Source of the DNA: Candidatus Gottesmanbacteria bacterium
GTDB taxonomy: Bacteria; Patescibacteriota; Microgenomatia; UBA10105; UBA927
DNA length: 64,000 nt
Reading direction: 5' to 3'
Assembly (NCBI GenBank): GCA_023245335.1
Contig: JAHFKK010000001.1
Location: 156,152 to 220,151, forward strand
Shown: positions 1-64,000 of the stretch, piece after piece
Layout of the letters: each line of letters opens with the position of its first letter
Position numbering within the stretch: the first letter of the stretch is position 1
Position numbers and translations under genes: made by a program
Notes under the pieces: generated by a model
Database searches by the model: none
What the model was told of the DNA's origin: nothing
The model's input: the letters and a program-made list of their open reading frames with translations, nothing else

Positions 1-267
1 AATACCAACCACTCCCCTTTCGCGTGTCGTGCACCCAGATTGCGCTGCAGCGGGATGCTCGGTTTGTCCGCGACTACAACCTCAAGCGACGGAAGTCTGG
101 ATTTATACGTTCCGGCTATAGTCACGGTCTTATCTTTTGATTTTCCGTCGACGACAATCACTTCAAAATTTTTGCTGGACTGCACCGCGAGTGAATCCAG
201 TAGATGAGGTAAAAATTTTTCCTCGTTGAGAGCCGGGATAATGACAGAAAAATACGGCTTGATCATA
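1..267 (-). CDS. Glycosyltransferase family 2 (N-terminal part, truncated at window edge)
   Basis: Own translation of the minus strand from ATG at 267: MIKPYFSVIIPALNEEKFLPHLLDSLAVQSSKNFEVIVVDGKSKDKTVTIAGT.... This is the typical GT2 N-terminus (SVIIP.N, DG.S.D). It is not in the ORF track because it runs off the window. Confidence 0.55.
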
Positions 268-322
268 GAATAATCTCTAACGTATTATACTGGACATACT
301 CTATTCGGGGCAAATCCTCGCG

Positions 323-2056
323 CTAGGATCGATGTGCACTGGATTGATTCGCATTCATGCGTACAACTTCAGAAACTGTCGTCACCTCATGAGGGCCTTT
401 ATCTGTTCGTATACGGACAAGTCTTGGAAATCGGACCGCAAACCCGGCACCGTGATTTGGTGATTTCGTCAAATCATCGCCTGCCAGCTCGACAACAACT
501 TTAGGAATAACCCAAACGTCCGGAACAAGCGCTTTATTTACGTCAGCATACTCCGGAGGCATCTTTCGTATTTGAATAAGGTGTAATTGCCGTCTTATAT
601 CCTTCCAAAGTTTGTCGCTCACACCGGTCCCTATCTTCGTGATTGTTACAAACTGATCACCGCGACGAACGCCGGCCAAAAGTGCTCCGATACCAAATCC
701 AGTGCGTTTCCCCTCTCCCACGTAATATCCCATAACCACAGCATCAATCGTGTCTGTGAGCTTTCCCGTCTTCCCCTCCTCCTCCTTAAACTTTACCCAG
801 CTATATCCTCGCCGACCAGGTTCATACGGGCTATTCCATTTTTTTACTACCACTCCTTCAAGGCCCTTTTTGAGTTGCGCATCATGGTACTCCCGAAGTA
901 TAGCGGGGTCTTCTGTAATAATTTGCGGCGAAAGCACGAGGAGTTTTTTTGTGACAAGCGTCCGTTCGAGTATTTTCCTGCGATCGGATAACGGCACGCT
1001 CAGGAAATCTTTGCCGTCTTTATAGAGGATATCGAATACAAAGAATTTAAGGGGGACATTTTTTTGTGCTGAAGCTATATCATGCTTCCGTTTCCTTGTG
1101 GTCGTCTCCTGAAACGAAACGAGTTTTCCCGTCGCCGCATCCACTCCGACCGCTTCACAATCGAGAATGGTATCTTGCGTATCGAGCTCGTGCCCGACGT
1201 CCTGGAGCTCCGAAAACATGTCCGTCGTGTTTTCGAGGTTTCGTGAAAACGTTTTTATCTCTGCTTTCTGTGTGCGACTCCTCTCCCTTTTAAAATGAAT
1301 CTGTACCCGCACGCCGTCATATTTTGGCTCGACAGCCACCTCGCCCATCTTTTTAATCATCTCAATAGCATTCGGAAGCCGTTGACACAACTGGGCGAGT
1401 ACCGGAGAGCCGACGTGTGCGCGTATGTGTGAAAGTCCTTTGATTCCGTCCTTTTTTACCGTCTCTGCGATGAATCCGATATCCGGTCGGACATTATATG
1501 CATCCTCAAGCGTCCCCCGCAGTGATTTGTCGCCCGTAAGCATCCAGGAAATCGCGTCCAGAATAGTCATTTCAGAAAATCCCAGGCGTAATTTGTCTAC
1601 GGGTATCCGCAAAACGAATCGTACGGATCGGGCATCGAGGTCATTCAGGATCTCTGAAAGGAGCGCGATCTTTCTCTCTTGAGACCCCTGACCGTTCGCG
1701 GTCGCGACTGCGTAGAGCCGATCATACACGTCGGTCACGTCCAACTTCGCCGTTTTTCCCGTGTGCAGACTCTCTGCGGCTTTTCCCAAATCTCCGTACT
1801 TTTTGAACGCCTTCACTACTTCGTCAACTTCCAGGCTGTATGAAAGCGCGATCGCACGAATAATGAACTTATCTGCTACACCAAACTCTACCGCCTCATA
1901 AAGCGGCACAACCCTTCCCTGCAGGAGGTAGCAAATTTTCCCGATCTCACTGACGTGAGACGTACGAAAAAGGTCAGCGAGAATTTCCGTTATGGAATTC
2001 CTTGAGGTCGTCGCTTCTATTTTTTCAAAATACAAGGAAAGATCGGAAAAGAGCAT
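323..2056 (-). CDS. ATP-dependent DNA ligase (archaeal/eukaryal LigI-like)
   Basis: 577 aa with the adenylation motif I EPKYDGVRVQIH (KxDG), an OB-fold region and a long N-terminal DNA-binding domain. Confidence 0.85.
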   Translation of the reverse strand: MLFSDLSLYFEKIEATTSRNSITEILADLFRTSHVSEIGKICYLLQGRVVPLYEAVEFGVADKFIIRAIALSYSLEVDEVVKAFKKYGDLGKAAESLHTGKTAKLDVTDVYDRLYAVATANGQGSQERKIALLSEILNDLDARSVRFVLRIPVDKLRLGFSEMTILDAISWMLTGDKSLRGTLEDAYNVRPDIGFIAETVKKDGIKGLSHIRAHVGSPVLAQLCQRLPNAIEMIKKMGEVAVEPKYDGVRVQIHFKRERSRTQKAEIKTFSRNLENTTDMFSELQDVGHELDTQDTILDCEAVGVDAATGKLVSFQETTTRKRKHDIASAQKNVPLKFFVFDILYKDGKDFLSVPLSDRRKILERTLVTKKLLVLSPQIITEDPAILREYHDAQLKKGLEGVVVKKWNSPYEPGRRGYSWVKFKEEEGKTGKLTDTIDAVVMGYYVGEGKRTGFGIGALLAGVRRGDQFVTITKIGTGVSDKLWKDIRRQLHLIQIRKMPPEYADVNKALVPDVWVIPKVVVELAGDDLTKSPNHGAGFAVRFPRLVRIRTDKGPHEVTTVSEVVRMNANQSSAHRS

Positions 2057-2138
2057 ACGTTACTCTTGATAGTACTCTTTTTTCGGAAATTGCGTAAAGC
2101 ACTACATTTCGGACTACCGGCCGCGGGGCTTGCGGATT

Positions 2139-2324
2139 TTAGCGGATGAACATGAAGTACACGACGGCGATGAGTATCAGAAGAAAAATTCCCAATCCCA
2201 GCGCGACCGGACCATCTTTTTCTTCTTTAGCTATTTTACTTAGCCCCTGAATCACAACCGTGAGCGCAAAAAACGTCGGTATGATAAGAAGCGAATACGA
2301 GATGGCAGGGTTTTGTAGGTCCAT
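2139..2324 (-). CDS. Small hypothetical membrane protein (2 TM)
   Basis: 61 aa, two hydrophobic helices, no homology recognised. Confidence 0.3.
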   Translation of the reverse strand: MDLQNPAISYSLLIIPTFFALTVVIQGLSKIAKEEKDGPVALGLGIFLLILIAVVYFMFIR

Positions 2325-2335
2325 AGAAATCTATA

Positions 2336-3406
2336 CTACGTCCGGAGGACGTACTTCGCTCCTTTAGTCGAGCCCTCTTTTTTGACTATACCCTTTTTTA
2401 ATAAGTCCTTCAATTCCCGAAGTACCGTATCTTCGCTCACCATGGGAAACAATTCGAAAAATGCCTTATTCTGTAAAAATCCTTGCTCCTGAACGAACTC
2501 GACAATCTTGATCTGACGCTCCGTCAACGCCAACTGCTGTCCGCCGAGTGATTTTTTTATCTTGAGGTCCGTAGAAAGCGACTTCACCTTCTCCTTGATA
2601 CGCGTCAGCTCAATAGCAAGTCCTTCCGTAAAATATACCAACCAGTTCGTGAGGTTTCCTTGATTAATCCCGACGCTCTGAAGTGCTTCGTAATAATGGA
2701 GAGGTTCACGGTCGTAGTATTCCTCCAACGAAAAAAAACGTTTGATGTCATACCCCTCGCTGAAAAGAATAAGGGTCGCGACAGCCCGAGCAACTCTGCC
2801 GTTGCCGTCAAGAAACGGATGAATGCGTACGAGCTCATAATGGACAATCCCCGCTTTGATCGTGGGATGAATATCGTCGTTCCCGACACTATTGACCCAG
2901 TCAATAAAGTCAGCAAGCAAAAAAGGAACTTCAACTGCCGGGGGCGGCCGGAAGGTGATCTCGCCCGTTTCTGCATTCTTTACCACAACTTGGGTTTTAC
3001 GATATTCCCCTACCTGATCGTCGGTCAAAACCCGATGTGCGATAAGTGCATGTAGGTGCTTAATCACCTCTTCCGAAATAGTTTTCCCTTGAAATTCTTC
3101 TATGAACTTCAGGACGTTCCGATAATTCAGCACTTCTTGTATATCCCGTTCCCGCCCGACAATCTTGTATCCTGCAAGTACCTGTTCTGCTTCTGTCTTT
3201 GACAAGTCATTGCCTTCAATGTGCGTGCCGTGGTGAACTGTACGCACAAGCGCATCTTCACGGAATTTTGCTTCCCACGCAGGCACCAATGGGCTGTTTT
3301 CGATGACTTCCTTCGATGCCTCTATAATGCCGATATTCTTTAAAACCTTATTTGTGATGGTAAATTGAGGCTGATACATAGGAATGGCGGGATATAATTC
3401 CCGCAC
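2336..3406 (-). CDS. Fic family protein (AMPylase/Doc-like), C-terminal wHTH
   Basis: Canonical Fic motif HPFLDGNGRVAR. Size and layout fit Fic/DOC family proteins. Confidence 0.85.
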   Translation of the reverse strand: MRELYPAIPMYQPQFTITNKVLKNIGIIEASKEVIENSPLVPAWEAKFREDALVRTVHHGTHIEGNDLSKTEAEQVLAGYKIVGRERDIQEVLNYRNVLKFIEEFQGKTISEEVIKHLHALIAHRVLTDDQVGEYRKTQVVVKNAETGEITFRPPPAVEVPFLLADFIDWVNSVGNDDIHPTIKAGIVHYELVRIHPFLDGNGRVARAVATLILFSEGYDIKRFFSLEEYYDREPLHYYEALQSVGINQGNLTNWLVYFTEGLAIELTRIKEKVKSLSTDLKIKKSLGGQQLALTERQIKIVEFVQEQGFLQNKAFFELFPMVSEDTVLRELKDLLKKGIVKKEGSTKGAKYVLRT

Positions 3407-3498
3407 TATTCCTGTATATTACCCGCAAAGACACCAAAATACAATCAGAAGAATGCCTTAGCTCACGCGAGAAACGAGGTAACTATAAATGAATGATC

Positions 3499-4362
3499 CT
3501 ATGAAAGTAAGGCTTTCATCGTTTTAGGTATCTGACCTGCTAAATCACTGGCGTTAAAAAACGGCCCGACCGTTTTGTAGAGTTCCGCTCCGGCCGCTTT
3601 GTTGATGTAACTGCCGGCAATCGTCGCCAGAATAGGATCGTTTTTGCAGGCGAGTGCGGCAATAAGACCCGCCAACACATCCCCCGTCCCCCCTTTGGTC
3701 ATACCCTCATTACCGCCCTCAATCACACTGCACTCTCCAGGCCTGCATATATGCTCATCACACGTTCCTCCGGAACACGCGACGTCCACGTGGCCCTTGA
3801 GAAGAACGATACAGTGATATGATTTAGCGAAGAATTTGACTTTGTCTTCATCCGTCTCGGCTTGACCAAGCGCAGGAAATGAGTGGGTAGCGCGCATAAC
3901 CAAATCCGCAAACTCTCCGTGATGAGGCGTTAAAATAGCGTTCTCCGGAATCCCAGCCAGATCCATCATTTGGATGGCTCCGGCGTCTATCACCCACTGT
4001 TTTTTGGGGTATGCTTTCAATAACCTATCCGTCAATATTTTTGTTTCATCATCTCGCACCATGCCTGGACCGATAAGAATACAATCATCCTCCTCTATGT
4101 ATGAGGAGACATCATCTCTCGGTACGACAATACCGTCACGAAACCGTTTTTTAGCTTCCATAACGATTTCATTATTCTCCGGCACTGATGAATAATGCAC
4201 CAGATCAACAATCCGCGAGGCAACCTCAAGCGCCCAAATGCTTGCCGCGTGAAACAGGTGGCTTCCGCCGATAATAAGGAGTCGCCCGTTTTGACCCTTA
4301 TGAGAGCCTATTTGCGGGAGATGAAGTTGTCTTACGTCGGAAAGAGACGCTGTTGATTTCAT
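3499..4362 (-). CDS. nnrD: ADP-dependent NAD(P)H-hydrate dehydratase (YjeF C-terminal domain, Nnr)
   Basis: HKGQNGRLLIIGGS, TPHHGEF and GGTGDVLAGLIAAL motifs of the carbohydrate-kinase-like Nnr dehydratase. Confidence 0.8.
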   Translation of the reverse strand: MKSTASLSDVRQLHLPQIGSHKGQNGRLLIIGGSHLFHAASIWALEVASRIVDLVHYSSVPENNEIVMEAKKRFRDGIVVPRDDVSSYIEEDDCILIGPGMVRDDETKILTDRLLKAYPKKQWVIDAGAIQMMDLAGIPENAILTPHHGEFADLVMRATHSFPALGQAETDEDKVKFFAKSYHCIVLLKGHVDVACSGGTCDEHICRPGECSVIEGGNEGMTKGGTGDVLAGLIAALACKNDPILATIAGSYINKAAGAELYKTVGPFFNASDLAGQIPKTMKALLS

Positions 4363-4369
4363 ATGCTTA

Positions 4370-5443
4370 TTATAGTCGAACTACGTTGGCGTTCTCACGC
4401 ACTTCCTGTGGGACCGACTCAAAATCAGCACTGGTTATGATAGTTTGTTGTTGACTGACCACGTGACCAATGAGTGCCCGGTGCTTTTCATCGAGCTCGG
4501 AAAAAACATCATCGAGAAGCAAAAGCGGCCGACTTCCGGTTTCTCTTTCTATATACGAAAGTTCAGCGAGCTTCAGCCACAACACGACCAGACGCTGCTC
4601 CCCGCGGCTGCCAAATGCGGCGAGATCCCGATAGCTATCCTCTCCCCCCTCCAAACCGTGCTCTTTGCTAAATAAACTGATGTCGTCCCGATGCGGACCG
4701 ACAAGGGTTGATTTTGCTGCTACTTCTTCCTCCTTATATTGCTCCAGTCTGGATTCAGAAATAACACTCCGGTCATACTCTATATGAAACGCGTGTTTGA
4801 CAAGGTGTGTGGTATTGATAAATGCAAGGTATGCCGCGCGTTTTTCGGTCAAATACCCGCCCGCCCGGATCAGGAGTTGGTCCCAAAAAATGAGTTGTGT
4901 GCGGGACGCACTCCCCTCGTTGATAAGATCCAGAAGTCTATTCCGCTGCCTCAATCCGCGTTCGTAGGATATGAGATTCCGACGGTATTCCCGATCGACT
5001 TGCATAAGCACGGTATCCAAATACTTCCGGCGCACGCTGGGGCTATCGGTCACAATTTCCAAATCCTCTGGCCAAAAAAGGACCGCCCGAACATTTCCGA
5101 CAAAATCGACCATTCGACGGGAAACTCCGTTCACCGTATACTTTTTGAGCGGTGCCTTTTGACCCTGAACTTCACCGCGAGTTATCAATAATTCGAGATG
5201 TACGTGCTCTTCTTCATTTAATCGGTCACCCAGGATACGTGCCATGTCCGCATTCCATCGGATGATTTCCCGATCAAGTCCTGCGCGGAAACTTTTTCCC
5301 GTCGCAAGCATCATAATGGCTTCCAATATATTAGTTTTTCCGATCGCGTTCGGTCCGACGATACAGGTCGTGCCGGGAGAAAATGATAATATTTTTTTGG
5401 AATAACTACGAAAATTTGTCAACGTGAGGGAGGTCAGAATCAT
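4370..5443 (-). CDS. recF: DNA replication and repair protein RecF
   Basis: Begins ILTSLTLTNFRSY, has Walker A GPNAIGKTN, an SMC-like signature region and C-terminal LLLDDVFSELD. Confidence 0.85.
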   Translation of the reverse strand: MILTSLTLTNFRSYSKKILSFSPGTTCIVGPNAIGKTNILEAIMMLATGKSFRAGLDREIIRWNADMARILGDRLNEEEHVHLELLITRGEVQGQKAPLKKYTVNGVSRRMVDFVGNVRAVLFWPEDLEIVTDSPSVRRKYLDTVLMQVDREYRRNLISYERGLRQRNRLLDLINEGSASRTQLIFWDQLLIRAGGYLTEKRAAYLAFINTTHLVKHAFHIEYDRSVISESRLEQYKEEEVAAKSTLVGPHRDDISLFSKEHGLEGGEDSYRDLAAFGSRGEQRLVVLWLKLAELSYIERETGSRPLLLLDDVFSELDEKHRALIGHVVSQQQTIITSADFESVPQEVRENANVVRL

Positions 5444-5459
5444 GCGGCTATTGTAGCAT

Positions 5460-6161
5460 TTATTGGATCATTGTCCCGACAAAGGGCTTCCCATCAAGCG
5501 CTTTCTCTAAATTTTGAAGATTCTTCCCATTGAGAAGCTTGACGGTGACGCCGATCTCTTGAGCGAGCTTACTCGCGATCGGATCAAATGGCGCATTCAT
5601 GCCCGGCTTCCACGTATCGCCAATCATCGTGCGGTATTCCGCCCAGGTCATATCGCTTAATGGTTTCGCATCGGGAAATTTATTCGGGTCCTTGTTATAG
5701 ACCTGATCAACATTCGTCAGATTCACAACTTGCGCGAGTCCATAATCCTGACAGAGCGTCACTGCACAATAATCTGTACTCCATCCTGGTTTCCACCCTG
5801 CGGCGATGGCAACCGGAGATTGAATCTTCAGAATAATTTCGTAATGCTTGATCACCCGGGGATCCGCAAGATCCTGAAATATCGCCCGTATGAGCTGCGC
5901 ATTCAATCTCGTTGCATGGACACCGAGCCAATCCGCATCAATATCGCTCAAATCGTGTTGACGCACGGATCGGGCTGCAGCTTGATAGTGCCGAGTAATG
6001 GCTCCTCCACCGACCGTAATAAAAAATCTCCTCTTTTTGGAGGAGACTTGGTCACGGATGAAATCATGAAATTGGGTGAGAAACGTAACGTCGATACCGC
6101 CGTTGGGGACAATAAGCGACCCGCCTAAAGAAAGAACGAATACATTTGGATCTTGTACCAT
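5460..6161 (-). CDS. pyrH: Uridylate (UMP) kinase, archaeal-type
   Basis: Amino-acid-kinase fold with LGGSLIVP, TVGGGAITR, TNVDQVYNKDP and C-terminal GT motifs. It aligns along its length with the archaeal PyrH pattern. Confidence 0.7.
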   Translation of the reverse strand: MVQDPNVFVLSLGGSLIVPNGGIDVTFLTQFHDFIRDQVSSKKRRFFITVGGGAITRHYQAAARSVRQHDLSDIDADWLGVHATRLNAQLIRAIFQDLADPRVIKHYEIILKIQSPVAIAAGWKPGWSTDYCAVTLCQDYGLAQVVNLTNVDQVYNKDPNKFPDAKPLSDMTWAEYRTMIGDTWKPGMNAPFDPIASKLAQEIGVTVKLLNGKNLQNLEKALDGKPFVGTMIQ

Positions 6162-6238
6162 CGTAGAGACTCCTTATGCACTACTTTACCCACTCGGATG
6201 CTATTTATCCTAACACAACGGACTGCGTTAGCAAAGTA

Positions 6239-7360
6239 TTATTTTCTTTTTCCGTGAATCTTGAGAAACGCGTGTAGCTCGTTCTGAAAACGTTTTTTAG
6301 AAAATTTTTCCGCTTGGTTCCGGCAATCCTCCGCCAAAAAAGATATTTTTTCAGATCTCCGGATCGCTTGTACGACGCTTTCTACCGTTGGAACGTCGAC
6401 AAAGATACCGGTTTTGCCTTCAACGATAGATTCAAGATATCCGCCGCCGCGAAATGCAATGACCGGCGTTCCGGCAGCCATCGCCTCTACGGGTGTCATG
6501 CCAAAATCTTCATCCGTCGCAAGCGCCAGAAATGCCCGGGCGCCGGCATACAGACGAACCAACTCCTCATCAGAAACGAATCCAAGAAACTCAATTCCCT
6601 TGCCCCCTCCTGATCGGGCGAGTAGATCCTGATACTCCGTGGCATATCCGGCTGGGGCACCGGCAATCTTGAGCCTGACCCCCAGCTTTTTGGCGGCTTC
6701 AACAGCAAGGGCAAGTCCTTTGCCCCCGACAATTCTTGAAATAATCAGATAATAATCTTCCTTTTTTACTTTCGGGGTAGGCAACAGCTCGACCGGCGGA
6801 TAGATCACTTCAGATTCACGACGATAAAATTTTTCTATCCGTCGCGCGGTATTTTGAGAATTGGCTATAAAATAATTGACGCGTTGTGCGGCAGAATAGT
6901 CGTAGTGTCGCATAAAGAATCCAACAAGCGAGGCATACACGCGTACCCATGCATACCGTTGCCACTCGACACTCGTCGGATACCCGTACAGCCATCGCGG
7001 CGGCGTATGGCAATAGCATATCTCAATAGGTTTCTGTTCTGATCCTCCTCGCGTCCCAAACCCTTTGGTTACATACCAACTCGCCGAACTTATAACGACG
7101 TCATAGTCCGAAAAATCAAAACTATTCCAAATCGCGGGAGCTAAAAATCGTAATGGACTGTGGAGCTTGGTAGCAAATCCAGGAATGTGGTGGGCCCATG
7201 ATACACGCACGTCTTTATTTTTAAACCGCTCCCACGCATCCCCCGGGCGCCAAAATGCGGTGTATATGGGGGCATCCGGCCACATGTCCGAAAGCGCGGC
7301 AAGCACCCGCTCTGCTCCGCCAAACTCACCAAGATAATCATGAACTAACGCAATTTTCAT
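6239..7360 (-). CDS. Glycosyltransferase family 4 (GT-B, group 1)
   Basis: N-terminal MKIALVHDYL..GGAERV and a C-terminal EDFGMTPVEAMAAGTPVIA retaining-GT4 signature. Confidence 0.8.
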   Translation of the reverse strand: MKIALVHDYLGEFGGAERVLAALSDMWPDAPIYTAFWRPGDAWERFKNKDVRVSWAHHIPGFATKLHSPLRFLAPAIWNSFDFSDYDVVISSASWYVTKGFGTRGGSEQKPIEICYCHTPPRWLYGYPTSVEWQRYAWVRVYASLVGFFMRHYDYSAAQRVNYFIANSQNTARRIEKFYRRESEVIYPPVELLPTPKVKKEDYYLIISRIVGGKGLALAVEAAKKLGVRLKIAGAPAGYATEYQDLLARSGGGKGIEFLGFVSDEELVRLYAGARAFLALATDEDFGMTPVEAMAAGTPVIAFRGGGYLESIVEGKTGIFVDVPTVESVVQAIRRSEKISFLAEDCRNQAEKFSKKRFQNELHAFLKIHGKRK

Positions 7361-7399
7361 ATATTCTTCTCATTTCTTATTTTATATGCCGTCACAGGT

Positions 7400-8359
7400 C
7401 TAAAACAGTGCTTGCTGATGACTGTCACTCTCCTCTTTCTTCTTTTTTTCCGCGAGTTGTTTTTTCTTTTGCGCCGGAGGCATCTCACCGCTGAGTCGCC
7501 TGATAAGCGAGGGAAAATGAAGCGCTTCAAGCGCTTCATGCGCTGCGGCAGTATCAAACGTGGTTATGTGAGCAGAGGACTCATTAAATTTTATTGGAGC
7601 GTCTGTACGAATCGTCGCTAACTCATGAGACAGCGTCGCACTTTTCTTTCCCGCCGTTAATTTTATCCGTATCGTATCCGTTATTGTATGTTTCTTTCCT
7701 TGTATCCCCTTATATACCGCCTCTACTGATCCGAATTGGTTGAGAAGGGTGACAGCAGTTTTGGGTCCGATACCCGGCACGCCTGGATAATTATCAGACG
7801 GATCTCCGGCGAGCGCTTTGAAATCCGGAATGAGCGACGGCGCGACTCCCATCCTTTCAACGACGTCTTTTTCTCCATAGACTTTTCCTTCAGACAATCC
7901 CTTCGTCGGCATATAGACCATGACTTTTTCATCCTTCACCAATTGCAGGATATCGCGATCACCCGTCACGATAATCACTTGGTCAATGCCCGTGTGTTGA
8001 ACTGCTTTGGCGATCGTACCTATGACATCATCTGCCTCAAATCCGTCGGCTTCGTATGCCGGGATCCCAAATGCGCGTGCAGTATCGTGGACCATCGGAA
8101 TCTGACTCACAAAATCGTCTTCCGCTTTGGGACGCTGTATTTGATAATCGGCAAATAGTTTATTCCGAAATGTCGGACCGGGACGATCAAACGCGACTGC
8201 CATATGAGAGGGTTTTAGAGCATGATGGAGGCGAAGAACCATAGACACAAACCCGTAGACCATATTGGCGGGTTTCCCGTCGGGGGTGGTAAGCGGCGGG
8301 AGCGCATGATATGCACGATGCATCATGGCATTACCGTCTATGAGTACCAAACGATTCAT
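7400..8359 (-). CDS. Stand-alone 5'-3' exonuclease (Pol I N-terminal/FEN-like domain)
   Basis: LVLIDGNAMMHRAYHA, EADDVIGT and GVPGIGPKTA (helix-hairpin-helix) motifs of the 53EXO family. No polymerase domain is attached. Confidence 0.8.
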   Translation of the reverse strand: MNRLVLIDGNAMMHRAYHALPPLTTPDGKPANMVYGFVSMVLRLHHALKPSHMAVAFDRPGPTFRNKLFADYQIQRPKAEDDFVSQIPMVHDTARAFGIPAYEADGFEADDVIGTIAKAVQHTGIDQVIIVTGDRDILQLVKDEKVMVYMPTKGLSEGKVYGEKDVVERMGVAPSLIPDFKALAGDPSDNYPGVPGIGPKTAVTLLNQFGSVEAVYKGIQGKKHTITDTIRIKLTAGKKSATLSHELATIRTDAPIKFNESSAHITTFDTAAAHEALEALHFPSLIRRLSGEMPPAQKKKQLAEKKKKEESDSHQQALF

Positions 8360-8365
8360 GGGAAG

Positions 8366-10252
8366 TTAACTCTCGCGTTCTTTTTTTCCGCCCAAAAGTA
8401 ATGCGAATTCATCGCCTTCCAGTGTTTCCTTTTTGACGAGTGCTTCGGCTACTTTATCGAGGTCAGTGCGGTGTTTTTTCACTATAGCAAGAGCGACCGC
8501 AAATCCGTCGTCAATGAGTTTTTTGATCTCCCGGTCAATAGCCGATTGCATATCGGGTGATATGGACTGCTGATCCTGATAATATTTCCCCCACTCCGTC
8601 ACATCAGATTGCGGACCGAAATTGATCGGTCCCAAATCACTCATTCCAAACTCCGTCACCATAAAACGGGCGATACGCGTCGCCTGACCAATATCGTTGG
8701 CGGCCCCGCTCGTCGTTTCCTTAAATATGACTTGCTCCGCGGCTCTCCCTCCCATCGTCATCGCGATCTCTTCGATAAGTTGGGATTTGGTTTCATGCAG
8801 ACGGTCTTTTTCAGGAGGCGCCATAGTGAATCCTAACGCCATCCCCCGGGAAACGATGCTAATCCGGTGTACGGGATCCAGATGCTTGCTGTAATAGTTG
8901 ACGACTGCATGCCCCGCTTCGTGATATGCGGTCATTTTGCGATCTAAATCAGTTTGCAGACGTTTTTTCTCTGGACCAAGTTTTACTTTCGTTGCCGCTT
9001 CCTCAAGGTCAATCATGTCAATTTCTTTTTTGTTGTCACGGGCCGCTAAAATGGCAGACTCGTTGAGCATATTCTCCAAATCCGCACCGGAAAATCCGAC
9101 CGTCCGTTTGGCAACTTTATCCCAATCAACGGGAGCAGCATATGGTTTACCGCGTGCATGAATTTTCAGGATCGCCTTACGTCCTTCCATGTCCGGCAAA
9201 TCAAGTGTGACTCGTCGGTCAAACCGGCCAGGGCGCGTGAGTGCAGGGTCCAGCAAATCACCACGGTTGGTCGCTGCAATGACCATGACGGCTGTGTTTG
9301 GCTCAAATCCGTCCATCTCTACCAATATCTGATTCAGTGTCTGTTCCCGCTCATCATGCCCGCCCATGATACCCACACTACGCATCCGACCGATGGCATC
9401 GATTTCATCGATGAATATAATTGCCGGAGCGCTTTTTTTGGCCTGTGCGAATAGATCCCGGACACGGGCCGCACCCACACCAACCAACATTTCCATAAAC
9501 TCGCTGCCGGCTATAGAATAAAACGGCACTTTCGCTTCTCCTGCGACCGCCTTGGCAAGAAGTGTCTTACCCGTTCCGGAAGGACCAATGAGGATAACTC
9601 CTTTGGGAGTGCGTGCACCTAGGGCGGTGAACTTCCCGGGGCTTTTCAGAAAATCCACGACTTCCTCAAGTTCTTTTTTCGCTTCATCGACCCCTGCGAC
9701 ATCTTTGAATGTACTTTTGGGGAGATCCTTGTTCCACACACGCGCTTTGCTTTGTCCGAAGGAGAATATATTATCCTGGGCTCCCCGCGCCTGACGGAAA
9801 AGAAAAAGGAAAAATACGACGGTCAGGACCAATGGGAGTACGTTTGAAATAAGTCCCGCGATTACCTGACTCATAGAGAGATCCTTTACGTTTATGGCAA
9901 CCGTCTTAGGATCGACACCTGACTTCTGCAGCACGTCCACAAGCGAATCTTGCGACTCCTTAATTGAAGTATATTTGGAGCCGTCTTTCTCGGTAACGGT
10001 AAGCTTGGTATCTTCAACATCTATCGATTTAATTTTTCCGGCTTTCACGTCAGTGACGACGGTAGAAAGCGGCTTACTCGTAAGGAGGGCCGCCTGATTA
10101 CTGATGCTGCCGATGAGTGAAAACACGATAAACAGCACAAATAGTCCGATGACGATATTTTTGAAATTCAGTTTCATCTGAAACTGGAAGATTTTCTTTG
10201 ATTTTTTACCGTTTCCGTTATGTTTGGGTTGCGCTGATGATTTTTCTGCCAT
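8366..10252 (-). CDS. ftsH: ATP-dependent zinc metalloprotease FtsH
   Basis: N-terminal TM, AAA module ([25 protein letters not shown]) and the zinc site HEAGHA. Confidence 0.9.
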
Positions 10253-10585
10253 AGGAGCGTGAATTGAGGACTAAGTATAGCACGAACACAGACCTGAATC
10301 ACCAAGTGTGTTTGACATTTTCATTCACATGAAAGAAAATACCAGCCAATATGCCGTTTATCGTTGCTATAGGTAATAAGGCAAAACCCTATCCCCCAGG
10401 AGAACACTTCAACGCCGGACGAGGGAGAGAACGGTACGTGTCGACAATACAGGGCACCGAAGAATGGCATAATAAACGTCTCGCCCGTTCTCATCCCCCA
10501 GGCACAATAATTCCCATCGACTTCGGACTATCTGTGGTAACCGTTGATGAGAAAGACCCAAGGTATACAGATCTCTTAAAAAGAG

Positions 10586-12451
10586 CTACCTGATTTTCGC
10601 GCCCTTTGGCATGCCTTCAGCAGAAATAAACAGCGGTTTTAATTTATCCGCTGAATCCACAGCTAAAATCATCCCCTGACTCTCTTCATCCATCATTTTC
10701 CTTGGTGCCAGATTGGTAATGAAGAAAAACTGCTTGCCGACAAAATCTTCCGGCGTATACCCGAATCCCCGAACACCGGTAAATATAATACGCGATTTGT
10801 CTTCAGCAATATCCACCACTAATCGAATGAGCTTTTCGCTCCCCTCTTTATTTTTCGCCTCAAAAACCTTGCCGACACGGATCTCCATACGTGCGAACTC
10901 TTCTATGGAAAGGGTCGACCCGGCGGTAAGTTTGGCGTATCCAAAAAATGAATAGCTATTTGTAAGACCTATGGCCTCCCGCGCTCCAGTCATCGTCTCG
11001 ATAGCAATAGCCGTTGCACGCTCCTGTCCGCGTTTCAGGATATCCTTAACTATTGAGGGGTTGGCTTTCAGCTCGTCATACGCTTTTCTTGCAGGCGCGA
11101 AGTACATCACCAGGCATTCAAATAAGTACTTCTTGACGTCTACGTCGGCGACCGCTCCCTGTTTGTAGCTTTCTTTAAGTTCGGACACCTTACCGGGTTC
11201 ACCGAAAAAATCCAAGTATGTAAATACCATATTCCCCTCGATGTGTCCCGGGTCAGTTGCGTGCTTCCGTGCGGGGTCCGTAAAAGTGCCATGTACCTGC
11301 TTTTCTATGACTGCTTCGGGCTCAAACATACTAATAATGTTTCCGAGCGTCTTACTCATCTTTCGTTTGCCGTCAGTGCCTAATACCACAGCGACTTCTT
11401 CCGGGATGTAGGGCTCTGGCAATGTAAAAACTTTCTTCTTATAAATTTTGTTGAAGCGCTCTGCAATGTCGCGGGTAATCTCTATATGTTGTTTCTGATC
11501 CTTCCCTACCGGAACGAGATCTGCCTGATATAAAAGAATGTCCGCGGCCATAAGCATGGGATAACTGAACAACCCGACGTTAATGTCATCTTCCATGACA
11601 TCTTTCTGCAATTTATCCTTATAAGCATGCGCGCGCTTGAGAAGTCCCAACGGTGTCACGTTATTGAGGATAGACTGACACTCGGTATGCATCGGTACGT
11701 CAGACTGACGGAAAAAAACGATTTTTTCGAACTGCTCTTTTGTCAAAAATCCTTTCAGAAGTGCCAATTCGTTTAGTACTAACGCCTCGACGTTATGCTG
11801 CAGCTGTTTTTTATCTTGTATCGTCGTCAATGCATGCAGATCAGCGACCATGAGATACGTCTCGTTCGTTTTGGAAAGCTCAATAAATTGCCGCACGGCG
11901 CCAAGATAGTTACCTATATGTAGTGACCCGTCGCCGCTCGGGGTAATGCCCGAGAGGCAACGTTTTCCACTCGGTGCTTCTTGTGTGTGGTCAAAAAACG
12001 TAAAGTCCCCAACCTGTCCATGGTTTACAAAAACTAAATCCTTCGCCTCCATTGCCATACCCATCGTCTTTATTCCCCCAGTCCCGTACGCTTTGCCGAT
12101 GGACAAAACTTTTTCATCCACATAATAGGAAATGTCTAAACCGAGGTATGGTACAAGACCCACTTCTGTCCCCAATGAATGCAAATCTTCCTTGGATGCG
12201 AACACTAATTTTTTCACTCCGGCTACTTTTTTGAGTTTTTCTTGGTCAATCTGTGTATCAGCCCGCTTCGTTACCCCGATTATTCCTTTTTCCGTACGGT
12301 ACAAAATCGTTACCATGGCATTTTTCATTTTTATCCCATGAAACGCTGCGTGGGACGGGACATCCGGCGCCAATTCTTCCGGCAACGGAATGAATGTGTA
12401 TTCAACCTTTTTATCATCCAGAATATTTTTGATTTTGTCTTTAAGATTCAT
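10586..12451 (-). CDS. trpS: Tryptophanyl-tRNA synthetase with N-terminal YbaK/ProX-like deacylase domain and C-terminal Trbp111/EMAP-like tRNA-binding domain
   Basis: The class I core has HIGH-like SLHIGNYLG and KMSKT (RKMSKTLGN), with TrpRS-like GITPSG. The N-terminal ~150 aa resemble the YbaK editing fold. The C-terminal ~110 aa, EIRVGKVFEAKN...GMILA, form an OB-fold tRNA-binding domain. The start was placed at ATG 12451, which is preceded by GGAGA. The ORF-track start 12526 lacks an RBS. Confidence 0.8.
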   Translation of the reverse strand: MNLKDKIKNILDDKKVEYTFIPLPEELAPDVPSHAAFHGIKMKNAMVTILYRTEKGIIGVTKRADTQIDQEKLKKVAGVKKLVFASKEDLHSLGTEVGLVPYLGLDISYYVDEKVLSIGKAYGTGGIKTMGMAMEAKDLVFVNHGQVGDFTFFDHTQEAPSGKRCLSGITPSGDGSLHIGNYLGAVRQFIELSKTNETYLMVADLHALTTIQDKKQLQHNVEALVLNELALLKGFLTKEQFEKIVFFRQSDVPMHTECQSILNNVTPLGLLKRAHAYKDKLQKDVMEDDINVGLFSYPMLMAADILLYQADLVPVGKDQKQHIEITRDIAERFNKIYKKKVFTLPEPYIPEEVAVVLGTDGKRKMSKTLGNIISMFEPEAVIEKQVHGTFTDPARKHATDPGHIEGNMVFTYLDFFGEPGKVSELKESYKQGAVADVDVKKYLFECLVMYFAPARKAYDELKANPSIVKDILKRGQERATAIAIETMTGAREAIGLTNSYSFFGYAKLTAGSTLSIEEFARMEIRVGKVFEAKNKEGSEKLIRLVVDIAEDKSRIIFTGVRGFGYTPEDFVGKQFFFITNLAPRKMMDEESQGMILAVDSADKLKPLFISAEGMPKGAKIR

Positions 12452-12527
12452 ATTTTCTCCTTTGATATTACCATTACTTTCGTTTTGGCGCCCCACCGAT
12501 TTAGGGTAGGGCGCCTCGTACGACATT

Positions 12528-13838
12528 TTACCCTTTCATACGACCAGATAAAAATTCTTCATATGCACCCAGGTCCAATAGTCCGTGACCGGAAAGGTTG
12601 AAAAGAATCACTTTCTTTTTCCCTTCTTCTTTCGCACGCTTCGCTTCCACTATAACCTGCTGTATGGCATGCGCTGACTCCGGCGCAGGAATGATCCCCT
12701 CGGTTTGCGCAAATAACTGCGCTGCCTCAAAGACCTCGCGTTGTCCGTAGGCCACTGCTTCTATCAGTTTCTTGTAATACAAAAAGCTGATAAGCGGCGA
12801 GTCGCCATGATACCGCAGTCCCCCTGCGTGTATCGGCGACGGCACAAAGTCGCTGCCCACGGTATACATCTTGAGCATCGGCGTCATGCCAGCCGTATCG
12901 CCGGAATCATAGCGGTATTCGCCTTTGGTAAGAGACGGGCACGCATCCGGCTCCACGGCGACGACCCTAAGATTTGGCTTTTTCCCGGAGATCTTGTCTG
13001 CCAAAAACGCGAAACTCACTCCCGCGAGATTACTCCCTCCTCCGCAGCACCCGACGATGACATCCGGATACGCGCCTTCGCGTGCTAGCTGTTCTTTGGC
13101 CTCAAGACCAATGATCGACTGGTGCAGCATGACGTGATTGAGGACGCTACCAAGTGCATAGTGCGCACCGTCCGTCGTTGCCGCCACCTCTATGGCTTCC
13201 GATATGGCCATACCAAGACTGCCGGGAGTATGCGGATCTTTGGCAAGAAATGATCTTCCGGCTTGCGTTTCCCGTGATGGACTCGCAGAGACGTCAGCGC
13301 CATACAAATGCATCACCGTCTTTCTATACGGCTTTTGCTCGTACGAACTTTTGACCATAAATACTTTGCACTTGAGGTCAAAGAGTTTACACGCGAGCGC
13401 AAGCGCCGACCCCCACTGACCCGCTCCTGTTTCGGTCGTCAGCATACCCACGCCCTCCCGTTTGTTGTAATACGCCTGCGCAAGTGCGGTATTTAATTTA
13501 TGGCTCCCGACCGAGGAAACGCCCTCATACTTAAAGTAAATCTCTGCCGGCGTACCTAACGCTTCTTCCAAACGCTTCGCCCGCAAAAGCGGCGACGGCC
13601 GATACATGGCATACAACTCCCGCACTTCGTCAGGAATCGGAACAAACTCATCGAGCGTCACTTCCTGCTTGATGAGCTCCATCGGAAACAGCCGGGCTAA
13701 AGCCGCAGGACCTATCGGCTGCTTTGTCTTCGGATCCAATGGTGGAGCCGGTAATTCATGGACGTATTTATTGAGATAGTAGGAAAGATTGAGATACGTC
13801 GTCGGAATCTTCACTTTTTGCATAATATTTTGTTTCAT
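12528..13838 (-). CDS. trpB: Tryptophan synthase beta chain, TrpB2-type (stand-alone)
   Basis: 436 aa PLP enzyme of long TrpB2 length, with GSHKLN and GGGSN motifs. GGAG lies upstream of the ATG. No trpA is adjacent. Confidence 0.85.
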   Translation of the reverse strand: MKQNIMQKVKIPTTYLNLSYYLNKYVHELPAPPLDPKTKQPIGPAALARLFPMELIKQEVTLDEFVPIPDEVRELYAMYRPSPLLRAKRLEEALGTPAEIYFKYEGVSSVGSHKLNTALAQAYYNKREGVGMLTTETGAGQWGSALALACKLFDLKCKVFMVKSSYEQKPYRKTVMHLYGADVSASPSRETQAGRSFLAKDPHTPGSLGMAISEAIEVAATTDGAHYALGSVLNHVMLHQSIIGLEAKEQLAREGAYPDVIVGCCGGGSNLAGVSFAFLADKISGKKPNLRVVAVEPDACPSLTKGEYRYDSGDTAGMTPMLKMYTVGSDFVPSPIHAGGLRYHGDSPLISFLYYKKLIEAVAYGQREVFEAAQLFAQTEGIIPAPESAHAIQQVIVEAKRAKEEGKKKVILFNLSGHGLLDLGAYEEFLSGRMKG

Positions 13839-13932
13839 AATTGCTCCTTTTGAAAAATCATGTTTATATATGCGGATTTTCTTCGCCAGTATTCCCTTCT
13901 ACGACTTTGCCAGCAAATGTATGTATGCATAG

Positions 13933-14334
13933 TCATTTCAATAACTGTTCAAGCCGAACGGCTTTCATCATCGGACGGTCATGAATCACATGTCTCGTCG
14001 TCTTTGACGGAAACAGCTTGTTTTCCTTTGCCATTTCTATAACCGCCCGTTTAATCATCTTCATGAGCATTCCTTTTCGCCGCATATACACGCGCACGTT
14101 TGTATCGCTATACCGCACATAGGCTACCGGTACCCGTTTGGCCCCAAGATCACGAAGCGCCCGGACGCGGTGATGGCCGTCCAAAATCACTTCGGAATTT
14201 CTTTCGACAATCACCGGCCGACGAACAACACCATCTGTATGAATTGCAGAACGCACCGCACGTAATCGGGTACTACTCACCCGCTCATGCCCGATGAGTT
14301 TATCGATACGCACCAATATAATTTTCTGTTTCAT
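13933..14334 (-). CDS. ParB/Srx-fold (ParB N-terminal-like nuclease domain) protein
   Basis: 133 aa with an ILDGHHRVRALRDLG motif typical of ParB-like nuclease/sulfiredoxin fold. Confidence 0.45.
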   Translation of the reverse strand: MKQKIILVRIDKLIGHERVSSTRLRAVRSAIHTDGVVRRPVIVERNSEVILDGHHRVRALRDLGAKRVPVAYVRYSDTNVRVYMRRKGMLMKMIKRAVIEMAKENKLFPSKTTRHVIHDRPMMKAVRLEQLLK

Positions 14335-14337
14335 AGG

Positions 14338-14409
14338 CGGGCGAGGTAGGCTTCGATCCTACGACACGAGTTTTGGAGACTCGCGTTTTTCCAACTAAAC
14401 TACTCACCC
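14338..14409 (-). tRNA. tRNA-Trp (anticodon CCA)
   Basis: Hand-folded from the minus strand: GGGTGAG TA GTTT AGTTGGAA AAAC G CGAGT CTCCAAA ACTCG TGTC GTAGG ATCGAAG CCTAC CTCGCCC G. It has a 7-bp acceptor stem with one GU pair, GG in the D loop and anticodon CCA. T-loop position 54 is A, which is atypical. CCA is not encoded. Confidence 0.75.
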
Positions 14410-14411
14410 AT

Positions 14412-14460
14412 AAAAAAACCCTTGTAAATCCACGAGGAACATCTCGTAAACTTACAAGGG
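14412..14460 (-). terminator. Rho-independent terminator-like hairpin + U-run (minus strand)
   Basis: Inverted repeat CCCTTGTAA...TTACAAGGG at 14419-14460. On the minus strand it is followed by a 7-nt T-run (plus A-run at 14412-14418). Confidence 0.4.
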
Positions 14461-14494
14461 CCTTTGTGGCTATACCACCTTGCGCTGTTATCCT

Positions 14495-14518
14495 AAAAAA
14501 ATGCTTCCCGAAGGAAGC
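14495..14518 (-). terminator. Second terminator-like hairpin + U-run (minus strand)
   Basis: Perfect hairpin GCTTCC-CGAA-GGAAGC at 14503-14518 with an A-run at 14495-14501 on plus (U-run on minus). Confidence 0.4.
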
Positions 14519-14737
14519 ACGTCATTTGAGGATAACCTCATTCATGACGAGCTCCGACCAATCGACACTCGTTGACTGACTTTTGACGGTTTCGCCTCCG
14601 GACAAAACATCTCTTTTGAAGTAGCTTTGTCAGCGCCTGATCTTCCGATCAAATGAGAGAATCCCAATCAATCCCCTCTACGCTTTTATTCACTTGTGAG
14701 GATATAGTATAGCATACGAGTCAAATAATCCAGTATA

Positions 14738-15037
14738 ATGACGTCTATGGATATCGGAAAAATTTCATACTGGTCCCGGAGAATCCACCGCATCTCATTG
14801 TTTTTCGTCACTGGCCTAGGGCTCGTACAAGTCGTTACCGGCCTGACGCTCAAGTACCCGACCATGATGTCATTCATAAACTATGAATGGGCGTTTCAGG
14901 TGCATATCTTCACGAGCGTCTATTTTGCCGTATTTTTCGTCATTTCCATGATCACTGGCCTTATCATGTACTTCGCGCCATGGCTTCTTAAATACTTCAA
15001 TAAACCCGGAATCCCCCCCACGAAACTTCCGAACTGA
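14738..15037 (+). CDS. Small hypothetical membrane protein (2-3 TM)
   Basis: 99 aa, strongly hydrophobic. TATAAT at 14734-14739 lies just upstream. An alternative start at 14747 (MDIGK) is possible. Confidence 0.35.
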   Translation: MTSMDIGKISYWSRRIHRISLFFVTGLGLVQVVTGLTLKYPTMMSFINYEWAFQVHIFTSVYFAVFFVISMITGLIMYFAPWLLKYFNKPGIPPTKLPN

Positions 15038-15088
15038 CTTTGCGCGGGTTCTCCGTATACGCTATAATACAAAAGTACATTCACGTAC

Positions 15089-15158
15089 CGCGGGGTAGTG
15101 TAAAGTCGCACAGGAGGCTCATAATCTCCTAGGCCGGGTGCGATTCCCGGCCCCGCAA
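15089..15158 (+). tRNA. Initiator-like tRNA (anticodon CAU) with atypical D and T loops; possible tRNA-fMet or pseudo-tRNA
   Basis: Hand-folded: CGCGGGG TA GTGT AAAGTC GCAC A GGAGG CTCATAA TCTCC TAGG CCGGG TGCGATT CCCGG CCCCGCA A. The acceptor stem (CGCGGGG/CCCCGCA with a C1-A72 mismatch and A73) and the anticodon loop CUCAUAA are identical to E. coli tRNA-fMet. However, the D loop is only 6 nt and lacks G18G19, T-loop position 55 is G, and only 2 of the 3 G-C pairs of the initiator anticodon stem are present. Confidence 0.5.
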
Positions 15159-15170
15159 CACAGTACGGAT

Positions 15171-16136
15171 CTATTTGATAATTGAACCAAACTTCGTCAT
15201 AAAATCCTCTGTCAACCGCGTCATTCCTTTTGCGTTCAGATGGAATCCGTCAGCAAATGTATATTCCGCGCTGTAGGATGCAACCATCGGTGAATCTCCT
15301 GGGTCCGTCGGGTTGCGCTCATAATCACGTTCATCCAACTGATAATTCACTTCCAAAAGCTTCACATTGTACTGTCCTGCGTACCGTTTGATATGTTGAT
15401 ACAATATTCTTGATAACAGTTGTTTATCGCTCCCCTCCTGTCGGATGGCGTCTTGCAATCTGCGCCACACCAGTCGTAACCGCGGATTATCATATGTCGC
15501 AAAGCGCTCCGGTTTCCGAAGTTGTACTAGAGCGTTTTGATCGCCCACAGTAAATAATGGCTTAGTACCGCTCGTGGTGAAGCAAGGCAATAACGCTCGC
15601 CTATCCTCATTTGCATCCCGATAATCCTGATCTTCTATAAAATCCAAAATAACGAACGTCGGCCTATATTTCGGTATCACCTGTTGAAGACGTAAGTAGG
15701 CTTGATCCAACCCGTATCCTTGTACGGCAAGGTTGACTACCTCATATCTATCGCCAACCTTCTGTTGTAGTTTATAGCCGAACGTATCTCTGAAGTTTAA
15801 TCCGTCTCCGAAAAGTGTTGAGTCGCCTATAATTATAATGATCGGCTTCGTGAAATCAGTCGCGTCCTGTATGTCCTCCGCTCTGTATCCTTCACCGTTA
15901 AACGTATATGTCACGCCGTCAACTACCGTTGATTTTGAGGGCACATAACTCCATCCGGTTATCGGATCAAAGCGTCCGGTTTTTGATTCCGTGACGCCGT
16001 CAACGGTCTTACAACCGATATATGGATAATGGAGAAACCGCAGCGTCACTTCTGCTGAAAGAAGTCCAACGACTACTCCGACAATCAATAACGCGATGGG
16101 CTTCTTTGCCATATGGGATAATGGATGACGCATCAA
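15171..16136 (-). CDS. SGNH/GDSL-type hydrolase, membrane-anchored
   Basis: N-terminal TM and the block IIIIIGDSTLFG (GDS(L) catalytic serine). The stop overlaps the start of the upstream deacetylase gene by 4 nt. Confidence 0.55.
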   Translation of the reverse strand: MMRHPLSHMAKKPIALLIVGVVVGLLSAEVTLRFLHYPYIGCKTVDGVTESKTGRFDPITGWSYVPSKSTVVDGVTYTFNGEGYRAEDIQDATDFTKPIIIIIGDSTLFGDGLNFRDTFGYKLQQKVGDRYEVVNLAVQGYGLDQAYLRLQQVIPKYRPTFVILDFIEDQDYRDANEDRRALLPCFTTSGTKPLFTVGDQNALVQLRKPERFATYDNPRLRLVWRRLQDAIRQEGSDKQLLSRILYQHIKRYAGQYNVKLLEVNYQLDERDYERNPTDPGDSPMVASYSAEYTFADGFHLNAKGMTRLTEDFMTKFGSIIK

Positions 16137-17026
16137 TTTTTAATCGACTCAAGCCAAGAAATAAACGCGATTCCCACACGTCCGCCCGGACGCAACCGAA
16201 GAAGTTCAAATCTTGTGTCCTTCGTCTGTAGGTCCCCGGGTTTGGTTGTGACCGCAGTCCTGTATCCCGCCGCCGCAACAGCAGAAATAACGATTTGGTT
16301 ATAAAGCCCATACGGATATGCGAAATCCGTAACTGGTTTATCTATGAGCTGTTCCAACAAATTTTTGCTTTCGTTTATTTCCGTAGTGAGCAAGGCGGGC
16401 TGCGTGCCCCTCAAATTTACGTGGTGAACGGTGTGCGCCGCAATCTCAATAAGGTCGCTTGCGGCTACCTCCTTCACCTGGTCCTTTGTCATATAATTTG
16501 GTCGATTCAAAAACCCGGGAACGACATATGCCGTTGCCTTCACATGATATTTTTTCAAAATAGGGTATGCATCGGTATAGAAATCCCGGTAGCCGTCGTC
16601 AAATGTCAACACGATTGGTTTTTCAGGAAGCGAGCTCTTCCCGTCTAAATAATCCGCCAAATCACTCATAAATATTGGCGTGTATTTGTGTGTGAGAAGC
16701 GTTGCTATTTCTGCGTCGATGGTTGTGGGAAGGATGTCGAGACCGCGTCGTATCGTATCCCTTTTATCCTGAACGATCTCGACGTAGTGATACATGAGGA
16801 TGGGGACGCGGACCGGCGTGACTATTCGCGGTATCGGAGTAGGGATCGGAGTGGGACGGGGATGCAGTGTAATCAAAAATCGCGGGCTCCCTCCCCCTTG
16901 TGACACCTGCGCAAGTACAATAAATATGCCGACGACCACGCTGAAATATACGATGAAACCTACCACGGGTAATGAGTGTTTCTTCTTTTTTGCCATTGCC
17001 CTATTATAACGCATGAAACTGCCCAC
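16133..17026 (-). CDS. Polysaccharide deacetylase (NodB/CE4 domain), membrane-anchored
   Basis: The NodB motif 1 LTFDDGY plus histidine-containing motifs; N-terminal TM and a proline-rich linker. Confidence 0.8.
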   Translation of the reverse strand: MGSFMRYNRAMAKKKKHSLPVVGFIVYFSVVVGIFIVLAQVSQGGGSPRFLITLHPRPTPIPTPIPRIVTPVRVPILMYHYVEIVQDKRDTIRRGLDILPTTIDAEIATLLTHKYTPIFMSDLADYLDGKSSLPEKPIVLTFDDGYRDFYTDAYPILKKYHVKATAYVVPGFLNRPNYMTKDQVKEVAASDLIEIAAHTVHHVNLRGTQPALLTTEINESKNLLEQLIDKPVTDFAYPYGLYNQIVISAVAAAGYRTAVTTKPGDLQTKDTRFELLRLRPGGRVGIAFISWLESIKN

Positions 17027-17121
17027 TTCGTTGCCTTTTTCGGATAGTTTTCGTAAAATGAAGCCTACAGCTAGCGTGCTTCCGCCAAACGTGGATCATC
17101 GTATGGCTGATAATGATCTTT

Positions 17122-17193
17122 CGCCAGGGTAGCTCAGTGGTAGAGCAGCATCTTCATAAGGTGACGGTCGTGGGTCCGACCCCCACTCCTGGC
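17122..17193 (+). tRNA. tRNA-Met elongator-type (or tRNA-Ile2-lysidine) anticodon CAU
   Basis: Hand-folded: GCCAGGG TA GCTC AGTGGTA GAGC A GCATC TTCATAA GGTGA CGGTC GTGGG TCCGACC CCCAC TCCTGGC A. It has a G1-C72 pair and no initiator features. T-loop position 55 is C, which is atypical. Confidence 0.75.
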
Positions 17194-17220
17194 ACATATG
17201 GCAATAGACGTGTGTCAGAT

Positions 17221-17565
17221 TCAAAAAAATAGCTTCCACCATTTTTGCCAATTTGGTCCACCGCTTTCTTCTCCCCTCCTGATCACCTCACCGTTTTGTG
17301 TATCTGGTAAAAGAATAATTGATTCTCCGTCTCTCACGAGACCCAGCTTATCCCGTGCGATGCGCTCTACGTAATCACCGCCTTGAATCTCTTTGAGCCT
17401 CGCTTCAAGCGTTTGGTTTTCCGTCGTAATTTTGGTGAGATCTTTTTGTCTATTGGTTATAAGATCGCGCCTATGCCAGAGGTCAAAAATCGTCCGACCT
17501 GCACTCAGGCACAAACCGAAGCTAATAAGTATGACAATAAAACGAAAGAGTTTGTTTTCTCCCAT
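17221..17565 (-). CDS. Septum formation initiator family protein (FtsB/DivIC-like)
   Basis: 114 aa with an N-terminal TM followed by a coiled coil (LEARLKEIQ...), the typical FtsB/FtsL architecture. Confidence 0.5.
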   Translation of the reverse strand: MGENKLFRFIVILISFGLCLSAGRTIFDLWHRRDLITNRQKDLTKITTENQTLEARLKEIQGGDYVERIARDKLGLVRDGESIILLPDTQNGEVIRRGEESGGPNWQKWWKLFF

Positions 17566-17684
17566 AAGCGTGGGTTGCGTTTAGGTCTAGTATATGATAT
17601 TATAGGCTCCAAGAAAACAGGTCGCTAGCTTACCTCAATCTCCTGCTACATTGATATGTAGGTATTGCGTCCGGCATTTATACC

Positions 17685-18545
17685 ATGGCACTGGAACTTA
17701 AACTCGCACACAAGCAATTTATCGAATACCTGGGTTCACGCAGGCGTGCTCGTGCTACCATCGTAGCATACAGTAAAGACATCGAGCAGCTTATCCAGTT
17801 TTTGGGAAACACAGGCAAAAAAGACATCACAACGATCTCCCGCGAGGAACTCGAGGCGTTCCTAAAGAAACTTGCCGCCGATAGCTATACCCCAAAATCC
17901 ATCTCCCGGAAAATTAACTCTATGAAGACCTTTTACCGATTCCTGAAGGCGTCGGGAGCTGTTCCTGTCGACCCAGCTTCGGATATTGAACACCCGAAAT
18001 ATGATGTGAAGCCGCCGCGCATCTTATCCAAACTCGAATACCGGGCTCTTCGGGACGCGTGTCGCGGAGACGTACGAACCTATGCAATTGTCGAACTCTT
18101 TTTACAGACGGGTCTCCGTATCGGAGAACTCGCCAACCTTTCCGTCGAGGACGTCCGGGAAGCAGAACTTCATATCGTCGCCGAGGAAGGTCATGAAGAG
18201 CGCATGGTACCCCTTAATCACGCCGCGAAGGAGGCGCTTGCGAGCTGGATGATAAATCGCGGCAACGGAACCAAGTCAAAAGCGCTATTTATAACCAAGA
18301 CGGGCCGCTCACTCCTTATCCGAAATATCCGAACCGCCATTGACCGGTACTTTAAAATCGCCGGCATTGAGGATGCCAAGGTAAATGATTTGCGCCATAC
18401 GTTTATCGCCCACCACCTCATGGCCGGCACTCCGATTACAACTATTAGTAAACTTGTCGGTCACAAACGGTTGTCCACCACGGAAAAATACCTTGAATTC
18501 ATCAAGGATAAACCGGCCGAACACGTAAAATTAGAGGAACTGTAA
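17685..18545 (+). CDS. Tyrosine recombinase XerC/XerD-like
   Basis: 286 aa with an N-terminal core-binding domain and a C-terminal catalytic region carrying R...HTFIAHH...GHKRL...Y. Confidence 0.8.
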   Translation: MALELKLAHKQFIEYLGSRRRARATIVAYSKDIEQLIQFLGNTGKKDITTISREELEAFLKKLAADSYTPKSISRKINSMKTFYRFLKASGAVPVDPASDIEHPKYDVKPPRILSKLEYRALRDACRGDVRTYAIVELFLQTGLRIGELANLSVEDVREAELHIVAEEGHEERMVPLNHAAKEALASWMINRGNGTKSKALFITKTGRSLLIRNIRTAIDRYFKIAGIEDAKVNDLRHTFIAHHLMAGTPITTISKLVGHKRLSTTEKYLEFIKDKPAEHVKLEEL

Positions 18546-18552
18546 CTCCTTC

Positions 18553-18849
18553 GTGAACTCCCTGGAAAATAAAATTCATAAAGACATCGTGCATGCCAGA
18601 CGTAAAGCCGCCCAATACGAACGGCGACTATGGAACAACAATGACGCCGAGCATTTGGCGTTAACCGGGTCTACAACACAAATGAGCGACGAAGCAATTC
18701 GCGCTTCCTCTCAACGGTTTCTAGTGACAAATATCGCCGAGGTCCATGCTAAATGGAGATCTGACCTATCTACACTGTCTCTCCTAAATAGGGACTTGTT
18801 ATGGCGTAGAGCGTATAAACCGAAACCGCTAATAGACTGGCTTCTTTGA
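18553..18849 (+). CDS. Hypothetical protein
   Basis: 98 aa ORF immediately after the xer-like gene. No recognisable motif. Confidence 0.3.
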   Translation: MNSLENKIHKDIVHARRKAAQYERRLWNNNDAEHLALTGSTTQMSDEAIRASSQRFLVTNIAEVHAKWRSDLSTLSLLNRDLLWRRAYKPKPLIDWLL

Positions 18850-18889
18850 CAGATAACGGCTTCATAATCTATAATTTAGCTAAGGAAAC

Positions 18890-19044
18890 GAAAAGCGACT
18901 GAATCCCGCCAGTCACGGGATAAGCTGCAAACTGAACAGAGAGTAAGTTTGCCGGGTAAGCCCGTCACCGCTCAAGCGAGAAGTAAATAAGGTGGTACCG
19001 CGAATGTCCGTTCGCCCTTATAATAGGGATGAACGGATTTTTTT
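18890..19044 (+). promoter_or_regulatory. T-box riboswitch leader, Val specifier (GUA), controlling valS
   Basis: A specifier-loop-like CAGAGA-GUA-A lies at 18937-18946. The T-box consensus AAUAAGGUGGUACCGCG is at 18986-19002. A terminator hairpin UCCGUUC...GAACGGA plus U7 at 19007-19044 directly abuts the valS ATG. Confidence 0.55.
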
Positions 19045-21342
19045 ATGGATAAAAACTTTGATTCGAAGACGGCTGAAGAGGGCATATATCGGACGTGGGA
19101 ATCCGGAGGATACTTCACTCCGGCCATTGACCCGAAGAAAAAGCCGTTCACCATACTCCTACCTCTCCCTAACGCAAATGACCCCATGCATATGGGTCAC
19201 GCCATGTTTACTGTGCAGGACATCCTCATCCGTTATCACCGCATGAAGGGTGACCCGACATTATGGCTACCCGGAGGCGATCATGCAGGCATAGAGACGC
19301 AATATGTATTTGAAAAACGACTCGCGAAAGAAGGAAAAAGCAGATTCCAGTTCGACCGCGAGACGCTCTATACGATGATCGAGGCATTCGTCGAGCAAAA
19401 CAAAACCACCAACCGCGATCAAATGAAGCGCCTGGGCTTCTCAATGGACTGGTCACGATACCGCTACTCTTTGGATCCGGATATTGTAGCAACGGTACTG
19501 GATACATTCCGAAAAATGCATGAAGACGGTCTTGCCTATCGGGACTCCAGACTCGTCAACTACTGTACGAAGGACGGCACAGGATTCTCCGACCTAGAAG
19601 TTCTCTATGTCGAACGTACCGATCCTCTGTATTACATGAAATACGGACCGTTTACCGTAGCGACCGTCCGCCCAGAAACGAAATTCCGCGATACCGCTCT
19701 CGCCGTCAATCCGAAAGATAAACGCTACAAAGATGCGATAGGAAAGACATATGAAATCGTGGGGCTTTTGGGGCCGGTCAAAATGACGGTCATCCCCGAC
19801 CCTGACGTCGATCCCTCTTTTGGCACCGGAATTATGAAAGTCACTCCGGCGCATGACCCGCATGATTTTGAACTCGGGAAAAAATTTAATCTACCGGTCA
19901 CGCCGATTATCGATCAACGCGGACGCATGGACTTCGCGTGGTTTCTCACCCAACAGGATAGTAATCCTAAATATCGGGAGCGCGCAGAAAAATATCATGG
20001 CAAAAAGGTGGCTGAAGCGCGAGCGATCATGGTTGAAGACCTTAAGGCAGACGGATTACTCATCAAAATCGATGAAAACTATGTACATCGGATAGGCACA
20101 TGTTATCGTTGCGGATCAGTTCTGGAACCGCTCCCGATCCCCCAGTGGTATGTCAAAACAAAACCGCTTGCTAAAAAAGCAATCCGGGCAGTCAAAGACG
20201 GAAAGACAAAAATAGTTCCGAAAAAAAGATTTGAGAAGATGTATTTTGACTGGATGAATAACATTCTCGACTGGAACATCAGCCGCCAGATTGTATGGGG
20301 ACCGCGCATACCGGTCTGGTATTGTCTCGATTGTAACCCGGATATCACTATTAGTTTTATCGACAAACAACTAGCGAAAATCTTCGGCGATTACAAAAGC
20401 ATTATTTCCAAATATCAATTTTCCGATCTGAAGAAGGGATTACAATCGCTAAGTGCCCCGCTCCATGCGACATATTCACTCTCACCTGAGCCATGCCAAA
20501 AATGCCATAGCACACATGTTCTTCAGGAAACCGACACCTTCGACACCTGGTTCCTTTCCAGCCAGTGGCCTATGACCACGTTGGGGTTTCCTGACAGCGC
20601 GGACTTCAAATATTTTTATCCAACCTCTGTTTTGGACACCATGTGGGATATATTATTTTTCTGGGTGGCTCGCATGATGATGATGGGTCTCTATCGTACC
20701 GGAAATATTCCGTTTGAGGTTATCCATCTTCACAGCCGCGTCGTAGATCAGCATGGTAAAAAAATGAGTAAAAGCAAAGGCAACGTCATGAATCCTATCG
20801 ACATGGTCGACAAATACGGAGCGGACGCACTTCGTATGGCGCTCATATATGGGGCGGCGCCCGGAAGCGACATCGCCATCTCCGAGGACAAAATTCGGGG
20901 CATGAGGAACTTTGCCAACAAACTCTGGAACATGGGCCGGTTTATCCATATGAACATCGACGCCACAGGAAAAGAAATCCCGTTTTACGACAATGAATTT
21001 CATAAAACGCTCACAGACGCCAATGACAAACGGATCATTTCCGAACTCAACATGCTGACTGCGGGCGTTACCAAGGATATCGAGCGATACCGGTTTTCCG
21101 ATGCCGCTCAGGCGATCTATGAGTTTGCCTGGCATCGGGTGGCCGACGTCCATTTGGAAAAAAATAAGGACCGTTTCAAATCGGGCGATATCCAAGCAAT
21201 TACGGTGTTACGGCATGTGTATATCACACTTCTCAAATTGCTTCATCCGTTCATGCCGTTTGTCACCGAATCCGTATGGGCGACATTCCCGCGCAAACGC
21301 ACGGAACCTCTCATCGTCTCTTCCTGGCCAACTGCAGGATAG
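19045..21342 (+). CDS. valS: Valyl-tRNA synthetase (short form, no C-terminal coiled-coil)
   Basis: Class I HIGH (PMHMGHA) and KMSKS (KMSKSKGN). A ValRS-type N-terminus (YRTWESGGYFTP), an editing domain and a T-box(Val) leader upstream. Confidence 0.85.
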   Translation: MDKNFDSKTAEEGIYRTWESGGYFTPAIDPKKKPFTILLPLPNANDPMHMGHAMFTVQDILIRYHRMKGDPTLWLPGGDHAGIETQYVFEKRLAKEGKSRFQFDRETLYTMIEAFVEQNKTTNRDQMKRLGFSMDWSRYRYSLDPDIVATVLDTFRKMHEDGLAYRDSRLVNYCTKDGTGFSDLEVLYVERTDPLYYMKYGPFTVATVRPETKFRDTALAVNPKDKRYKDAIGKTYEIVGLLGPVKMTVIPDPDVDPSFGTGIMKVTPAHDPHDFELGKKFNLPVTPIIDQRGRMDFAWFLTQQDSNPKYRERAEKYHGKKVAEARAIMVEDLKADGLLIKIDENYVHRIGTCYRCGSVLEPLPIPQWYVKTKPLAKKAIRAVKDGKTKIVPKKRFEKMYFDWMNNILDWNISRQIVWGPRIPVWYCLDCNPDITISFIDKQLAKIFGDYKSIISKYQFSDLKKGLQSLSAPLHATYSLSPEPCQKCHSTHVLQETDTFDTWFLSSQWPMTTLGFPDSADFKYFYPTSVLDTMWDILFFWVARMMMMGLYRTGNIPFEVIHLHSRVVDQHGKKMSKSKGNVMNPIDMVDKYGADALRMALIYGAAPGSDIAISEDKIRGMRNFANKLWNMGRFIHMNIDATGKEIPFYDNEFHKTLTDANDKRIISELNMLTAGVTKDIERYRFSDAAQAIYEFAWHRVADVHLEKNKDRFKSGDIQAITVLRHVYITLLKLLHPFMPFVTESVWATFPRKRTEPLIVSSWPTAG

Positions 21343-21344
21343 CA

Positions 21345-22358
21345 TTAGTTTCCTGACGTTGTGGCAACCGGGGTCTCTGTGGGGAGCGACACCGTCATGG
21401 TGGGTGTCGGGAAGTTTGTGATGAATGTACTCACGATTCCGTCGAACAGCACATCGTCTTTCGCAAAATCTGCTGCAGTCCCGGCTGGGGCGAAATGATT
21501 AAATTCTATGGAGACCGTATCGCTTACAGAAACAAGAACCCCGCGCATCGCAGTAAATGTATAACCGCCGCCTGTCCGTCCGGTAAAATTTCCTACATAT
21601 TCATATACGGACACACCGCCTACTGTGGTTTGTTTCATGGTAAATTCTTTGCCCGCCGCATCCGTGAGTATTGCGCCACGGAAATCCGGCAGCAGTTGAC
21701 CTTTTCCGCGAGCGGCGACCGTAAATCTCGTTCCGTTGGGTAAGTTAGTTCCTTGTGATGGACAGTTTCCGCTATCGCAGACCGGCGCAGGAACGGTACT
21801 GGGAAGTTTAAACGAAACTCCGGGAATCGTCGCCCCTTTTGCACCACTCGTCACGTGATACGTCACCCAAGAACTATCCACAATTGCTGATGATGTCGCC
21901 TGAGAGAGGGCCGTCGTGGATTCTGTCGAAAGAGGCGCTGATGTCGGAATCGCGACCTCGCCTGATATTGCGGGAGAAAAGAACGAACGCAATTGTATAC
22001 TGAGCCAAATTCCTAAACCAAAAAGTATGACCACAAAAATAATTGTCCCGACATGATTCTTGCGAGGAGATTGGGTGTGGGGAGGTAATGTCGCAGATGG
22101 GGGTTCATCCTTTTTGCCTTCCTGATTGGTAGGAGATTCAAATATTTGCGCCGCCTCGGGAATCACCGATGCCGCCTTCGTCTCTGTCGTTATTTTTTCT
22201 GCTTCGGCGGCACGGTCGTCTGTCACTGAGGGGGAGGCGGGGTGTTCCGTCACTTCGCCGGATGCCGGATCAATAATCGGAGTTTCTTCATAGTTCAATG
22301 CGGGCTTTGCGGAATTATTCCCGGGGTTAGTTGATTGAGTCTTAAGAGAATCGTCCAT
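21345..22358 (-). CDS. Hypothetical membrane-anchored exported protein (low-complexity N-terminus)
   Basis: 337 aa with a Pro/Thr/Ser-rich N-terminus, a single TM (IIFVVILFGLGIWLSI) and a C-terminal beta-rich domain. Confidence 0.4.
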   Translation of the reverse strand: MDDSLKTQSTNPGNNSAKPALNYEETPIIDPASGEVTEHPASPSVTDDRAAEAEKITTETKAASVIPEAAQIFESPTNQEGKKDEPPSATLPPHTQSPRKNHVGTIIFVVILFGLGIWLSIQLRSFFSPAISGEVAIPTSAPLSTESTTALSQATSSAIVDSSWVTYHVTSGAKGATIPGVSFKLPSTVPAPVCDSGNCPSQGTNLPNGTRFTVAARGKGQLLPDFRGAILTDAAGKEFTMKQTTVGGVSVYEYVGNFTGRTGGGYTFTAMRGVLVSVSDTVSIEFNHFAPAGTAADFAKDDVLFDGIVSTFITNFPTPTMTVSLPTETPVATTSGN

Positions 22359-22376
22359 ACATTCATTCTAAACAAA

Positions 22377-23576
22377 TTACTTACGGACAAACAAGATGGC
22401 ATTCGGTATGTTTCTCCCGGGACCGACTTTGTATCCGCCGCTCCAAAGCGCCGTTGAACCACCATCATCGAGATTAAGCGCATTATCCATACCCAACTCT
22501 TTCAGAACTTTTGCGCTTTCCGCGACGGACGCATTATGAACGACGCCGATATATGCAACCGTTCCTTTGTTTGCGACGAAACTTCGGCTCCCCTTGTTCC
22601 CTTCCTTCGGCTCTCCTTCTCCGTTGAATACGACATTCCCGCCCGACACGAGAAGCGGACGATTCGCGATGAGGCTGTCAGGACTTGTGTCCCTCCCCCA
22701 ATCCAACGACTGACCAACAAACCGTAATGAATTTCCCAAAAAGATTACCGCCGGCACTGTACTATAGACATTGTTTGACGAGTTGAAATATGTCTTATTT
22801 TTGTTCATGAGAAGCGTGTCAAATGAGTTGGTCTTCCCTGCGCACGTAGGATATTCGGCGGGACAAAAATAAGACCCGTTCACTCCGGCATACGCGCCGT
22901 TTCTCCCGACATAATCGGAAAGAGAAAGTGTCGGACAATTATTGTCGCAATCATGATCACTCGCCGTGTCTACGATAACCTTCGTACTACCCAGATCACC
23001 CGCAACTATATCGATAAGAAACGAAGTGCCGTCCACGGTGACACTTTGACGACTATATCCAGACGAGGGGGCCGCATTACTCTGAGTAACGTTCACGGGT
23101 ATGATAAATGCCGCCGCGAGCTTTGTTTTCACTTGCGCAATATCCGAACGAAGCTTCACGACATCTGCGGACGCAGTGGACCACTGTTCATGAGAGAGCT
23201 CGGATAAAATATCCGCAAATTGCGAATCAAGCGCTGTTGTGTTGGATGTCTCAGCGCGCAAATCAAGCAAGGCCTCATAGGCCGTCACTGCCTGCCCATA
23301 AGTCGTCTGGATATGCTGTATTTTTTCGGAAAGCTGCGCGTTCTTGATATACTGGTCTTCATTTCGTACCGCGTCCAGTTGAACGATAAGCGTATGTGTC
23401 ATAAGCTGCAACTGACTTTTTTGCACCTCCAACATGCTATCTCTCCCTTGTATTACGACGATGATACTTATAGCGACAATGCTAACCAGCATAACTCCGC
23501 CAATGGCGAGCGTGAGTTGCACATGGTGGGAAATAGCGCGTTGGAGAAAACGGAGCCAAGACAGGAGACTCTTCAT
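22377..23576 (-). CDS. Phosphodiester glycosidase family protein (DUF2233/NAGPA-like), membrane-anchored
   Basis: N-terminal TM, a coiled coil and a C-terminal domain with the LNLDDGGSTALW motif characteristic of the NAGPA/DUF2233 family. Confidence 0.5.
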   Translation of the reverse strand: MKSLLSWLRFLQRAISHHVQLTLAIGGVMLVSIVAISIIVVIQGRDSMLEVQKSQLQLMTHTLIVQLDAVRNEDQYIKNAQLSEKIQHIQTTYGQAVTAYEALLDLRAETSNTTALDSQFADILSELSHEQWSTASADVVKLRSDIAQVKTKLAAAFIIPVNVTQSNAAPSSGYSRQSVTVDGTSFLIDIVAGDLGSTKVIVDTASDHDCDNNCPTLSLSDYVGRNGAYAGVNGSYFCPAEYPTCAGKTNSFDTLLMNKNKTYFNSSNNVYSTVPAVIFLGNSLRFVGQSLDWGRDTSPDSLIANRPLLVSGGNVVFNGEGEPKEGNKGSRSFVANKGTVAYIGVVHNASVAESAKVLKELGMDNALNLDDGGSTALWSGGYKVGPGRNIPNAILFVRK

Positions 23577-23624
23577 ATATCCAGTCTATCGGGAACTAGC
23601 CGTTGATTCAATGCGGACGACCGT

Positions 23625-24188
23625 TCATCCGCGCTCGAGGTAGGTACCGGTCTCAGGATCTATCCCGATGACGTCTCCAAATTTGATAAATAACGGAACG
23701 GTAATCACGGCTCCCGTCTCAACCACAACTGTTTTTGTCGCGCCGCTTGCGGTATTACCCTTTGCACCCTCTTCCGCCTCTGTTACTTTCAGCCATACTT
23801 TTTTGGGAAATCTTATACCCACTGCTTCTTCACCATAGACGAGTACCTGATAAGCATCATTCGGTTTCAAATACTTGATGAATCCTTCCAACAACCCCTC
23901 GGAAATATTGTATTGTTCATAACTGAAGTTATCCATGAACACGTACGAATCGCTTTCTTTATAAAGATATTGCATCTCCCGAGTGTTGATGGGGAGCTCC
24001 TCGGCCGACTCACCGGATTTAAAAGTAAACTCCTGCACTTTTCCTGTTTTCAGACTTCTTAGTTTTGTGCGGACAAAGGCAGACCCCTTGCCGGGGTTGA
24101 CGAACTGCATGTCGGTTATAAGATGTGGCACATCCTTAAACTCGATGAACATGCCTTTTTTAAACTGGGCGGTCGTAATGGTTGACAT
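23625..24188 (-). CDS. efp: Elongation factor P
   Basis: MSTITTAQFKKGMFIEF...VNPGKGSAFVRTKL, with the conserved PGKG lysine loop. The start was trimmed to the internal ATG at 24188. Confidence 0.85.
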   Translation of the reverse strand: MSTITTAQFKKGMFIEFKDVPHLITDMQFVNPGKGSAFVRTKLRSLKTGKVQEFTFKSGESAEELPINTREMQYLYKESDSYVFMDNFSYEQYNISEGLLEGFIKYLKPNDAYQVLVYGEEAVGIRFPKKVWLKVTEAEEGAKGNTASGATKTVVVETGAVITVPLFIKFGDVIGIDPETGTYLERG

Positions 24189-24256
24189 AAAAAAAACCCT
24201 TATGGCATTCGGGGATTCTATTATCCCACGCACGCTCAAGAATCGCAAGCTAAATA

Positions 24257-24841
24257 CTACTGTTTCGTGCCAAGACTCGTTGGGGTGTGTCGCCGCAAAA
24301 TCAAATAGATAATCCCACAATCCAATCCGATGACATAAAGAGGATAAGCCAACTCACTCACGGTCCGTTGATTGAGAGCCGCGAGTGTGCATAGCGCCGC
24401 CAACACGTCGAGAAAATAAAATGTCCAGACCTCGGTTTCAGGAAGTCGATAGGTTTTCACTAGCATAGGAATTTGTCCGACGAAATCCGCACTTATTGAC
24501 GCCATAAATCCATACATCGGATCTGATGTCGCACGCCAAAAAAATATCCCAATTACGGAAATAACAAGGCAAACGATATCTGTTTTCGCCCATCCGCCCA
24601 TGCCTCGCGGGATACTTAAAACGAAAATTATAAGTGATCCTAACGCGAATATCACCGACAACCAGACAGCAACAGTACTCCCCTGTGCAAACAACGCTAT
24701 CATGGCGAGTGTCGTAATGACCGCGGTACAAAATCGTGTCGTCCGATGCGGCTTTGCTTCGCCCCGAAAAATTGCAACGACATAGACAACATAAGAAACA
24801 ACGGCAAATATGCTACTCAGCATAATGAGTGCGAATCTCAT
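24257..24841 (-). CDS. Hypothetical polytopic membrane protein (~6 TM)
   Basis: 194 aa, highly hydrophobic, lying between efp and epmA. Confidence 0.45.
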   Translation of the reverse strand: MRFALIMLSSIFAVVSYVVYVVAIFRGEAKPHRTTRFCTAVITTLAMIALFAQGSTVAVWLSVIFALGSLIIFVLSIPRGMGGWAKTDIVCLVISVIGIFFWRATSDPMYGFMASISADFVGQIPMLVKTYRLPETEVWTFYFLDVLAALCTLAALNQRTVSELAYPLYVIGLDCGIIYLILRRHTPTSLGTKQ

Positions 24842-24844
24842 AGA

Positions 24845-25906
24845 TTATTGAAATAATTCATCTGCTGGAAATAACAAGGTATCCTGTATCCTTGCGGCAT
24901 TTGCAAACAACATAACCAATCGATCAACTCCCACTGCTATGCCGCTGCACGCCGGGAGCCCAATCTTTAAAGCGTCAATAAAATTGTGGTCATAATCATA
25001 CATTGTTTTTCCAAGCCGCTTGATCTCTTTCAGCTCATTTTCAAATCGCTCCTTTTGTTCCTTCCAGTCAGTCAACTCACTGTAGCAATCACCAAGCTCC
25101 AGACCCTCAATGTAAAACTCAAATCGTTCTGCGAACCGGAGATCCGACGATTTCTTTTTGGCGAGGGCCCCCATAACGCCTGGAAATTCATAGAGAATCG
25201 TCGGGCGGGATTTTCCTAAATGTGGTTCTATTTCATTGAGAAAAATTTGATTATAGAGTTCTTCCCACGTTGTCTTCTTCTCTACGGAATATCCTTTCTT
25301 TCGAGCGATGTGTCGGGCGGTTGGTTCGCGCAAAAAATTATCGAAGTCTATATGTGCCCATTTAGCGAACGCTTCCACAATGGTTAATCGCTCCCAGGGG
25401 GATGCCAGGTTTACGTGGTGATCCTGATACACAAGTTCTTCCGGATGTTTCGTTTCTTCTCCGGGGGTTGTTCGTTTTAAGTAGGTGTTGATGAATACCA
25501 ATAGTTCTTCACAATCTTCCATGATGTCCCGGTAATCCGCGCCGACGCGATACCATTCAAGTATCGTAAATTCGGGGTTGTGGAGTGTGCTTTGCGTCTC
25601 CATATTGCGAAAGCTTTTCGTGAGTGCGTAACAATTTCCAAGACCTGCGACTATAAGTTTTTTGAGCGGCACTTCCGGCGATGTTGAGAGGTATGCTTTG
25701 GTCGGTTTCCTGTTGCGGTCTAAAAGCGTCGTCTCAAATATATCCAGGTAACTTTCTGCGGGTGGACGCGCGATAAGAAGCGGTGTTTCCACTTCATGAA
25801 ACTGCCGATTGAAAAAAAATGTGCGAATTGCCGTGATAACTTTTTCCCGGATGAAATACCGTTGCCACAACTGAGGATTTTTATTGAGCATCTGCCATGT
25901 TTTCAT
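24845..25906 (-). CDS. epmA: EF-P--(R)-beta-lysine ligase EpmA (GenX/PoxA; LysRS class II paralogue)
   Basis: Class II motifs FHEVETPLL, FRNMETQSTLHNPEFTILEWY and GLPACSGIAVGVDRLVML. It aligns block by block with E. coli EpmA and has no anticodon-binding domain. The start was trimmed to MKTWQ. Confidence 0.8.
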   Translation of the reverse strand: MKTWQMLNKNPQLWQRYFIREKVITAIRTFFFNRQFHEVETPLLIARPPAESYLDIFETTLLDRNRKPTKAYLSTSPEVPLKKLIVAGLGNCYALTKSFRNMETQSTLHNPEFTILEWYRVGADYRDIMEDCEELLVFINTYLKRTTPGEETKHPEELVYQDHHVNLASPWERLTIVEAFAKWAHIDFDNFLREPTARHIARKKGYSVEKKTTWEELYNQIFLNEIEPHLGKSRPTILYEFPGVMGALAKKKSSDLRFAERFEFYIEGLELGDCYSELTDWKEQKERFENELKEIKRLGKTMYDYDHNFIDALKIGLPACSGIAVGVDRLVMLFANAARIQDTLLFPADELFQ

Positions 25907-25958
25907 AAGGATGTTCGCATTACTCGTAGGATAATTATACGTCAACAGAACAAGAACA

Positions 25959-26231
25959 TTACTTTGAGCGGCGGCGTTTCGGCGGGGGGCTTTTTGGCGA
26001 AGAAGAAAATGCTTTTGCCACAAAGATAAGATATAGGATTTCAATGATACCGGCTGTGTGCACAACCATGAAAAGTATAAACCACCATTTCTCATTACGC
26101 TTCGCTGCATTCCAAAGCGCGAATCCCGTCCATACTACAGACCATAAAGCAAGAAGTATGAATCCTCCGAAAAATGGATTGCCTCCTCCCCATGCATTAT
26201 TTCCTAACCACCATGGCATACTGTTCATCAT
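25959..26231 (-). CDS. Small hypothetical membrane protein (uncertain; overlaps epmA 5' end)
   Basis: MMNSMPWWLGNNAWGGG... with two TM helices. It overlaps the modelled epmA start by ~50 nt, so one of the two starts is probably wrong. Confidence 0.25.
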   Translation of the reverse strand: MMNSMPWWLGNNAWGGGNPFFGGFILLALWSVVWTGFALWNAAKRNEKWWFILFMVVHTAGIIEILYLIFVAKAFSSSPKSPPPKRRRSK

Positions 26232-26236
26232 ACGTT

Positions 26237-26908
26237 TTAAAGAAATTTCATGACAGCAGCTTTCTGCCGCAACGCAGTAAACCATGACTGCAACTTTCCG
26301 CTCACCGCGTTACTGATGATCATTTGTTTCGCTTCTTCTTTAAGCTTGGCCGGATCTGTAGCAGTAAGAGTTGCGCTATTTGTGGCAATATATGCATTGA
26401 TATCACTATCCGATATTGTCATTCCCTTCGTCAACAATCGTTCCACAGTTAATTGAACTTTTAGTTGATGTTGGAAGTCGTTCTTGGTAAGACCCTGAAA
26501 CTTAAGGAAGTCATCAAGACTCACATCCGTACCGAGACTAGCAAGCACTTCTTGCTGCTTCGCTGCCAGATCCTGATCAGTGATGATAACCCCTGCTTTA
26601 TTTGCTTCATCGGCAATCAGCATCTCACCAATCATACCTTCTAACGTCTGTTGTCCGTAGCGCGCCCGTAAGGTGTTGTTTAATTCCCAACTAAAAACTG
26701 GCCTGCCGTTAACGACGGCGGCCACAACCCAACCCTTATTCGCTGCAAAAAGAAAAAGAAGAAGCACTGCCAACACATATATGATGGTGCGCCACATATT
26801 TCGGCGCGGGGGCACGATATCCGTAGGTCGATTTACATACTGCGGCGGCAAGGTAACCGCTGTTTTCTTTACTGAAGTTTTTGCTGCCATATGAACGGAG
26901 GATACCAT
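26237..26908 (-). CDS. SurA N-terminal-domain-like periplasmic chaperone family protein, membrane-anchored
   Basis: Single N-terminal TM, then an alpha-helical domain resembling the SurA/PpiD N-terminal chaperone domain. Start position uncertain. Confidence 0.4.
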   Translation of the reverse strand: MVSSVHMAAKTSVKKTAVTLPPQYVNRPTDIVPPRRNMWRTIIYVLAVLLLFLFAANKGWVVAAVVNGRPVFSWELNNTLRARYGQQTLEGMIGEMLIADEANKAGVIITDQDLAAKQQEVLASLGTDVSLDDFLKFQGLTKNDFQHQLKVQLTVERLLTKGMTISDSDINAYIATNSATLTATDPAKLKEEAKQMIISNAVSGKLQSWFTALRQKAAVMKFL

Positions 26909-27019
26909 AGAGGAAATAACTATTCAATAAGAAGTATGACTTGCTTCCCTCACCGTTGTGCTCGCGCTAACGCTCCTCCATATCGTTTACCATCTATACC
27001 TTGCATCGCCTACCCTACT

Positions 27020-27595
27020 ATGAGTAGACTTGCTATACTATCCAAACGAATTATGAGTAAGCACATCCATCTCCTCCCGGCACCGAAACAGCGTCGTGTT
27101 CAATTCCCGCAGTTTATCCGATTTATCCCCGCAACCTCCTCGCGGATTGGATTTGTCGTCGTGCAAAAAGTGGTATTATGGTCGCTCATTATCTGCCTAG
27201 TTCTTGTAAATGCTATTCTTATCGAACCCCGATTGAAGACGCGCCTTTTGGTGACCACCAATAACATATTGATCAAGCTTTCCGCAAAGAACCTGACGAC
27301 TCTTATGCGCCCGGAGAAAAAAACTAACGTGTTGGGCGTTTCGAGTGATCAAGACATGGTGACCAACCTCAAAAATCAACAGGGGTCACTCGAAAAAGAA
27401 TACGCATATTGGCAATCGGTTGTGATCGCGCATCCTGATTATCGGGATGGATATTATACCCTTGCCTTGCTCGCGTATGAATTACGGCGGATTCCCGAAG
27501 CGCGGGTATACGTACAAAAAGTAGCGGAGATTGATCCAAATTATCAGGGGTTAGCGAAACTGACTTCGTTATTACACCAAGAGGAAACTCGTTAA
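27020..27595 (+). CDS. Hypothetical protein (possible TPR-like C-terminus)
   Basis: The ORF-track start at 26891 overlaps the convergent gene. An internal start at 27020 was chosen; real start uncertain. Confidence 0.3.
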   Translation: MSRLAILSKRIMSKHIHLLPAPKQRRVQFPQFIRFIPATSSRIGFVVVQKVVLWSLIICLVLVNAILIEPRLKTRLLVTTNNILIKLSAKNLTTLMRPEKKTNVLGVSSDQDMVTNLKNQQGSLEKEYAYWQSVVIAHPDYRDGYYTLALLAYELRRIPEARVYVQKVAEIDPNYQGLAKLTSLLHQEETR

Positions 27596-28302
27596 GACTT
27601 CGGTTCTTCTTTAGATTTTTCAGCTGGTTTCTCTTCGACTTTTGATTCTGTTGCTGGTGCCCCCAGCTCTCCCTCTGCTGGAGCCGTTTCTGCGGCGGCT
27701 TCTGCCGCGGCCTGTGCTTCTGCTGCGGCCTGTGCTTCTGCCTCTTTACTCACCAAGGCTCCGACCTTAACAACTCCGACTGTCGCATCCGTAAGAATCG
27801 TCACGCCTGTCGGTATGGTCAACTCCGATACTTTCACCTCCTGGTCAACATCTGTCAATTTGGTAACATCGACATCGATCTTCTCCGGGAGTTCTGCGGG
27901 CAACGCTTCAACATCGACTTCTGTTAATAAGGACAAAAGCACTCCCTTGCGCTCTGTAACCGCCGGTGATTCACCGACCAATACCAACGGAACTTTTGTT
28001 TTCACCTTCTCTTTAAGATCAACCTGGTAAAACTCAACGTGCAGGACTGATTCCTGAACAGGGTCCAACTGAACCGTGTGAATAAGAACGGGGTGCACTG
28101 TTTTGTCTATAGATAACTCAATGAGACCGGTGACCCCGGCGTCCTGATATGTTTTACGAAAATCAGCAGCCGGGATGGTCACACTGAGACTCGTTAATTT
28201 TTTCCCGTAGACAGTTGCCGGAACCAGCCCGGATCGACGAAGAACTTTGACTTTCCGACCGGTGGCATCTCGTTTAACTCCTTGTAGTGTATATTTCTTC
28301 AT
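27592..28302 (-). CDS. rplY: 50S ribosomal protein L25/general stress protein Ctc
   Basis: Begins MKKYTLQGVKRDATGRKVKVLRRSGLVPATVYG. Full-length Ctc form with an Ala/Glu-rich C-terminal tail. Confidence 0.85.
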   Translation of the reverse strand: MKKYTLQGVKRDATGRKVKVLRRSGLVPATVYGKKLTSLSVTIPAADFRKTYQDAGVTGLIELSIDKTVHPVLIHTVQLDPVQESVLHVEFYQVDLKEKVKTKVPLVLVGESPAVTERKGVLLSLLTEVDVEALPAELPEKIDVDVTKLTDVDQEVKVSELTIPTGVTILTDATVGVVKVGALVSKEAEAQAAAEAQAAAEAAAETAPAEGELGAPATESKVEEKPAEKSKEEPKS

Positions 28303-30767
28303 GACGGCTTCTGAAATAAGACATGCAATTTCATGTCGTTGATAAGATCTGTATTGTACTCAAGCTCACCGGGTTTTGCAATACCGCTATCGGTCACCGC
28401 TCCCCATGATGCCGGGTATCGTACGACGACATGCCAGGGAAATGTGGTGACGCCTGCTTGTTTACGAATGGTGAATTGATACGATGTCGCTCCGACGAAT
28501 GGCGTCAAACTGCGTGTTGTCTCTATAACCAACTGCCGTTCCTGGTGAGGGGAAACTGCGAATGGCACTCCCAAAACAACTCCCCCGCCGGATGTGTCCG
28601 TCACCACGTACGGCGCGGGTGGCGGTACGCTGCTTTGGGGATTGCGCGGTGGGACATCTTGCCCGTCCAATTTTATCGATTGCACGACAGAACCTTCGGG
28701 ATAATAAAGACGCAGGTACATTTGGTACGCTCCTCCCCCATCTGGCACCTGAGTCGGCGTAGTGTTATGAAACTTCACCGTCAAAACCTGATGGACAGAG
28801 TCGTTATCGTCAAGAGTAATATCGCTAAGTGCTTCACGGGTTACAAAATAATTAACCTTATTAATTCCAAGATTAGCTTCTATAATCCCGACGCCATCCC
28901 CTATACAGCTAGACTCTCTATTCAGAATTTGACATGGGCTTATGTTCATGCCCCCATCCCAACCCCACTCCGTTACCAACTGCTGAAGCGCAGGATCAAG
29001 AAAATAAAATTGTATATCCCGCGCCTGAATTGAATCAGCAACCGATCGCAGTAATTGCCCTGCCGACACGGATCGGTCATTTGTCATGCGCAAAAGGAGC
29101 GCAGTCATCAAGGCGCCCAAAAAATCTTTCTTTTGTGTCGATCCCGGAAAAAAGTCTGTTTGAGTATACAAGAGGGATTTGGCAAAAAAATTACTCTCTG
29201 AAATGCGTTCGTTGAAGTCCGAAAGATCTACAGGACCCATCACATGAAGAAGATGCGTTACAACCGGCAGACTCACGGCAATGACTCCGTCCACAGTCTG
29301 ACCCATCTCCTTTTCATAAAACCATGCGGCTTGCTTCCCGCTGACAGAAAAGTCCGGATCCCAGTTGCTGTCTCTCAAATACCAATGCTCCTGCCCAATA
29401 ATTTCCCGGATCGGAAGCGGCGGGTCGACATGCCCCTTGAGCTGACCATCGGCTGTATAGACATCGATGACGTGCATGTCATCCACTTTTCCGTCAACAA
29501 AAGACACCGAAAGCAAGCTGCCGATGAACCCGCCGGTTGGACGTAATTCCATACTATTCTGTAACAGCACGAGGTATGTTTGTTTTTTTCGAAATCCGCT
29601 CATCTGAGGATACAGCGTCAGCAATTTTTCTGTGTAACCAATAAGCGTCCGGACATTGCCCAGGGAGATAAGTCCTCGCCTCCCCAACCCCTGTACAGAC
29701 GCTAACTGAAACGGAAAACGCCGGGACGACATCAATGAATCTAGCTCTGCCTGAACCAGCGCAAGATGCTGTGATACTCGGGAAACTTCTGAGCTAAGCG
29801 ATGCGACGTCGGCTGCCGATGTAGATTGCGTCGTATCGTTTGGAAAAAGAATGGTCCCAGCAACCGCTTTGCTCGTTTGAAAAATCGTCACGACTCCAGA
29901 CTCTGCCATCGACGCGTCCATAAGCAACGATAATAACCGGTCCTCATCATCAGCTAGACCTCCTAATTGAATGGTAGTTAAAATAGGCGATGTTAAGTGC
30001 AACATGGTCTGTGCACTTTGTAAGTACGGAGTGCCCGCATGAATCAGAGTATCTGTCCATTGTGTGTTCCCGGCAAGGAGCGCCTTCCCGCTCATTGCCA
30101 ATAGTGTCACACCGATCGCAAACGAAGCCACGTACATACATAACGGCGCGATGAAAATAAATAAACCCGCCCCGACCCATCGAATCGCCCGTTTCCACTT
30201 CCCTTTAGATCGAGTCCCATAAAGAGTCTTTCGGTCGGACTCAAATATCTGCCGCATGGTCTTAGCTATCCGCTTCGTGTCAGCTAGCATCTGTCCCTGC
30301 GGTGACGGCGCTTGCTCACGTGACGCTTCCTTTGAGATTACACTTGTTTGTTTCGGTTTTGTCAGCTCTTTTCGGGCGTCTATACTCGCGCCCTTGTCTA
30401 TGAAGAAAAACGAGAATATGTCTTTCGTTTGTTCAGCTGTCAATGGTCTCGGGTCCACAAAATAAAGTTTTATCCCCAGAGATCGAACGTCGGCCAGGTT
30501 GGTATCATCACCTTCGTATATAATCGCGAGTTTTTTGGCAGTAGGGAAATTATTCTCCGCGAAAAAACGTTTCACGAAGTCGCTTTCTCCGACGCAGATT
30601 ACGTACAATAAAGACTCTTCCACAGACTGATTCACCACTACGCGGCACCCATACCGTTCCAGATATTCCCGCAACGGCATACCCATAGCGAGGTCTTGCG
30701 CCTCGATACGAGCTGTGGCGGCGCTACTTCTTTCACTCCCGGCGTCTTTATGTGAGGAAGGCATCAT
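28299..30767 (-). CDS. DUF4012 domain-containing membrane protein
   Basis: 822 aa with a TM near residue ~200 and the DUF4012 signature LLQNSMELRPTGGFIGS. Confidence 0.6.
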   Translation of the reverse strand: MMPSSHKDAGSERSSAATARIEAQDLAMGMPLREYLERYGCRVVVNQSVEESLLYVICVGESDFVKRFFAENNFPTAKKLAIIYEGDDTNLADVRSLGIKLYFVDPRPLTAEQTKDIFSFFFIDKGASIDARKELTKPKQTSVISKEASREQAPSPQGQMLADTKRIAKTMRQIFESDRKTLYGTRSKGKWKRAIRWVGAGLFIFIAPLCMYVASFAIGVTLLAMSGKALLAGNTQWTDTLIHAGTPYLQSAQTMLHLTSPILTTIQLGGLADDEDRLLSLLMDASMAESGVVTIFQTSKAVAGTILFPNDTTQSTSAADVASLSSEVSRVSQHLALVQAELDSLMSSRRFPFQLASVQGLGRRGLISLGNVRTLIGYTEKLLTLYPQMSGFRKKQTYLVLLQNSMELRPTGGFIGSLLSVSFVDGKVDDMHVIDVYTADGQLKGHVDPPLPIREIIGQEHWYLRDSNWDPDFSVSGKQAAWFYEKEMGQTVDGVIAVSLPVVTHLLHVMGPVDLSDFNERISESNFFAKSLLYTQTDFFPGSTQKKDFLGALMTALLLRMTNDRSVSAGQLLRSVADSIQARDIQFYFLDPALQQLVTEWGWDGGMNISPCQILNRESSCIGDGVGIIEANLGINKVNYFVTREALSDITLDDNDSVHQVLTVKFHNTTPTQVPDGGGAYQMYLRLYYPEGSVVQSIKLDGQDVPPRNPQSSVPPPAPYVVTDTSGGGVVLGVPFAVSPHQERQLVIETTRSLTPFVGATSYQFTIRKQAGVTTFPWHVVVRYPASWGAVTDSGIAKPGELEYNTDLINDMKLHVLFQKPS

Positions 30768-30884
30768 AGAGGTACGTTTCTCCGTGTTCGTATTATGGCA
30801 AACCGAGACACCGAAAACAACTGAAATTACATGGCTCTTTGAAGATACAAAAGGCGCTAACGTGACATGAGTAGCTCTTACCCG

Positions 30885-31352
30885 CTACTCCCCGTCAAGC
30901 GCCTGATTGACGAAAAAATCCGCTTGTCGGTTAAACTCCCTGCGGACCACGAAGTACATCACCGTGCCACCGAGTTCCTGCTCCAACTCACGGACTGCGT
31001 ATAACAACTCCCTTAGGCGGGATTCTTTGACTTTAAAAAGACCGTTTAATTGATTCACCACTAACGTCGAATCCAAATAAAAATGAACCGTAAGCTTATG
31101 ATTGCTCGCTCCGTTTTCCTTCAAGGAAAGAAGGTAGCGGAAAGCTTCTATGACTGCGGTGTATTCTGCAACATTATTCGTCGTTTCCCCTATCCGTTTA
31201 CCAAAACCGGCAATCCTCTTTGTTTTGGTCGTCGCTTGCCCGGACTCCGAAGGAATATCTCCAGAAGTCATCACTTCATCGATAACCACTCCAACCGCGG
31301 CTGGCCCGGGGTTACCGCGCGCTCCTCCGTCGGTATGTATCACAAGATTCAT
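30885..31352 (-). CDS. rnhA: Ribonuclease HI
   Basis: MNLVIHTDGGARGNPGPAAVGVV...NNVAEYTAVIEA...QAD matches the RNase H DEDD catalytic pattern. The start was trimmed to the ATG at 31352, which overlaps the upstream stop as ATGA. Confidence 0.75.
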   Translation of the reverse strand: MNLVIHTDGGARGNPGPAAVGVVIDEVMTSGDIPSESGQATTKTKRIAGFGKRIGETTNNVAEYTAVIEAFRYLLSLKENGASNHKLTVHFYLDSTLVVNQLNGLFKVKESRLRELLYAVRELEQELGGTVMYFVVRREFNRQADFFVNQALDGE

Positions 31353-32647
31353 ACAAGCGCCGCACCTTTCTTCTTCAAGCTCTTCATCACGAAAAACGAG
31401 GATAATATAAGAATAAAAGCTTCGGACATACCGGTGATCCAAGCGGCCGCGACATATCCATACCGCGGTATAAAGACGATATTAAGCGCCAGGTTCCCTA
31501 TCATGGCCACGGTGTGTATTGCGAGTAGCCGCCATTTTTGGTTTTGTGCAATAAGGACCCACATAAGAAGCGCTGACACAAAAAATACAGGCAGACTCAA
31601 CAAAAGTATCCGAAGGGGAAGAATGCTTTCTGCAAAATCCGGCCGGATATATGTCACCAAGGGCGCCGCCCCCCAGAGGCCAGCTCCGATAACAAACGAG
31701 CTTCCTAACAATAACCACAATGACTGCCAAAAAATTTCCGGGGAAGACTCCGGGCGTTCCTTATTTGCTTTTAAAAGCAGTGGATAAACGGCGTTGATAA
31801 AAAAAAGAGGGAACACCAAGGGCAACTCAAATACTTTATACGCCAATCCGTAAATACCTACTTCGTGAGTCGAACGGGAAAGCGTCAGCACCACGCTGTC
31901 CGAATGAAAATATATGAGATTGAAAATGAGCGTGAGTCCCAAAGGAAGCGTCTTTTTAAAATCTAAAATCATGGTTCGTATATGGAAAAGCGGCAGGATT
32001 GCTCCGTGGTATTTTCGAATAAAATACAAGGCGAGAATTGCGGTCACAACGCTACCAATTCCTATCGACAAAACACCTATGTAGGGACCGCTCATTGCGG
32101 TGCCATACGCAAAAAATAATGCAATAACGAGCATGACGACGGAACCGGCATTTTGGGCGACCGTTGCCAAATCGTACCGGAGGGCTTTCTGAAAAAATGC
32201 ATTCGTCGTCGTTGTCGTCGCCTGAAAAATAATGGCGGGGGAGAGAAAAAGAATGCCCCACCGGACCAACGTCGTATAGCCTTGAGCAGTATTTTGAGGA
32301 AATATAGATAAAACTCCAAATGCCGCCGCAACCAAAAGAAGGCTCATAATCAAACGGAGTCCAAATAGTTGTTGCCACGATTTGGTCCCGCCTGTCCCCA
32401 ACGGGCGTTCAATAGCGCCCTGCACGTACGCCGCATTGAGTCCAAAATCAGCAAACAGATAAAAGAATCCGACGTAGGTTGTAATTTTGACAAAGTCGCC
32501 GTACCCGTCAGACCCAAAACGCCGTGCGATAAGAAGACTTACTACAGTCATCGCGAGCGTGCTTACGATTCTGCCGACCAATTGACTTGCCGTATTCTCC
32601 GCAACGATATGACGAGTTGACCCTTTGGGAAACCAACGTGCAAACAT
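31349..32647 (-). CDS. Polysaccharide biosynthesis flippase (MOP/Wzx family)
   Basis: 432 aa, ~12 TM, length and hydropathy typical of oligosaccharide flippases. Confidence 0.55.
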   Translation of the reverse strand: MFARWFPKGSTRHIVAENTASQLVGRIVSTLAMTVVSLLIARRFGSDGYGDFVKITTYVGFFYLFADFGLNAAYVQGAIERPLGTGGTKSWQQLFGLRLIMSLLLVAAAFGVLSIFPQNTAQGYTTLVRWGILFLSPAIIFQATTTTTNAFFQKALRYDLATVAQNAGSVVMLVIALFFAYGTAMSGPYIGVLSIGIGSVVTAILALYFIRKYHGAILPLFHIRTMILDFKKTLPLGLTLIFNLIYFHSDSVVLTLSRSTHEVGIYGLAYKVFELPLVFPLFFINAVYPLLLKANKERPESSPEIFWQSLWLLLGSSFVIGAGLWGAAPLVTYIRPDFAESILPLRILLLSLPVFFVSALLMWVLIAQNQKWRLLAIHTVAMIGNLALNIVFIPRYGYVAAAWITGMSEAFILILSSFFVMKSLKKKGAALV

Positions 32648-32758
32648 GGCCCCATTGTATCAGAAAGAGAAACGTTGTATATGAAAATCGACACTACAAA
32701 ACGCCCTGGGATTCTGTCTTCTCTGCAGAACGGACTTAAGATGTATATTAATGCGCCA

Positions 32759-34087
32759 TTATACAGAGCGCTTTGACAATACTGAGGCAATAACGACAAC
32801 AAAGAGAAGCTGTCCCTGCTGCAGAGTTAACGAGTAATGGTCAACAAGACCAAGAAGAAGAAGGCAAATTAACGGTATTACATAGATAGATGGCTGTTGT
32901 TTTTTTTGCGACAATCCAGCCACCTCTTCCCAAACAAGGAGCCCCACAAACACAACAAAAAATATAAATCCTGCCACCCCCGTTTCCGAAAGAACGAGAA
33001 GGTAGATGTTATGAACCGGTTGTAGACTGTTCGCCTGGCGCACATGTGTCACGTCCGGCAAAGCATCGGTAAAGTTTCCCAAACCCACACCCAAAAGGGG
33101 AGACCGGGACCAGAGCGTGCTTGCTGACTGGTTCAATGACGCGCGTAAAACAACAGACTCGTCGGTCCGGACGGGGAGTGAGAGTGCCGTAAAGAATGCA
33201 AACAATAAAATAAGAAACAAAAGAATGTTGCGGCCAATGATTCGTTTTTTAGAAATGAAAAAGTAATACAGTATTCCAATTCCAAATCCGAACCCTACCC
33301 ACGCGCTCCGGCTAAACGTCAGAACGAGCGCGAGTAATCCGATAAAACATGTCCCGATATAGAAACTGCGCGTGCGATACGACAATTTTCCGAATAGTAT
33401 CTGAAACACAATGATCGGAAGTAGTGCGGCGTTGTAGCCGCCAAGGACATTGGGGTGTGAAAACGTCCCGTAAACACGAAGCGTCTCTTTACAGCTTTCT
33501 ACAAAGGGCATGAGACACCAGGAGAGACGGGCTATCCCGGGGGTAGAAAGACTAAATGAACGTTCTCCCAACCACCATAGCGGTCCGCCGATCGAATGTT
33601 GAAACACAAACTGTACGATCGCAACGAACGAGGAATAGAATAACCCGACTGACAAACCCATAACGACCGTCGGGAAATCGGGCTTTGCGCGAACAATGTA
33701 CCAACCAAGCAAAATAAGCTCAAGCATTTTTAGCCATGCGTACATTGCGACCGGCGGCCTTTTTGCAAAAAAAATATTGAACGCGATAAATGCCCCGGCC
33801 GCCCCGATGTATAGGATCGTGCGCATCGGGAGAAATCTTTTTTGCTGGGACACCGCTTTACGAGATCCTTGGTCGCGCCCATTCCGTGGCGCGCGTCGCA
33901 AAACCCAAGACAGAAGGACTCCCATAATGAGGAGGTCCGTCAGATACAACGTCGGCGACAGGTAATCAATTCTCCGTCCTAAAACGATCGACCACGACGG
34001 CCACATATGATAACCGAGCTGTGTTGGGAGCAAAACGAGAAGAACAAAGAAAAGCCGCCGATGAAAAGAGGTCGTATTAAAATTCAT
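32759..34087 (-). CDS. O-antigen ligase/polymerase family protein (Wzy_C)
   Basis: 442 aa polytopic protein with the FSRSAWVGF motif and a large loop typical of the O-antigen ligase domain. Confidence 0.55.
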   Translation of the reverse strand: MNFNTTSFHRRLFFVLLVLLPTQLGYHMWPSWSIVLGRRIDYLSPTLYLTDLLIMGVLLSWVLRRAPRNGRDQGSRKAVSQQKRFLPMRTILYIGAAGAFIAFNIFFAKRPPVAMYAWLKMLELILLGWYIVRAKPDFPTVVMGLSVGLFYSSFVAIVQFVFQHSIGGPLWWLGERSFSLSTPGIARLSWCLMPFVESCKETLRVYGTFSHPNVLGGYNAALLPIIVFQILFGKLSYRTRSFYIGTCFIGLLALVLTFSRSAWVGFGFGIGILYYFFISKKRIIGRNILLFLILLFAFFTALSLPVRTDESVVLRASLNQSASTLWSRSPLLGVGLGNFTDALPDVTHVRQANSLQPVHNIYLLVLSETGVAGFIFFVVFVGLLVWEEVAGLSQKKQQPSIYVIPLICLLLLGLVDHYSLTLQQGQLLFVVVIASVLSKRSV

Positions 34088-34143
34088 GCATTAGGTATTA
34101 GGGTATAAAACCATAATACATAACACAAACTCCATTGGGCACA

Positions 34144-34599
34144 TTATGCTTCTTTTGGCTTCACGAGAAGAACGCGGTCGTCTCCTTCGCCGATTGATTC
34201 AGTCGCCACGCGCTCGTCACCGGAAAGCGTGAGGTGGATGATGCGCCGCTCAGAAGGAGAGAGCCGAGATAATTCTACGGGCCGCCCCATCGCCAAGGCC
34301 CGTTCCGCCGCATGTTGCGCCATGTGCATCAGCGTCTCTTCGCGTTTTTCCCGGTAATCACCAACGTTTACGTATACCTTCACCCACTGGCCAATTTTTT
34401 TGGAAACGATAATTCCCAATAGGAGCTGAAAACTCTCCAGCGTCTTCCCGTGATGACCAATGAGTAAACCAGTTTCTTCTGTCTCGATCCGGACCTGGAA
34501 AGCGCCCGTTTCGTCCGTGCTCACGGCGACCGTACCGGAAATTTCTAACTTACCCAGCAACTCCTCAACGATCGTTTGTACTACTTTTATGTCTTCCAT
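34144..34599 (-). CDS. KhpB/Jag (KH + R3H RNA-binding protein)
   Basis: KH-like VGDYREKREETL and an R3H block LSPSERRIIHLTLS. Located directly downstream of yidC as in the conserved jag position. Confidence 0.75.
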   Translation of the reverse strand: MEDIKVVQTIVEELLGKLEISGTVAVSTDETGAFQVRIETEETGLLIGHHGKTLESFQLLLGIIVSKKIGQWVKVYVNVGDYREKREETLMHMAQHAAERALAMGRPVELSRLSPSERRIIHLTLSGDERVATESIGEGDDRVLLVKPKEA

Positions 34600-34667
34600 A
34601 TTCTAAAACTTGTAAACGGCAGTCGAGTCAAAAAAATCATAATCGCGCACTCACTATAAGCGGGTAA

Positions 34668-35510
34668 TCACTTTTCCGCATTTATGCGGAGCTGTTGCAT
34701 GATACCAAAAAGTCCAAAAACGTTCCAGTAGAGAGCTAGTCCCAACGGGAACTGATACGCAAACACGCCAAACATAAGAGGGGTAATCATCGCCATTTGT
34801 TTCTGCATCTCAAGCGCGGTATCTTCCGGATTTTGTTCTTTTTTCCCGTCTTTCTTTTCTGTGGCGTTATCGTTTTTCTGACCGATTTGTATCTTTTTAT
34901 TGTCTACAGGGGCGGAGACTGTCTGTTGTGGCATCATCAATTTACTCTGCCAGTACTGAAGGGCTGCGGTAATGACGGGAATTGCCAGGAGCCACCATCC
35001 GTGTGATTGCCACTGACTTGGCTTTATTCCAAGGCTGATACCGAAAAAGGAGAGATCCAAAACGCTAATTTTAAGTGACGAGAGATACACCACGTGATTG
35101 ATGTCACTAACCACCTTCGTCATATTTCCGTTTTGCAAAACCTGATAAAACACATTGTAGAGCGCGATGAGGACGGGCATTTGGATGAGAAGGGGGAGAC
35201 ACCCTGCCGCTGGGTTTACCCCGTGTTGTTTATACAAATCCAATTGAGCCTGTTGCAGCGCTTGTTTATTGTCTTTGTGTTTTGCAGAAAGTGCGTCAAG
35301 GTGGGGCTTGAGCTGCTGCATTTTTTTTGCAGATTTTAACTGTGCCGCCATAAGAGGGTAGAGAAGAAGGCGGATGACAATGGTAAGTCCGATAACCGCA
35401 AATCCCAACGGGCCGGGCACATGCAGCCATTCAAAAAACTTATATAACGCCATGAGAAGATTAATGATGGGCCAGATAAGTAGCTGATTCCACACGTTTG
35501 GGTTTGTCAT
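34668..35510 (-). CDS. yidC: Membrane protein insertase YidC (short form)
   Basis: YidC/Oxa1 core with conserved TM1 (IGLTIVIRLLLYPL) and MQQLKP..L..K motifs. Confidence 0.85.
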   Translation of the reverse strand: MTNPNVWNQLLIWPIINLLMALYKFFEWLHVPGPLGFAVIGLTIVIRLLLYPLMAAQLKSAKKMQQLKPHLDALSAKHKDNKQALQQAQLDLYKQHGVNPAAGCLPLLIQMPVLIALYNVFYQVLQNGNMTKVVSDINHVVYLSSLKISVLDLSFFGISLGIKPSQWQSHGWWLLAIPVITAALQYWQSKLMMPQQTVSAPVDNKKIQIGQKNDNATEKKDGKKEQNPEDTALEMQKQMAMITPLMFGVFAYQFPLGLALYWNVFGLFGIMQQLRINAEK

Positions 35511-35514
35511 ATCA

Positions 35515-35763
35515 CTATTTATAGGTTTTCGGCAGCGGGTCCCATCCGCCGGGATTCCATGGATGGCACCGCACTATCCGCTTAAATCCCAAAATTGATC
35601 CTCTGATTATACCATAGCGCTCTATTGCTTGATACGTATACTCGCTGCAGGTCGGACGGAATCGACACGCGCTGTCAACCAGCCAAAGCTTCTTCAACGC
35701 CCCGGTATCAGGAGAAAGATATCGCTGATACCATCTGATGACGCGGAGTATCGTTTTCCTCAT
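35515..35763 (-). CDS. yidD: Membrane protein insertion efficiency factor YidD
   Basis: 82 aa with YQRYLSP, CRF.PTCSEY and [10 protein letters not shown] signatures. Confidence 0.8.
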
Positions 35764-36098
35764 ACCGATAATATGCGTGCCTGTACAAAAGCCCTGCGCA
35801 CAATACGATCAACTTCTGTTTGTGAATCTGGTACTCTGCTACGCAGAGTTAACACAACGTCATACCCACCGGATACATCCGAGAGTAAATGGCGTACCGA
35901 CTCACTAATGAGCCTTCGCATCCGATTCCGCGTCGTCGCACGCTTGTCTATGCGTGTCGAGACGACGATCGTGCAGCGCAAATGCTCGTTTGTGGTTTTC
36001 AACATTTTTAACTCAAGACCTTCGTGGACGATTCGCTCTTTTTGACGCATGACACCGCGTAGGAACCGCGAGGGAATTCTGTAGGGCTTCGGGAGCAT
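35760..36098 (-). CDS. rnpA: Ribonuclease P protein component
   Basis: 112 aa basic protein with RNR.KR block RNRMRRLI, in the rpmH-rnpA-yidD-yidC order. Confidence 0.8.
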
Positions 36099-36101
36099 GA
36101 T

Positions 36102-36239
36102 TTATACCGTCAACCGTTTACGTCCGGTGGTTCGACGACGCTGCAAAACTAATCTGCCTTTCGCGGTTTTCATACGGGTACGAAACCCGTGAACGCGTTT
36201 GTGACGAAGCTTTTTTGGTTGATATGTTCGTTTGGGCAT
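36102..36239 (-). CDS. rpmH: 50S ribosomal protein L34
   Basis: Own translation of the minus strand: [45 protein letters not shown]. Not in the ORF track because it is under 60 aa; the track instead lists an out-of-frame 68-aa ORF here. Confidence 0.85.
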
Positions 36240-36263
36240 ACGTACGTAGTATACCGGAAAACT

Positions 36264-37676
36264 CTAGTTGGGTAAAGATGAAGATGAGACGGAGGAGGGG
36301 AGAGTGCCTATTTTCTTCACCCATTCCTTAAACTGATCACCGCGATCTGCGTAATCACGAAATGTGTTAAAACTGGCTGACGCAGGAGAGAGTAAGCATA
36401 TCTTCCCTCGGGGCGTATGTAGGTACGCCAATTTCACAGCATCTTCCATGGAAGATGCTGTGAATCTTTTTAAAATGTGGGCCTTTTGCGCGCGCTTCGT
36501 CACGACGCCAATTGACATCCAAATTTTTTCTCCGGTGTCGGGAAAAAGAATGAGCGTCGCCACAGGATGACTTCGCAAATATGCACCTAATTCAGCGTAG
36601 TCTATATGCCGATCAAGTCCGCCCACGAGAAGAGTCGCGACATCCGATCCCAATGCCTCGAGCGCATGGATGGTTGCCTGCGGAATTGTCGCAAGCGAAT
36701 CATTGTAAAATCGCACATTGTGGAACTCACCCACAAACTCCAACCGGTGCGGAAGGGGCTGAAATGGAGTTATTGCCCGAGCGATAGTGGGAATAGGAAT
36801 ATTCATAAGGCGGGAAACGGTTACCGCCGCCAATACATTTTCCTGATTCCCTAATAACGGCACATCCGACATCATGAGTACGGGGGCAACATCCGCGCCT
36901 GTTCTCACCGAAATCCATCCGTCCTTAAGGAATGTAGAAAGCGTGTCCGACGCTTCATCCCCATAGATAATTTTTTGCGCTCGTGTTGAAGAAATAAGTT
37001 CGCGCACGAACGTGTGTCTTGGGTTATACACGAGATAGTCACCACGCGCTTGATGCGACGTTATATTAACTTTTGCATTGGCGTAACTTGCAAGGTTTGG
37101 ATAATAATCTAGGTGTTCTGACACAATGCCAAGCATGACCGCAATATGAGGACCATAGCGACAGTCAAAAAGCTGGTGGCTCGAAAGTTCGAGAACAAAC
37201 ACCGTTTCCTCTGTCGCTAATTCAAGGCTATCAAGCATGGGAACTCCAATATTTCCCACCAACCGAACATCACGATACATCGCTGAGAGTATTTGTTTTA
37301 TGAGGCTGGAGGTCGTACTTTTTCCCTTTGTCCCGGTTATACCGATGGTGACACCCTTTACTCTCGAAAAAAATACGTTTGTGGCCGAGGTCATGTAGCC
37401 GCCATGTTGCAAAAATTTTTGTATTTCAGGGGTGTACGGAGAAATGCCCGGGCTTCGGATTATCGTATCGTATTCATCGAGATGAAAAAGGTATCCCTCT
37501 CCGTTATAGACGGTCGCACCTTTATATTTCTCGCCAGACACGAGCTCTGTCTCGACATTTCTATCTGCAATCCCAACCCTAAGCGCGGGGTAATATTTAG
37601 CAAGCCATGCGTGGACACTTCTGCCCTCTCTCCCGTAGCCGACAATGAGCACTGATTTTCCTCGTATTTCTTCCAT
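36264..37676 (-). CDS. murD: UDP-N-acetylmuramoyl-L-alanine--glutamate ligase MurD (possibly L-Glu-specific MurD2 type)
   Basis: Mur ligase domains with GITGTKGKSTT P-loop, DRNVE-like Rossmann N-terminus and a C-terminal domain. The start was trimmed to MEEIRGKSVLIVGYG. Confidence 0.8.
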   Translation of the reverse strand: MEEIRGKSVLIVGYGREGRSVHAWLAKYYPALRVGIADRNVETELVSGEKYKGATVYNGEGYLFHLDEYDTIIRSPGISPYTPEIQKFLQHGGYMTSATNVFFSRVKGVTIGITGTKGKSTTSSLIKQILSAMYRDVRLVGNIGVPMLDSLELATEETVFVLELSSHQLFDCRYGPHIAVMLGIVSEHLDYYPNLASYANAKVNITSHQARGDYLVYNPRHTFVRELISSTRAQKIIYGDEASDTLSTFLKDGWISVRTGADVAPVLMMSDVPLLGNQENVLAAVTVSRLMNIPIPTIARAITPFQPLPHRLEFVGEFHNVRFYNDSLATIPQATIHALEALGSDVATLLVGGLDRHIDYAELGAYLRSHPVATLILFPDTGEKIWMSIGVVTKRAQKAHILKRFTASSMEDAVKLAYLHTPRGKICLLSPASASFNTFRDYADRGDQFKEWVKKIGTLPSSVSSSSLPN

Positions 37677-37677
37677 A

Positions 37678-39090
37678 TCATTCTTGTTTCGACCAGGCGT
37701 TCCGGAGCGTGGTGACATATTCGGGCGTAAGGTTATACGTATCGCCCCACGCGTGAAGAACTTCTTCTTTCAACTGCGCCACTTCTTGATCTGTAGGGTT
37801 GAGGTCGCTTTTGATTTTAAGAAGCCCCTCCGGAATCTCTATGCCCTCTTGTGCGTATTTCTCTATACAGAGAACAACCGCGAGCTTGGACTCATCACGG
37901 GTGCCGACACATTCAAACGGCTTCACGGGGGTCAAACCGACTAATCCGCGGGTGTGCTTAATTATTTCCGGACTTTGTAAGTAATCCCGACCAAATATCT
38001 TGGTCGTTATGTCCTGATAGGAAATATACGGAAACAACGTGAGGTACGTGAAGGCGCACTTAGCGCATCTCCCGCACCACGCATTGGTCTTGCTTCCGAC
38101 ATTACAACTCCTGAATGTCGAAAAAAACTTCGGGTACCCGGCGAACGTCGCGCCGATCTGTATATCATTAAGAGGGCGAAGAAAGCTGAAATACAACGGC
38201 GAGTCATCAAAAAAATTCCGGCAATATTGTCGAAACGCCTGTTCAAATCGGAAACTCTTCGAGTACTGGTGATTTACTTCCATTCCGCGATACACAACGT
38301 TTCCTTCTTCGGCACTACGCTCATTTGACACAACAACATGATCGTTGCCATAAAGAAAAGCAACGGTAATACCGAGAAACGCAAGGTATGCGGAGAACGG
38401 GGTGTGGCCGTTGAGGTATCCGGCCCCGTTGAGCTTCAACAATTTTGGGTCTATCTCGCGCTCAATGATGGCTGGTTGAACAACCCCCGCCTCAAGAATG
38501 TTCGCAAGTGCTGCGTCTGTAGGATTAACAACCATCGTCTGAAATTTATTGCCGATTCCTTTAAGAATTCCGAGTGTCACCGCGGAATCTTTTCCACCTC
38601 CGACAAGAATCAAATCTCCCGGCGAATCTTGCAGGGAAAAGCGCCTTGGTTTGGTCGCGTCGCCCATCCTGGGACTTACCCTTATTCGGTTCCCAGGGCC
38701 TGACGCTGGACCATTTATGATCTGTAAAAAGTCCTGACGGGTAAAATCAATGTCGTTTCGGTAAAAAAATTCTCCCAGCCCATGGATAAATAGGTCATAC
38801 CAGAAACGAATTTGTTCTTGCGTCAATTGTCCCGCCTCCACCACAAACTCAGAAGGGCACGCCGCTTTCCAATAACTTATGGCCTCAATTAACCCGAGAT
38901 GAAACACGTACGGTACAAATGTGTCTGCCCGGATATCTCCAGCATAAGGAATCGTCACTTTGGGATGAAACACAATGTCCGGTTCGAGCACAAATTCGTA
39001 GGTAATGAGCACATCCGAACCATTATCAACTACATCATATGATTTATACACAAACCGTGGATGGTTTTCGCGGAGTTGGTGAAGCGTCAT
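37678..39090 (-). CDS. PP-loop ATP pyrophosphatase superfamily protein with C-terminal Cys cluster; candidate MurL-like epimerase (hypothesis)
   Basis: 470 aa with a PP-loop LVGGGKDS and a downstream CNVGSKTNAWCGRCAKC cysteine cluster. It is translationally coupled to murD, stop to start. Confidence 0.45.
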   Translation of the reverse strand: MTLHQLRENHPRFVYKSYDVVDNGSDVLITYEFVLEPDIVFHPKVTIPYAGDIRADTFVPYVFHLGLIEAISYWKAACPSEFVVEAGQLTQEQIRFWYDLFIHGLGEFFYRNDIDFTRQDFLQIINGPASGPGNRIRVSPRMGDATKPRRFSLQDSPGDLILVGGGKDSAVTLGILKGIGNKFQTMVVNPTDAALANILEAGVVQPAIIEREIDPKLLKLNGAGYLNGHTPFSAYLAFLGITVAFLYGNDHVVVSNERSAEEGNVVYRGMEVNHQYSKSFRFEQAFRQYCRNFFDDSPLYFSFLRPLNDIQIGATFAGYPKFFSTFRSCNVGSKTNAWCGRCAKCAFTYLTLFPYISYQDITTKIFGRDYLQSPEIIKHTRGLVGLTPVKPFECVGTRDESKLAVVLCIEKYAQEGIEIPEGLLKIKSDLNPTDQEVAQLKEEVLHAWGDTYNLTPEYVTTLRNAWSKQE

Positions 39091-39165
39091 GCCTCGTTAT
39101 TGTACCACCTCCGCCTGATTTCTCACATTTGTTTGAGAAGAAGGAGTGTAACAAAAGGGGCTCTT

Positions 39166-40740
39166 CTAGACTCCTGGGGTCTTTTCAAACACAACAACGT
39201 TTGTGGTTTTAGACAACGCGCGGACTTCCCGAATGACATAGTTTTTCCAGCGCAATTGATACGGACCCACACACTCAGAGAGGACCTTGGCTTCATCGAA
39301 CTTGTCGCAAACGAGATATACAAGTGGGTGATTTTCTCTTACACGACGATCCGGTTCGTTTCCGAGAAGCACGAATTTTACAGGATAATTTATTGACACA
39401 TGCAGTAAATAATACAGGGGTTCAGCAAAAAAATCGTACTGATCTTCCGGACGAAAAAGGTGCACGCCAATATCACGGGTTTGCGTTTTCCGGTAAACCA
39501 TGTCCTTTTGAATCGTCGACATAAGCACTTGGGCCGCCTCATACTCTCTCCTTGGGTGTGTGATGGTGGTCGTCCACCACGAGGCGGCGTTCCCAACGAC
39601 AAAAATAAAGAGGGCAAAAAAAATAATACCGCGGCGGGGGTTGTTGTGTTGTATGATCCACAGGTGAACCCACCGCGCGCATAGCACAAAAATAATTGGG
39701 TATAACGGAAGAAATCGATATGCCGGCATTTGCATACCAAACAATGCCGGGAGCACAAAGCCGAGAAACGCCCAGTGGTACCCAGAACGAAAAAACCCCT
39801 TAAACGATGACACGAATGTCTTTTGGCTGCCCATTATGCTTGTGACGACCACAATGGCCCCAATAAGCACCCTTAAGACTCTGCCCGCCTCTCCCCCCGG
39901 AGTGACCGTCCAAATTCTCACCACATCCTGTACAACGGTCGTCGCGAAAACAAAGGCAAGCGTCGTTGCCTGATACCACGTGGCGAGATGTGTGGCTTGT
40001 CGTATAATGCTCAACGTGTTGGTCTGTTGTAATGACACGCTCTGCATTACCCACGGGCCAAAAACAGCAGTAAACATTCCGCCGAGAAGGAGAAAGGACA
40101 AAAGGGCGCCGTAGCGTCTCGCCAGTCCACCAAATGAACGAAGGTGTGAGAAGGATCGCATTAACACAAACAACGCAAGGAGCGCGGGTGTAGGGTAAAA
40201 CGCTATTGCGAATACATAGAGCAGCACCCCGAAGCAATACACCCACAAATTCTTTTTCCGGAACGCAACCTCTGTCACCGCAAGATACGCACAGACAGCA
40301 ATCATTGTGGGAAATGGATTCCAAATCGACCTCCCATGCTCAATCATGGACGCAGACGTCATCACAAAAAATAGCGTCCAGATCCCTGTCCAGACGTCAA
40401 AACGCAGGAAGGCATAATAACCGACAAGTAGTCCGCTCAATACGCTCAAAATGATATATTCCGACGAAATTCCGCGGGGATCTGCGCTGACCACTTCAAG
40501 CGCGGCGACAAAATAATACAACAGCGGGTGAATGCTTCCCCCTTCAAACGTTATGATTGGCCCGGCGAGCGGGGTGTGATGGCTATAAATAATTTTGTGT
40601 GCGGTGAGAAGAAGGTCTCCCTGATCATCCATATAGTACATAGCCTGATCGCGGTTATAAAGGCGGAGGAATAACCCCACCAAAACCAACAAAACTCCAA
40701 TAACCAGGGGCATCGACAGTTTTGACCTCATCATCGTCAT
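39166..40740 (-). CDS. GT39/ArnT-like (PMT family) membrane glycosyltransferase
   Basis: Polytopic N-terminal region with a DD motif (YYMDDQGD) near the first loop and a C-terminal soluble domain. The start was trimmed to 40740 so that it does not overlap the dnaA promoter. Confidence 0.5.
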   Translation of the reverse strand: MTMMRSKLSMPLVIGVLLVLVGLFLRLYNRDQAMYYMDDQGDLLLTAHKIIYSHHTPLAGPIITFEGGSIHPLLYYFVAALEVVSADPRGISSEYIILSVLSGLLVGYYAFLRFDVWTGIWTLFFVMTSASMIEHGRSIWNPFPTMIAVCAYLAVTEVAFRKKNLWVYCFGVLLYVFAIAFYPTPALLALFVLMRSFSHLRSFGGLARRYGALLSFLLLGGMFTAVFGPWVMQSVSLQQTNTLSIIRQATHLATWYQATTLAFVFATTVVQDVVRIWTVTPGGEAGRVLRVLIGAIVVVTSIMGSQKTFVSSFKGFFRSGYHWAFLGFVLPALFGMQMPAYRFLPLYPIIFVLCARWVHLWIIQHNNPRRGIIFFALFIFVVGNAASWWTTTITHPRREYEAAQVLMSTIQKDMVYRKTQTRDIGVHLFRPEDQYDFFAEPLYYLLHVSINYPVKFVLLGNEPDRRVRENHPLVYLVCDKFDEAKVLSECVGPYQLRWKNYVIREVRALSKTTNVVVFEKTPGV

Positions 40741-40804
40741 ACGGATATAGTAGGACACATCGGGCCTTTTTGCACCCGCCTTCTCCCAACGCGGTTGATG
40801 TCCT

Positions 40805-40850
40805 TGACAAAGAGTGGATTGTTGTCTAGTATGTGGAAAAGTTTTCCACA
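40805..40850 (+). promoter_or_regulatory. dnaA promoter (TTGACA-N17-TAGTAT) with palindromic pair of DnaA boxes
   Basis: TTGACA at 40805-40810 and TAGTAT at 40828-40833. TGTGGAAAA/TTTTCCACA inverted DnaA boxes at 40833-40850, just upstream of the dnaA start at 40870. Confidence 0.5.
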
Positions 40851-40869
40851 TTCTGCTCCGGGTCTTCAT

Positions 40870-42237
40870 ATGGATCTAACACGACTTTGGAAATCGGTGC
40901 TGTCGGAAATTGAATTATCGGTTTCAAAGGCCACGTATCAAACGCACTTTGCGCATTCCCTTTTGTTGTCCCTGGATGAGGGTGTCGCGTCAATTGCGTT
41001 TCCAAGCCCCCTCATGCGAACACTTGCTGAAACCCGCTACTACAGTCTTATTAAAAATATTCTTGACCACAAAACCGACGCCAATACAAGCCTTGTTTTT
41101 TCTGTATTACCAAGAAAAGAGCCGTCGGAAAAAGACGCGGGGCCGCTTTTCTCTCAAACCATGGACCCGACCCCCAACACAAACGTGCTCGCAAAAAAAC
41201 TTCACATAAACGCGGAATTGCGATTTGACAACTTTGCGGTCTCGACGACAAATCAACTCGCGTACGCCGCAACCACCGCGGTCGCCAAAAATCCCGGGTC
41301 GGCGTATAACCCCTTGTTCCTCTATGGGGGGGTGGGGGTGGGGAAAACGCACCTTATGTACGCAATAGCAAACGCGCTTCTCGCCAAAAAGCCCTCCGCG
41401 CGCGTTGTCTACTGCATGGGAGAGGAGTTTTTGAACGAAATTATTGAGTCGATTCAAATGCGTTCAACCCGACAGTTCAAACAAAAATATAGGGGGGCGG
41501 AACTTCTAATGGTTGATGACGTACAATTTATCGCCGGCAAACAAACCGCGCAGGAAGAGTTTTTTCATACGTTTAATGCCGTGCTTCGCGAGGGGGGGCA
41601 GATCCTTCTCACCTCAGATCGTCCGCCGCATGAAATTTCCCGGCTTGAAGACCGGCTGAGAAGCCGGTTTGAGGGCGGCCTTATTGTTGATATTTCCCCT
41701 CCGGACTTCGAGCTTCGGGCTGCCATCGTCAACATCAAATCCAAGGCTTTGGGCGTTACGGTTCCTTCTGATTGCGCACAGCTTGTCGCCGCAAACGTCG
41801 TCGACGCGAGAGCTATTGAGGGTTTTTTGCGGCGCCTGACGACAGAGCTTGCCACAAAGCCACAACCCATAACCCCAGAGCTCATATCGGGTCTTCTCAA
41901 CGCAAAGTCCGTATTTACCAATCACGCCCAAACCCCAAGGCGGGTATCCCCACAAGAACTTATGGATGCGGTTTCTCTTTATTTCAACATTAAGCCCACA
42001 CAATTAAAGGGCCCGAAGCGCGACCGACCCATCGCCAGGCCCAGACAGGTATTTATGTATCTTGCCAAAACCGAACTTGGGATTACGTACGAAGACATTG
42101 GTGGGTCCCTGGGGGGGCGGGACCATACGACCATTATGCACGGGGTAAACACAATTACCCAGGAGTTGTCCACAAACGAGGCTCTCCGGCAGGCGGTGGC
42201 GGGGATAAAACTCAAATTATGGACTCCCTCAATATGA
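40870..42237 (+). CDS. dnaA: Chromosomal replication initiator DnaA
   Basis: AAA+ region GGVGVGKTHL, LLMVDDVQF, sensor motifs and a C-terminal DNA-binding domain (GGRDHTTIMHG). The start was trimmed to MDLTRLWKSVL. Confidence 0.9.
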   Translation: MDLTRLWKSVLSEIELSVSKATYQTHFAHSLLLSLDEGVASIAFPSPLMRTLAETRYYSLIKNILDHKTDANTSLVFSVLPRKEPSEKDAGPLFSQTMDPTPNTNVLAKKLHINAELRFDNFAVSTTNQLAYAATTAVAKNPGSAYNPLFLYGGVGVGKTHLMYAIANALLAKKPSARVVYCMGEEFLNEIIESIQMRSTRQFKQKYRGAELLMVDDVQFIAGKQTAQEEFFHTFNAVLREGGQILLTSDRPPHEISRLEDRLRSRFEGGLIVDISPPDFELRAAIVNIKSKALGVTVPSDCAQLVAANVVDARAIEGFLRRLTTELATKPQPITPELISGLLNAKSVFTNHAQTPRRVSPQELMDAVSLYFNIKPTQLKGPKRDRPIARPRQVFMYLAKTELGITYEDIGGSLGGRDHTTIMHGVNTITQELSTNEALRQAVAGIKLKLWTPSI

Positions 42238-42415
42238 ACTTTTCCACTTATACACAATTCTCTACGATTTATCCACAAAAGTATCCCCCTTTCTTTTCCG
42301 GGGGTTTCCCTTTTTATCCACAGCTTTCCTCGCTGGTTTGTCCCGCCGTTGACATACAAGCCAAAAAACCATACACTTTTCCACGCCTTATTCTTACTAC
42401 TACTACTTTTGGTAT
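42238..42415. promoter_or_regulatory. Putative oriC (dnaA-dnaN intergenic): DnaA boxes + AT-rich unwinding element
   Basis: TTATCCACA at 42269-42277 and 42314-42322, TTTTCCACG near 42376-42384, then an AT-rich stretch at 42390-42440. Confidence 0.55.
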
Positions 42416-43525
42416 ATGAATATAAAATTATTACAAGAAAATTTCTTGAAAGCGCTCACGAGAGCGTTACGGGTTGTTCCCTCCCGCCCACAGCTTCCAA
42501 TACTACAAAACATAAGGCTCGTTGCGAAAAAAGACGGATTGGAAATTACCGCGACAAACATGGAAACGACGGAAACCGTGTGGTTGGGTGGGAAGGTGGA
42601 AAGAGAGGGGGAAGCCTGTGTCTCCGCACGAACCCTGTTTGAACTAGTCGCCTCATTCCCCGCAGAGACAACCCATGTGGTAGTCAAAGAAGAAACTCTT
42701 TACGTTTCCTGCGGCGGATTTCAGGCAACGCTTCCCATCGTGAACTCGTCAGAGTTTCCGCCAACGCCAGCTCTAGAAGAGAAGGCGGCGGGAGTGATGG
42801 ACAAAGAAACGCTCGACAAAGCGCTTGCAAGCGTGCTTTTCGCTGCGGCGACAGACGAAGGGCGTCCCCTTTTGACCGGGGTAAAAATACTTGCGGAGGG
42901 CGACGAGGTCAGGCTGGTTGCGACAGACGGATACCGGCTTTCTGTGAAAAGGGTGACGCTCGCGGCCCAGAAGCTAACAGGGGCGGTCATCCCCGCGCGC
43001 GCGCTTTCTGAGGTGGTCAAGCTTGGTCAGGAAGAAAAGGAAGAAAAAGAGGTTCGCGTCGGGCTCGCAGGAGAAAAACAGGCAGGGTTTATTATTGGTG
43101 AGACGGCGCTTCTTACCCGGCTTCTTGACGGGGAGTATCCGAATTTTGAACGAATCATCCCAAAGACGTTCACGACACGAGCACTTATAGAAAAAGAGCC
43201 GTTTTTGCGCGCCGTCCGTTCAGCCGCGATATTTGCACGGGATAACGCAAACATTGTGCGCTTAAGTCTAGATAAACAAAAGATTATCGTTTCAGCAAAC
43301 GCCCCCCAGGTTGGAGAAAACAAGATTGAACTGGAAGCAAAAATTGACGGTGAGGGCGGGGAAATAGCGTTTAATAGCAGGTTCTTGGTTGACTTCCTTA
43401 CGAATTTTCCCGACGAAGAGTTTCTGTTTGAAATGACCGGGGCGCTTAACGCCGGTGCATTCAAGCCAGTCAAAGACGATTCATACCTTCACATCATTAT
43501 GCCCGTCCGGGTGACTTCAAATTAG
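42416..43525 (+). CDS. dnaN: DNA polymerase III beta sliding clamp
   Basis: 369 aa with a three-domain clamp pattern; the N-terminus MNIKLLQENFLKAL is typical of DnaN. Confidence 0.85.
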   Translation: MNIKLLQENFLKALTRALRVVPSRPQLPILQNIRLVAKKDGLEITATNMETTETVWLGGKVEREGEACVSARTLFELVASFPAETTHVVVKEETLYVSCGGFQATLPIVNSSEFPPTPALEEKAAGVMDKETLDKALASVLFAAATDEGRPLLTGVKILAEGDEVRLVATDGYRLSVKRVTLAAQKLTGAVIPARALSEVVKLGQEEKEEKEVRVGLAGEKQAGFIIGETALLTRLLDGEYPNFERIIPKTFTTRALIEKEPFLRAVRSAAIFARDNANIVRLSLDKQKIIVSANAPQVGENKIELEAKIDGEGGEIAFNSRFLVDFLTNFPDEEFLFEMTGALNAGAFKPVKDDSYLHIIMPVRVTSN

Positions 43526-43528
43526 AGG

Positions 43529-44515
43529 TCAGTTTGTTTGTGGAGAGGCCCAAAGGAAATACGTTGCCTCTTGCGAAACCCCACTAGTGTCGGCGCCTGT
43601 CCCGTGAAGTAAAAGCGCCGGCATGAGACGGCCCTCCTCTTCGGCGTATACCAACAAGGTTTTGTCGATAGCAAAAGACCGAAACGTCAGCGCTCCACCA
43701 AGACCAACCGTTTGGGGGTTGTTTCCGGACACAACGGCCGCACGCTTTTGAGATAAATTTGCAATGACGTCACCCTTCGTGATAATAGGAAGCGAACCCG
43801 CGGGAGTCAATGATTGCGGCGGGGGATTAAGCGTTGCTGACCGAATGATACCAAGATTGTCAACGACAACGGAGTTAGAGCTGGGCCCGCCCCCCGACGT
43901 TACTATGGGTATCCCTCCGAGCGTGTAAGAAAAGCTAACGCCCTGAAACACCGACGCTCCAAGAGAGTCTTGTATAGACAAACCATCAAACGGGCCGTCA
44001 AAAATTTCTATCTGTGACAGGGTGACCCCCGGGGGGAGCGCAAAGAGACCGGTGATGAATTGGCTTGCGGCCTCTGTGACGCTCGATGTAGAGGAGGGCT
44101 TGCTTCGTGCTTGAGATTGGTGAAAAACAATTGTTTTGGCCCCGCCTTGTGAGACAGTGGTGGAAAAATCCGCCCCCTCCCTTGCCCACGTTGTTGTTTC
44201 TGTCCCGGATCGAATCAACGAAGACGGGGACGCAGGAATAGAAAAGACGGACAGATTGTTAAGAACCGCCCGATCGAGTTGTGCCGGCGTGTAGTCGGTG
44301 GCAGAATACACAGGAAGCGAGGTGGGGAGTGCGGGTTGAGAGGCAAAAGAAAACACCACATTGTCCGGTTGTTGGATTTCTATAACGGGCGCCGGACGGA
44401 CAACAACGGGGGGTTGGGTTGGGGCGGCGGGCCTTACGCGACCCGAGAAAGAAAGGGAGACGACAACAACAACCAGAGACAACAAACCAATAAAAAAGAC
44501 CGTTCGACGATTCAT
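43529..44515 (-). CDS. Hypothetical membrane-anchored exported protein (last gene of T4SS-like operon)
   Basis: N-terminal TM followed by Pro/Ser/Thr-rich and beta-rich extracytoplasmic sequence. Confidence 0.4.
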   Translation of the reverse strand: MNRRTVFFIGLLSLVVVVVSLSFSGRVRPAAPTQPPVVVRPAPVIEIQQPDNVVFSFASQPALPTSLPVYSATDYTPAQLDRAVLNNLSVFSIPASPSSLIRSGTETTTWAREGADFSTTVSQGGAKTIVFHQSQARSKPSSTSSVTEAASQFITGLFALPPGVTLSQIEIFDGPFDGLSIQDSLGASVFQGVSFSYTLGGIPIVTSGGGPSSNSVVVDNLGIIRSATLNPPPQSLTPAGSLPIITKGDVIANLSQKRAAVVSGNNPQTVGLGGALTFRSFAIDKTLLVYAEEEGRLMPALLLHGTGADTSGVSQEATYFLWASPQTN

Positions 44516-44519
44516 ATGT

Positions 44520-46769
44520 TTATTGTGCGCTTACCGACCCCTGCGGGCAACCTTTTCCAACCAAGAAACAACGCAGGTCGTTGCTCACGCAGCCCAAAAT
44601 TTCGTTTTTGCTCAGTGGTGTATCAGGAAGAAGGTCTAATACGTTCCCGCCAGATAATACCCCAAAATGCAGATGTTGTCCCGAAGAATTTCCCGTTTGG
44701 TCCATCCAACCGATTTGTACGTGTGCGGGCACCGTAGCACCCTTGGTTATGGCGGGATTGATAGCCTTTTTGAGATGCCCGTAAATAATTGTATACCCGT
44801 CGTCTGTGCGCATCGTAACGTAATTTCCGTATCCCTGTCCGCACCCATTACCCAACTCCCCGGAATTGTCGTTGCAGTTGTCATTTACATATAAAATAGT
44901 GCCGGAGCGAATAGTATAAACCGCAACGTTTCCGTCGGCATAGATGTCAACCCCGTTTTTGTCCGACCCGCTCGCGTGCGACGCTTTTGGGTCACAGGTG
45001 ACGTTCGGCCCCTGAGAGATTTTGCCGCTTGTGGGCCAGCGACAGTCGCCGACACACGCTTTAAACGTACACAAGGGGTCGGTGGGATTTTTACTGCAAT
45101 CAACCGCCCCTCCCCCAGGCGGCCCCTGGTCGCCCTCTTGTTGGTAGAGCGAATCAATTACAGCCGCTGACCGAGAGCTGTTTGCGATCATGGGAAGGTT
45201 AAACGGAGAGGGGAATATAAACAGAAGGATAACCACCCCCACGGCAATGAGCCCGACGAGGAGGGGCAAATCTTCCATTATAGGCGTAGGTAATCCTGCG
45301 GCACGCCGAGACGCAGACATCTGCTGGGGTAGAAATGGACCGTAAAAAATAAACGACGTTGTTTTGTCGATTGCGGAAGAAAACAAATTTCCAAGTTGTT
45401 CTCCAAGTATGCCCAATGAGAGAAACGGAAACCAAATGGACCATTGATTTTTAGATGTTCGACCCCCCACCCCCGAACCTGACCTCGCGGCGAAGGCTTC
45501 CCATGGGGACATGCCGTTTGGTAAAAAATTGTGCCCCCTCGGCGCGTTGGCGTTTGCGCGGGCAAGCTCCATATAATCAAAGAGCCGTTCCTTGGTGGCT
45601 TGGGTAATTGCGGGATCCAGCGGCCCGCGGAAGACCGTAGAAAAAACGTCTCCGAACACCGACCCCGCCTGGGCGGTCGACGGTTTTTCGCTCAAGGATT
45701 TGGTAAGGTCCTGGGTAATATGCGTAAACACCGCCGAGTGGACAAACGTTTCTCCCAAACGATCCGTAAGCTGTTGTGTGCTTGAAAGAAGCGAACGCAG
45801 GGTTCCGTTTACTTTTTCCTTATATATAATTTCCCGGACCGGTTCTCCCACGATTGACAATAGGCCCTCTGCGGCTTGTTGTAGGCCCTTCGTCACACCC
45901 ACACCCTTGCCGTGAGTAAAAAATCCGCGTGATGACGCCGGGTGTGCCGTGTCCTGGCGCTCGATTGCTTGTGCCACCTGCGCTAACTTGATGCCCCTTA
46001 CGAGCGCAGCATCTTTTTGTCCTTCTGCGGCGTTTATCACAACGTCGGCAAGGACGTCCGGCCGCTTAAGGTCTAAGTTTTCGTAGACTGCCGCAACGAG
46101 CTCCCGTTCGGATTTGTGTGCGGCAACCGCGGTCGTGAAGTATTCCTCGTGATTGGCGAGAGCCTCTTCAATCGTGGTTTTTAAACGCGCGCGCTGATCC
46201 GGAGAGATGTCGGAGCCCGCGTAAACCTCGCTTGAAGCAGTAAGCATTTCAGCAAATCGGTCTTTGGTTTGCAGTGTCGTTGCTTCTCCCGCGGCCGCAA
46301 CCAACGACTGGTCAACGATTGAGCCAAGTTGTTTATCGGTGAGCGACGGCATCGTGGAGCTGTATTTAGATACCAACTCATGAATAAACGCCCGTCGTCG
46401 TTCTTTGTATGGTTCGAGTTTGGCGGTTGTATGTTCCCGGGCGCGCGTAACCGCCACCCGTCGAAGAGTCGCGACACTGTGTATCTCGTTTTCGTTAAGG
46501 GGAGCGTCCGGTTCAGCCCCCTGAAAACTGGGGAGTTCGCGTAATTTGTCGCTCGTGTCCGTGAATACGGTCTTGAGAAGCGCGAGTACCGCCTCGTCGT
46601 TCTGGAGAGCCGCCTCAGCAAGCTGGCCGCTTTTGGCCGTCAGCGACTCCCGTAAAAATCCATATTGCTGACAAGCGGAGAGGGCCCCCTCTGCCGTAAT
46701 GGTGCCGTTATTCAGATCGGATAATAGATTATTGGAAAATTCCAATAATGTCTGATGCGCTTCTGCCAT
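44520..46769 (-). CDS. Bitopic protein: large cytoplasmic helical domain - TM - extracytoplasmic M23 (LytM) metallopeptidase domain
   Basis: C-terminal YTIIYGHL...GNSSGQHLHFGV is the M23 HxxxD/HxH family signature. The TM is LPLLVGLIAVGVVILLFIF at ~aa 500. Positioned directly downstream of virB4. Confidence 0.7.
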   Translation of the reverse strand: MAEAHQTLLEFSNNLLSDLNNGTITAEGALSACQQYGFLRESLTAKSGQLAEAALQNDEAVLALLKTVFTDTSDKLRELPSFQGAEPDAPLNENEIHSVATLRRVAVTRAREHTTAKLEPYKERRRAFIHELVSKYSSTMPSLTDKQLGSIVDQSLVAAAGEATTLQTKDRFAEMLTASSEVYAGSDISPDQRARLKTTIEEALANHEEYFTTAVAAHKSERELVAAVYENLDLKRPDVLADVVINAAEGQKDAALVRGIKLAQVAQAIERQDTAHPASSRGFFTHGKGVGVTKGLQQAAEGLLSIVGEPVREIIYKEKVNGTLRSLLSSTQQLTDRLGETFVHSAVFTHITQDLTKSLSEKPSTAQAGSVFGDVFSTVFRGPLDPAITQATKERLFDYMELARANANAPRGHNFLPNGMSPWEAFAARSGSGVGGRTSKNQWSIWFPFLSLGILGEQLGNLFSSAIDKTTSFIFYGPFLPQQMSASRRAAGLPTPIMEDLPLLVGLIAVGVVILLFIFPSPFNLPMIANSSRSAAVIDSLYQQEGDQGPPGGGAVDCSKNPTDPLCTFKACVGDCRWPTSGKISQGPNVTCDPKASHASGSDKNGVDIYADGNVAVYTIRSGTILYVNDNCNDNSGELGNGCGQGYGNYVTMRTDDGYTIIYGHLKKAINPAITKGATVPAHVQIGWMDQTGNSSGQHLHFGVLSGGNVLDLLPDTPLSKNEILGCVSNDLRCFLVGKGCPQGSVSAQ

Positions 46770-46774
46770 GGTGG

Positions 46775-48754
46775 TTATGAATTATTTTTTGTATTGTCAA
46801 CCGTTTCTACGGTAAACATAGGACGATTTGACCTGGGCAGTTCGTGAGGACTCGGTAATTCCGGTTGAATGGCCGACTTTTGTAAATTATTGAGCTGCGT
46901 CTGTTCGACTTGTGTTCTTGGCGCCTCTTTTTGCGCTGTCGCGCCCTCTTTCATGGTTTCCTGCGGTCGGGTGGTCGCAAGGGCGTGTTCTTCGGGGCTT
47001 GAGACGACGCGCATGGCCGCATGTGCCGGACCGGCAAAGAATAGCCCTTGGCCGACGTCAGCCGCAAGCAATAAGTGCTGTTCTCCTTCCGACAGGTAAA
47101 ACACTTCGGCGATTTTGTTGATGGCGGCGGAGGACTGCTTTAGAAGTATCTGCATGCTGCTGTTTTGGATGATCGCCTTGCCCATTTCCGTTGCCAAAAA
47201 ATCCTCGACGTCTTGGGTGATTGTCGTTAGTCCTAAATAGTATTTACGCGCCCTTTTGGCTATGCCATAGAGAAATTGTGCCGAATCGGGGTACTTCATG
47301 AGATACCACGCCTCATCAACAACGAGAATGCGCCGTTTCATGTCATGCCGGATTTTATTCCAGATAAAATCAAGAATAAGGTACATGGCCGTTGGTCGAA
47401 GTTCGTCCTCAAGATCCCGGATAGAAAAAACCGTGAGTTGGTTTCGTATGGCGATATTGGTTTGTTGGTCAAATATACCCACCAAACTTCCCCGAACAAA
47501 TTTTTCTATGCGGTCGGCGAGCCCCTTTGCAAGGAGCTCCTCCATGCCGACGAGCGTTTTATAGAGATCTTCCATAAGCGGCGGTTCTTTTTCGTGGGTG
47601 GACGGGTCGGGGGTTATGCCCTTTTGTTTGTAGGTGAGAATAAGTGCCCGATCGAGGAGCGCATCCTCAGTGGGAGTCAGTTTGCCCATGACCACCCTGA
47701 AAAATCCGTGTAGCGACAATATTTTTTGACTCAACTGGCTTTCCTCCCCGCTGGTGTTTCCCAAGAGCGCCAAGTCAAACGGATTTATTTTGGTGACGGA
47801 GCCGAAGCGGAACCGGATATATTCACCGCCCAGCGCGTGCGTCACAGACTCATATTCGTTTTCCGGATCGATAATAATAACTTCGGTGTCAAACATGAGA
47901 GAACGCATAACTTCAAGCTTGACCATGTAACTTTTCCCCCCTCCTGATTTGCCGAAGACGACGGAGTTGGCGTTTTCCAAAGTAAATCGGTCAAAGATTA
48001 TCAAGCTATCATTGTGTTCGTTGAGTCCGTAGAGTATGCCCTCGTTTGCGGTGAGCTCGCTTGTAGTGAAAGGAAAGGTTGTGGCAAGGGACGTTGTGTC
48101 CATGTTTCTTGTCACCATCAGCCGGTCCTGACCCATAGGGAGTGTTGTTTTTAGACCCTCTTCCATCTGGAGCGTTGCTGTTTTGGTGACAATAAGAAGG
48201 GATCCGAGGGTTGCCTCGACTTGTGTCGTTGCTTTATCAAGATCTTCTTTGGTTTTGGCAGGAAGCGTGACATAGAGCGCGAATTGGAAGAAGCGTTCTG
48301 ACCCCTTGGCAAGCTCTTGTTGGAGCGCAAGGGCGTCTTCCAGGGCGACCTGAACAGATGGTTCGATGACGCGGCCGCGCTTGAGGTCGGACTGGATGGT
48401 TGCCTCCATTTCCCCCACTTTTCGTTTCAGATTTTCCAAAATTTCCTCCGACCGGGTCGGATAGACGTACATCGAAATATCAAGCGTGTGGTTAAAAGAA
48501 ATAAGCGGCTCCAGCCAATTGGCGGATACAAACCTCGGATACCCTGCGACGAAGAGCGTGCGGTAATACCAGTCACCAACCTTTAAGAAATCAAAGTCCA
48601 CTTCTATGGCGGGAGGAGCAATGACATCTGTGATGACGAGCGGTCCTTCTGTTGGCTTCGTCCGCGGGGGGCCCTCCGGCATCGGATTTACGAATTTTTT
48701 AACGAGGGTGGATAGATCGGGTACGTTAGCCATTGCTCTCCTTTCCGACGTCAA
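46775..48754 (-). CDS. virB4: Type IV secretion ATPase VirB4/TrbE/CagE family
   Basis: Walker A VFGKSGGGKSYM, Walker B ILVVDEAWYLM, with the length and block order of VirB4. Confidence 0.8.
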   Translation of the reverse strand: MTSERRAMANVPDLSTLVKKFVNPMPEGPPRTKPTEGPLVITDVIAPPAIEVDFDFLKVGDWYYRTLFVAGYPRFVSANWLEPLISFNHTLDISMYVYPTRSEEILENLKRKVGEMEATIQSDLKRGRVIEPSVQVALEDALALQQELAKGSERFFQFALYVTLPAKTKEDLDKATTQVEATLGSLLIVTKTATLQMEEGLKTTLPMGQDRLMVTRNMDTTSLATTFPFTTSELTANEGILYGLNEHNDSLIIFDRFTLENANSVVFGKSGGGKSYMVKLEVMRSLMFDTEVIIIDPENEYESVTHALGGEYIRFRFGSVTKINPFDLALLGNTSGEESQLSQKILSLHGFFRVVMGKLTPTEDALLDRALILTYKQKGITPDPSTHEKEPPLMEDLYKTLVGMEELLAKGLADRIEKFVRGSLVGIFDQQTNIAIRNQLTVFSIRDLEDELRPTAMYLILDFIWNKIRHDMKRRILVVDEAWYLMKYPDSAQFLYGIAKRARKYYLGLTTITQDVEDFLATEMGKAIIQNSSMQILLKQSSAAINKIAEVFYLSEGEQHLLLAADVGQGLFFAGPAHAAMRVVSSPEEHALATTRPQETMKEGATAQKEAPRTQVEQTQLNNLQKSAIQPELPSPHELPRSNRPMFTVETVDNTKNNS

Positions 48755-49388
48755 TCGTGCTCATGTCGGGAGGGGTGGTCCCCGGATTGTACATGCTAAA
48801 AAACAACTTCATTAATTGTTCTGAGGTGAGCTGTGTCGCATGAAGCCCAACGCGTGCGAGCAGGCGTACGATGTGGTCGCGCTTAGGAAGGAGTACCGTC
48901 TGCGCGCGTTCATAGATATACGATTTGTTATACGGCAGGCCGGAGCTCTTTGTTCCGAAGAGGACCGACGGGGACGAACCAAGCTCTAGGTGAGAAAAAG
49001 GAATCACGATATAGAATTTTTTGTCGAGTACGTCCTTTTCTTTAACCATCGAAGCCACGAAGAGCCGATACCCGTGGATGCTTTTCACGAGCTTCGGGTT
49101 TTTCTCCCGCTTTTCCTGATCCTCAAGGAGCTTAAGATACGCAGAAATATCTTTATGTTTTGTCTGAATAATGATCTGGATAGGGAACGAAAGTGAATTG
49201 AGAAGGCCGGCATACGCATAAATAATCGCATCCTGTTCCTTTTCTGAGAGCAGTCCGAAGTTGACGGCTGTAGTTGCGACAACCAACGCCACCGACCCGT
49301 CGGCAAAAAGCACCAGGTCACCCTGTACGTCAATAATCTCGGTGAATGATTGTGTTGATGCGCGAATTGGTACGATCGGTTGTGCCAT
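48726..49388 (-). CDS. Hypothetical T4SS-associated protein (upstream of virB4)
   Basis: 220 aa soluble protein. Its stop overlaps the virB4 start. Conserved position only. Confidence 0.35.
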   Translation of the reverse strand: MAQPIVPIRASTQSFTEIIDVQGDLVLFADGSVALVVATTAVNFGLLSEKEQDAIIYAYAGLLNSLSFPIQIIIQTKHKDISAYLKLLEDQEKREKNPKLVKSIHGYRLFVASMVKEKDVLDKKFYIVIPFSHLELGSSPSVLFGTKSSGLPYNKSYIYERAQTVLLPKRDHIVRLLARVGLHATQLTSEQLMKLFFSMYNPGTTPPDMSTIDVGKESNG

Positions 49389-49399
49389 AAAGATATGTG

Positions 49400-50725
49400 T
49401 TACATGTTTTGTCCGCCGAATATTTCCTGAGCGAGTTTTTCCCGTGTCCGCTGTTTTTCACTTTTTGCAACGATTCCAAGCGCGGGAACAACAGTGCCAT
49501 TCAGGGTAATTTGTACGCGTGAGAAAGAGAATCGGGCCCTGGGATCTTCTACCTCTACAAAATATACTCCCGACCCTAAAGGCGTTGAGGCGGCAAACTG
49601 ACCGAGCTTGTTTGTTTTAAGGGCCCGCACCGGTATTCCCTCTTTATTGGTAACGGTGACGAGTATGCCCGGCAGCATGTTTCCCTCATCGTCTTGTACC
49701 AGTCCGGTAATGACGTTTGCGACCGTGGTGAGCCGAGGGAGACCAACTTTCACGGCGTCGTCCTGGGTGTTAATGACGGTAACGGTTGATCTTGTTGTGG
49801 TTTTCGGCGTCTCGTGTGTGGCTGATTGCGGTTGAGTGTCTGGTTCCGCGGCTACGGACGGCCCTCGCGAAGTCAACTGACGTTTGAGGGAAACCAATTC
49901 ATCTTCCATGGTTGACCTTTGTTTGAGTACGTCGGTAAGTTGTGATTGTAATTCAAGTACGCGATCCGATGCCATATTTTTGGTGGCAAGTTGTGATTGT
50001 AATTCCTTGAGCGACGCCTCAAGTTCCCTCATTTTTTGTTGCACAGCGACGCTTTCTGTTTGGGTCTTCGGTGTTGTGTTTACGGATTGAGGGGTCACCT
50101 GTGGTTTGTGACCGGTCACTGGCCGCGGGACAAATTGCAGCGGAGAGACAGGCGCGTTTGGCGCTTCATGGTTGGACGGATGTTGTTTTGGGGTCCATAG
50201 GTCAGAGAGCCATGAAAACATGGAGGGAGCTGGATGAGTTGTCACAACGGTAGTCGCGTGTTCGTTGGATTTGAGGTTAGAACCAGGACCCATGGCTGAA
50301 GGAGACGATTGAAATAAGCTCGAAAGCATCGATTTTGACTTCTGCGTTTGTGGGGGCGAGGCGGGGGTGACGGACGCAGCGGCTTCGTGCGCCGGCACAA
50401 CCCTTTTGGCCGCTTGAGCTGTTGGTTCGGGTTTTGGAGCCTCTTTAATCCAAACATACTGTGTGGGATTATAAATGCTTTTGAAAAACGAAAACACCCA
50501 AACATCCATGGGTCGTTCTTCGACTGGGATAAACGCAAACCCGACGCCCAGGAACGCGAAGGCGAATGTTAACGGCCACGTGATAATAAACGGGAGTGGT
50601 AATTTATAGGCCACAAACGCCAGTATCGCACCGGCGCAGAGATACCCGAATTGCTTGAGGGTCATGTCGCCAATAAGGCGGAATTGGAATGTGGTTACGT
50701 TTTGTGGAACCGGATGTTGTTCCAT
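49400..50725 (-). CDS. PrgI/VirB3-like N-terminal domain fused to coiled-coil and C-terminal beta (CarboxypepD_reg-like) domain
   Basis: The N-terminus FQFRLIGDMTLKQFGYLCAGAILAFVAY followed by two TM matches the PrgI-family pattern. It is followed by a Pro/Thr-rich linker, a coiled coil (LEASLKELQSQL) and a C-terminal beta domain. Confidence 0.5.
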   Translation of the reverse strand: MEQHPVPQNVTTFQFRLIGDMTLKQFGYLCAGAILAFVAYKLPLPFIITWPLTFAFAFLGVGFAFIPVEERPMDVWVFSFFKSIYNPTQYVWIKEAPKPEPTAQAAKRVVPAHEAAASVTPASPPQTQKSKSMLSSLFQSSPSAMGPGSNLKSNEHATTVVTTHPAPSMFSWLSDLWTPKQHPSNHEAPNAPVSPLQFVPRPVTGHKPQVTPQSVNTTPKTQTESVAVQQKMRELEASLKELQSQLATKNMASDRVLELQSQLTDVLKQRSTMEDELVSLKRQLTSRGPSVAAEPDTQPQSATHETPKTTTRSTVTVINTQDDAVKVGLPRLTTVANVITGLVQDDEGNMLPGILVTVTNKEGIPVRALKTNKLGQFAASTPLGSGVYFVEVEDPRARFSFSRVQITLNGTVVPALGIVAKSEKQRTREKLAQEIFGGQNM

Positions 50726-50899
50726 ATCTTACTTCATTGTAGAGGGAAAAAAATTAGGGTTCAATAGCACAAAGCGCATCAGGACCGTGAAAACTCCATT
50801 TTTTAGTTTTCACGAAATTATGAGTAAGAATATGTCCAAGTCGTTTGCGGGTAGGGGCGAGCGCATCTTCTCCCACAAATGATGTGCTAGAATGAAGCT

Positions 50900-53074
50900 A
50901 TGCAACTCCCTCTTGAGGTGCTTGAAATTATCGGTAATCGATTAAGCGAGGAAACGCCGCTTGCGATGGAACAGGTGTTCGCCGCATTTGCTAACGTCCG
51001 CAGGGAGGCGTTATGGCGGCGTTATTTTTGGCCCGGAAGAGCGCAGTTTGCGAGTTTTGAAATTGTTTCTATCAATAGTCAGGTTCATTTCTACATTGTC
51101 ACCCCGAAACATCTTCGGAGTTTTATAGAAGGACAGTTGACTGCGCAATACCCGCGCGTGGTGATTACCCCGACCACAGATTATCTGCCGCAATTTTTCA
51201 CACAGCCGCATGCCGTTGCCCGGCTTCGGATGTGGAGCAGTTTCTATTACCCCCTAAAAACGCATGAGGATGTCAAAGACGTCGATTTGTTGTCCGCAGT
51301 TCTGGGACAGCTCGGTAAACTGTCTGCGAGTCAGGCTGTGGCTATTCAGTTCCGCGTCACCCCCGCGGGTCGCGGGTGGCAGGCAAACGCCGCGAGCGTA
51401 ATTGCGCGTGGTGTGCAGGATCCCAGCTCGCCGACCGGCAGGACCAGGACACATCCTGACAGCCGGATTATAGAAACTAAACTAAGCGCAAGCGGGTTGC
51501 GAACGGGAATTCGGATCGTCGCCTCAGCGCCGAGTGAATCCGAGGCGTTTGATTTGGTGACGAGGGTTGCAGGATCGTTTGGTGTCTATACATTGGGAGA
51601 AGGCAACAGTCTGTTTCAACCCCGGACATTTTTTTGGCAGCGTGAGCGGCTGGCGCGATCCATGATCGCGCGGGGCATATATTTGACACCACGGAACCAC
51701 GTGTTGAACACGCGCGAGCTTGCTTCGTTATGGCATCCGCCCGGGCTTTCTTTGGCGTCGATCAAAAATATTCAATGGGGGAGGGGGTTATTGGGAGAAC
51801 CGCCGCAAAATTTGCCAGTTGCTACAGATGACGAATCCCAAAGGAAAGAGATCAACTTTTTTGGTAAATGTGAATGGCGCAATCAGCAGGTGACGTTTGG
51901 CATCAAAGAGGCGGACCGGAGAAAACATCTCTACATCATCGGAAAAACAGGAACCGGTAAGTCTACAACCATCGCGAATATGGCAATAAATGACATGAAA
52001 AACGGGGCGGGGGTGGCCGTCATTGACCCGCACGGAGACTTATCTGAAATTCTCCTGAACTATATCCCATCAAACAGAATAAACGACGTCGCATATTTGG
52101 ATCCTTCAGATAGCGAACACCCGTTTCACATAAATCCTTTAGAAGTGAAAAATCCGACATACCGTGAACTGGTCGCAAGTGGTATCGTGTCGATATTTTA
52201 CAAGCTGTATCACATGAGTTGGGGTCCGAGGCTCGAATATATCCTCAGAAACACCATCCTGACGCTCACACTGGTCCCCAATTCCACGTTTTTGGATATA
52301 CCGGAGCTTCTGACAAACGAACTATACAGACAAAAGGTGGTAGAACGCCTCGATGACCGGGTGCTCAAGAATTTTTGGGTAAACGAGTTCAATAAATTTA
52401 CACCCCGTTTGCATAGCGAGTCCACGTCTCCAATCCTCAACAAGGTCGGACAATTTTTGTCCTCCCAGACGATTCGGAATATCGTGGGGCATCCGACGTC
52501 AACGATTGATTTGGAAACAATGATGAACGAGGGGAAGATCGTGATCATGAACCTGTCTCAGGGAAAGCTCGGAGAAGACAGTAGCGCGCTCCTGGGGGCC
52601 ATGATGATAACGAAGATGCAACTTGCCGCGATGAATCGTGTGTATCTTCCCGAGGAAGAACGGCGGGATTTTTATCTCTACGTCGACGAGTTTCAAAATT
52701 TCGCGACGCAGTCATTTATAAAAATTCTTTCCGAAGCGCGGAAATATCGGCTCAATTTGACTCTCGCAAACCAGTATATCGGGCAGATTGATGAGGAGGT
52801 GCAAAAGGCAATCTTTGGTAACGCGGGCTCTCTGGTTTCTTTTGGAGTCGGTGCCGCAGATGCAAGGCTCCTCATGCATGAATTTGGAAGCAAATATCAG
52901 GAACAGGAGTTGGTGGGGTTGGGGAACTACCAGATTATTCTGAAGCTGTCCATCGACAATCAGACGTCTCTGCCGTTTTCGGCGATGACGCTTCCCTTGC
53001 CCAAATCGAAAAACGAACATCGGGAAACGGTCGTGCGGGTGAGTCGCGAACGCTACACAAAAAAGGTACAATAA
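50900..53074 (+). CDS. VirD4/TraG-like (FtsK-HerA superfamily, AAA_10-type) ATPase without TM segments
   Basis: Walker A IIGKTGTGKST followed by DPHGD, and Walker B FYLYVDEFQNF. A ~330-aa N-terminal domain of unknown function. No hydrophobic anchor. Confidence 0.55.
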   Translation: MQLPLEVLEIIGNRLSEETPLAMEQVFAAFANVRREALWRRYFWPGRAQFASFEIVSINSQVHFYIVTPKHLRSFIEGQLTAQYPRVVITPTTDYLPQFFTQPHAVARLRMWSSFYYPLKTHEDVKDVDLLSAVLGQLGKLSASQAVAIQFRVTPAGRGWQANAASVIARGVQDPSSPTGRTRTHPDSRIIETKLSASGLRTGIRIVASAPSESEAFDLVTRVAGSFGVYTLGEGNSLFQPRTFFWQRERLARSMIARGIYLTPRNHVLNTRELASLWHPPGLSLASIKNIQWGRGLLGEPPQNLPVATDDESQRKEINFFGKCEWRNQQVTFGIKEADRRKHLYIIGKTGTGKSTTIANMAINDMKNGAGVAVIDPHGDLSEILLNYIPSNRINDVAYLDPSDSEHPFHINPLEVKNPTYRELVASGIVSIFYKLYHMSWGPRLEYILRNTILTLTLVPNSTFLDIPELLTNELYRQKVVERLDDRVLKNFWVNEFNKFTPRLHSESTSPILNKVGQFLSSQTIRNIVGHPTSTIDLETMMNEGKIVIMNLSQGKLGEDSSALLGAMMITKMQLAAMNRVYLPEEERRDFYLYVDEFQNFATQSFIKILSEARKYRLNLTLANQYIGQIDEEVQKAIFGNAGSLVSFGVGAADARLLMHEFGSKYQEQELVGLGNYQIILKLSIDNQTSLPFSAMTLPLPKSKNEHRETVVRVSRERYTKKVQ

Positions 53075-53082
53075 CTACCTCT

Positions 53083-53637
53083 ATGAAAATAGGTCTTCTC
53101 GGCGGTGCATTCAATCCTCCGCATAACGGGCATCTTATGATCGCTCAGCAGGTATTGGACTTTACCGATATGGAGGAAGTGTGGTTTTTGCCCAATTACG
53201 GACAGCTTCCGCCCAAACCGGTCGCGTCGGTTTCTGATCGGCTCGCGATGACAAAGCTTCTTGTCCTCCCTCACACACACGTCTCGGTGCTTGAGATAGA
53301 CCATAAACTCGACGGAGATACCATTAACCTCCTGCCGCATTTACCACCCGACCACGAATTTTCATTCATTATTGGTTCCGATCAACTTGCGACGTTTCAC
53401 CTGTGGGGAAGATGGGAAGAACTCCTTCAAAAGATGCCTTTTTTGGTGTTTCCGCGGTACGGGTTTCCGAATGAGCCCGTATATCCCAATATGCGCGTCG
53501 TTTCAAATGAGGCGCTTATAGGGACGAATATTTCCTCGACGAAAATTCGTGCCCGGATTCATAAAGGTGTATCCATCGAACAGTTTGTGCCTCTTGAAGT
53601 CTCCAAATACGTCGACGATCACCATTTATATCGATAA
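53083..53637 (+). CDS. nadD: Nicotinate-nucleotide adenylyltransferase
   Basis: Begins MKIGLLGGAFNPPHNGHL ((H/T)xGH nucleotidyltransferase motif). ~184 aa. Confidence 0.8.
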   Translation: MKIGLLGGAFNPPHNGHLMIAQQVLDFTDMEEVWFLPNYGQLPPKPVASVSDRLAMTKLLVLPHTHVSVLEIDHKLDGDTINLLPHLPPDHEFSFIIGSDQLATFHLWGRWEELLQKMPFLVFPRYGFPNEPVYPNMRVVSNEALIGTNISSTKIRARIHKGVSIEQFVPLEVSKYVDDHHLYR

Positions 53638-53707
53638 AATTCCCTTGTTGTTGTATCCCATTCACGTTAGAATAAAACTACGAGCGTAAAAAGCGCGCAC
53701 GGAAGTT

Positions 53708-56700
53708 ATGGCAAACGAAGAATTATGGAAACGCATAAGCGAAGCGGCTCAAAAAGCAGCCAAATCTACCGGTGAACAGCCGGCCCAGCCGCTTCCCGAT
53801 ATGGCGCCACAGCCACAGGTCTCCCAAGAGACGCCGACACAGCCTGACGCCGCGAATTTGGTAGAGGTAGCCAAGGAAAGGCTCGCGGCGTTTACGCAAA
53901 AACTTCACGGATCGCTTCCCGAAGCCGCAAAGAGAATTGTCGGGAGTGAGAATGACTTGCCGCAAGACGCGCGTGTATTTACTATCGTCGAGTCGCTTTT
54001 AACGGCAGATGAGGCTCAGCTTGCCGATCCGGTCTTTATGCGGGGCGTCGGTGAAAGGCTTGTGGGGGTCATCCAGGAGACGGGCTACATGAGTCTTACC
54101 GGACGGGAAGCGCAGAAATACCTCCGGCGGATTATTGTTGAGAATCCCAGCCTTACAGACTTACAGTACCGGGCGATGCCGGAAATTTCCGGAGGGTCAG
54201 GGAAGGGAGAAGAGGGAGGAGTAGGGGAGGATGCGGCTAGCGGGAACGATCCGGAGTTGACGAATGAAGTTGAAGGTCTGTACAACGAGGGGACAGACGC
54301 AGATCTCAAAAACTCGCCGATTGCAAAAGATCTTCAGGATCTGCAGTACCGTTTTCGGATCGATCCCGGAGCGGCATATGACAGCAGGCTCACTGACGAT
54401 GCGGTGAGGCGTATGGTGGAAAAGGGGCGGCAGGAAGGAATAGACGAAAAACTGGTACAAAAAGCCGTTGAGCGGGTTCGGTATTTTGAACGATTCACGG
54501 ATCTTCGGATGCAAAAACATCAAGAAAAGCTCCGAGGCGGGCGGGTGGTAGCCTGGAGCGAGATTAAAGGATCCTCGCCCAATCCAGAATTACATCGGGA
54601 CGATGAGGTTTTTCCTGACTTCCGTTATATTCCGGCCGCAGATGTGGAAACCATTATAAAGGGAGACGGGGGAGAGGCGGAATGGTATTTTAACTTCATT
54701 GATCAGATCTATTCGCTCGGCAGGGAAGAAACGCGTCCGACCCTCACCCAGGACCAGCGATTCCAGGAGTTTAAAGATTATTTGGTTTGGAAGTACGGGG
54801 GTGAGTATCATCTTTCGGTACAGCTCTATCAGAAACACTGGGATAGCCGCGGTCAGTTTGAGTATGCGGTCAAAGGTCTCATGTATAACCCCGGTGACGT
54901 GAAAGACCGGCTGAAAGCGATGTCACTCCTGCAAGGAGCGGACCTTGACCATCTCTACAAAAATTTCGACCATTCGAACGAAGCCTACAGTCTTTATGAA
55001 CATGTCATGTTTGAGCTCATGGCGGAAAAACGAGGGAAATATGGCGAGGCGCTCAAGTATTTACAGGAAGAAATCAGTTGGGACGGCAAACCCATGAAGC
55101 GGGAAAAGGTTTTGGAGCAGTTGAAAGCAAAACAACGAGAGGAGGGCTTTGATCCGGAAAAAGGTAAAGTCCAAACCTCGCTTTCCGTTGCCGACCAGCG
55201 GCTCATGCATGAAATCCAGCAGCAGATGGATTTGGCCTCAGAAGGCGTCATGCTGTGGGATGATGACGTACAAAGCTACACCGAACTCCATATCACCATG
55301 TCAAAACTCCGTAACGCCCGTGAAGACTTATTGAAAAAGAAGGGCGAGGGGAAAGCGCTTACGGAAAGTGAGCAGGATCAGCTTCATGAAGTCGATAGGC
55401 TCTACCAGATATATTCACACCGTGAAGAAATGCTGAATGATAGTTTCACCCAGGAACTTATCCAAACCCGGGGTCTGTCACCGGTCGATATAGAAGTGCG
55501 TAAACGTCTCGTGGAGTATCTCAAAGTACAGACGGGCAAAGAGCCGGCAGAGTACGAAGTGCGTATGGCGCTATGGGCGGCACGGACCGCTATGATCGGG
55601 TCCGGGCGCATGGCTATGATCGGCGCCATGATGTCTATCCCGCCCTCTGTCGAATATCATGCAGTATCGGGCAAAGATGTCATGCGCGCTCCTGCATTTG
55701 AAGATCTCCAGCGTATATTCAACCCGGAGACATTTGCTTCCCGCTTTAACATCGGTGGTGAAATGGGGATAACCGCACGGGGAGTACTCCGAAGAAATCT
55801 TTTACGGACAAAAGGAATTACAGATAAAGATCCGCACTGGTATCAAAAAATCGGCGGGGCGCTCGAGAGCGTCGGTCATAAGTTTAAATTGACGAAAACG
55901 CCTGAGTGGCAGGATGCTAAGCATCACGAACATGATGCGATGCGCCAGGAACAGATGGAAGCGTGGGAGTTTGCCGAAAACGCAACCGGCATATCGTTTA
56001 GCGAGCTTTTGGGACCCGGATTTATGGCTTCCGGAGGATTTTATGATGGGACAGCGTGGCGGTTGGAAAAAGGAATTGCGGATGAGCTCCGGAATAAAAT
56101 GCTTGATATGAAAAAGCTGCCGGAAAACGCTGCGCTTCTGGATAATCAGGCGCTTTCCATACAGCTTCTTATCGCCGGCAATGCCGCAGAGCGCAGGCCC
56201 ATTTTGGATCGTATGCTCCGCAGGAACCCGTCTAAATTCCTCGAGCTTCTCGAGGAAGATACGGAGAAGATTCTTTTGAAGCATAACGTTGCCCACGAGG
56301 AATGGAAGAAATTTAAAGAAGCGCTGTCGCTTGCGGAACTTAAGATGGCACACGAAAAGGAGTGGCAGTTTGCCCGTGTGGATCTCGGGGAGAAAAAGGA
56401 CTTTGATGCTCTGGTGGTCCCATACCTCACGCTTCTTCACATTGATCCTTCCCGAATGGAAAGTTTTCGTCAGGTACTGTCGGACTTGCAGACGGAGGTG
56501 TATCGGAGCCGGAAGGTAGAAGCAGCAAGCGGCGTATTCAGAAACAAAATGGACGCGATAGCACAACTTAAGATGCCGCTTACCATGTCTCTTACCGACA
56601 TGGACTGGAAAGAGTCGAATTTCTATCAACTGGGTACGGTTGCCATGCACCGGCGTATTCGTGACGTGGGGCAGCAAATGGCGGCCCGTGACGCGATGCT

Positions 56701-64000: not shown

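Follow-up and report, generated by a model that had tools for sequence, protein, structure and literature searches.

Why should a tryptophanyl-tRNA synthetase (TrpRS) carry a domain with the fold of an editing deacylase? The question is raised by trpS in a 64,000-nucleotide stretch of a Candidatus Gottesmanbacteria contig (hereafter the window), whose product joins such a domain to a TrpRS core and a C-terminal tRNA-binding module. To our knowledge, no editing function is known for TrpRS, TyrRS or AspRS. The documented mischarging problem of these three enzymes is that of D-amino acids, which is handled by the free-standing DTD.

Gene and domain architecture

Counted from its first ATG, the minus-strand open reading frame (ORF) spans 10586..12526 and 646 residues. 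The true start is likely the ATG at 12451, because a Shine-Dalgarno-like AAAGGAG read from the sequence (12457..12463, minus strand) precedes it with a 5-nt spacer and the closest homologues are 617–624 residues long. The complete coding sequence, including the stop codon, then occupies 10586..12451 on the minus strand and encodes 621 residues in three domains, in agreement with the coordinates of the preliminary description of this locus. In what follows, Pfam coordinates are numbered on the 646-residue ORF and all other residues on the 621-residue protein.

The catalytic and anticodon-binding core (residues 164–496; 10964..11962, minus strand) is recognized by Pfam tRNA-synt_1b (residues 189–475, 198 bits) and by the NCBIfam trpS model TIGR00233, whose cut-off of 176.75 bits it clears with a score of 275.3. 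Both motifs cited in the preliminary description, SLHIGNYLG and KMSKT, are found; HIGN (residues 178–181; 11909..11920, minus strand) and KMSKT (residues 364–368; 11348..11362, minus strand) are invariant across 50 homologues at columns H178–N181 and K364–K367, respectively. The TIGR00233 score, the HIGH and KMSKS motifs and a cognate tRNA-Trp are the marks of a bacterial TrpRS, and the product is best explained, from its sequence, as a functional bacterial-type enzyme of class Ic to which two optional modules have been added.

The C-terminal module (residues 516–621; 10589..10906, minus strand) is an OB-fold tRNA-binding domain of the Trbp111 and MetRS C-terminal type, matched by tRNA_bind PF01588 (residues 549–642, 64.6 bits against a gathering cut-off of 27) and modelled as a β-barrel with strands at residues 524–608 (pLDDT about 90). 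Through this PF01588 match it resembles the Trbp111-like domain at the C terminus of bacterial MetRS, also seen in CsaA and the EMAPII family, and among NCBIfam models it is matched best by metG_C_term and MetRS C-termini. In contrast to MetRS, however, the domain is attached here to TrpRS, and its TIGR00399 score of 92.7 bits lies under the equivalog cut-off of 116.65. As in MetRS, it would most likely add non-specific tRNA affinity.

All three modules score above their Pfam thresholds, which confirms the architecture first proposed, in which a YbaK/ProX-type fold precedes a complete TrpRS core and an OB domain of the Trbp111 type. A frameshift joining two separate genes, which had been named as a possible refutation, is excluded: the ORF is uninterrupted, four contigs from independent assemblies encode an identical protein, and the N-terminal domain is carried by 60 of the 120 best TrpRS relatives (54 with a single copy and 6 with tandem copies). 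Rfam searches at gathering thresholds gave no match to a T-box or other leader RNA for trpS.

An INS-type fold without the superfamily lysine

The N-terminal domain covers about residues 1–153 (11993..12451, minus strand), a span that corrects the earlier estimate of roughly residues 30–170. In the Pfam parse that had been proposed as a check, it passes the tRNA_edit model PF04073 (residues 57–165; 44.5 bits, gathering threshold 25.5), and its profile matches the solved structures 1wdv (E = 3.4e-18), the INS domain of ProRS (E = 1.2e-13) and 2cx5 (E = 7e-13). The AlphaFold model of the domain (pLDDT 92.4) superposes on 2cx5, 1wdv and 1dbu with a Foldseek TM-score of 0.83, and the predicted fold is thus of the YbaK α/β type rather than DTD-like. 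YbaK-like domains also occur in the non-editing proteins SadB (9qzk) and 3mem, which are among the Foldseek matches.

The best structural and profile matches are ProXp-x (Thermus thermophilus TTHA1699, PDB 2CX5) and APE2540 (PDB 1WDV), both free-standing proteins of about 150 residues and thus similar in size to the N-terminal domain (rmsd 1.7–2.2 Å). Unlike the domain described here, with which they share only 20–23% identity, they retain the superfamily lysine (in VKTL and VKSL) and the GXXXP loop. The ProRS INS domain adopts the same fold (TM-score about 0.7) and shares P24, T48, K52, R63, D65, K72, G98 and D112 with it. Two more specific identities were considered and rejected. YbaK proper, the Cys-tRNA(Pro) deacylase, is disfavoured by a TIGR00011 score of 17.7 bits against a cut-off of 153.25, and ProXp-ala by matches to its structures 5VXB and 1VJF that reach only E ~1e-3 over a partial region and by their place among the weakest INS-family matches of the model in Foldseek; the lysine is missing in relation to both. 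The suggestion that the domain might be a deacylase of Cys- or Ala-tRNA(Pro) is therefore not supported.

In alignments to five solved structures, the lysine of the vKTL motif falls on the column of Val47 (codon GTA; 12311..12313, minus strand). Across about 146 members of the clade this column holds Ala, Ser, Val, Thr or Pro and never Lys or Arg, which appear in outgroups only, so that conservation of the YbaK catalytic lysine, another check proposed at the outset, is negative here and clade-wide. In the literature from which we take the role of this residue (PMC10164551, PMC11286415), the INS-superfamily lysine (K279 in Escherichia coli ProRS, K46 in YbaK and K45 in ProXp-ala) is described as strictly conserved, and its replacement by alanine 'dramatically impairs deacylation' in every INS member tested (PMC10164551). 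The chemistry itself is reported to be substrate-assisted, through the 2'-OH of A76 and a backbone carbonyl, with the lysine mainly steering the A76 phosphate (PMC10164551).

The counterpart of the GXXXP loop, G98-L-V-P-Y102 (12146..12160, minus strand), keeps the glycine and has its proline shifted by one position. Within the clade we distinguish types A, B and C, the window's protein being of type A; the exact loop is kept only in type C and altered in types A and B, and type B and the free-standing forms have no proline at either position. The remaining INS signature is retained: P24, T48, K/R52, R63, D65, K72, G98, D112, G126 and D138 are conserved to 85–97% in a set of 164 unique domains whose mutual identity is only about 20%. 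Neither R63 nor K/R52 qualifies as a clade-specific substitute for the lysine, as the same residues are found in ProRS INS domains that retain it.

In these alignments the domain belongs to a distinct branch that has lost the superfamily lysine and, in type A, the exact GXXXP loop. It is constrained rather than decaying, because the signature is retained, free-standing copies of the same lysine-less clade exist (about 153 residues), and identity among orthologues is close to that of the core (59–78% for the N-terminal domain and 67–82% for the core, with 54–81% for the OB domain). Such a branch puts to the test how essential a 'strictly conserved' lysine is to the chemistry of this fold.

Gene neighbourhoods and recurrent fusions

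Directly upstream of trpS, after a gap of 76 nt, lies a gene for a TrpB2-type (TrpB-like PLP) enzyme (12528..13838, minus strand; NF009057, 686 bits against a cut-off of 366). It is followed further upstream by a 133-residue ORF (13933..14334, minus strand) resembling the N-terminal part of the serine kinase SerK/SbnI, with an NF053625 score of 73 bits that is below the cut-off and a match confined to the N-terminal 84 residues. This ORF abuts a tRNA-Trp gene (14336..14409, minus strand) with anticodon CCA and discriminator G73, identified by ARAGORN, Rfam and sequence, about 1.9 kb upstream of trpS. The company of TrpB2 and tRNA-Trp on the same strand, remarked on in the preliminary description, is thus borne out.

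TrpB2 adjoins the gene in 4 of 21 orthologous loci (syntenic in L009, L015, L017 and L019). A commoner upstream neighbour in the same orthologue group is an amino-acid racemase, present in 9 of the 21 loci; overall, it lies directly upstream of the domain or of a fused trpS in ~19 of ~62 relevant loci. The linked racemase scores 150 bits with TIGR00035 (cut-off 93) and is not MurI; the 64-kb window itself holds no racemase gene. In other loci, genes for TrpB2, TrpR-like proteins and EamA/LysE exporters adjoin the domain, and its free-standing lysine-less copies are found in operons alongside genes for a racemase and amino-acid exporters. The linkage of the clade to TrpR-like, racemase and EamA/LysE genes is seen even where no trpS is nearby. 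Taken with TrpB2, the recurrent order of racemase, YbaK-like domain and trpS suggests a self-contained module for tryptophan salvage and charging in auxotrophic Patescibacteria, and yields a testable hypothesis on the homochirality of translation in this group. With an approximate E. coli DTD query, no DTD-like gene was found in the window or in 650 kb of related loci, but these cover only a small part of each genome, which makes the negative uninformative.

A profile search among 1.84 billion representatives returned 5333 relatives of the domain. Among the best 150, in which fusions were classified, every enzyme-classified synthetase partner is TrpRS, TyrRS or AspRS. In the fusions to AspRS and archaeal-type TyrRS, the domains are canonical, contain the lysine and come from other branches; the contexts of the TyrRS and AspRS fusions (L073–L075) hold no racemase and nothing else informative. 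Fusion to TrpRS involves at least two lineages of the synthetase that are only 33–35% identical (L027 and L028), and some fused cores in metagenome loci are only 33–39% identical to both. The domain is nearly always N-terminal, with a C-terminal case in P0196 and tandem copies in six proteins, and close syntenic relatives that are 79% identical are devoid of it. One protein, P0110, fuses a racemase to TrpRS; it is so far a singleton, as the best 120 racemase-profile matches are all free-standing racemases of ~235 residues.

In the literature searched we found no description of a TrpRS–YbaK/INS fusion and nothing relevant on a link between YbaK-like domains and D-aminoacyl-tRNA or on the properties of ProXp-7 to ProXp-9. 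A review of the field reports no INS-family fusion to any synthetase besides ProRS (PMC11295145). In the N-terminal ProXp-ala–ProRS fusions of Plasmodium and trypanosomatids the domain is likewise physically part of a synthetase, but the host is a class-II enzyme, whereas TrpRS belongs to class I and its appended domain is without the conserved lysine and has an altered GXXXP loop. The sole earlier combination of TrpRS with an editing-type appendage that we found is the N-terminal AlaX-like domain of Plasmodium falciparum TrpRS, which differs in having an AlaX rather than a YbaK/INS fold and a eukaryotic-type TrpRS, and which is described as unique to alveolates (PMC3240968). A conserved editing-fold domain on TrpRS, like its relatives on TyrRS and AspRS, would add to the known architectures of synthetase quality control.

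Candidate roles of the N-terminal domain

The reading we put forward, tentatively and with somewhat less than even confidence, is that the domain clears mis-acylated tRNA-Trp in cis. With an aminoacylated tRNA-Trp bound to the body of TrpRS, it would take up the 3' end and hydrolyse an error product specific to this synthetase, for which the most likely substrate would be D-Trp-tRNA-Trp; tryptophan analogues from the neighbouring salvage enzymes, TrpB2 or the racemase, are an alternative. The racemase and TrpB2 that accompany the domain hint at a guard against D-tryptophan. A domain tethered to the synthetase could have less need of the lysine, because the chemistry is reportedly substrate-assisted and this residue serves mainly to steer the phosphate of A76. 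The lysine is, however, absent from the whole clade, including free-standing members that cannot rely on tethering, and in the full-length model the inter-domain geometry is undefined (pTM 0.56). Also against this reading are the close relatives that do without the domain, the lack of a racemase gene in the window, and the YbaK-like domains of non-editing proteins.

The preliminary description had held that the fusion implies proofreading of a mischarged tRNA. That inference fails the check on the catalytic lysine proposed there, and the GXXXP loop is altered as well. TrpRS-specific proofreading is still plausible for other reasons, namely the linkage to racemase, TrpB2 and TrpR-like genes and the limitation of the classified fusions to TrpRS, TyrRS and AspRS. 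The restriction to these three synthetases, seen among the best 150 of 5333 hits, may however not bear on the lysine-less clade, because the AspRS and archaeal-type TyrRS fusions carry lysine-containing domains.

A rather different role, which we judge somewhat unlikely, is that of a catalytically inert editing remnant kept to bind the tRNA at its acceptor or CCA end, or to act as scaffold or chaperone. It would raise the affinity for tRNA-Trp or protect Trp-tRNA-Trp, alongside the OB domain, in a reduced translation machinery. In its favour, neither of the hallmarks that the literature sets for the family, the lysine and the exact GXXXP loop, has survived; close relatives can do without the domain; and the protein bears a further tRNA-binding appendage, the OB domain, which suggests a trend towards higher RNA affinity. 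Yeast ProRS, on which SternJohn et al. reportedly described a defunct INS-like domain at the N terminus in 2007, would offer a precedent. But the lost lysine is the main determinant of A76 binding, so that a role in CCA binding alone would not clearly be easier than catalysis. The rest of the pocket signature is strongly conserved, and free-standing copies that share operons with genes for a racemase and amino-acid exporters suit an enzyme better than an RNA-binding appendage.

A further reading is that the domain binds or acts on a small molecule, such as free L- or D-Trp, Trp-AMP in pre-transfer editing or a tryptophan derivative. It would then be a sensor, a regulator or a hydrolase of metabolites, coupled to genes for the racemase, TrpB2 and exporters. 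That the residue lost is specifically the contact to the tRNA phosphate while the pocket residues are kept, that the gene linkage of the clade persists away from trpS, and that SadB and 3mem, which are signalling proteins, contain YbaK-like domains would all fit. We nonetheless regard this as quite improbable, since we know of no INS-superfamily member that acts on free metabolites, and the domain's repeated attachment to synthetases speaks for a substrate that is an aminoacyl-tRNA or an adenylate. Hardly credible, finally, is the alternative contained in the preliminary description, a canonical YbaK/ProX-type deacylase for Cys- or Ala-tRNA-Pro merely tethered to TrpRS. The tRNA_edit match, and the presence of the ProRS INS domain and ProXp-x among the closest solved relatives, speak for it; the absent lysine, the TIGR00011 and ProXp-ala scores given above and a gene context that is consistently Trp-related and never ProRS-related speak against.

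If the domain does clear D-Trp-tRNA-Trp in cis, as we tentatively propose, its functional analogues would be DTD1, DTD2 and DTD3. The substrates named for DTD1 are D-Tyr-, D-Asp- and D-Trp-tRNA (PMC1807948), products of the same three synthetases that bear INS-like fusions, but the DTD fold is unrelated and no counterpart of its Gly-cisPro chiral-selection motif was identified in the N-terminal domain. The archaeal ThrRS, with its DTD-like editing domain, illustrates the recruitment of a trans-editing fold in cis, and ProXp-x is known to deacylate Abu- and Ala-tRNAs (PMC11295145). A broader and more speculative proposal, which as a whole we consider unlikely, is that ultra-small bacteria and archaea have repeatedly recruited INS/YbaK domains as built-in D-aminoacyl-tRNA deacylases, fused to TrpRS, TyrRS or AspRS or encoded in operons with an amino-acid racemase. 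Chiral proofreading would then have a fourth solution, structurally unrelated to the others, in which the lysine-less, TrpRS-linked branch would bind its substrate in a new way.

A genuine, conserved three-domain TrpRS

The trpS gene of the window encodes a genuine, conserved three-domain tryptophanyl-tRNA synthetase (TrpRS). Its open reading frame runs without interruption over 10586..12526 on the minus strand, with 646 residues counted from the first ATG. Because AAAGGAG stands 5 nt upstream of the ATG at 12451, and the closest homologues are 617–624 residues long and begin with MNLKDKIE…, we take the product to be 621 aa, in agreement with the span of 10586..12451 in the preliminary description. 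The three domains proposed there are all matched in Pfam, with tRNA_edit (PF04073) at 44.5 bits against a cut-off of 25.5, tRNA-synt_1b at 198 bits and tRNA_bind (PF01588) at 64.6 bits against 27, and the protein scores 275 bits with NCBIfam TIGR00233 (trpS; cut-off 176.75). HIGN and KMSKT are both intact, and the H178–N181 and K364–K367 columns are invariant across 50 homologues. A frameshift artefact is ruled out by the unbroken frame, by four independently assembled contigs that encode an identical protein, and by the presence of the N-domain in 60 of the 120 TrpRS proteins closest to this one, once in 54 and in tandem in 6; those with a named source come from Gottesmanbacteria, Roizmanbacteria, Microgenomates and Patescibacteria. 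Some relatives with about 80% core identity lack the N-domain, including P0060 (79% identical), whose locus is syntenic with the window; the domain is therefore accessory to aminoacylation.

On the strand opposite trpS, an 80-aa ORF (10351..10593, +) shares 8 nt with the 3′ end of that gene; the public annotation lists it as a gene (L001–L003), but it has no Pfam match and may be spurious.

An INS-fold domain without its hallmark lysine

The N-terminal domain adopts the YbaK/INS fold. Alignment A1, of 31 N-domains, gives a profile that matches APE2540 (1wdv; E = 3.4e-18), a ProRS INS domain (5znj; 1.2e-13), ProXp-x (2cx5; 7e-13) and YbaK (2dxa and 1dbu; about 5e-11), with ProXp-ala no better than about 1e-3. 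The AlphaFold model of the domain by itself (pLDDT 92.4, pTM 0.85) compares with 2cx5, 1wdv and 1dbu at a TM-score of 0.83 and an rmsd of 1.7–2.2 Å. The full-length model (pLDDT 83, pTM 0.56) consists of three well-folded domains with linkers of low confidence between them, and leaves the relative placement of the domains undefined.

Chemistry in the INS superfamily is substrate-assisted, through the 2′-OH of A76 and a backbone carbonyl, while a Lys described as strictly conserved steers the A76–C75 phosphate into the site; its change to Ala dramatically impairs deacylation in all members tested (PMC10164551). All characterised members use this Lys together with a GXXXP loop (PMC11286415). The preliminary description had pointed to the catalytic Lys as a residue to be verified, and it is absent: in every profile–structure alignment the K of 'vKTL' falls in the column directly before the invariant Thr48, a column occupied by Val47 in the window protein. 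In a set of 164 unique domains, drawn from proteins and from translated loci, it holds A, S, V, T or P outside the outgroups, and the 13 domains with K/R are all outgroups, either ProRS INS domains or canonical free-standing proteins. Pro occupies the last GXXXP position in 11 of these 13, so the alignment register is sound; the loop of the window protein is G98-L-V-P-Y102. The clade keeps P24, T48, K/R52, R63, D65, K72, G98, D112, G126 and D138, most of them also present in ProRS INS. This is an INS-fold domain that lacks the hallmark Lys and strongly conserves the remaining signature residues, a pattern that looks like a specific functional shift and not general decay.

The lysine-less clade comprises three fused sub-types, A (the window's), B (a second N-terminal type) and C, as well as free-standing proteins of about 153 aa. 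Type C was found solely as the second domain of tandem TrpRS proteins of 780–800 aa, where it follows type A or B, both domains being lysine-less (P0014, P0028, P0093, P0095, P0099, P0106 and P0176; loci L015 and L024); type C alone keeps the exact GXXXP loop. When 1.84 billion representatives were searched exhaustively with HMMER, 5333 matches reached E ≤ 1e-3 but only 24 reached E ≤ 1e-30. Among the matches listed, Lys is absent from every site-covering one above about 103 bits, and below this score canonical K-plus-GXXXP proteins are intermixed with further proteins, about 150 aa long, that lack the Lys, indicating that the lysine-less state extends beyond the TrpRS-linked group.

Fusion partners

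Type-A domains are fused to two TrpRS lineages, the window's and one that is 33–35% identical to it (L027/L028; TIGR00233, 277–284 bits). The latter lacks the OB domain, in place of which L028 has a separate free-standing Trbp111-like gene. Type-B domains sit on further TrpRS cores, some only 33–39% identical to both type-A-bearing lineages, and P0196 carries its domain at the C-terminus.

Among the best 150 of the 5333 relatives, the synthetase fusions that could be classified to enzyme involve TrpRS (many proteins), TyrRS or AspRS and no others; several shorter fragments are assignable no further than the Trp/Tyr class-I family, and the sole other partner is RuvX. D-Tyr-, D-Asp- and D-Trp-tRNA are named as substrates of the D-aminoacyl-tRNA deacylase DTD1 (PMC1807948). 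A bacterial-type TyrRS with an S4 domain (P0246) carries a lysine-less domain. The domain contains Lys in archaeal-type TyrRS (P0295 and P0275/P0322), bacterial-type AspRS (P0243/P0321 and fragments P0285 and P0292) and a non-discriminating AspRS (P0296); loci for the TyrRS and AspRS fusions are L073–L075. In a rough neighbour-joining tree without support values, the AspRS and archaeal-type TyrRS fusions group among canonical Lys-containing members and so look like independent events.

A 2024 review catalogues the ProRS INS domain and eight trans-acting families, describes members other than INS and ProXp-ala–ProRS fusions as single-domain proteins, and gives ProXp-7/8/9 as uncharacterised (PMC11295145). 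In the literature searched, we found no earlier description of YbaK-like fusions to TrpRS, nor of those to TyrRS or AspRS; the sole earlier TrpRS with an editing-type appendage that we found there is the Plasmodium enzyme, whose appendage is AlaX-like (PMC3240968).

Gene neighbourhood and putative function

Genes for a racemase, for TrpB2 and for TrpR-like proteins recur in linkage with the domain. The window's orthologue group is represented by 21 GTDB loci, in most of which ftsH lies downstream of trpS. TrpB2 is the immediate upstream neighbour in four, an arrangement that the window also has (12528..13838, −), and an amino-acid racemase gene lies just upstream of trpS in nine, with a gap of only a few bases in seven of these and of about 80–110 nt in two; L015 and L017 have the order trpB2, racemase, trpS. 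A tRNA-Trp gene is upstream in 8 of 16 scanned loci. The racemase scores 150 bits with TIGR00035, where the cut-off is 93; it is not MurI. Such a racemase precedes type-B fused genes or free-standing copies at ten further loci; there is none in the 64-kb window. P0110 (745 aa; L070:236-2473) is a racemase–TrpRS–OB fusion that occupies the same syntenic position ahead of ftsH. It is a single instance, with no second one among the top 120 racemase homologues, and could be a true but rare fusion or else an artefact of assembly.

Neighbours of the free-standing copies also include TrpR-like genes (TIGR01321, 61 bits, slightly under cut-off), an AlaX-like gene and exporter genes of the EamA and LysE types. 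At L005:4142-6477 and L006, four genes appear to form one operon: those for a TrpR-like regulator, for an EamA transporter with weak similarity to YddG, an exporter of aromatic amino acids, and for a racemase, and a free-standing lysine-less gene, with no trpS nearby.

The preliminary description implied editing by the fused domain. Catalysis is favoured chiefly by the conserved pocket signature, the operonic free-standing copies and the Trp/Tyr/Asp pattern; what speaks most strongly against it is the missing Lys. The domain may still handle the 3′ end of tRNA-Trp in its aminoacylated form and would then remove a TrpRS-specific error, most plausibly D-Trp; we infer hydrolytic proofreading, taken as a whole, only tentatively. 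The absent Lys would also fit an inert, tRNA-binding or scaffolding domain, a reading that we consider unlikely and that is at odds with the conserved pocket and the free-standing copies in operons. That the domain is a small-molecule sensor or hydrolase seems quite improbable, and a tRNA-Pro editor tethered to TrpRS can hardly be expected.

In the window, a 133-aa ORF (13933..14334, −) sits between tRNA-Trp (14336..14409, −) and TrpB2, its start codon 1 nt from the end of the tRNA gene. It resembles the N-terminal part of the ADP-dependent serine kinase SerK and that of SbnI (NF053625, 73 bits, under its cut-off); SbnI is an O-phosphoserine synthase. Since O-phosphoserine is a substrate reported for some TrpB2 enzymes, this SerK-like ORF may feed TrpB2. 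The tRNA-Trp gene is directly preceded by a terminator-like hairpin of 20 bp (14417..14462, −), and from tRNA-Trp to the end of trpS there is no further convincing terminator, the first coming after trpS; tRNA-Trp, the SerK-like ORF, trpB2 and trpS may thus share one transcription unit. No T-box was found for this cluster. Two tRNA-Met(CAT) genes (15089..15159 and 17123..17195, both +), about 2 kb apart, lie beside it, and L013 has the same pair along with two tandem tRNA-Trp genes upstream of racemase and trpS.

At L007:5286-7586 and L008, a free-standing lysine-less gene is found beside an AlaX-like gene (a faint tRNA_SAD match) and a LysE-family exporter gene, with a second tRNA_edit gene (104 aa) on the opposite strand; the region may be a small trans-editing and export gene island. 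Several metagenome-assembled records with the Patescibacteria-type locus (L009–L013, L017, L019, L022, L024 and L026) are titled 'uncultured Gammaproteobacteria bacterium', which look like placeholder or wrong taxonomic labels.

Follow-up and report, generated by a model that had tools for sequence, protein, structure and literature searches.

A tryptophan-centred operon with a T-box-type leader and a predicted miniature serine kinase in a Candidatus Gottesmanbacteria genome

The analyzed stretch of 64,000 nucleotides from a Candidatus Gottesmanbacteria bacterium (the window) carries genes for a tRNA-Trp with anticodon CCA, a 133-aa ParB-fold protein, a stand-alone TrpB2, and a TrpRS fusion, which lie co-linearly on the minus strand at the coordinates given in the original prediction. 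Preceded by a T-box leader, these genes are likely to form a single regulated unit that leads from free indole to Trp-tRNA(Trp) under Trp shortage and in which the 133-aa protein, referred to as mini-SerK, acts as a serine kinase. The prediction of a tryptophan-centred operon, in which the stand-alone TrpB2 delivers Trp for tRNA-Trp charging, is strongly supported by the T-box leader, by the Trp depletion of the encoded proteins, and by Trp leader peptides or TrpR-family genes in relatives. The three components named in that prediction are all present, the ParB-fold protein had been left unexplained, and the leader had not been noticed; as mini-SerK is a likely kinase producing O-phospho-L-serine, the operon comprises four functional parts plus a riboswitch. 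This gene arrangement is not a product of chance, as the same gene set is found again in relatives.

Extent of the operon and its encoded proteins

The absence of trpA, trpC, trpD, and trpE from the neighborhood was confirmed, with none of them detected by a Pfam scan of 40 other ORFs in the window. The scan covered the ORFs apart from five small ones between 59.7 and 62.7 kb, the overlapped ORF 35629-36045, and FtsH, and it included the overlapped ORF 24257-24841, which gave no match; FtsH (8366-10252) was identified by its own sequence and by Pfam matches of its orthologues. A transcript from 14409 to 10586 had been predicted, but its start is rather expected near 14700, because a promoter-like -10 element and the T-box leader are located upstream. 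The functional unit thus reaches to about 14714, which is about 300 nt further upstream than first assumed. No terminator is evident between the operon and ftsH.

TrpB2 (12528-13838, minus strand), preceded by the Shine-Dalgarno (SD) sequence AAAGGAG, was identified as a type 2 tryptophan synthase beta by NCBIfam (NF009057, 686 bits with a cutoff of 366; TIGR01415, 625 bits) and by matches to TrpB2 structures from S. solfataricus (6HUL, E 7e-132; 4QYS, E 1e-120), with which the GSHK motif of the PLP-binding lysine is aligned. It belongs to the same family as TrpB2 of T. maritima, S. solfataricus, and T. kodakarensis, for which an O-phosphoserine-dependent scavenging of indole has been described; PMC11917138, where it cites Busch 2014, gives O-phospho-L-serine dependence for TrpB2 enzymes. 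By analogy, the TrpB2 of the window probably also uses O-phosphoserine. Of the substrates originally proposed, indole as precursor of L-Trp is thus retained, while serine would probably have to be replaced by O-phospho-L-serine. Neither a source of O-phosphoserine nor a dedicated operon partner for TrpB2 is described in the literature found. In contrast to the known enzymes, the TrpB2 of the window is located beside tRNA-Trp, TrpRS, and a predicted kinase in a unit with Trp-specific control.

The TrpRS fusion (10586-12526, minus strand) combines tRNA_edit, tRNA-synt_1b, and tRNA_bind domains according to Pfam and NCBIfam (TIGR00233, 275 bits with a cutoff of 176.75). Translation more likely starts at M26 (ATG at 12451) than at 12526, as suggested by an AAAGGAG sequence before this ATG and by the length of homologues (617-621 aa). 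From the N-terminus, the protein consists of a YbaK/ProX-fold domain (~11969-12451; AF2 pLDDT 93, Foldseek query-normalised TM-score 0.82-0.83 to ProX/YbaK), a class-I catalytic core with HIGN and KMSKT motifs (~10964-11965), and a tRNA-binding domain of the Trbp111/EMAPII type (~10601-10882). This three-domain architecture is common to dozens of proteins from Gottesman- and Roizmanbacteria.

The ParB/Srx-fold protein, left unexplained in the original prediction, can most likely be regarded as a miniature serine kinase, which would supply phosphoserine for TrpB2. Mini-SerK (13933-14334, minus strand) gives a weak ParB_N match in Pfam and is best described as a truncated homologue of SerK (E 1.9e-20) and SbnI (E 3.9e-10) in NCBIfam. 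The best match in sequence and structure is SerK (TK0378) from Thermococcus kodakarensis, an ADP-dependent enzyme of 242 aa. Phmmer against the PDB yields a two-block alignment of mini-SerK with 5X0B/1VK1 that leaves out SerK residues 117-203, which represent most of the SerK C-terminal domain. As these residues are missing and the NCBIfam score of 73 bits is far below the cutoff of 380, kinase activity is not assured. Nevertheless, the catalytic Glu as well as the DGHHR and KTTRH motifs are retained: E17 corresponds to SerK E30, which is the mutated position in entries 5X0J and 5X0E, and LDGHHR and KTTRH occur unchanged in all 32 homologues, with HE near-invariant. The AF2 model (pLDDT 84) resembles SerK (query-normalised Foldseek TM-score 0.83-0.84) and SbnI (0.74-0.75), whereas ParB and Noc remain below 0.5. 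A recent survey found that one SerK-like protein bound CTP and not ATP, so ATP need not be the phosphate donor of mini-SerK; this counts against the kinase reading.

There are precedents for SerK-type kinases feeding an O-phosphoserine-using enzyme. SerK together with CysK channels serine via O-phosphoserine to a PLP-dependent β-replacement enzyme, and the same flow is proposed for mini-SerK, which is mainly paired with TrpB2 instead. In the staphyloferrin B pathway of Staphylococcus aureus, the ParB/Srx-fold free serine kinase SbnI provides O-phospho-L-serine for the fold-type II PLP enzyme SbnA encoded in the same cluster. SbnI resembles mini-SerK in its overall fold and in having a DGHHR-type motif, but it is larger (~254 aa), possesses a C-terminal domain, plays a regulatory role, and is partnered by SbnA, whereas the product of the mini-SerK/TrpB2 pair would be a proteinogenic amino acid. 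SerK has been reported to be restricted to Thermococcales and Desulfurococcales; the mini-SerK family is widespread in bacteria and archaea.

The leader and the tRNA-Trp gene

A promoter-like extended -10 element (TGcTATACT, 14706-14714, minus strand) can be read from the sequence about 16 nt upstream of the AAUAAAAGCG motif of the leader, and TGnTATA(C/A)T occurs at equal distance in six relatives (L004, L005, L087, L099, L101, and L108). A sigma-70 scan requiring a -35 element at 16-18 nt did not report this site. The Trp-specific T-box-type leader itself comprises 280 nt (14411-14690, minus strand), is kept in at least 14 relatives, and has a minimum free energy of -111 kcal/mol (z = -7.6). 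That the Rfam T-box model did not match the leader in the window counts against the T-box reading; leaders of relatives score only 14-17 bits.

Folding of 12 leaders with RNAfold revealed an ultrashort Stem I (14632-14684), in which a basal AGCG/CGCU helix surrounds a hairpin. Its terminal loop UUGAUUGGGA (14671-14662) bears a UGG specifier at 14666-14664; all leaders examined have UGG in the Stem I loop, and in all 12 folds it lies in a hairpin loop, with compensatory changes in the stem. A valS leader, also located in the window, carries GUC as specifier in the equivalent loop and is of the same T-box design. A terminator scan detected a GC-rich hairpin followed by a U-run (14501-14520), which is Stem III-like or terminator-like and has an equivalent in all leaders of relatives. 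It is followed by the T-box sequence with the antiterminator (14454-14483), defined by alignment and consisting of helix A1, the 7-nt bulge UGGUAUA (14477-14471), and helix A2, and by an intrinsic terminator with a 20-bp stem (14417-14462) and a U7 tail to 14411, defined by the terminator scan and covariation. Terminator and antiterminator overlap, the former with its 5' strand and the latter with its 3' strand. Pairing is maintained in 94.4 % of cells for the antiterminator (compensatory changes in 4 of 9 pairs) and in 98.7 % for the terminator (9 of 20 pairs), and none of 500 shuffles matched the observed score in either case. UGGU/UGGC in the bulge matches G73, the discriminator of the tRNA-Trp encoded directly downstream, as described for Trp T-boxes in TBDB. 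The departure of UGGUAUA from the conserved UGGNACC counts against the T-box reading.

The leader shares the UGGN bulge, the alternative antiterminator and terminator, a specifier fitting the function, and the U:G wobble to G73 with the transcriptional T-boxes of Firmicutes (RF00230), which include Trp-specific ones. It differs from these by its ultrashort Stem I, the specifier in a terminal loop, its occurrence in Patescibacteria, its sub-threshold score, and the ligand tRNA as first regulated gene. The leader has in common with the 'ultrashort Stem I' T-boxes of actinobacterial ileS that Stem I is truncated and lacks the distal tRNA-elbow platform, and that Stem II as well as a IIA/B-like (CCGUCAAAAG) region are still present. 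However, ileS T-boxes act on translation via SD sequestering, whereas the leader of the window ends in a strong intrinsic terminator and should therefore act on transcription. According to a review, an ultrashort Stem I with transcriptional action is an atypical combination, and the long Stem I said to be required for transcriptional T-boxes is missing, which also counts against this reading. Tryptophan-specific, tRNA-dependent antitermination is what we infer from these features.

The tRNA-Trp gene (14336-14409, minus strand; ARAGORN, Rfam tRNA 60.2 bits) has G as discriminator and an encoded 3' end of CC-U. It begins 2 nt past the U-run of the terminator and stops 1 nt short of the mini-SerK ATG, which is not preceded by an SD sequence. 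Excision of the tRNA would probably leave the mini-SerK mRNA almost leaderless, with 1-4 nt 5' of the AUG. The tRNA-Trp gene has the same position in L087, L094, L098, L099, and L101. A tRNA gene requiring read-through triggered by its own product raises a bootstrapping problem, which counts against the proposed regulation unless the terminator is leaky or a second tRNA-Trp gene exists.

Conserved linkage and Trp-responsive control

Among 140 distinct loci of the mini-SerK family from many phyla, TrpB2 adjoins on the same strand in 80, is absent from 37, and could not be assigned in 23; start and stop codons of mini-SerK and TrpB2 overlap in several loci. CysK-like genes adjoin mini-SerK in 13 TrpB2-free loci, and some proteins are fusions of mini-SerK with cysteine synthase, such as P0294 (TIGR01136, 396 bits). 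Fusions in the long family members checked were of the CysK type only, with none to TrpB2. The partners of mini-SerK, by linkage or by fusion, thus come from several PLP enzyme families, namely TrpB2, CysK-like, and occasionally ThrC-like enzymes. Two close relatives (L085 and L086) possess leader, tRNA-Trp, and TrpRS but neither TrpB2 nor mini-SerK at the locus, which counts against the proposed operon model.

The proteins of the operon contain 1 Trp in 1,215 residues compared to 15.1 expected (P = 4e-6). A T-box motif or a Trp leader peptide was found in 42 of 67 TrpB2-linked loci, while in 37 controls there were one T-box motif and five Trp leader peptides. Locus L054 has an Rfam-validated T-box (118 bits) with a UGG specifier upstream of TrpB2. 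In relatives, Trp leader peptides or TrpR-like genes stand in for the T-box before the same genes, and a TrpR-family gene lies nearby, within 2.5 kb in 17 loci.

Alternative readings and the proposed route

It is unlikely that the 133-aa protein is a non-kinase nucleotide-binding or regulatory ParB/Srx-fold partner, be it a small switch, an operon regulator that binds DNA or RNA, or a subunit without catalytic role that modulates TrpB2 as TrpA does TrpB1, with TrpB2 using L-serine or O-phosphoserine made elsewhere. The truncation and the sub-threshold score would fit such a role, as would the annotation of SbnI as a bifunctional transcriptional regulator, the binding of various NTPs by ParB-fold proteins without enzyme activity, and the name 'transcriptional regulator' given by NCBI to some family members. 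However, a DNA-binding domain, HTH or otherwise, is lacking from the 133 residues, the catalytic Glu and the two SerK signature motifs show little or no variation across phyla, and the partner PLP enzymes have an O-phosphoserine-type substrate in common but no regulator. Furthermore, regulation is already covered by T-box, leader peptides, or TrpR. It is quite improbable that the cluster serves a chemistry different from indole salvage; TrpB2 would then be a β-eliminating enzyme for serine or phosphoserine, perform a β-replacement with another nucleophile, or catalyze the final reaction of a full trp pathway whose other genes lie elsewhere in the genome. TrpB-type enzymes are promiscuous, trpB2 of Geobacter lies inside a trp operon, and the analysis covers 64 kb of a contig of ~1.2 Mb. 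Against this, TrpB2/mini-SerK units of many phyla are headed by Trp-specific sensors (UGG T-box, WW leader peptides, or a TrpR-family gene), Trp supply is indicated by the linkage to TrpRS and tRNA-Trp as well as by the Trp-depleted proteins, and in the 80 genome loci that were clustered, the pair is not accompanied by a recurring cluster of trpA/C/D/E/F/G.

There is very little probability that the tRNA-Trp gene is independent and lies by chance between leader and first ORF, with hairpins that terminate another minus-strand transcript instead of forming a riboswitch. Such a reading could draw on the missing Rfam T-box call, on tRNA genes often being mobile insertion points, and on the closest genome-collection relatives (L004-L007), which lack a tRNA at this position. 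It is contradicted by the short distances around the tRNA, with no promoter-like site between U-run, tRNA, and ATG, and by the pattern that tRNA-bearing versions of the layout lack an SD sequence while tRNA-less versions have one. In addition, the order of leader, tRNA, and gene recurs in at least eight distinct lineages, and the minus strand upstream holds nothing to terminate, as the neighboring genes at 14738-15159 are located on the plus strand.

In the preferred reading of an indole-salvage operon under tRNA control, transcription would begin near 14700 and enter the T-box leader, where the UGG specifier would pair with the CCA anticodon of tRNA-Trp and the UGGU bulge with the 3' end (G73-CCA) of the uncharged tRNA. 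Uncharged tRNA-Trp would stabilize the antiterminator; otherwise, the 20-bp terminator would form. Read-through would presumably yield tRNA-Trp, mini-SerK, TrpB2, and TrpRS in this order on one transcript. The SerK/SbnI-type mini-SerK would convert L-serine into O-phospho-L-serine, from which TrpB2 would form L-Trp with indole, presumably scavenged, and TrpRS with its additional YbaK/ProX-like and tRNA-binding domains would charge tRNA-Trp. If this is true, a Patescibacteria bacterium with a small genome has the genes leading from scavenged indole to charged tRNA-Trp behind a single tRNA-sensing RNA switch.

Gene content and setting of the tryptophan operon

The operon consists of four co-linear elements on the minus strand, as had been claimed in the original prediction and as confirmed by gene calls, a tRNA search, and family profiles. 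These elements are tRNA-Trp(CCA) (14336-14409; Rfam tRNA, 60.2 bits), a 133-aa ORF (13933-14334) termed mini-SerK in the following, a 436-aa TrpB2 (12528-13838; NF009057, 686 bits versus a cutoff of 366 bits; TIGR01415, 625 versus 519 bits), and a 646-aa TrpRS (10586-12526; TIGR00233, 275 versus 176.75 bits). The PLP-binding lysine of TrpB2 is found in a GSHK motif that aligns with GSHK of 6HUL and 4QYS. In TrpRS, the class-I motifs HIGN and KMSKT are seen in the translation, together with an N-terminal tRNA_edit and a C-terminal tRNA_bind domain. The true start of TrpRS is probably M26 at 12451, because AAAGGAG precedes this ATG and homologues have a length of 617-621 aa. Three-domain TrpRS proteins are common in Gottesman- and Roizmanbacteria.

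The N-terminal domain of TrpRS (11969-12451, minus strand) matches PF04073 (44.5 versus 25.5 bits), and its AlphaFold2 model (pLDDT 93) retrieves the ProX/YbaK structures 2Z0K, 2CX5, and 1DBX in Foldseek with query-normalised TM-scores of 0.82-0.83 and an rmsd of about 2 Å. As modeled, the domain folds as YbaK/ProX. In YbaK, ProX, and INS domains, the conserved active-site lysine of a KTL motif is important. In a phmmer alignment with 1WDV (APE2540), the lysine of VKTLIV stands opposite a valine in AMVTILY, at an identity of about 20 % at which the register may be shifted, and the family consensus of the domain reads AMATILY with an alanine at the respective position. A classical deacylase role of this domain is therefore uncertain. 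TrpRS is not known as an editing enzyme.

The claim that no trpA, trpC, trpD, or trpE lies nearby also stood. Pfam scans found no trpA/C/D/E/F/G among 40 other ORFs of the window, a set that leaves out five small ORFs at 59.7-62.7 kb and the ORF 35629-36045, and the matches in these 40 ORFs were confined to genes for housekeeping, the cell envelope, the replication origin (dnaA/dnaN), and type-IV-secretion-like functions. Neither the terminator scan nor the sequence revealed an evident terminator in the gap between the TrpRS gene and ftsH, the product of which was identified by its sequence and by the Pfam matches of orthologues. The nearest relatives are Patescibacteria, mainly labeled Gottesmanbacteria, and the sequence of the window is also found on a 1.2-Mb contig and in several metagenomes.

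Some further features of the neighborhood were recorded. The genes dnaA (40795-42237) and dnaN (42416-43525) are located at the minimum of the cumulative GC skew, and the window therefore spans a replication origin. A type-IV-secretion-like cluster at 44520-53074 encodes an M23 peptidase, a VirB4/TraG-like ATPase, a PrgI-family protein, and a VirD4-like coupling protein. An HMG-CoA reductase is encoded at 62695-63858 on the plus strand (PF00368, E 1e-119) in this small-genome Patescibacteria bacterium. On the minus strand, an EpmA/GenX-type EF-P lysine aminoacylase (24845-26110; TIGR00462, 328 bits) is encoded near EF-P (23625-24320). Judged by Pfam alone, this aminoacylase looks like a class-II aminoacyl-tRNA synthetase. 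Divergent from the operon's leader, a 99-aa predicted membrane protein without a family match is encoded at 14738-15037 (plus strand). It is also a called gene in contigs of the same species (96 aa in L001 and L003), and its region is flanked by two tRNA-Met genes (15089-15159 and 17123-17195).

The predicted serine kinase and its partner enzymes

The 133-aa protein encoded between tRNA-Trp and TrpB2 had been assigned a ParB/Srx fold and left unexplained. The fold assignment holds, and profile, structure alignment, fold, and motifs now provide an explanation by homology to SerK, the free L-serine kinase of T. kodakarensis, and to SbnI, the O-phospho-L-serine synthase of S. aureus. Pfam yields only a ParB_N match below the threshold. 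The best NCBIfam matches are SerK (archaeal ADP-dependent L-serine kinase; E 1.9e-20) and SbnI (E 3.9e-10), the score against NF053625 being 73 bits and thus below the curated cutoff of 380 bits. The protein aligns in two blocks to 5X0B from T. kodakarensis and to 1VK1 (PF0380) from P. furiosus, residues 5-96 corresponding to SerK 18-116 and residues 94-131 to SerK 204-241. SerK residues 117-203 have no counterpart, and the full two-domain architecture is missing (133 aa compared to about 240-255 aa). Because the alignment falls into two blocks that skip SerK 117-203, mini-SerK is read from its sequence as a shortened SerK that lacks about 90 internal residues, i.e. most of the C-terminal domain of SerK.

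The predicted catalytic residue is retained. E17 of mini-SerK in the motif GHERV aligns with Glu30 of SerK in PHEQL of 5X0B, the position replaced by Q or A in the crystal entries E30Q and E30A, and HE is kept in at least 90 % of 32 diverse homologues. In the same set, the motifs LDGHHR, containing the DGHHR of the nucleotide site, and KTTRH at the C-terminus, which both align to SerK, are invariant. The ATG at 14334 is supported by conservation of the N-terminus. The AlphaFold model (pLDDT 84) matches SerK (1VK1, 5X0B) over the full length of mini-SerK with query-normalised Foldseek TM-scores of 0.83-0.84, and SbnI with 0.74-0.75. A function as a canonical ParB, i.e. as a partition protein or nuclease, was ruled out because there is no helix-turn-helix and because the DNA-binding proteins ParB and Noc match just a core of about 80 residues with TM-scores below 0.5.

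The family has a uniform length of 125-160 aa and comprises 1,685 cluster representatives at E <= 1e-10, which are named 'ParB N-terminal domain-containing protein', 'transcriptional regulator', and once 'L-serine kinase (ADP)' in databases. The paper describing SerK reports no clear homologues beyond four genera of hyperthermophilic archaea.

For an analysis of gene neighborhoods, genome and metagenome loci were pooled into 140 distinct mini-SerK loci. The loci were retrieved with the alignment A2, which is narrower than A1, the latter being too diverse for this purpose. TrpB2 was counted as adjacent if it was encoded on the same strand and at least 50 % identical to TrpB2 of the window, which applied to 80 of the 140 loci. 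It was clearly absent from 37, and in the remaining 23 of the 140 the flanks did not extend far enough for a decision. Among the hosts are Patescibacteria, Bacillota, Caldisericota, Ignavibacteriales, Micrarchaeota, Diapherotrites, and Nitrososphaeria, and in several mini-SerK/TrpB2 pairs start and stop codons overlap. In 13 of the loci without TrpB2, mini-SerK adjoins a CysK-like PLP enzyme, and in a few loci a ThrC-like enzyme. Fusions to CysK-type enzymes exist as well: the family protein P0294 combines an intact mini-SerK with a cysteine synthase (TIGR01136, 396 bits) in one polypeptide, and in P0224 two SerK-like repeats are joined to a CysK-like domain. In the long family members checked, every fusion was either of the CysK type or unrelated, apart from tandem repeats, and none combined mini-SerK with TrpB2. 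The tandem-duplicated forms P0219 and P0222 have 610-649 aa with long low-complexity linkers.

Uses of O-phospho-L-serine are described in the literature. SerK supplies a CysK that uses O-phosphoserine, SbnI produces O-phosphoserine for staphyloferrin B synthesis, and TrpB2 enzymes use O-phospho-L-serine as a substrate, as stated in PMC11917138 with reference to Busch 2014. The simplest reading is that mini-SerK provides its respective fold-type II PLP partner enzyme with O-phosphoserine; in this operon, the partner would be TrpB2. A literature search with most subscription journals outside its reach found no link of TrpB2 to a SerK-, SbnI-, or ParB-like protein.

A candidate T-box leader upstream of tRNA-Trp

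A terminator scan detected two terminator-like hairpins just upstream of tRNA-Trp, and nothing on the minus strand upstream of them needs to be terminated there. With the help of sequences from relatives, a conserved leader (14411-14690, minus strand) was recognised. It starts with a AAUAAAAGCG motif (14690-14681) and a short Stem I (14684-14632), whose terminal loop UUGAUUGGGA contains UGG at 14666-14664. These are followed by Stem II and a CCGUCAAAAG element, a GC-rich hairpin with a U-run (14501-14520) that is conserved in all relatives, the T-box sequence GGUGGUAUAGCC (14479-14468), and a 20-bp terminator (14462-14417) with a U7 tail extending to 14411. The GC-rich hairpin resembles a terminator in its own right and may represent Stem III combined with a pause site. 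The 20-bp terminator shares a strand with the 3' strand of the antiterminator (overlap 14462-14454).

Both alternative structures are supported by covariation in 12 aligned leaders. In the antiterminator, which consists of helix A1, a 7-nt bulge beginning with UGGN, and helix A2, 94.4 % of the cells pair and compensatory changes occur in 4 of 9 pairs; in the terminator, 98.7 % pair, with compensatory changes in 9 of 20 pairs. For each structure, none of 500 shuffles reached the observed covariation score, and the signal is lost when the register is shifted. In the window, the bulge has the sequence UGGUAUA; most relatives show UGG(U/C)ACC, and some have a degenerate form (e.g. CGGCACA in L099). 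The variable base of the bulge, U or C, faces the discriminator G of the adjacent tRNA-Trp; according to TBDB, a U:G wobble to the discriminator occurs in 46 % of Trp T-boxes. All Trp leaders examined carry a UGG in the loop of Stem I.

The leader shares with classical T-boxes the antiterminator with a UGGN bulge, the mutually exclusive terminator, and a matching specifier, and differs from them in the length of Stem I and in the Rfam score. Stem I consists of a basal helix of 35-70 nt and one hairpin without a distal region. The leader thus lacks the long Stem I with the distal platform of interdigitated T-loops binding the tRNA elbow that is typical of transcriptional T-boxes. In a T-box review, such a Stem I is called 'ultrashort' and tied to translational T-boxes, and transcriptional ones are said to need the distal platform. 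The Rfam model RF00230 had no match in the window at the gathering threshold (93 bits), nor in the leader at E <= 10, and leaders of relatives scored 13.8 and 17.2 bits, which is below this threshold. T-box membership is therefore argued from anatomy and covariation. Because of the Rfam miss, the missing distal platform, and the bulge UGGUAUA instead of UGGNACC, the leader is filed as a putative variant T-box that combines an ultrashort Stem I with a transcription terminator. Nothing relevant on T-boxes in CPR bacteria or on T-box-controlled tRNA genes was found in the literature covered, which excluded most subscription journals.

Another leader of this type (18890-19041, plus strand) precedes valS (19045-21342; NCBIfam, 792 bits). 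It comprises a TTGACA-N18-TATAAT promoter, an ultrashort Stem I with a loop CCAGUCA (18909-18915) that contains the valine codon GUC, a T-box sequence (18991-19002), and a terminator just ahead of the ATG. This leader was likewise missed at the Rfam gathering threshold. In the Caldisericota locus L054, an Rfam T-box (118 bits) with the specifier UGG is located directly upstream of TrpB2/mini-SerK.

Two other explanations for the region upstream of the operon were considered. Attenuation by a trpL-type leader peptide has parallels in other Patescibacteria, in which short ORFs rich in Trp codons (e.g. MKNKMNLKKWWTCQLW, MKIYIIKTSWWTTTRW) and subsequent terminator hairpins precede TrpB2/mini-SerK(-TrpRS). 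By their sequences, such tandem-Trp leader ORFs with terminators, often near a TrpR-family gene (PF01371, E 5e-20; upstream in 17 loci), look like classical trp attenuators. For the window locus this mechanism was rejected because, as judged by eye, none of the small ORFs in the stretch 14700-14411 contains a Trp codon. The other alternative is a promoter of the tRNA gene itself, created by the CC-to-UA change in the bulge (TGGTATAGC). It was rejected because the essential final T is missing and the transcript would still meet the terminator, and a promoter scan of the locus revealed no separate promoter for tRNA-Trp.

Tandem-Trp leader ORFs upstream of TrpB2 (e.g. MKNKINSNNWWTSNLW) were noted in L008-L013, L020, L024, L035, L040, L102, L112-L114, L124, and others. 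Sufficient upstream sequence was available for 67 TrpB2-linked loci, of which 42 carry a T-box motif or a Trp leader peptide; in the 37 control loci without TrpB2, one T-box motif and five Trp leader peptides occur. The three operon proteins of the window contain a single Trp in 1,215 residues, compared to 15.1 expected from the window background of 1.24 % (P = 4e-6). ValRS and the EpmA-like protein of the window have a Trp content of about 2.1-2.2 %.

A proposed cassette from indole to Trp-tRNA

The tRNA-Trp gene starts 2 nt past the U-run of the terminator, and the ATG of the kinase gene follows 1 nt after the tRNA (…G73-CC-U-AUG), a gap that leaves no room for a Shine-Dalgarno sequence. The same tRNA/kinase junction is present in L087, L094, L098, L099, and L101. 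In L108, L134, L085, L086, L089, and L015, tRNA-Trp is located elsewhere in the same operon, and versions without a tRNA at this position (L004-L007, L089) have a normal Shine-Dalgarno sequence before the kinase gene. In the window, tRNA-Trp would be produced by read-through of the T-box terminator, and its 3' processing would leave a nearly leaderless kinase mRNA. This layout raises a bootstrapping question that is answerable only by basal read-through or a second tRNA-Trp gene.

The composition of the operon varies among relatives. In the close relatives L085 and L086, the leader, tRNA-Trp, and TrpRS are kept and an amino-acid racemase (L085 5315-6004, L086 5303-6004; TIGR00035, 116 bits; related to cysteate racemase) replaces the kinase and TrpB2. 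L089 and L134 have both the racemase (L089 7226-7933, L134 about 1883-2600) and kinase/TrpB2. The racemase gene stands between those of tRNA-Trp and TrpRS within these T-box-led operons. As pure speculation, the racemase may be another route to L-Trp, e.g. from D-Trp.

The original reading as a tryptophan operon for salvage of indole was largely right. It was incomplete in that it lacked the putative T-box leader and the predicted supply of O-phosphoserine by mini-SerK. In the extended model, which has the best support, mini-SerK, as a predicted kinase, would convert serine into O-phosphoserine under control of the T-box, with ATP, ADP, or CTP as possible phosphate donor, TrpB2 would join O-phosphoserine and indole to Trp, and TrpRS would charge tRNA-Trp with this Trp. 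Taken together, the proposal is that the T-box controls the gene of its own ligand, with tRNA-Trp as first read-through product and 3' processing giving an essentially leaderless mini-kinase mRNA; that, with an O-phosphoserine-dependent TrpB2 and an elaborated TrpRS, this forms a self-contained and modular 'indole to Trp-tRNA' cassette, whose versions in Patescibacteria are interchangeable (kinase and TrpB2, racemase, or both); and that the mini-SerK family, widespread across bacteria and archaea, is an unrecognised class of O-phosphoserine suppliers serving TrpB2, CysK-type, and possibly ThrC-type enzymes. This joint proposal is tentative, and its chances of holding as a whole are put at somewhat less than even.

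The physiological role of TrpB2 has been debated since two types of TrpB were distinguished, and in vitro work has pointed to O-phosphoserine as a substrate. A dedicated supply route of O-phosphoserine for TrpB2 was not found in the literature available. This missing step would be filled by a conserved operon partner with homology to the only free serine kinases known. Such a partner would also explain the cost of a phosphoryl group, as the better leaving group would aid scavenging of scarce indole. Homologues of SerK, which the original report placed in just a few genera of hyperthermophilic archaea, now number about 1,700 sequence clusters from bacteria and archaea. Patescibacteria appear to use T-boxes that are missed by current covariance models and in which an ultrashort Stem I is paired with transcription termination. 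A T-box ahead of the very tRNA that it senses would be an unusual feedback layout, and the locus as a whole would be a compact way for small-genome symbionts to obtain one expensive amino acid.

Follow-up and report, generated by a model that had tools for sequence, protein, structure and literature searches.

A probable initiator tRNA of Gottesmanbacteria-like CPR bacteria in which A18-G55 replaces G18-U55 at the elbow

The tRNA(CAU) gene at positions 15089-15158 is quite probably a functional initiator tRNA gene of Gottesmanbacteria-like CPR bacteria, in which an A18-G55 elbow replaces the G18-U55 elbow. It lies in the window, the 64,000-nucleotide stretch of DNA that was analysed as a whole. 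Judged from its letters, the tRNA is a natural initiator variant that joins an au/GC/gu anticodon stem and a compact core to an elbow of the A18:G55, YGNRA type. The au/GC/gu anticodon stem is already known (PMC5389676); what is unusual is the A18:G55 elbow.

If this reading is correct, the most important tRNA of an entire bacterial clade has A18-G55. In related lineages positions 18 and 55 change state repeatedly and, among the matches listed, always in concert. The 18-55 contact would thereby be proven by natural covariation, and an alternative solution to it would be known. The tRNA T-loop would also be linked directly to the YGNRA T-loops of riboswitches and rRNA. A search for literature on tRNA elbow or initiator peculiarities in CPR/Patescibacteria, or on A18 G55, found nothing relevant.

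The gene is composed of the following parts.

15089-15158, + strand: initiator-type tRNA(CAU), tRNA positions 1-73, identified by ARAGORN, Rfam, its cloverleaf fold and 13 orthologs
15089-15095 with 15151-15157, + strand: acceptor stem CGCGGGG/CCCCGCA, with a mismatch of C1 (15089) and A72 (15157); A73 is 15158
15098-15111, + strand: D arm, with stem GUGU/GCAC (U11:A24, U13-G22) and loop AAAGUC at 15102-15107; A18 is 15104 and G19 is 15105
15112-15130, + strand: anticodon arm, GGAGG/UCUCC with loop CUCAUAA; A26 (15112) pairs with U44 (15130)
15120-15122, + strand: anticodon CAU, in loop CUCAUAA
15134-15150, + strand: T arm, with stem CCGGG/CCCGG and loop UGCGAUU at 15139-15145; compensatory changes at three T-stem pairs

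Read in order, the 70 nt are CGCGGGG UA GUGU AAAGUC GCAC A GGAGG CUCAUAA UCUCC UAGG CCGGG UGCGAUU CCCGG CCCCGCA A. Their minimum-free-energy fold is a cloverleaf (z = -2.7). The length of 6 nt given for the D loop assumes that U13-G22 is scored as a pair. The CCA end is not encoded after A73 in this copy, where the next letters are CAC.

The initial annotation had proposed to check the element by running ARAGORN and by comparing it with orthologous loci. ARAGORN calls three tRNAs in the window, one of which is a tRNA-Met(CAU) at 15089-15159(+). The Rfam model RF00005 matches 15089-15158 over its full length (model positions 1-71) with 45.2 bits, against a gathering score of 29. This match is obtained only with laxer filters, and a default-filter Rfam scan of the whole window at the gathering threshold does not list the gene. 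Because such a scan can miss a gene of 45 bits, annotations of CPR genomes may list the initiator tRNA as absent or as a pseudogene.

The proposed comparison finds the same gene in 13 related genomes. Relatives were sampled by a TrpRS scan of species-representative genomes, with identities of 63-81%. Their labels read Candidatus Gottesmanbacteria, Patescibacteria group or Microgenomates, and some of the bins carry the generic label "uncultured Gammaproteobacteria". By these relatives, the window belongs to a CPR/Patescibacteria chromosome of the Gottesmanbacteria type.

In 13 of the loci L001-L037, ARAGORN finds the same short-D-arm CAU tRNA. These orthologs have in common their acceptor stem and anticodon arm, a D arm with the stem GUGU/GCAC and a loop of 6 nt (A-N-A-G-N-N), and a T loop YGCGAYU, and their alignment has a mean column identity of 95%. 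Pairs 28-42, 50-64 and 51-63 have changed on both sides, and there are no single-sided breaks. The C1xA72 mismatch is invariant across 14 Gottesmanbacteria-like copies. Unlike the window copy, 9 of the 13 orthologs encode CCA after A73.

The tRNA gene is intergenic, between the ORFs 14738-15037(+) and 15171-16136(-). An exact look-up of the protein encoded by a neighbouring ORF of 99 aa gives no match on record. Its neighbours in the window are bacterial housekeeping genes, including those for FtsH, TrpRS with fused domains, DivIC, Xer recombinase, ValRS, EF-P, YidC and DnaN. A probable promoter and two further tRNAs lie nearby.

15040-15068, + strand: probable promoter, TTGCGC at 15040-15045, a 17-nt spacer and TATAAT at 15063-15068, read from the sequence and the orthologs
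14338-14409 (ARAGORN 14336-14409), - strand: tRNA-Trp(CCA), T loop AUCGAAG with A54, found by Rfam and ARAGORN
17123-17194 (ARAGORN 17123-17195), + strand: elongator-type tRNA(CAU) with G1-C72, found by Rfam and ARAGORN

The TATAAT box stands 20 nt before tRNA position 1 in the window, and a TATAAT-like box is present 20-25 nt upstream in 12 of the 13 orthologs. The TTGCGC-17-TATAAT site is not called by a promoter consensus scan, because its first hexamer matches at just 3/6 positions. Most orthologs have a hairpin and a T-run just 3' of the gene; in the window copy no obvious terminator is seen.

The gene is probably expressed. It would be transcribed alone from its own TATAAT promoter, and E. 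coli tRNA-fMet is likewise encoded by a stand-alone tRNA gene. The 5' end of the transcript would then be trimmed by RNase P at 15089 and the 3' end would also be trimmed. Since the window copy encodes no CCA, this end would be added enzymatically.

The initial annotation had also considered that the element might be a decaying pseudo-tRNA, or that its D loop might be a sequencing error. An error is ruled out by 13 independent assemblies, all of which have G55 and this 6-nt D loop. A pseudo-tRNA would be a former initiator that has lost part of its D loop and is accumulating mutations in the T loop. Such decay could account for the departures from the consensus at G18 and U55, the short D loop, the lack of an encoded CCA and the Rfam score of 45 bits, which is below the 57 and 60 of the two neighbouring tRNAs. 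It does not account for near-identical copies in 13 species-level genomes and in dozens of metagenome contigs, nor for compensatory changes in stems that are all intact. Moreover, the deviating positions are themselves invariant or strictly co-varying, the TATAAT-like promoter box is conserved, and the 17-member clade that contains the window is uniform. Decay is thus rejected as having almost no chance of being correct, and by these comparisons tRNA(CAU) 15089-15158 is a conserved gene.

A wider family of such tRNAs can be found in metagenomes. A scan with the pattern AGGCTCATAATCT N{20,30} CCCCGCA matched at least 120 contigs. This pattern fixed the 3' acceptor strand and, in the anticodon arm, the loop and the lower stem, and the family counts reflect that selection. 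ARAGORN, run on the window and 199 loci (1.93 Mb; the metagenome loci are those among the matches listed), reports 363 tRNAs. Initiator-like tRNAs number 121 among the matches listed, of which 93 are distinct sequences. Most of these 93 form a compact-core family with a GUGU/GCAC D stem, a D loop of 5-6 nt and a variable region of 4 nt.

Sixty family members among the matches listed are of equal length. In their alignment 97% of cells are paired, and six pairs have changed on both sides (123 cells). As a control, when the alignment of the same 60 sequences is shifted by 1-3 columns, the paired cells fall to 28-56%. The D stem is 100% paired in the compact-core alignment, and two-sided changes are seen across the family at pairs 26-44, 27-43 and 28-42. 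The 26-44 pair is Watson-Crick and co-varies, being G-C in 47 and A-U in 13 of the 60 members among the matches listed.

Several features point to the window tRNA being an initiator. It has the anticodon CAU (15120-15122) and A73 (15158), and it has the formylation determinants C1xA72, G2-C71 and C3-G70, the same as in E. coli metZ. An alignment to K-12 metZ confirms an earlier statement that the acceptor stem, A73 and the anticodon loop are identical to those of E. coli. All these elements (both acceptor strands, C1xA72, G2-C71, C3-G70, A73 and CUCAUAA) are shared with E. coli tRNA-fMet (metZ/metW/metV, metY). The metZ-type determinants, and the presence of a separate elongator CAU tRNA in the same loci, support the initial description of the tRNA as initiator-like.

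Other features differ from those of E. coli tRNA-fMet. The D stem is GUGU/GCAC with U11:A24 rather than GAGC/GCUC with A11:U24, and the D loop has 6 nt and A18 rather than 9 nt and G18. The T loop is UGCGAUU rather than UUCAAAU, the variable region has 4 nt rather than 5, and positions 26 and 44 form a Watson-Crick A26-U44 pair where E. coli has G26/A44. The anticodon stem is au/GC/gu rather than GC/GC/GC and, unlike the E. coli gene, the window gene is without CCA. A11:U24, a minor determinant of the E. coli type, is replaced by U11:A24 in 60/60 equal-length family members among the matches listed.

Of the three G-C pairs that mark initiators at 29-41, 30-40 and 31-39, only G30-C40 remains; the stem has A29-U41, G30-C40 and G31-U39. 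The strict G-C rule fails while a degenerate purine:pyrimidine rule holds, because the stem belongs to the natural au/GC/gu class (PMC5389676). Natural initiator variants with au/GC/GC, GC/GC/gu and au/GC/gu stems are found in mycoplasmas and alpha-proteobacteria (Samhita et al. 2012; Shetty et al. 2016, PMC5389676). Like the window tRNA, these have three purine:pyrimidine pairs of which the middle G-C alone is kept. They occur in unrelated phyla, whereas the CPR family joins the variant anticodon stem to a compact core. The mycoplasma and alpha-proteobacterial variants are not known to depart from canonical G18G19 and T-psi-C elbows. Within the CPR family A29-U41/G30-C40/G31-U39 is found in 121/121 members among the matches listed, but the search pattern fixed it.

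The tRNA could instead be functional without being an initiator. It might serve as an elongator tRNA-Met or as a lysidine-modified tRNA-Ile2, or have a role outside translation, and the true initiator would be encoded elsewhere. The missing G-C pairs in the anticodon stem and the elongator-type U:A at 11:24 are compatible with such a role. So is the Watson-Crick pair U1-A72, which many family members, on other branches, have rather than C1xA72. In addition, 64 kb of the genome are visible, and a second, canonical initiator may lie outside them.

However, the full E. coli formylation set (C1xA72, G2-C71, C3-G70, A73) is present and clade-invariant. A separate elongator-type CAU tRNA is located 2 kb away, and this synteny is kept in relatives. 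A CAU tRNA-Ile2 is not needed, since genes for tRNA-Ile(UAU) are present in related loci. Initiators with au/GC/gu stems are documented in other bacteria (PMC5389676), and no canonical initiator, that is, no CAU tRNA with three G-C pairs, is seen in the 1.93 Mb of related loci sampled, among the matches listed. A role other than initiation is therefore considered very improbable.

As an initiator, the tRNA would be charged by MetRS through CAU and A73. It would probably be formylated through C1xA72, G2-C71 and C3-G70, and it would be selected for the ribosomal P site through its au/GC/gu anticodon stem. It is presumably the sole initiator tRNA of its genome.

Enzymes acting on such a tRNA were also looked for. 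In the metagenome contig L182, an Fmt-type gene (Formyl_trans_N + Formyl_trans_C) lies about 500 nt from an A18/G55 initiator gene, which lends circumstantial support to the initiator role. When approximate E. coli sequences of TruB, Fmt and Def are used as tblastn queries against the 1.93 Mb of loci, one Fmt, that of L182, and one TruB, in an unrelated Peribacteria locus (L074), are matched, and no others. Among the roughly 50 of the 60 window ORFs annotated with Pfam, none is identified as an initiation factor or a CCA-adding enzyme, nor as Fmt, Def, TruB or TrmA.

In canonical tRNA, the base of G18 is inserted between R57 and A58, where it bonds psi55, and the neighbouring G19 forms a pair with C56 (PMC7912444). 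The G18-psi55 contact is virtually universal in cytoplasmic tRNAs, and single mutations in it abolish tRNA function in yeast screens (PMC4117946). The window tRNA has A at position 18 and retains only G19 of the G18-G19 pair of residues. Its T loop consists of U54, G55 (15140), C56 (15141), G57, A58, U59 and U60, so that U54 and C56 of the usual U54-U55-C56 are present and position 55 is G.

These readings can be compared with the initial annotation, in which the T loop was given as TGCGATT with G55; this is what is read at 15139-15145. The D loop, called truncated there, is indeed short (6 nt). Because short D loops are found with either elbow type, this is a trait of the whole tRNA family. 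The D loop was also said to have no G18G19. G18 is absent, replaced by A, but a G aligns with the G19 of relatives and the second half of that statement does not hold.

Positions 18-19 and 55 co-vary strictly across the family. The combinations below are counted in the 93 unique sequences among the matches listed.

D loop GG with U55: 55 unique sequences
D loop GG with C55: 4 unique sequences
D loop AG with G55: 34 unique sequences
Discordant combinations of 18-19 and 55: 0

Among the matches listed, positions 19-56 are G-C in 60/60 equal-length members, and C54 is confined to the G55 class (20/34 vs 0/59). The T loop follows Y54 G55 C56 R57 A58 N59 Y60 in 33/34 unique G55 sequences among the matches listed; U54 or C54 together with A58, the platform pair of the T-loop, is likewise kept in 33/34.

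The A18-G55 state is not tied to one background. Among the matches listed, AG/G55 occurs on four D-stem backbones (GUGU/GCAC, GUGU/GCAU, GAGG/CCUC and GUGG/CCAC). An elongator-type tRNA-Met in L142 is also AG/G55, with D loop AGCUAGUUA and T loop CGCGCAC. The initiator tRNAs of L103 and L080 are identical except in the D loop and at positions 54/55, and natural pairs such as this one are suited to swap experiments.

Both A18 and G55 are invariant inside the Gottesmanbacteria clade. The 18/55 covariation is for this reason derived from comparison across lineages, the others being mostly metagenome contigs without taxonomy. Neighbour-joining trees of two syntenic proteins, the Xer recombinase (57 loci) and DivIC (53 loci), each require 9 parsimony changes between G55 and Y55. 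In the Xer tree the window groups with 16 other loci in one clade that is uniformly G55 (17/17 members). A tree of the tRNA sequences themselves gives 17-18 state changes; since the tRNA alignment is short, this number is treated as inflated and about 9 is preferred.

The initial annotation had suggested that this lineage has relaxed D/T-loop interaction rules. The suggestion was right in direction. It is nevertheless imprecise, as a strict alternative 18/55 rule holds in 93/93 sequences among the matches listed and G19:C56 is invariant. Because positions 18 and 55 are concordant through about 9 state changes, and G19:C56 does not vary, the elbow appears to have been rebuilt rather than lost.

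A model for the rebuilt elbow can be found in T-loops outside tRNA. The intercalated base of a T-loop is usually bonded by a G-clamp and "more rarely a U-clamp", tRNA-Phe being a U-clamp case (Jaeger and colleagues, PMC2615604). T-loops of the FMN and cobalamin riboswitches are UGNRA in 88.7% and CGNRA in 10.9% of cases, with the full consensus (YGNRA)NY, and make "almost exclusive use of adenosine" as the intercalating base; tRNA T-loops differ from them at position 2 (bioRxiv 10.1101/2022.12.26.521914).

The window T loop UGCGAUU fits the (YGNRA)NY consensus. An adenosine from the partner loop co-varies with it, as AG D loops occur with G55 only, among the matches listed. In YGNRA T-loops, which are known from FMN and cobalamin riboswitches, rRNA and an ATP aptamer, the loop is likewise joined by an adenosine from the partner loop, and position 3 forms a Watson-Crick pair with the partner, as C56 does with G19 here. 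Those T-loops sit outside tRNAs, while the receptor here is a D loop of 5-6 nt and the geometry would be analogous.

In the branch that includes the window, G18-(pseudo)U55 would thus have been replaced by A18-G55 with G19:C56 kept, and the T loop would have shifted from the tRNA-specific UUCRA to the YGNRA type. A18 is most likely stacked between R57 and A58 and bonded to G55, because YGNRA T-loops clamp an intercalating adenosine. By this analogy, the simplest reading is that the elbow is intact and has switched from G18/U55 to the general A/G solution. Reading GCGA as a closed GNRA tetraloop was considered and dropped: U54/U59 or U54/C59 would leave it open, and every variant is fitted by the 7-nt (YGNRA)NY loop.

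The same rule has reportedly been obtained in the laboratory. Doyon, Zagryadskaya, Chen and Steinberg (J Mol Biol 2004) are said to have randomised the D and T loops of suppressor tRNAs and to have selected functional ones in vivo, arriving at a "specific purine trap". By their rule, as reported, U at position 55 requires G at 18, and G at 55 requires A at 18. Their tRNAs were selected in E. coli, whereas the A18-G55 combination described here is natural, clade-wide and repeated.

It is also conceivable that the initiator is functional and its D and T loops are not docked. The corner of the tRNA would then be loose, as in mitochondrial tRNAs, and the 18/55 covariation would be due to a protein that reads both positions. 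The very short D loop would agree with this, as would the other elbow variants of the lineage, namely C55, A54 and, in a tRNA-Ala, a C19:G56 swap. A-G is, moreover, not a standard pair.

Undocked loops do not explain why G19 and C56 are invariant in 60/60 members among the matches listed. Nor do they explain the joint change to C19:G56 in the tRNA-Ala of L197, which is expected of a real Watson-Crick tertiary pair. The platform pair of U/C54 with A58 (33/34, among the matches listed) and the match of the G55 loops to the (YGNRA)NY consensus of adenosine-docking T-loops also argue for docking. Undocked loops are therefore regarded as unlikely, and an intact A18-G55 elbow is preferred.

A comparison with tRNA-Pyl and metazoan mitochondrial tRNAs leads to the same distinction. 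These have small D loops and are without the G18G19 and T-psi-C signatures, in which they can be likened to the window tRNA. Unlike them, the window tRNA still has G19:C56 and the 54-58 pair, and its acceptor and D stems are separated by two nucleotides. Relative to these tRNAs, its elbow appears to be re-specified, not lost.

The CCA end is templated in 20/50 G55 genes against 7/71 U55/C55 genes among the matches listed. Genes for unusual tRNAs tend to encode the CCA end (PMC5143459).

The exchange to A18:G55 may be more than isosteric and neutral. In part of the CPR, selection could have made the elbow a mark of initiator identity, although this is held to be doubtful. In tRNA maturation, TruB makes psi55 and TrmA makes m5U54. 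If the elbow were such a mark, G55, often with C54, would bar both of these modifications. The initiator would then be set apart for, or hidden from, partners that read the elbow, such as ribosomal contacts, a toxin or phage nuclease, or enzymes that process tRNA. The roughly 9 gains and losses and the enrichment of templated CCA would reflect a continuing trade-off between elbow type and maturation.

Positions 54 and 55 also vary in other tRNAs of the lineage. It had been noted that the other two tRNAs of the window deviate there, and they do: tRNA-Trp has A54 (AUCGAAG), and the elongator-type tRNA(CAU) at 17123-17194 has C55 (17176) in the T loop UCCGACC, with the anticodon loop UUCAUAA and a normal D loop AGUGGUA. 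To judge from the sequences sampled, this lineage does vary more at positions 54/55 than textbook bacteria do. As a property of the lineage this stands for C55, which recurs, and does not stand for A54, which is sporadic.

In the sampled CPR loci, the majority of elongator tRNAs combine U54-U55-C56 with G18G19. C55 is found in 10/17 unique elongator tRNA-Met sequences of Gottesmanbacteria-like loci. In metagenome loci among the matches listed, it is found in 16/90 elongator tRNA-Met sequences and in 6/29 unique tRNA-Ile(UAU) sequences. These C55 elongators, tRNA-Met and tRNA-Ile(UAU) alike, always retain GG. G55 is confined to initiator-type tRNAs and the single elongator of L142, among the matches listed. 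The concerted C19:G56 swap in the tRNA-Ala of L197 indicates that the 19:56 pair is under selection in the group. The A54 of tRNA-Trp is private to the genome of the window, where it is the only case in 12 related tRNA-Trp genes (1/12).

Deviations at the elbow can also be found in tRNAs other than the initiator. In these CPR genomes, C55 in place of U55 recurs in elongator tRNA-Met(CAU) and in tRNA-Ile(UAU), both of which keep G18G19. C55 tRNAs of this kind occur at many loci, for example the following.

Window 17123-17194, forward strand: C55 tRNA
Related-genome locus L001, 2811-2883: C55 tRNA
Comparison locus L085, 4333-4405: C55 tRNA

Among the loci sampled, the tRNAs that deviate at position 55 comprise all three types reading AUN codons, namely initiator, elongator Met, and Ile-UAU. 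The swap to A18/G55 also occurs outside the initiator family, in an elongator-type tRNA of another compared locus.

L142, 2043-2117: elongator-type tRNA-Met with G1-C72, a 9-nt D loop, and the A18/G55 swap

In the D loop of this tRNA-Met, AGCUAGUUA replaces AGCUGGUUA. Its T loop is CGCGCAC, and position 58 is C.

A different kind of change is present in a tRNA-Ala(UGC) at 2292-2367 of locus L197, which has the D loop AGUUGCGA and the T loop UUGGAAU. The tertiary pair G19:C56 appears to be flipped to C19:G56. The UUG T loop is also present in a second distinct tRNA-Ala sequence among the metagenome matches listed.

The two elbow classes of initiator-like genes differ in how often CCA is encoded. 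Across L001-L199, the loci compared with the window, 20 of the 50 A18/G55 genes template CCA, but only 7 of the 71 G18/U55-C55 genes do so, counting the metagenome matches listed. This excess fits the published idea that CCA templating tends to accompany structurally unusual tRNAs (PMC5143459).

A formyltransferase gene lies on the short metagenome contig L182.

L182, 260-1564: Fmt-type formyltransferase (Formyl_trans_N and Formyl_trans_C domains), followed by DivIC and then by an A18/G55 initiator tRNA gene

The linkage of tRNA and DivIC is common to L182 and the window.

Rfam scanning of window positions 1-64000 at the default gathering threshold lists two of the three tRNAs. The initiator tRNA, which scores 45 bits, is missing because the speed filters drop it, and it is found only under laxer filters. 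These filters are a possible cause of a "missing initiator tRNA" in CPR annotations.

A T-box-like leader precedes valS.

18889-19044, forward strand: T-box-like leader (Rfam RF00230, 48 bits; gathering score 93, so below threshold)
19045-21342: valS

The Stem I platform of a T-box is the normal reader of the tRNA elbow; the valS leader is without this platform. Its Stem I is drastically shortened to a hairpin of about 25 nt (18904-18930), the apical loop of which, CCAGUCAC, contains the Val codon GUC. The T-box sequence AAUAAGGUGGUACCGCGA lies 3' of this hairpin, and a terminator hairpin with U7 stands immediately 5' of the valS start. The same layout precedes valS in L003, L010, L012, and L036, where stem changes are compensatory and the loop reads CCAGUCA(C/U).

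The window also encodes a synthetase with fused domains.

10586-12526, reverse strand: tryptophanyl-tRNA synthetase (TrpRS) with fused domains (Pfam)

It carries a YbaK-like aminoacyl-tRNA editing domain (tRNA_edit) at the N-terminus and a C-terminal tRNA-binding domain (tRNA_bind) that resembles the MetRS C-terminus or CsaA. A match over the full length of this TrpRS is seen in about the first third of the related loci; in the remaining ones the match starts only at about residue 180.

The cumulative GC skew has its minimum near 41-42 kb, adjoining dnaN, and the region of about 41000-43500 is probably the replication origin.

34144-34599: Jag/KhpB-like gene, near the skew minimum
34668-35510: yidC, near the skew minimum
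42416-43525: dnaN

At E ≤ 1e-5, Pfam gives no hit to the ORFs by the minimum (39166-40869, 41107-41457, 41614-42003, and 41979-42359), and the window ORFs scanned yielded no DnaA domain.

Other contents are noteworthy for a CPR genome.

323-2056, reverse strand: ATP-dependent DNA ligase
23625-26110, reverse strand: EF-P with EpmA (GenX) lysyl-transferase
46775-53074: clustered TraG/VirB4-like and TrwB-like ATPases with a PrgI-family protein, resembling a type IV secretion or conjugation system
62695-63858, forward strand: HMG-CoA reductase

Follow-up and report, generated by a model that had tools for sequence, protein, structure and literature searches.

What controls the valine--tRNA ligase gene (valS) in the 64,000-nt stretch of Candidatus Gottesmanbacteria DNA analysed here (the window), and how could a T-box do so from a leader whose last U residues run straight into the start codon? 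T-boxes are the paradigm of one structured RNA reading another as well as a class of antibiotic target, and the biological logic that would apply at this locus is ordinary, namely feedback control of an aminoacyl-tRNA synthetase (aaRS) by its tRNA. The segment 18890-19044 is very probably (a probability of roughly 85 %) a tRNA-Val-sensing T-box riboswitch of miniature build, in control of valS; what is new here is the short-Stem-I build on an intrinsic-terminator-like platform, without Stem III. Alignment, folding and comparison with related leaders establish for this segment its architecture, its covariation, the match between specifier and gene, and a pair of competing structures. The coordinates of the main features are collected in Table 1; other loci are referred to by L numbers.

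Table 1. Features of the valS locus; positions are those of the window, counted from its first nucleotide
Feature	Positions	Strand	Basis or description
Sigma-70-type promoter, TTGACA-18 nt-TATAAT	18846..18875	+	12 of 12 consensus matches; best within 20 kb
Ultrashort Stem I	18895..18925	+	Rfam alignment; helix paired in four MAFFT-aligned leaders
Specifier GUC (Val) with 3' purine A	18912..18915	+	Loop column tracks gene
Minimal Stem II	18927..18952	+	RF00230 alignment; compensatory pairs
Stem IIA hairpin and IIB pseudoknot	18953..18972	+	IIA invariant, IIB covarying
Purine string AGAAG-U-AA	18979..18986	+	AGAAGYAA invariant in four protein-found leaders
Antiterminator: helix A1, T-box bulge, helix A2	18987..19021	+	Rfam alignment; all pairs standard
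Terminator-like hairpin and U7	19007..19044	+	Folding; antiterminator 3' half serves as 5' arm
valS (valine--tRNA ligase), 765 aa	19045..21342	+	NF004349

An initial annotation, made from the sequence, had recognized a T-box at this site, and all of the motifs that it listed were found where it had placed them: CAGAGAGUAA at 18938-18947, with GUA within it at 18943-18945; AAUAAGGUGGUACCGCG at 18986-19002; and UCCGUUC (19007-19013), which pairs with GAACGGA (19031-19037) ahead of U7 at 19038-19044 and the ATG at 19045. The identification is borne out by a full-length match to Rfam RF00230, in which model positions 1-219 align to 18889-19022 (E = 1.2e-9 locally; E = 1.8e-7 when computed for the whole 64 kb against 4227 families). 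Additionally, the leader folds with z = -3.1 relative to shuffles, and the motif set, the fold and the Rfam match are together far beyond chance. A sub-threshold Rfam score was named in the initial annotation as grounds for refutation, and the score does formally fall below the Rfam gathering score (48.0 vs 93 bits); a scan of the window at gathering thresholds returns tRNAs only, the T-box emerging only with E-value reporting. However, the shortfall is uninformative about identity, because it stems from the absence of most of Stem I and of the Stem III helix from an otherwise good match: 74 Stem I model positions are represented by 7 nt and the 17-position Stem III interior by 2 nt, while the K-turn, the GAA...AGUA of Stem II, Stem IIA and the antiterminator with its UGGUACC bulge are all matched. 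Seven of the sister leaders described below score 34-48 bits and two others (L093 and L162) go unreported at E <= 0.001, so that annotation at the gathering score would overlook the whole class.

Transcription is predicted to begin near 18882, ~7 nt ahead of the T-box, and, given where the promoter lies, the 5' untranslated region of ~163 nt is essentially all T-box element. In L003, L083 and L085, the AAAGCG with which the leader starts is preceded by a -10 box 6-19 nt upstream. The product of valS scores 792 bits against NCBIfam NF004349 (cut-off 704) over profile positions 2-697 of 860, i.e. it is a ValRS without the C-terminal ~160 residues of that profile, and its start codon is fixed by the conservation of the N-terminus, MDKNFD, in orthologues.

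Relatives of this ValRS were gathered from genomes and from a large protein collection, and three protein-found relatives share the leader, namely L083 (ValRS 81 % identical), L085 (79 %) and L003 (63 %). When the four leaders, in a plain MAFFT alignment, were scored on the proposed structure, pseudoknot included, 98.1 % of cells were paired and 12 of the 26 pairs were compensatory; controls in which the 3' partners had been slid by 1-3 columns gave 28-46 % paired and 0-2 compensatory pairs. A covariance model (R1) was built, and further leaders were taken from metagenomes with the pattern AGAAGYAANTAAGGTGGTACC, which leaves Stem I untouched. Since that pattern fixed AGAAGYAANUAAGGUGGUACC, conservation of this stretch in the metagenomic leaders is not independent. 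In the hits with a common scaffold, the apical loop of Stem I reads A-GUC-A before three further ValRS genes (L115, 61 % identical; L150, 51 %; L093, 47 %) and A/U-AUC-A before three IleRS genes (L122, L151 and L162), the IleRS of L151 and L122 falling within the Gottesmanbacteria / Daviesbacteria / Curtissbacteria group. In other compact leaders, read by eye on a looser alignment, GUC or GUA precedes Firmicute-like valS, CAC precedes hisS, GAA-A precedes a gltX-like gene and ACC-A precedes thrS. The metagenome search also returned many compact T-boxes from outside the candidate phyla radiation, CPR (gut, rumen), which lend loose support only, because the pattern fixes the AGAAGYAA..GGUGGUACC stretch.

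Stem I, GCGACUGA-AUCCCG-CCAGUCA-CGGGAU-AAGC, is reduced to a helix of five modelled pairs (18903-18907 with 18917-18921), with a sixth, G18908-C18916, forming in the window, and to a 7-nt apical loop, CCAGUCA. All five pairs are 100 % paired across the four leaders and three are compensatory, the covarying helices being AUCCC/GGGAU, GUCUU/AAGAC and GUCUG/CAGAC; the AGUCAC of the apical loop is invariant in the four protein-ascertained leaders. Two landmarks of Stem I named in the initial annotation fared differently. A K-turn/GA motif is present at the base (GC-GAC-UGA ... AA-GC) on the K-turn positions of RF00230, an assignment made at the level of sequence, with G13, A14 and A35-G36-C37 invariant in the four leaders and a second tandem pair that is either A.A (window, L083) or A.G (L085, L003, L115). 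In contrast, the distal-loop (IDTM) motifs, i.e. the distal platform formed by an AG bulge and a distal loop as interdigitated T-loops, are absent from the valS leader in the RF00230 alignment.

T-boxes with a short Stem I place the specifier in the apical loop (PMC7583486), and in this loop GUC, at 18912-18914, has the GAC anticodon of tRNA-Val as its predicted partner. Across ten CPR-type leaders, some of them related, the apical triplet is GUC before seven of seven valS genes and AUC before three of three ileS genes; these genes were assigned by NCBIfam, and the ValRS of the seven GUC leaders are 47-81 % identical to that of the window. A single loop base, G or A, thus follows valS versus ileS, which identifies GUC as the specifier. 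The valine specificity first proposed for the element therefore stands, with GUC-A ahead of valS and GUC in the same column of the seven valS leaders, whereas the codon first proposed does not. That codon was GUA, set in a specifier loop CAGAGA-GUA-A of a canonical Firmicute-type (class I) T-box, a model that appeals to GUA being a Val codon followed by A, to the resemblance of AGAGA to a specifier-loop motif, and to the remainder of the element being a T-box. It is hardly credible once the hairpin is placed: RF00230 puts it on Stem II, with GAA...AGUA as the S-turn; AGUA is present in both valS and ileS leaders and so does not track the amino acid, unlike the apical triplet of the first hairpin, which varies with the gene; and a canonical loop has the codon 3' of GAA, whereas here GAA lies in the 5' half and AGUA in the 3' half. 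In T-boxes a purine follows the specifier, and under the 'C rule' the third specifier base is overwhelmingly C (PMC7583486); GUC obeys this rule and GUA violates it.

With the specifier in Stem I, the second hairpin can be read as a minimal Stem II, GCAAACU-GAACAGAGAGUA-AGUUUGC, in which a 7-bp helix (six of seven pairs compensatory across the four leaders) closes a 12-nt loop that carries both conserved halves of the S-turn, GAA at 18934-18936 and AGUA at 18942-18945. It is followed by Stem IIA, CGG/CCG (18953-18955 with 18962-18964), whose loop contributes AGC (18959-18961) to the IIB pseudoknot with GCU (18970-18972); IIB is 100 % paired in the four leaders, with two of its three pairs compensatory (AGC/GCU, AGU/ACU, UCGC/GCGA and UUGC/GCAA). 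The motif 5'-RRRNG...AA-3' is said to flank Stem III (PMC7583486, PMC7778990), and we read AGAAG-U-AA, on its sequence, as this motif. The helix that it would normally flank is missing: in each of the four protein-ascertained leaders, IIB and A1 are separated by 14-16 nt that have no complementary segments from which a Stem III could form. A 1-bp 'Stem III' (G18978-U18984) was rejected, the corresponding pair being A-C in L083, and AGAAG was preferred over the Rfam placement of RRRNG on AAGCG (18974-18978), because only AGAAG is invariant. A full-text search found no literature on T-boxes that lack Stem III.

Downstream, helix A1 (AUAAGG, 18987-18992, with CCUUAU, 19016-19021) is invariant in the four leaders and leads into a 7-nt T-box bulge, UGGUACC, at 18993-18999, and helix A2 (GCGAA, 19000-19004, with UUCGC, 19011-19015), all pairs of AAGG-UGGUACC-GCGAA...UUCGC-CCUU (18989-19019) being standard. 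The UGGU of the bulge would pair with a tRNA 3' ACCA, i.e. with A73 as the discriminator base. The outer pair of A2 covaries between G-C and A-U in the four leaders. A conserved G.U wobble at the base of A2 is implicated in the rejection of charged tRNA. No such wobble lies beside the bulge here: the adjoining pair is G19000-C19015 in the window and, among the ten CPR-type leaders, A-U in eight and G-C in two.

The competing hairpin, with arms UCCGUUCGCCCU / AGGGAUGAACGGA, has 12 pairs (13 with G19006), one bulge (A) and a 6-nt loop, and its folding energy is -17.4 kcal/mol alone and -19.3 kcal/mol when extended. As nt 19007-19021 are common to both, this hairpin and the antiterminator are mutually exclusive. 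The expectation, in the initial annotation, of an exclusive antiterminator that includes the T-box bulge was thus realized, such a structure forming at -7.2 kcal/mol (constrained fold) against the hairpin and U7. A simple terminator scanner left 19007-19037 unflagged, because of the bulged A in the stem.

From this build we infer tRNA binding, termination and a translational component, which could be joined as follows. Transcription would set out from the consensus promoter ~7 nt before the element, and tRNA-Val would be decoded by GUC in the loop that caps a Stem I of 5-6 bp, itself seated on the K-turn. If the solved ileS T-boxes of Actinobacteria are a guide, the codon-anticodon helix may be clamped by the S-turn of Stem II (GAA/AGUA) together with the IIA/B pseudoknot, and this clamp would stand in for the elbow-binding platform of a long Stem I. 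The 3' end of an uncharged tRNA would then pair with the UGGU of UGGUACC and stabilize the weak antiterminator (about -7 kcal/mol). When uncharged tRNA is lacking, the much stronger hairpin at 19007-19037 (-17 to -19 kcal/mol), followed by U7, would form and end transcription right where the coding sequence begins. With only 8 nt left between that hairpin and the AUG, ribosome loading on any read-through RNA is probably blocked as well, i.e. control may be dual. The ON state would leave single-stranded U-rich RNA ahead of the AUG, fitting a genome without Shine-Dalgarno (SD) use, and this strand is a plausible SD-independent landing site. Termination is probably the primary output of the valS leader, with a translational contribution as well.

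Terminator-type switching is not guaranteed in such a leader, because the long Stem I platform and Stem III are both absent; in the field's view, transcriptional T-boxes require a long Stem I with an elbow-binding platform, and Stem III is indispensable (PMC7583486). The element might instead be a purely translational, class II-like T-box, in which 19007-19037 would act as a sequestrator, U7 would be a spacer or standby site, and full-length mRNA would always be made. An ultrashort Stem I with an apical specifier is an actinobacterial translational hallmark (PMC7583486, PMC7778990), and the 8 nt between hairpin and AUG would suit such a role. Moreover, strong, AAGGAGG-type SDs lie inside the 3' arm in L150, L093, L122, L203 and L130, where the U-run forms the SD-AUG spacer; in L122 and L203, it adjoins the AUG as in the window. 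We nonetheless consider this unlikely. The 3' arm in the window is without an SD, the only SD-like element before valS being a GGA at -10..-8 inside the base of the hairpin (-4.2 kcal/mol), and the genome gives no sign of using SDs. In addition, a G+C-rich hairpin of 12-13 bp with U7 directly behind it is the textbook form of an intrinsic terminator; strong terminators of the hairpin and U-run type occur elsewhere in the window, e.g. at 14520-14501 and 36433-36464. Finally, U7 after the hairpin is kept in L083, L085, L003 and L115 despite hairpins that are built differently, the palindromic GGUACC of the bulge pairing there with a second, downstream GGUACC. In these leaders, the U-run lies well away from the AUG, at 160 nt in L083 and at about 22 nt in L085 and L003, with a similar distance in L115, and so far off it cannot mask a ribosome site.

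The U-run abutting the ATG of valS without a proper SD was correctly described in the initial annotation; that such a start is unusual is not the case in this genome, whose SD usage is indistinguishable from background. With genes called crudely as the 49 longest non-overlapping open reading frames in the window, anti-SD pairing of positions -20..-4 averages -2.0 kcal/mol vs -2.4 kcal/mol at random internal positions, and about 10 % of the 49 attain -6 kcal/mol. A TAnnnT box ending 4-9 nt upstream, mostly at exactly 6, is found at 11 of the 49 starts vs 6.7 % at random (p = 3e-4). Judged from sequence, this spacing looks like the signature of leaderless mRNAs, as which many genes in the window would then be expressed. 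In T-box-free relatives (L082, L087, L002 and L208-L212), valS or ileS begins 6-14 nt after TATAAT or TACAAT. The SD and TAnnnT statistics make the SD-less start the norm in this genome, and the practical point is that it should be treated as a rule, not a curiosity; what is special about valS is having a long leader at all.

Among Microgenomates relatives, the leader turns up only sporadically. It occurs in four of 17 protein-ascertained valS loci with at least 48 % ValRS identity (the window, L083, L085 and L003), and is missing from the closest relative, L082 (85 % ValRS identity), as well as from L086, L087, L001, L002, L004-L009 and the named genomes L211 and L212. A scan of genome contigs with the ValRS gave L003 as the sole T-box bearer among the nine closest. 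None of three protein-ascertained ileS loci carries the leader, no valS or ileS T-box was found in five named or near-complete Gottesmanbacteria-type genomes, and the T-box pattern had zero matches in viral contigs. Such patchiness, with a valS promoter placed directly at the ATG in most relatives, might be taken to mean that the window holds a decaying, non-functional remnant, the more so as Stems I, II and III are all reduced and G-C takes the place of the basal wobble of A2. That the element is a relic is very improbable, however. Compensatory changes preserve every helix and the pseudoknot although the ValRS are only 47-81 % identical; the promoter matches the consensus perfectly; invariant features include the T-box bulge, AGAAG-Y-AA, the K-turn and the specifier; and the same reduced build is found again before ileS, with the matching codon.

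Taken as a functional T-box, the valS leader has a decoding half nearest the actinobacterial ultrashort-Stem-I ileS T-boxes and an output half nearest the Firmicute terminator-type T-boxes. With the ileS T-boxes of Mycobacterium tuberculosis and Nocardia farcinica (TBDB 'class II'; architecture as in PMC7583486 and PMC11297988), it has in common a very short Stem I, mounted on a K-turn, with an apical specifier that ends in C and precedes a purine, the lack of an elbow-binding distal platform, a UGGN bulge between A1 and A2, and the regulation of a branched-chain class Ia synthetase. It differs from them in host (CPR of Microgenomates type vs Actinobacteria), in specificity (Val, with the same build used for Ile in other CPR contigs, vs ileS), in a Stem II trimmed to a hairpin of 7 bp whose terminal loop carries the S-turn, and in a platform of hairpin and U7, terminator-like, rather than an SD/anti-SD sequestrator. 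Additionally, the M. tuberculosis ileS leader has Stem III and takes 166 nt to the antisequestrator, vs no Stem III and about 128 nt in the window (PMC11297988). With the Firmicute leaders (RF00230; Bacillus subtilis tyrS and glyQS), it shares the T-box sequence AAGGUGGUACCGCG and the 7-nt bulge, a stronger hairpin that takes its 5' arm from the 3' strand of the antiterminator and precedes a U-run, a K-turn beneath Stem I, and the regulation of a matching synthetase. In contrast to those leaders, a 7-nt loop replaces ~74 Stem I positions (specifier internal loop, AG bulge and distal loop), Stem III is collapsed, the A2-base pair is G-C and not G.U, and the U-run touches the start codon with no SD.

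It is possible, although we propose it tentatively, that these leaders form a previously unannotated class of minimal T-box in the CPR (Microgenomates type), of ~130 nt, which would work by an intrinsic terminator fused to the start codon, without an elbow platform or a Stem III helix, and with a Watson-Crick pair where the G.U sensor pair would be, in an SD-less genome. The short-Stem-I model of TBDB was searched only in Actinobacteria and among class I hits, and our full-text search returned no T-box paper that deals with CPR, Patescibacteria, Saccharibacteria or Parcubacteria; an unpublished or unsearchable notice is possible. Were the proposal true, two generalizations would fall, namely that a long Stem I is needed for transcriptional T-boxes and that sensing of the tRNA 3' end cannot do without Stem III, and the element would be the smallest natural scaffold for reading both the identity and the charging of a tRNA, tRNA decoding and charge sensing being packed into about 130 nt. 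Because it joins a decoding module otherwise known only in the translational switches of Actinobacteria to a terminator-type output and has no Stem III, the leader is a natural test of which parts of a T-box are essential. It would also mean that feedback from tRNA charging acts in some cases on valS and ileS in the reduced genomes of the CPR, a group for which very little is known of gene regulation.

The initial annotation had suggested a survey of other synthetase genes for T-boxes; the window has only one besides valS, a class Ib gene at 10586-12526 (-) with tRNA_edit and tRNA_bind domains, and neither Rfam nor R1 finds a T-box there. No tRNA-Val gene is present in the window or on the 24 loci examined, and the tRNA genes of the window are tRNA-Trp and two tRNA-Met only. 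As to the host, its early description as CPR-like agrees with the nearest named relatives of the ValRS, which belong to the Patescibacteria group and to Gottesmanbacteria. Four of the closest metagenome-assembled genomes are labelled 'uncultured Gammaproteobacteria', although the named ValRS relatives are CPR.

In several relatives, the T-box leader carries a terminator of another design (Table). In the valS leaders of three relatives found via the ValRS protein (L083, L085 and L003), as well as in a valS leader (L115) and an ileS leader (L162) from the metagenome pattern search, the 3' strand of the antiterminator is not reused by the terminator. Within these leaders, a further GGUACC, located directly 5' of the U7 run, is the pairing partner of the GGUACC palindrome in the T-box bulge, and helix A2 is enclosed by this pairing, so that the terminator itself is predicted to directly sequester the bulge that binds the tRNA acceptor.

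The T-box is absent from close relatives, including L082 (85 % ValRS identity), L087, L002, L210 and L211. In all five, a TACAAT or TATAAT box lies 6-7 nt 5' of valS or ileS, and the gene is apparently leaderless and constitutive. The existence of close relatives lacking the element points to its repeated gain or loss within Microgenomates-type members of the candidate phyla radiation (CPR). Among the genome contig records, the metagenome-assembled genomes with the ValRS closest to that of the window (49-65 %; L001-L004 and L006) bear the title 'uncultured Gammaproteobacteria', which looks wrong, as the ValRS of these genomes falls among Patescibacteria/Microgenomates proteins. In this clade (the window, 19045-21342, and relatives), ValRS is short (720-775 aa): it ends ~160 residues before the C-terminus of the bacterial profile and so is without the region of the tRNA-binding coiled coil.

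Based on a survey of 49 crude gene calls across the window (e.g. starts 4362-, 5443-, 22358-, 32647-, 50900+ and 60907-), gene starts in the window have no Shine-Dalgarno signal (mean -2.0 versus -2.4 kcal/mol at internal control sites). Furthermore, a -10-like TAnnnT box ends 4-9 nt (mostly 6) 5' of the start codon in 11 of the 49, as compared with 6.7 % of random positions. Together, the missing signal and the excess of boxes suggest that leaderless mRNAs are widespread in this CPR genome.

Directly upstream of valS, a gene for a XerC/XerD-like tyrosine recombinase is conserved in several relatives, whether or not a T-box lies between the two. In the window, the 98-aa ORF between the recombinase gene and the promoter (18553-18849) matched no family and is not necessarily a gene. 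Elsewhere in the window, a class Ib synthetase combines three domains in an unusual fusion; its gene has no T-box 5' of it. Two strong hairpin and U-run sites lie a short distance 5' of the tRNA-Trp gene (14409-14336, -); thus, intrinsic-terminator-like signals do exist in this genome.

Compact T-box-like leaders also precede a very long IleRS (about 1170-1180 aa) in metagenome loci L191 and L149; the loop of the first hairpin in L191 (4 nt, AUGA) contains no Ile codon. Finally, compact leaders built as in the window also lie 5' of genes for CsaA/Trbp111-type proteins (NF007495), which are free-standing tRNA-binding proteins of only 110-118 aa; we know of no T-box control of such a protein. 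The apical loops of these leaders, read by eye, present CCC or CCG followed by a purine, and the leaders are possibly proline-specific.

Table. Positions of leaders, genes and hairpins in the window and in other loci
Feature	Locus	Position	Strand	Remark
Leader with alternative terminator	L083	2300-2364		
Leader with alternative terminator	L085	1831-1893		
Leader with alternative terminator	L003	2918-2982		
Leader with alternative terminator	L115, L162			
XerC/XerD-like recombinase gene	window	17685-18545	+	
XerC/XerD-like recombinase gene	L083	1319-2179		
XerC/XerD-like recombinase gene	L085	561-1421		
XerC/XerD-like recombinase gene	L211	1-563		
Class Ib (Trp/Tyr-type) aminoacyl-tRNA synthetase	window	10586-12526	-	646 aa; tRNA_edit (YbaK-like) N-terminal and tRNA_bind C-terminal domains
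Hairpin and U-run	window	14462-14417	-	20-bp stem
Hairpin and U-run	window	14520-14501	-	8-bp stem with U7
T-box before CsaA/Trbp111-type protein	L176, L178/L198, L182, L206, L203, L128, L114, L130, L116			metagenome

Follow-up and report, generated by a model that had tools for sequence, protein, structure and literature searches.

Genes at the murL-murD locus

The window (the whole stretch of DNA analysed, 64 kb) carries two closely packed minus-strand genes, the first encoding a 470-aa homologue of MurL and the second a Mur ligase. The features of the locus are as follows.

37678..39090, minus strand: murL, 470 aa; ORF that matches the MurL model and keeps the residues conserved in the family
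36264..37676, minus strand: murD2-type Mur ligase, 470 aa from the ATG at 37676; matches TIGR01087 and is 29% identical to E. coli MurD along its whole length
36264..37718, minus strand: longest murD ORF, 484 aa, from the alternative ATG at 37718; overlaps the murL ORF by 41 nt
37674..37680, minus strand: junction of murL stop and murD2 start, TGAtATG (TGA at 37680-37678, one base, ATG at 37676), as read from the sequence
39099..39126, minus strand: candidate promoter-like site, GTGAGA-16-TACAAT, in which TG precedes the -10 hexamer; it ends 9 nt upstream of the ATG of murL

Both ORFs were confirmed at these coordinates, and they are real genes rather than chance ORFs, since a search with the 470-aa protein returned at least 7989 homologues (best non-self match, 696 bits) and the MurD product scored 326 bits against TIGR01087 (cut-off, 212). 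The earlier note had described the upstream gene as overlapping the murD start. The tight packing is certain, as there is no intergenic space under either murD start, whereas the overlap belongs to one of two readings, that of the 484-aa ORF. The TIGR01087 alignment to this ORF begins only at residue 23 and the internal Met at 37676 pairs with Met1 of E. coli MurD, which makes the TGAtATG junction likelier than the 41-nt overlap.

With respect to the murL start, the identical protein in the database (P0001, 457 aa) begins at the GTG of Val14. Upstream of this codon, a set of 42 homologues shows no variation at L6, R7 and H10 and hardly any at P11, and the ATG at 39090 is therefore the better start. 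A promoter and terminator scan of the region gave site counts at, not above, the shuffled expectation. The locus lies within a core housekeeping stretch, with dnaA on one side and rpmH-rnpA-yidC on the other.

The 470-aa protein and its predicted fold

The earlier note had proposed that the 470-aa protein is an epimerase of the MurL type, to be checked by HMM comparison. This identity was borne out by NCBIfam NF041275, the MurL model of Xanthomonadales, which matched the protein over nearly its full length (E 3e-70, 237 bits; residues 11-407 on model positions 10-392 of 447). The score stayed well below the equivalog cut-off of this clade-specific, Xanthomonadales-only model (237 vs 700 bits), which sets the protein apart from orthologues of the Xanthomonadales type but does not place it outside the wider family. 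The Pfam domains MurL_N and MurL_epimerase_C (PF26299 and PF26298) are precomputed on the identical protein P0001, and our own scan, with a Pfam copy that lacks these two models, returned only DUF6395 (E 0.014). In addition, the protein keeps the conserved residue in all 63 alignment columns with at least 95% conservation in a set of 81 MurL sequences, which come from many phyla. Nearly all its named homologues carry the source label "hypothetical protein."

The corresponding genes of Xanthomonas oryzae are murL (XOO_1319) and murD2 (XOO_1320), with orthologues assayed from Micromonospora and Salinispora (Feng et al. 2017, as presented in PMC8788868 and PMC5808125). Our comparison with the X. 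oryzae enzymes was made through the NCBIfam model and the residue numbers given in PMC8788868. The two loci are alike in that the genes are adjacent and in the full-length homology to the MurL model, together with the Pfam MurL domains. They differ in that the window pair comes from the Patescibacteria/CPR, a group absent from the published distribution, and in the modest 237 bits of the window MurL against the Xanthomonadales model.

The AlphaFold model of MurL had a pLDDT of 92 and a pTM of 0.91, with pLDDT values of 89-98 in the blocks covering residues 1-130 and of 55-67 in those covering 131-160. It suggested the following arrangement.

38701..39090, minus strand: MurL N-terminal domain, ~residues 1-130; residues 131-158 after it form a linker of low confidence (pLDDT and precomputed MurL_N; borders taken from the model)
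38020..38616, minus strand: predicted QueC-like PP-loop ATP-pyrophosphatase core, ~residues 159-357
38584..38604, minus strand: PP-loop motif V163-G-G-G-K-D-S169, between strand 159-162 and helix 167-179
38056..38106, minus strand: four-Cys motif C329-x9-C339-x2-C342-x2-C345, likely a QueC-type Zn site

According to the model, MurL would be a member of the PP-loop superfamily, having a Rossmann-like core with an SGGxDS-type loop between its first strand and first helix (L160-I-L-V-G-G-G-K-D-S169 in its longer context). The loop is highly conserved among the 81 MurL sequences (G165 in 80, G166 in 81, K167 in 77, D168 in 81 and S169 in 76). Position 164 is G in 64 of them and S in 13, the latter having the canonical SGGKDS, so that the family motif reads (G/S)GGKDS. 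The four cysteines C329, C339, C342 and C345 are kept in 81/81 sequences; the window protein has a further one, Cys394. The LVGGGKDS loop and the C-terminal Cys cluster had both been pointed out in the earlier note and are present in the ORF, the cysteine codons having been verified. The note had also remarked that the protein does not have the size of the common PP-loop enzymes, which is correct, the QueC-like core being limited to ~residues 159-357.

Foldseek searches with the model retrieved QatC (E 2e-5) and QueC (E 5e-4). The nearest structural neighbours were QueC, QatC and Cap9, and tRNA thiolases came next; NAD synthetase and asparagine-synthetase-like enzymes were also among the PP-loop relatives. 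At the sequence level, the 470-aa protein found only noise among the sequences of solved structures, which indicates that no MurL structure has been deposited. The MurL profile gave a sole meaningful match there, its PP-loop stretch falling on VSGGKDSAVT of TtuA (E 0.008). When this profile was aligned to E. coli QueC with hhalign, the Cys motif alone was aligned, with a probability of 4.7%, MurL SCNVGSKTNAWCGRCAKCAF being placed on QueC TCYNGFKG-DGCGHCAACNL. The relationship to QueC is one established by the predicted structure, not by sequence alone.

Enzymes of the PP-loop superfamily release PPi as they form acyl- or enol-adenylates, and the Cys motif of QueC binds zinc. By analogy, the MurL motif likely binds zinc in a QueC-type site. 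The adenylate and PPi chemistry is in keeping with reports that MurL produces AMP (PMC5808125, PMC8788868). MurL and QueC (7-cyano-7-deazaguanine synthase, e.g., Bacillus subtilis 3bl5) have in common the (S/G)GGxDS loop, the C-x8/9-C-x2-C-x2-C motif and an initial carboxylate adenylation, which is established for QueC and proposed for MurL (PMC8788868). They differ in that MurL is predicted to add an N-terminal domain of ~130 aa and a C-terminal helical region of ~110 aa. Its substrate would be a UDP-muramyl dipeptide, and the outcome stereoinversion and hydrolysis instead of an amide or nitrile.

The structural neighbours and the shared CxxCxxC motif could also be read as signs of a QueC-like nucleoside- or tRNA-modification enzyme, or of an anti-phage enzyme such as QatC (of QatABCD) or Cap9 (of type IV CBASS), lying beside murD by chance. 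The family searches argue otherwise: neither Pfam nor NCBIfam gave a QueC match at E <= 1, and Pfam gave none to another tRNA-modification family. A tRNA-modification family match was what the earlier note had named as evidence against MurL, and the resemblance to QueC and TtuA was at the level of fold, with 13-14% identity (13% between QueC and MurL, and 13-20% to QueC and Cap9, in the core only). The PADLOC models did not match the protein, leading us to reject a defence-system assignment, and no Qat or CBASS partner genes surround murL.

In a further difference from QatC and Cap9, the association of MurL with a Mur ligase, by gene linkage or by fusion, is conserved. We compared 80 related loci, which come from many phyla: murD follows murL immediately, on the same strand, in 64, is fused to it in 3 and lies within 3.5 kb in 7 more, making 74/80 linked. 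Of 61 pairs of adjacent genes, 43 have a predicted murD start that overlaps the stop codon of murL, most often as ATGA, and single-chain MurL-MurD fusions make up 27 of the best 150 cluster representatives. A natural fusion of this kind is the 922-aa representative P0150. Placement by chance does not explain such linkage and frequent fusion, and we consider a QueC-like modification or defence enzyme beside murD by chance extremely unlikely.

Glutamate specificity of the ligase and the source of D-Glu

The product of murD has the Pfam domains MurD-like_N, Mur_ligase_M and Mur_ligase_C and keeps the equivalents of all the E. coli catalytic residues (K115, N138, H183, K198, T321 and S415). It thus resembles the ligase of the canonical route, in which MurI provides the D-Glu added by MurD, in both Mur-ligase fold and catalytic residues. 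The two differ at three positions that bear on stereospecificity, where the window MurD has E, L and R in place of D182, K319 and K348 of E. coli MurD.

37116..37118, minus strand: MurD2 Glu187, equivalent to E. coli Asp182 and X. oryzae MurD2 Glu197 (alignments and codon)
36693..36695, minus strand: MurD2 Leu328, equivalent to E. coli Lys319 (alignments and codon)
36609..36611, minus strand: MurD2 Arg356, equivalent to E. coli Lys348 and X. oryzae MurD2 Arg358 (alignments and codon)

In X. oryzae MurD2, the double mutation E197D/R358K causes a full switch from L-Glu to D-Glu, and E. coli MurD K319T gains acceptance of L-Glu (PMC8788868). At the two positions that switch specificity, the window MurD has the same Glu and Arg as X. 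oryzae MurD2. The same state prevails in MurL-linked MurDs, with Glu at the D182 position in 68/72, L/I at K319 in 70/72 and Arg at K348 in 71/72, in a set picked by similarity to the window MurL and not phylogenetically independent. The MurD halves of MurL-MurD fusions gave similar figures (E in 23/25, L/I in 24/25 and R in 24/25). Our control set of canonical D-Glu MurDs, which consisted of five solved proteins only, showed D/K/K at the D182, K319 and K348 positions in the E. coli and Thermotoga enzymes and in chains 7sir and 8dp2, and T/K/R in the streptococcal chain 3lk7.

Two other positions, P433 and F435 of X. oryzae MurD2 (E. coli A414 and L416), correspond to Ala434 and Phe436 in the window MurD, which thus shares the Phe with the X. 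oryzae enzyme and differs from it in having Ala at P433. These positions do not discriminate between the two types, since the X. oryzae mutants P433A and F435L keep L-Glu specificity (PMC8788868) and Phe is likewise found at the F435 position in Thermotoga MurD, which is a D-Glu ligase.

Taken together, the residues support the assignment of the window MurD as an L-Glu-type ligase and not a D-Glu one. The earlier note had suggested a MurD2, had proposed to inspect the specificity residues and had regarded murI together with a D-Glu-type MurD as evidence to the contrary; Glu187, Leu328 and Arg356 are all in the L-Glu state.

An ordinary D-Glu MurD could nevertheless be imagined here, with D-Glu coming from a MurI or D-amino-acid aminotransferase whose gene lies elsewhere, and with some other modification of the stem peptide as the function of the PP-loop protein. 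The MurD did pass TIGR01087, a model named for D-glutamate ligase, at 326 bits, but this model presumably pre-dates the recognition of MurD2 and does not separate the L-Glu from the D-Glu type. Against a D-Glu MurD stand the three stereospecificity positions, all in the L-Glu state when compared with the five solved D-Glu ligases, of which 3lk7 shares the Arg.

As to the D-Glu supply, the 64-kb window gave no match to E. coli MurI in tblastn and phmmer searches, the best E value being 0.4. Pfam scans of 42 of the 54 listed window ORFs of at least 150 aa, a selection that includes all the non-nested ones, detected neither a racemase nor a class-IV aminotransferase domain. The lack of murI in the window is a difference from the canonical route, and free D-Glu would never be needed in the MurD2/MurL route. 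These searches covered ~5% of a 1,218,111-bp contig, in a genome of ~1.2 Mb, which leaves room for a murI or a D-amino-acid aminotransferase gene elsewhere. At least one CPR bacterium is reported to have a working glutamate racemase (Penalver et al. 2024, as cited in reference 104 of PMC11974145).

As for another modification of the stem peptide, one possibility is that the PP-loop protein adenylates the Glu alpha-carboxylate and amidates it to iso-glutamine, like NadE-, QueC- or asparagine-synthetase-type enzymes. Many PP-loop relatives are indeed amidotransferases (NAD synthetase, asparagine-synthetase-like enzymes, QueC). However, the 470-aa protein is homologous over its full length to an enzyme whose epimerase activity has been demonstrated in two phyla (PMC8788868), and there is no glutaminase partner gene beside murL. 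We regard a D-Glu MurD with a PP-loop protein of other function as very unlikely.

The same limited view of the genome, confined to the 64-kb window, would also accommodate a redundant or decaying MurL/MurD2 copy in a cell that relies on MurI and a second, canonical MurD elsewhere. Yet the murL and murD ORFs are intact and of full length, every family-invariant residue is kept, the position between dnaA and rpmH-rnpA-yidC is a core housekeeping one, and small CPR genomes seldom keep redundant pathways. Such a copy is very unlikely.

Proposed route and distribution of MurL

Judging from the sequences, we assign the murL/murD2 pair to the known alternative MurD2/MurL peptidoglycan route, with a probability of about 0.88; it is very probably a known system and not a new one. 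On each point that the analysis covered with a clear outcome, the result agreed with the earlier note. MurD2 would ligate L-glutamate, not D-glutamate, to UDP-MurNAc-L-Ala. The PP-loop domain of MurL would then adenylate the alpha-carboxylate of the terminal L-Glu, converting ATP into acyl-AMP and PPi, and the proton at the activated C-alpha would be exchanged with inversion. The end-to-end genes are probably co-translated, so that the intermediate may be made and consumed in step.

L-Glu ligation and a one-way, ATP-to-AMP-dependent L-to-D epimerization have been described for the X. oryzae, Micromonospora and Salinispora enzymes (PMC8788868, PMC5808125), and by analogy we infer that the same activities apply in the source organism. 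The predicted PP-loop fold of MurL is compatible with such an epimerization; both the placing of the adenylation at the PP-loop and the nature of the proton-exchange step are inferred.

MurL homologues were found in at least 590 species-level genomes, and the family forms 1,142 clusters at 50% identity (E <= 1e-30). The record titles span many phyla; some may be unreliable ("uncultured Enterobacteriaceae" or "Pseudomonadales" on co-assembly bins), and individual labels were not relied on. In published reviews, the MurL/MurD2 pathway is confined to a few genera and is proposed as a narrow-spectrum antibiotic target. Our counts suggest that the family is far wider than these reviews state. Our literature search, which covered few subscription journals and is weak evidence in this respect, found no paper describing MurL in CPR bacteria or the MurL fold.

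More tentatively, the route may be a major, possibly ancient, source of D-Glu across Patescibacteria and several other phyla, with MurL as a zinc-bearing PP-loop enzyme derived from QueC; we hold these two propositions jointly as possible but somewhat doubtful. Many anaerobes labelled Bacteroidales and Clostridia would be included.

The basic picture of the pathway, known since 2017, is unchanged by these results. For the source genome, the annotation is settled: the model that matches murD names a D-glutamate ligase, and the residues indicate L-glutamate. The "hypothetical protein" next to murD would be the epimerase that makes the D-centre. An inhibitor of the pathway would probably affect far more than Xanthomonas and Stenotrophomonas, given the number of species-level genomes, clusters and phyla in which the family occurs. 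The reviews consulted describe MurL as having no recognizable domain; the predicted QueC-like core, with its four invariant cysteines, would provide a concrete structural basis for the ATP-to-AMP requirement of the enzyme. If this is true, adenylation-driven stereoinversion of a peptide joins the reactions of the PP-loop superfamily.

Gene pair and genomic setting

Reading of the open reading frames (ORFs) confirmed the arrangement claimed in the earlier note, namely a PP-loop motif and a Cys cluster encoded directly upstream of murD. Residues 160-171 of the 470-aa ORF, the murL candidate, read LILVGGGKDSAV, the codons of Cys329, Cys339, Cys342 and Cys345 were checked, and a Mur-ligase ORF follows directly 3' on the same strand.

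Features of the pair and its surroundings
36102-36239, minus: rpmH (ribosomal protein L34-like, 45 aa, recognized by inspection of its sequence)
36276-36248: candidate promoter-like site from a promoter scan, just upstream of rpmH
36264-37676 or 37718, minus: Mur-ligase ORF, murD2-type candidate
ATG 39090 to TGA 37680-37678, minus: murL, 470-aa ORF
40795-42237, plus: dnaA, diverging from the pair
42416-43525, plus: dnaN, diverging from the pair

The longest Mur-ligase form (484 aa) starts at ATG 37718. The TIGR01087 murD model aligned only from residue 23 of this form, and the internal Met at 37676 aligned to Met1 of E. coli MurD, so that a TGAtATG junction with a one-base spacer is likelier. 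The overlap of the murD start by the upstream gene, claimed previously, thus holds from ATG 37718 (41 nt) but not from ATG 37676. The public-database start of murL is GTG Val14 (P0001, the identical database protein of 457 aa). Residues L6, R7 and H10 are invariant in 42 homologues and P11 is almost invariant; as all four precede Val14, ATG 39090 is the better start, and the database protein probably lacks its first 13 codons (39049-39090, minus).

The pair sits at the replication origin of a small genome, the cumulative GC skew having its minimum near 40-42 kb. The minus-strand order downstream of murD is rpmH, rnpA, yidD, yidC and a KH/R3H Jag-type gene, with genes for a Wzy-like protein and then a flippase beyond. 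Since rpmH lies 24 nt past the murD stop, murL-murD2 is placed directly between dnaA and the rpmH-rnpA-yidD-yidC-jag block. No dcw cluster surrounds the pair within the window. P0001 is encoded on a contig of 1,218,111 bp and also on a 242-kb metagenome contig from ENA. The nearest relatives are labelled Patescibacteria, Gottesmanbacteria, Curtissbacteria or Microgenomates, which marks the source as a CPR/Patescibacteria genome. It is unlikely that the pair is a redundant copy, both genes being intact and fully conserved in a 1.2-Mb genome.

Other features in the window
323-2056, minus: ATP-dependent DNA ligase (DNA_ligase_A N, M and C domains)
10586-12526, minus: Trp/Tyr-type class I aminoacyl-tRNA synthetase with N-terminal YbaK-type tRNA_edit and C-terminal tRNA_bind domains
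14336-17195: two tRNA-Met genes and one tRNA-Trp gene
17685-18545, plus: tyrosine recombinase (XerC/D or phage-integrase type), adjoining these tRNA genes
39166-40869, minus: 567-aa ORF directly upstream of murL
44520-46769: M23 peptidase
46775-48754: VirB4/TraG-type P-loop ATPase
49400-50725: PrgI-like protein
50900-53074: VirD4-type coupling protein
53708-57337, plus: 1209-aa ORF
57372-58991, minus: 539-aa ORF
62695-63858, plus: HMG-CoA reductase (400 bits)

The M23 peptidase, the ATPase, the PrgI-like protein and the coupling protein belong to a type IV secretion-like gene set (44520-53074). Neither an ATP-dependent DNA ligase nor an HMG-CoA reductase would be expected in a typical bacterial genome. 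The domain combination of the synthetase looked unusual, and the recombinase could be a Xer protein or mark the edge of an integrated element. The 567-, 1209- and 539-aa ORFs had no Pfam match; the first, which looks like a multi-pass membrane protein, had no PADLOC match either.

Assignment and predicted fold of the 470-aa protein

The NCBIfam model NF041275 (MurL, Xanthomonadales) matched the 470-aa protein over nearly its full length (residues 11-407 against model positions 10-392 of 447; E 3e-70). The score of 237 bits falls short of the equivalog cut-off (700), which is no surprise with a clade-specific model. A local Pfam copy returned nothing useful (DUF6395 at E 0.014); the precomputed Pfam annotation places PF26299 (MurL_N) and PF26298 (MurL_epimerase_C) on the identical protein and on all 120 best homologues, and in one JGI record a homologue of 49% identity is already annotated as the epimerase. 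All 63 columns conserved at ≥95% among 81 MurL sequences are kept. This supported the proposed MurL assignment.

A sequence search found no related solved structure. An AlphaFold model built with 42 homologues was confident (pLDDT 92, pTM 0.91).

Regions of the AlphaFold model
Residues 1 to ~130: N-terminal domain
Residues 131-158: linker, low confidence
Residues ~159-357: alpha/beta core
After the core: helical C-terminal region

The model places GGGKDS between strand 1 and helix 1 of the core. Across the family the motif reads (G/S)GGKDS; 13 of 81 sequences carry the canonical Ser, and a family profile aligns the motif with the PP-loop of TtuA (E 0.008), in line with the PP-loop enzyme suggested at the outset. 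The four Cys are invariant (81/81) and line up with the E. coli QueC motif C-x8-C-x2-C-x2-C. This QueC motif binds zinc, and we infer the same for MurL. Further invariant residues (H229, H274, K278, E257, E283, R211, D214, R305, C78 and C394) are candidate acid/base or substrate-binding groups.

MurL has been described in two reviews as having no known conserved domains (PMC5808125, PMC8788868), and the fold assignment therefore adds to what is known. The reaction consumes one ATP and releases AMP (PMC5808125, PMC8788868), which the modelled PP-loop fold would fit. According to the proposal for X. oryzae MurL (PMC8788868), the alpha-carboxylate of the terminal Glu would be adenylated, the acidified alpha-proton would be exchanged with inversion, and hydrolysis would yield AMP and the D-Glu product. 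From the model, we infer that the adenylation site may be the QueC-like PP-loop.

Stereospecificity of the ligase

E. coli MurD D182, K348, A414 and L416 correspond to X. oryzae MurD2 E197, R358, P433 and F435. The E197D/R358K double mutant switches fully to D-Glu, P433A and F435L leave specificity unchanged, and E. coli K319T accepts L-Glu (PMC8788868). We have compared the window MurD with five solved D-Glu ligases (E. coli, Thermotoga, and chains 3lk7, 7sir and 8dp2).

Specificity positions (E. coli numbering), window MurD and solved D-Glu ligases
D182: Glu187; D in four, T in 3lk7
K319: Leu328; K in all five
K348: Arg356; K in four, R in 3lk7
A414: Ala434; A in all five
L416: Phe436; L, F or W

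The window MurD retains the catalytic residues that all MurDs share. Judged from this alignment, all three experimentally supported positions (D182, K319 and K348) are in the L-Glu state, as anticipated for an L-Glu-type MurD. These residues, together with the activity assayed for homologues from two phyla, contradict the alternative of a canonical D-Glu ligase accompanied by a stem-peptide amidating enzyme.

No sequence resembling MurI, the glutamate racemase of the canonical route, was detected in the 64-kb window (E. coli MurI query, best E 0.4), and Pfam scans of 42 of the 54 listed ORFs of ≥150 aa, among them every non-nested one, detected neither a racemase nor a class-IV aminotransferase domain. 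A working glutamate racemase exists in at least one CPR bacterium, going by the title of reference 104 in PMC11974145, so that absence of murI is not to be assumed from taxonomy.

Linkage, fusion and spread

Scanning one genome per species with MurL gave at least 599 matching stretches and at least 590 confirmed relatives, of which the 80 best were compared. By their record titles, which carry the submitters' own labels and may in some cases be wrong, these come from many CPR lineages, Acidobacteria, Rokubacteria, Methylomirabilia, Binatia, Bdellovibrionota, one cyanobacterium, Bacteroidales and Clostridia.

Position of murD at the 80 best MurL loci
64: directly downstream of murL, same strand
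3: same ORF as MurL (L016 5827-8487; L035 5947-8268; L071 5914-8700)
7: same strand, 0.5-3.4 kb downstream
6: no MurD in the stretch examined (two near a contig end)

Of 61 adjacent pairs, 43 have a predicted murD start that overlaps the stop codon of murL, most commonly as ATGA, which is found in the three closest relatives. At one locus (L021, ~7335-7545), the murL-murD spacer of ~210 nt contains a candidate tRNA-gene-like stretch (GGGGTGTAGTTTAATGG...TTCGAATCC).

When 1.84 billion cluster representatives were searched exhaustively, 1,142 MurL clusters were found at E ≤ 1e-30. Among the 150 best representatives, 27 are single-chain fusions (P0127, P0139 and P0150 among them); MurL precedes MurD in 26, and the order is reversed in one (P0138). 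Taken together, the conserved neighbourhood of the genes, the overlapping stop and start codons and the recurrent fusions are strong evidence that MurL and MurD act on one pathway step. The linkage and the fusions also contradict the explanation that a QueC-like tRNA-modification or defence protein lies beside murD by chance, as do two negative searches: Pfam gave no family-level match to a tRNA-modification enzyme, a match that the earlier note would have counted against its reading, and the PADLOC search of the protein gave no match.

The 72 MurL-linked MurDs share the specificity signature, 68 having Glu at D182, 70 Leu or Ile at K319 and 71 Arg at K348, and the MurD halves of the fusions carry the same residues (E in 23, L/I in 24 and R in 24 of 25). 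Exceptions are the MurDs of L043, L068 and L035, with Asp at position 182, and the MurL-adjoining MurD of L059 (7316-8680), with D/A/K at 182/319/348.

Wherever it could be tested, the MurD2/MurL inference made from the raw sequence thus proved correct. The pair very probably represents the MurD2/MurL route known since 2017, and since current Pfam recognizes the protein, this is a further member of a known system, of modest interest. Three points may merit specialist attention: the predicted QueC-like PP-loop and four-Cys architecture of MurL, the near-universal loss of the K319 lysine in MurL-linked MurDs, and a phyletic spread and fusion frequency of MurL much greater than in reviews.
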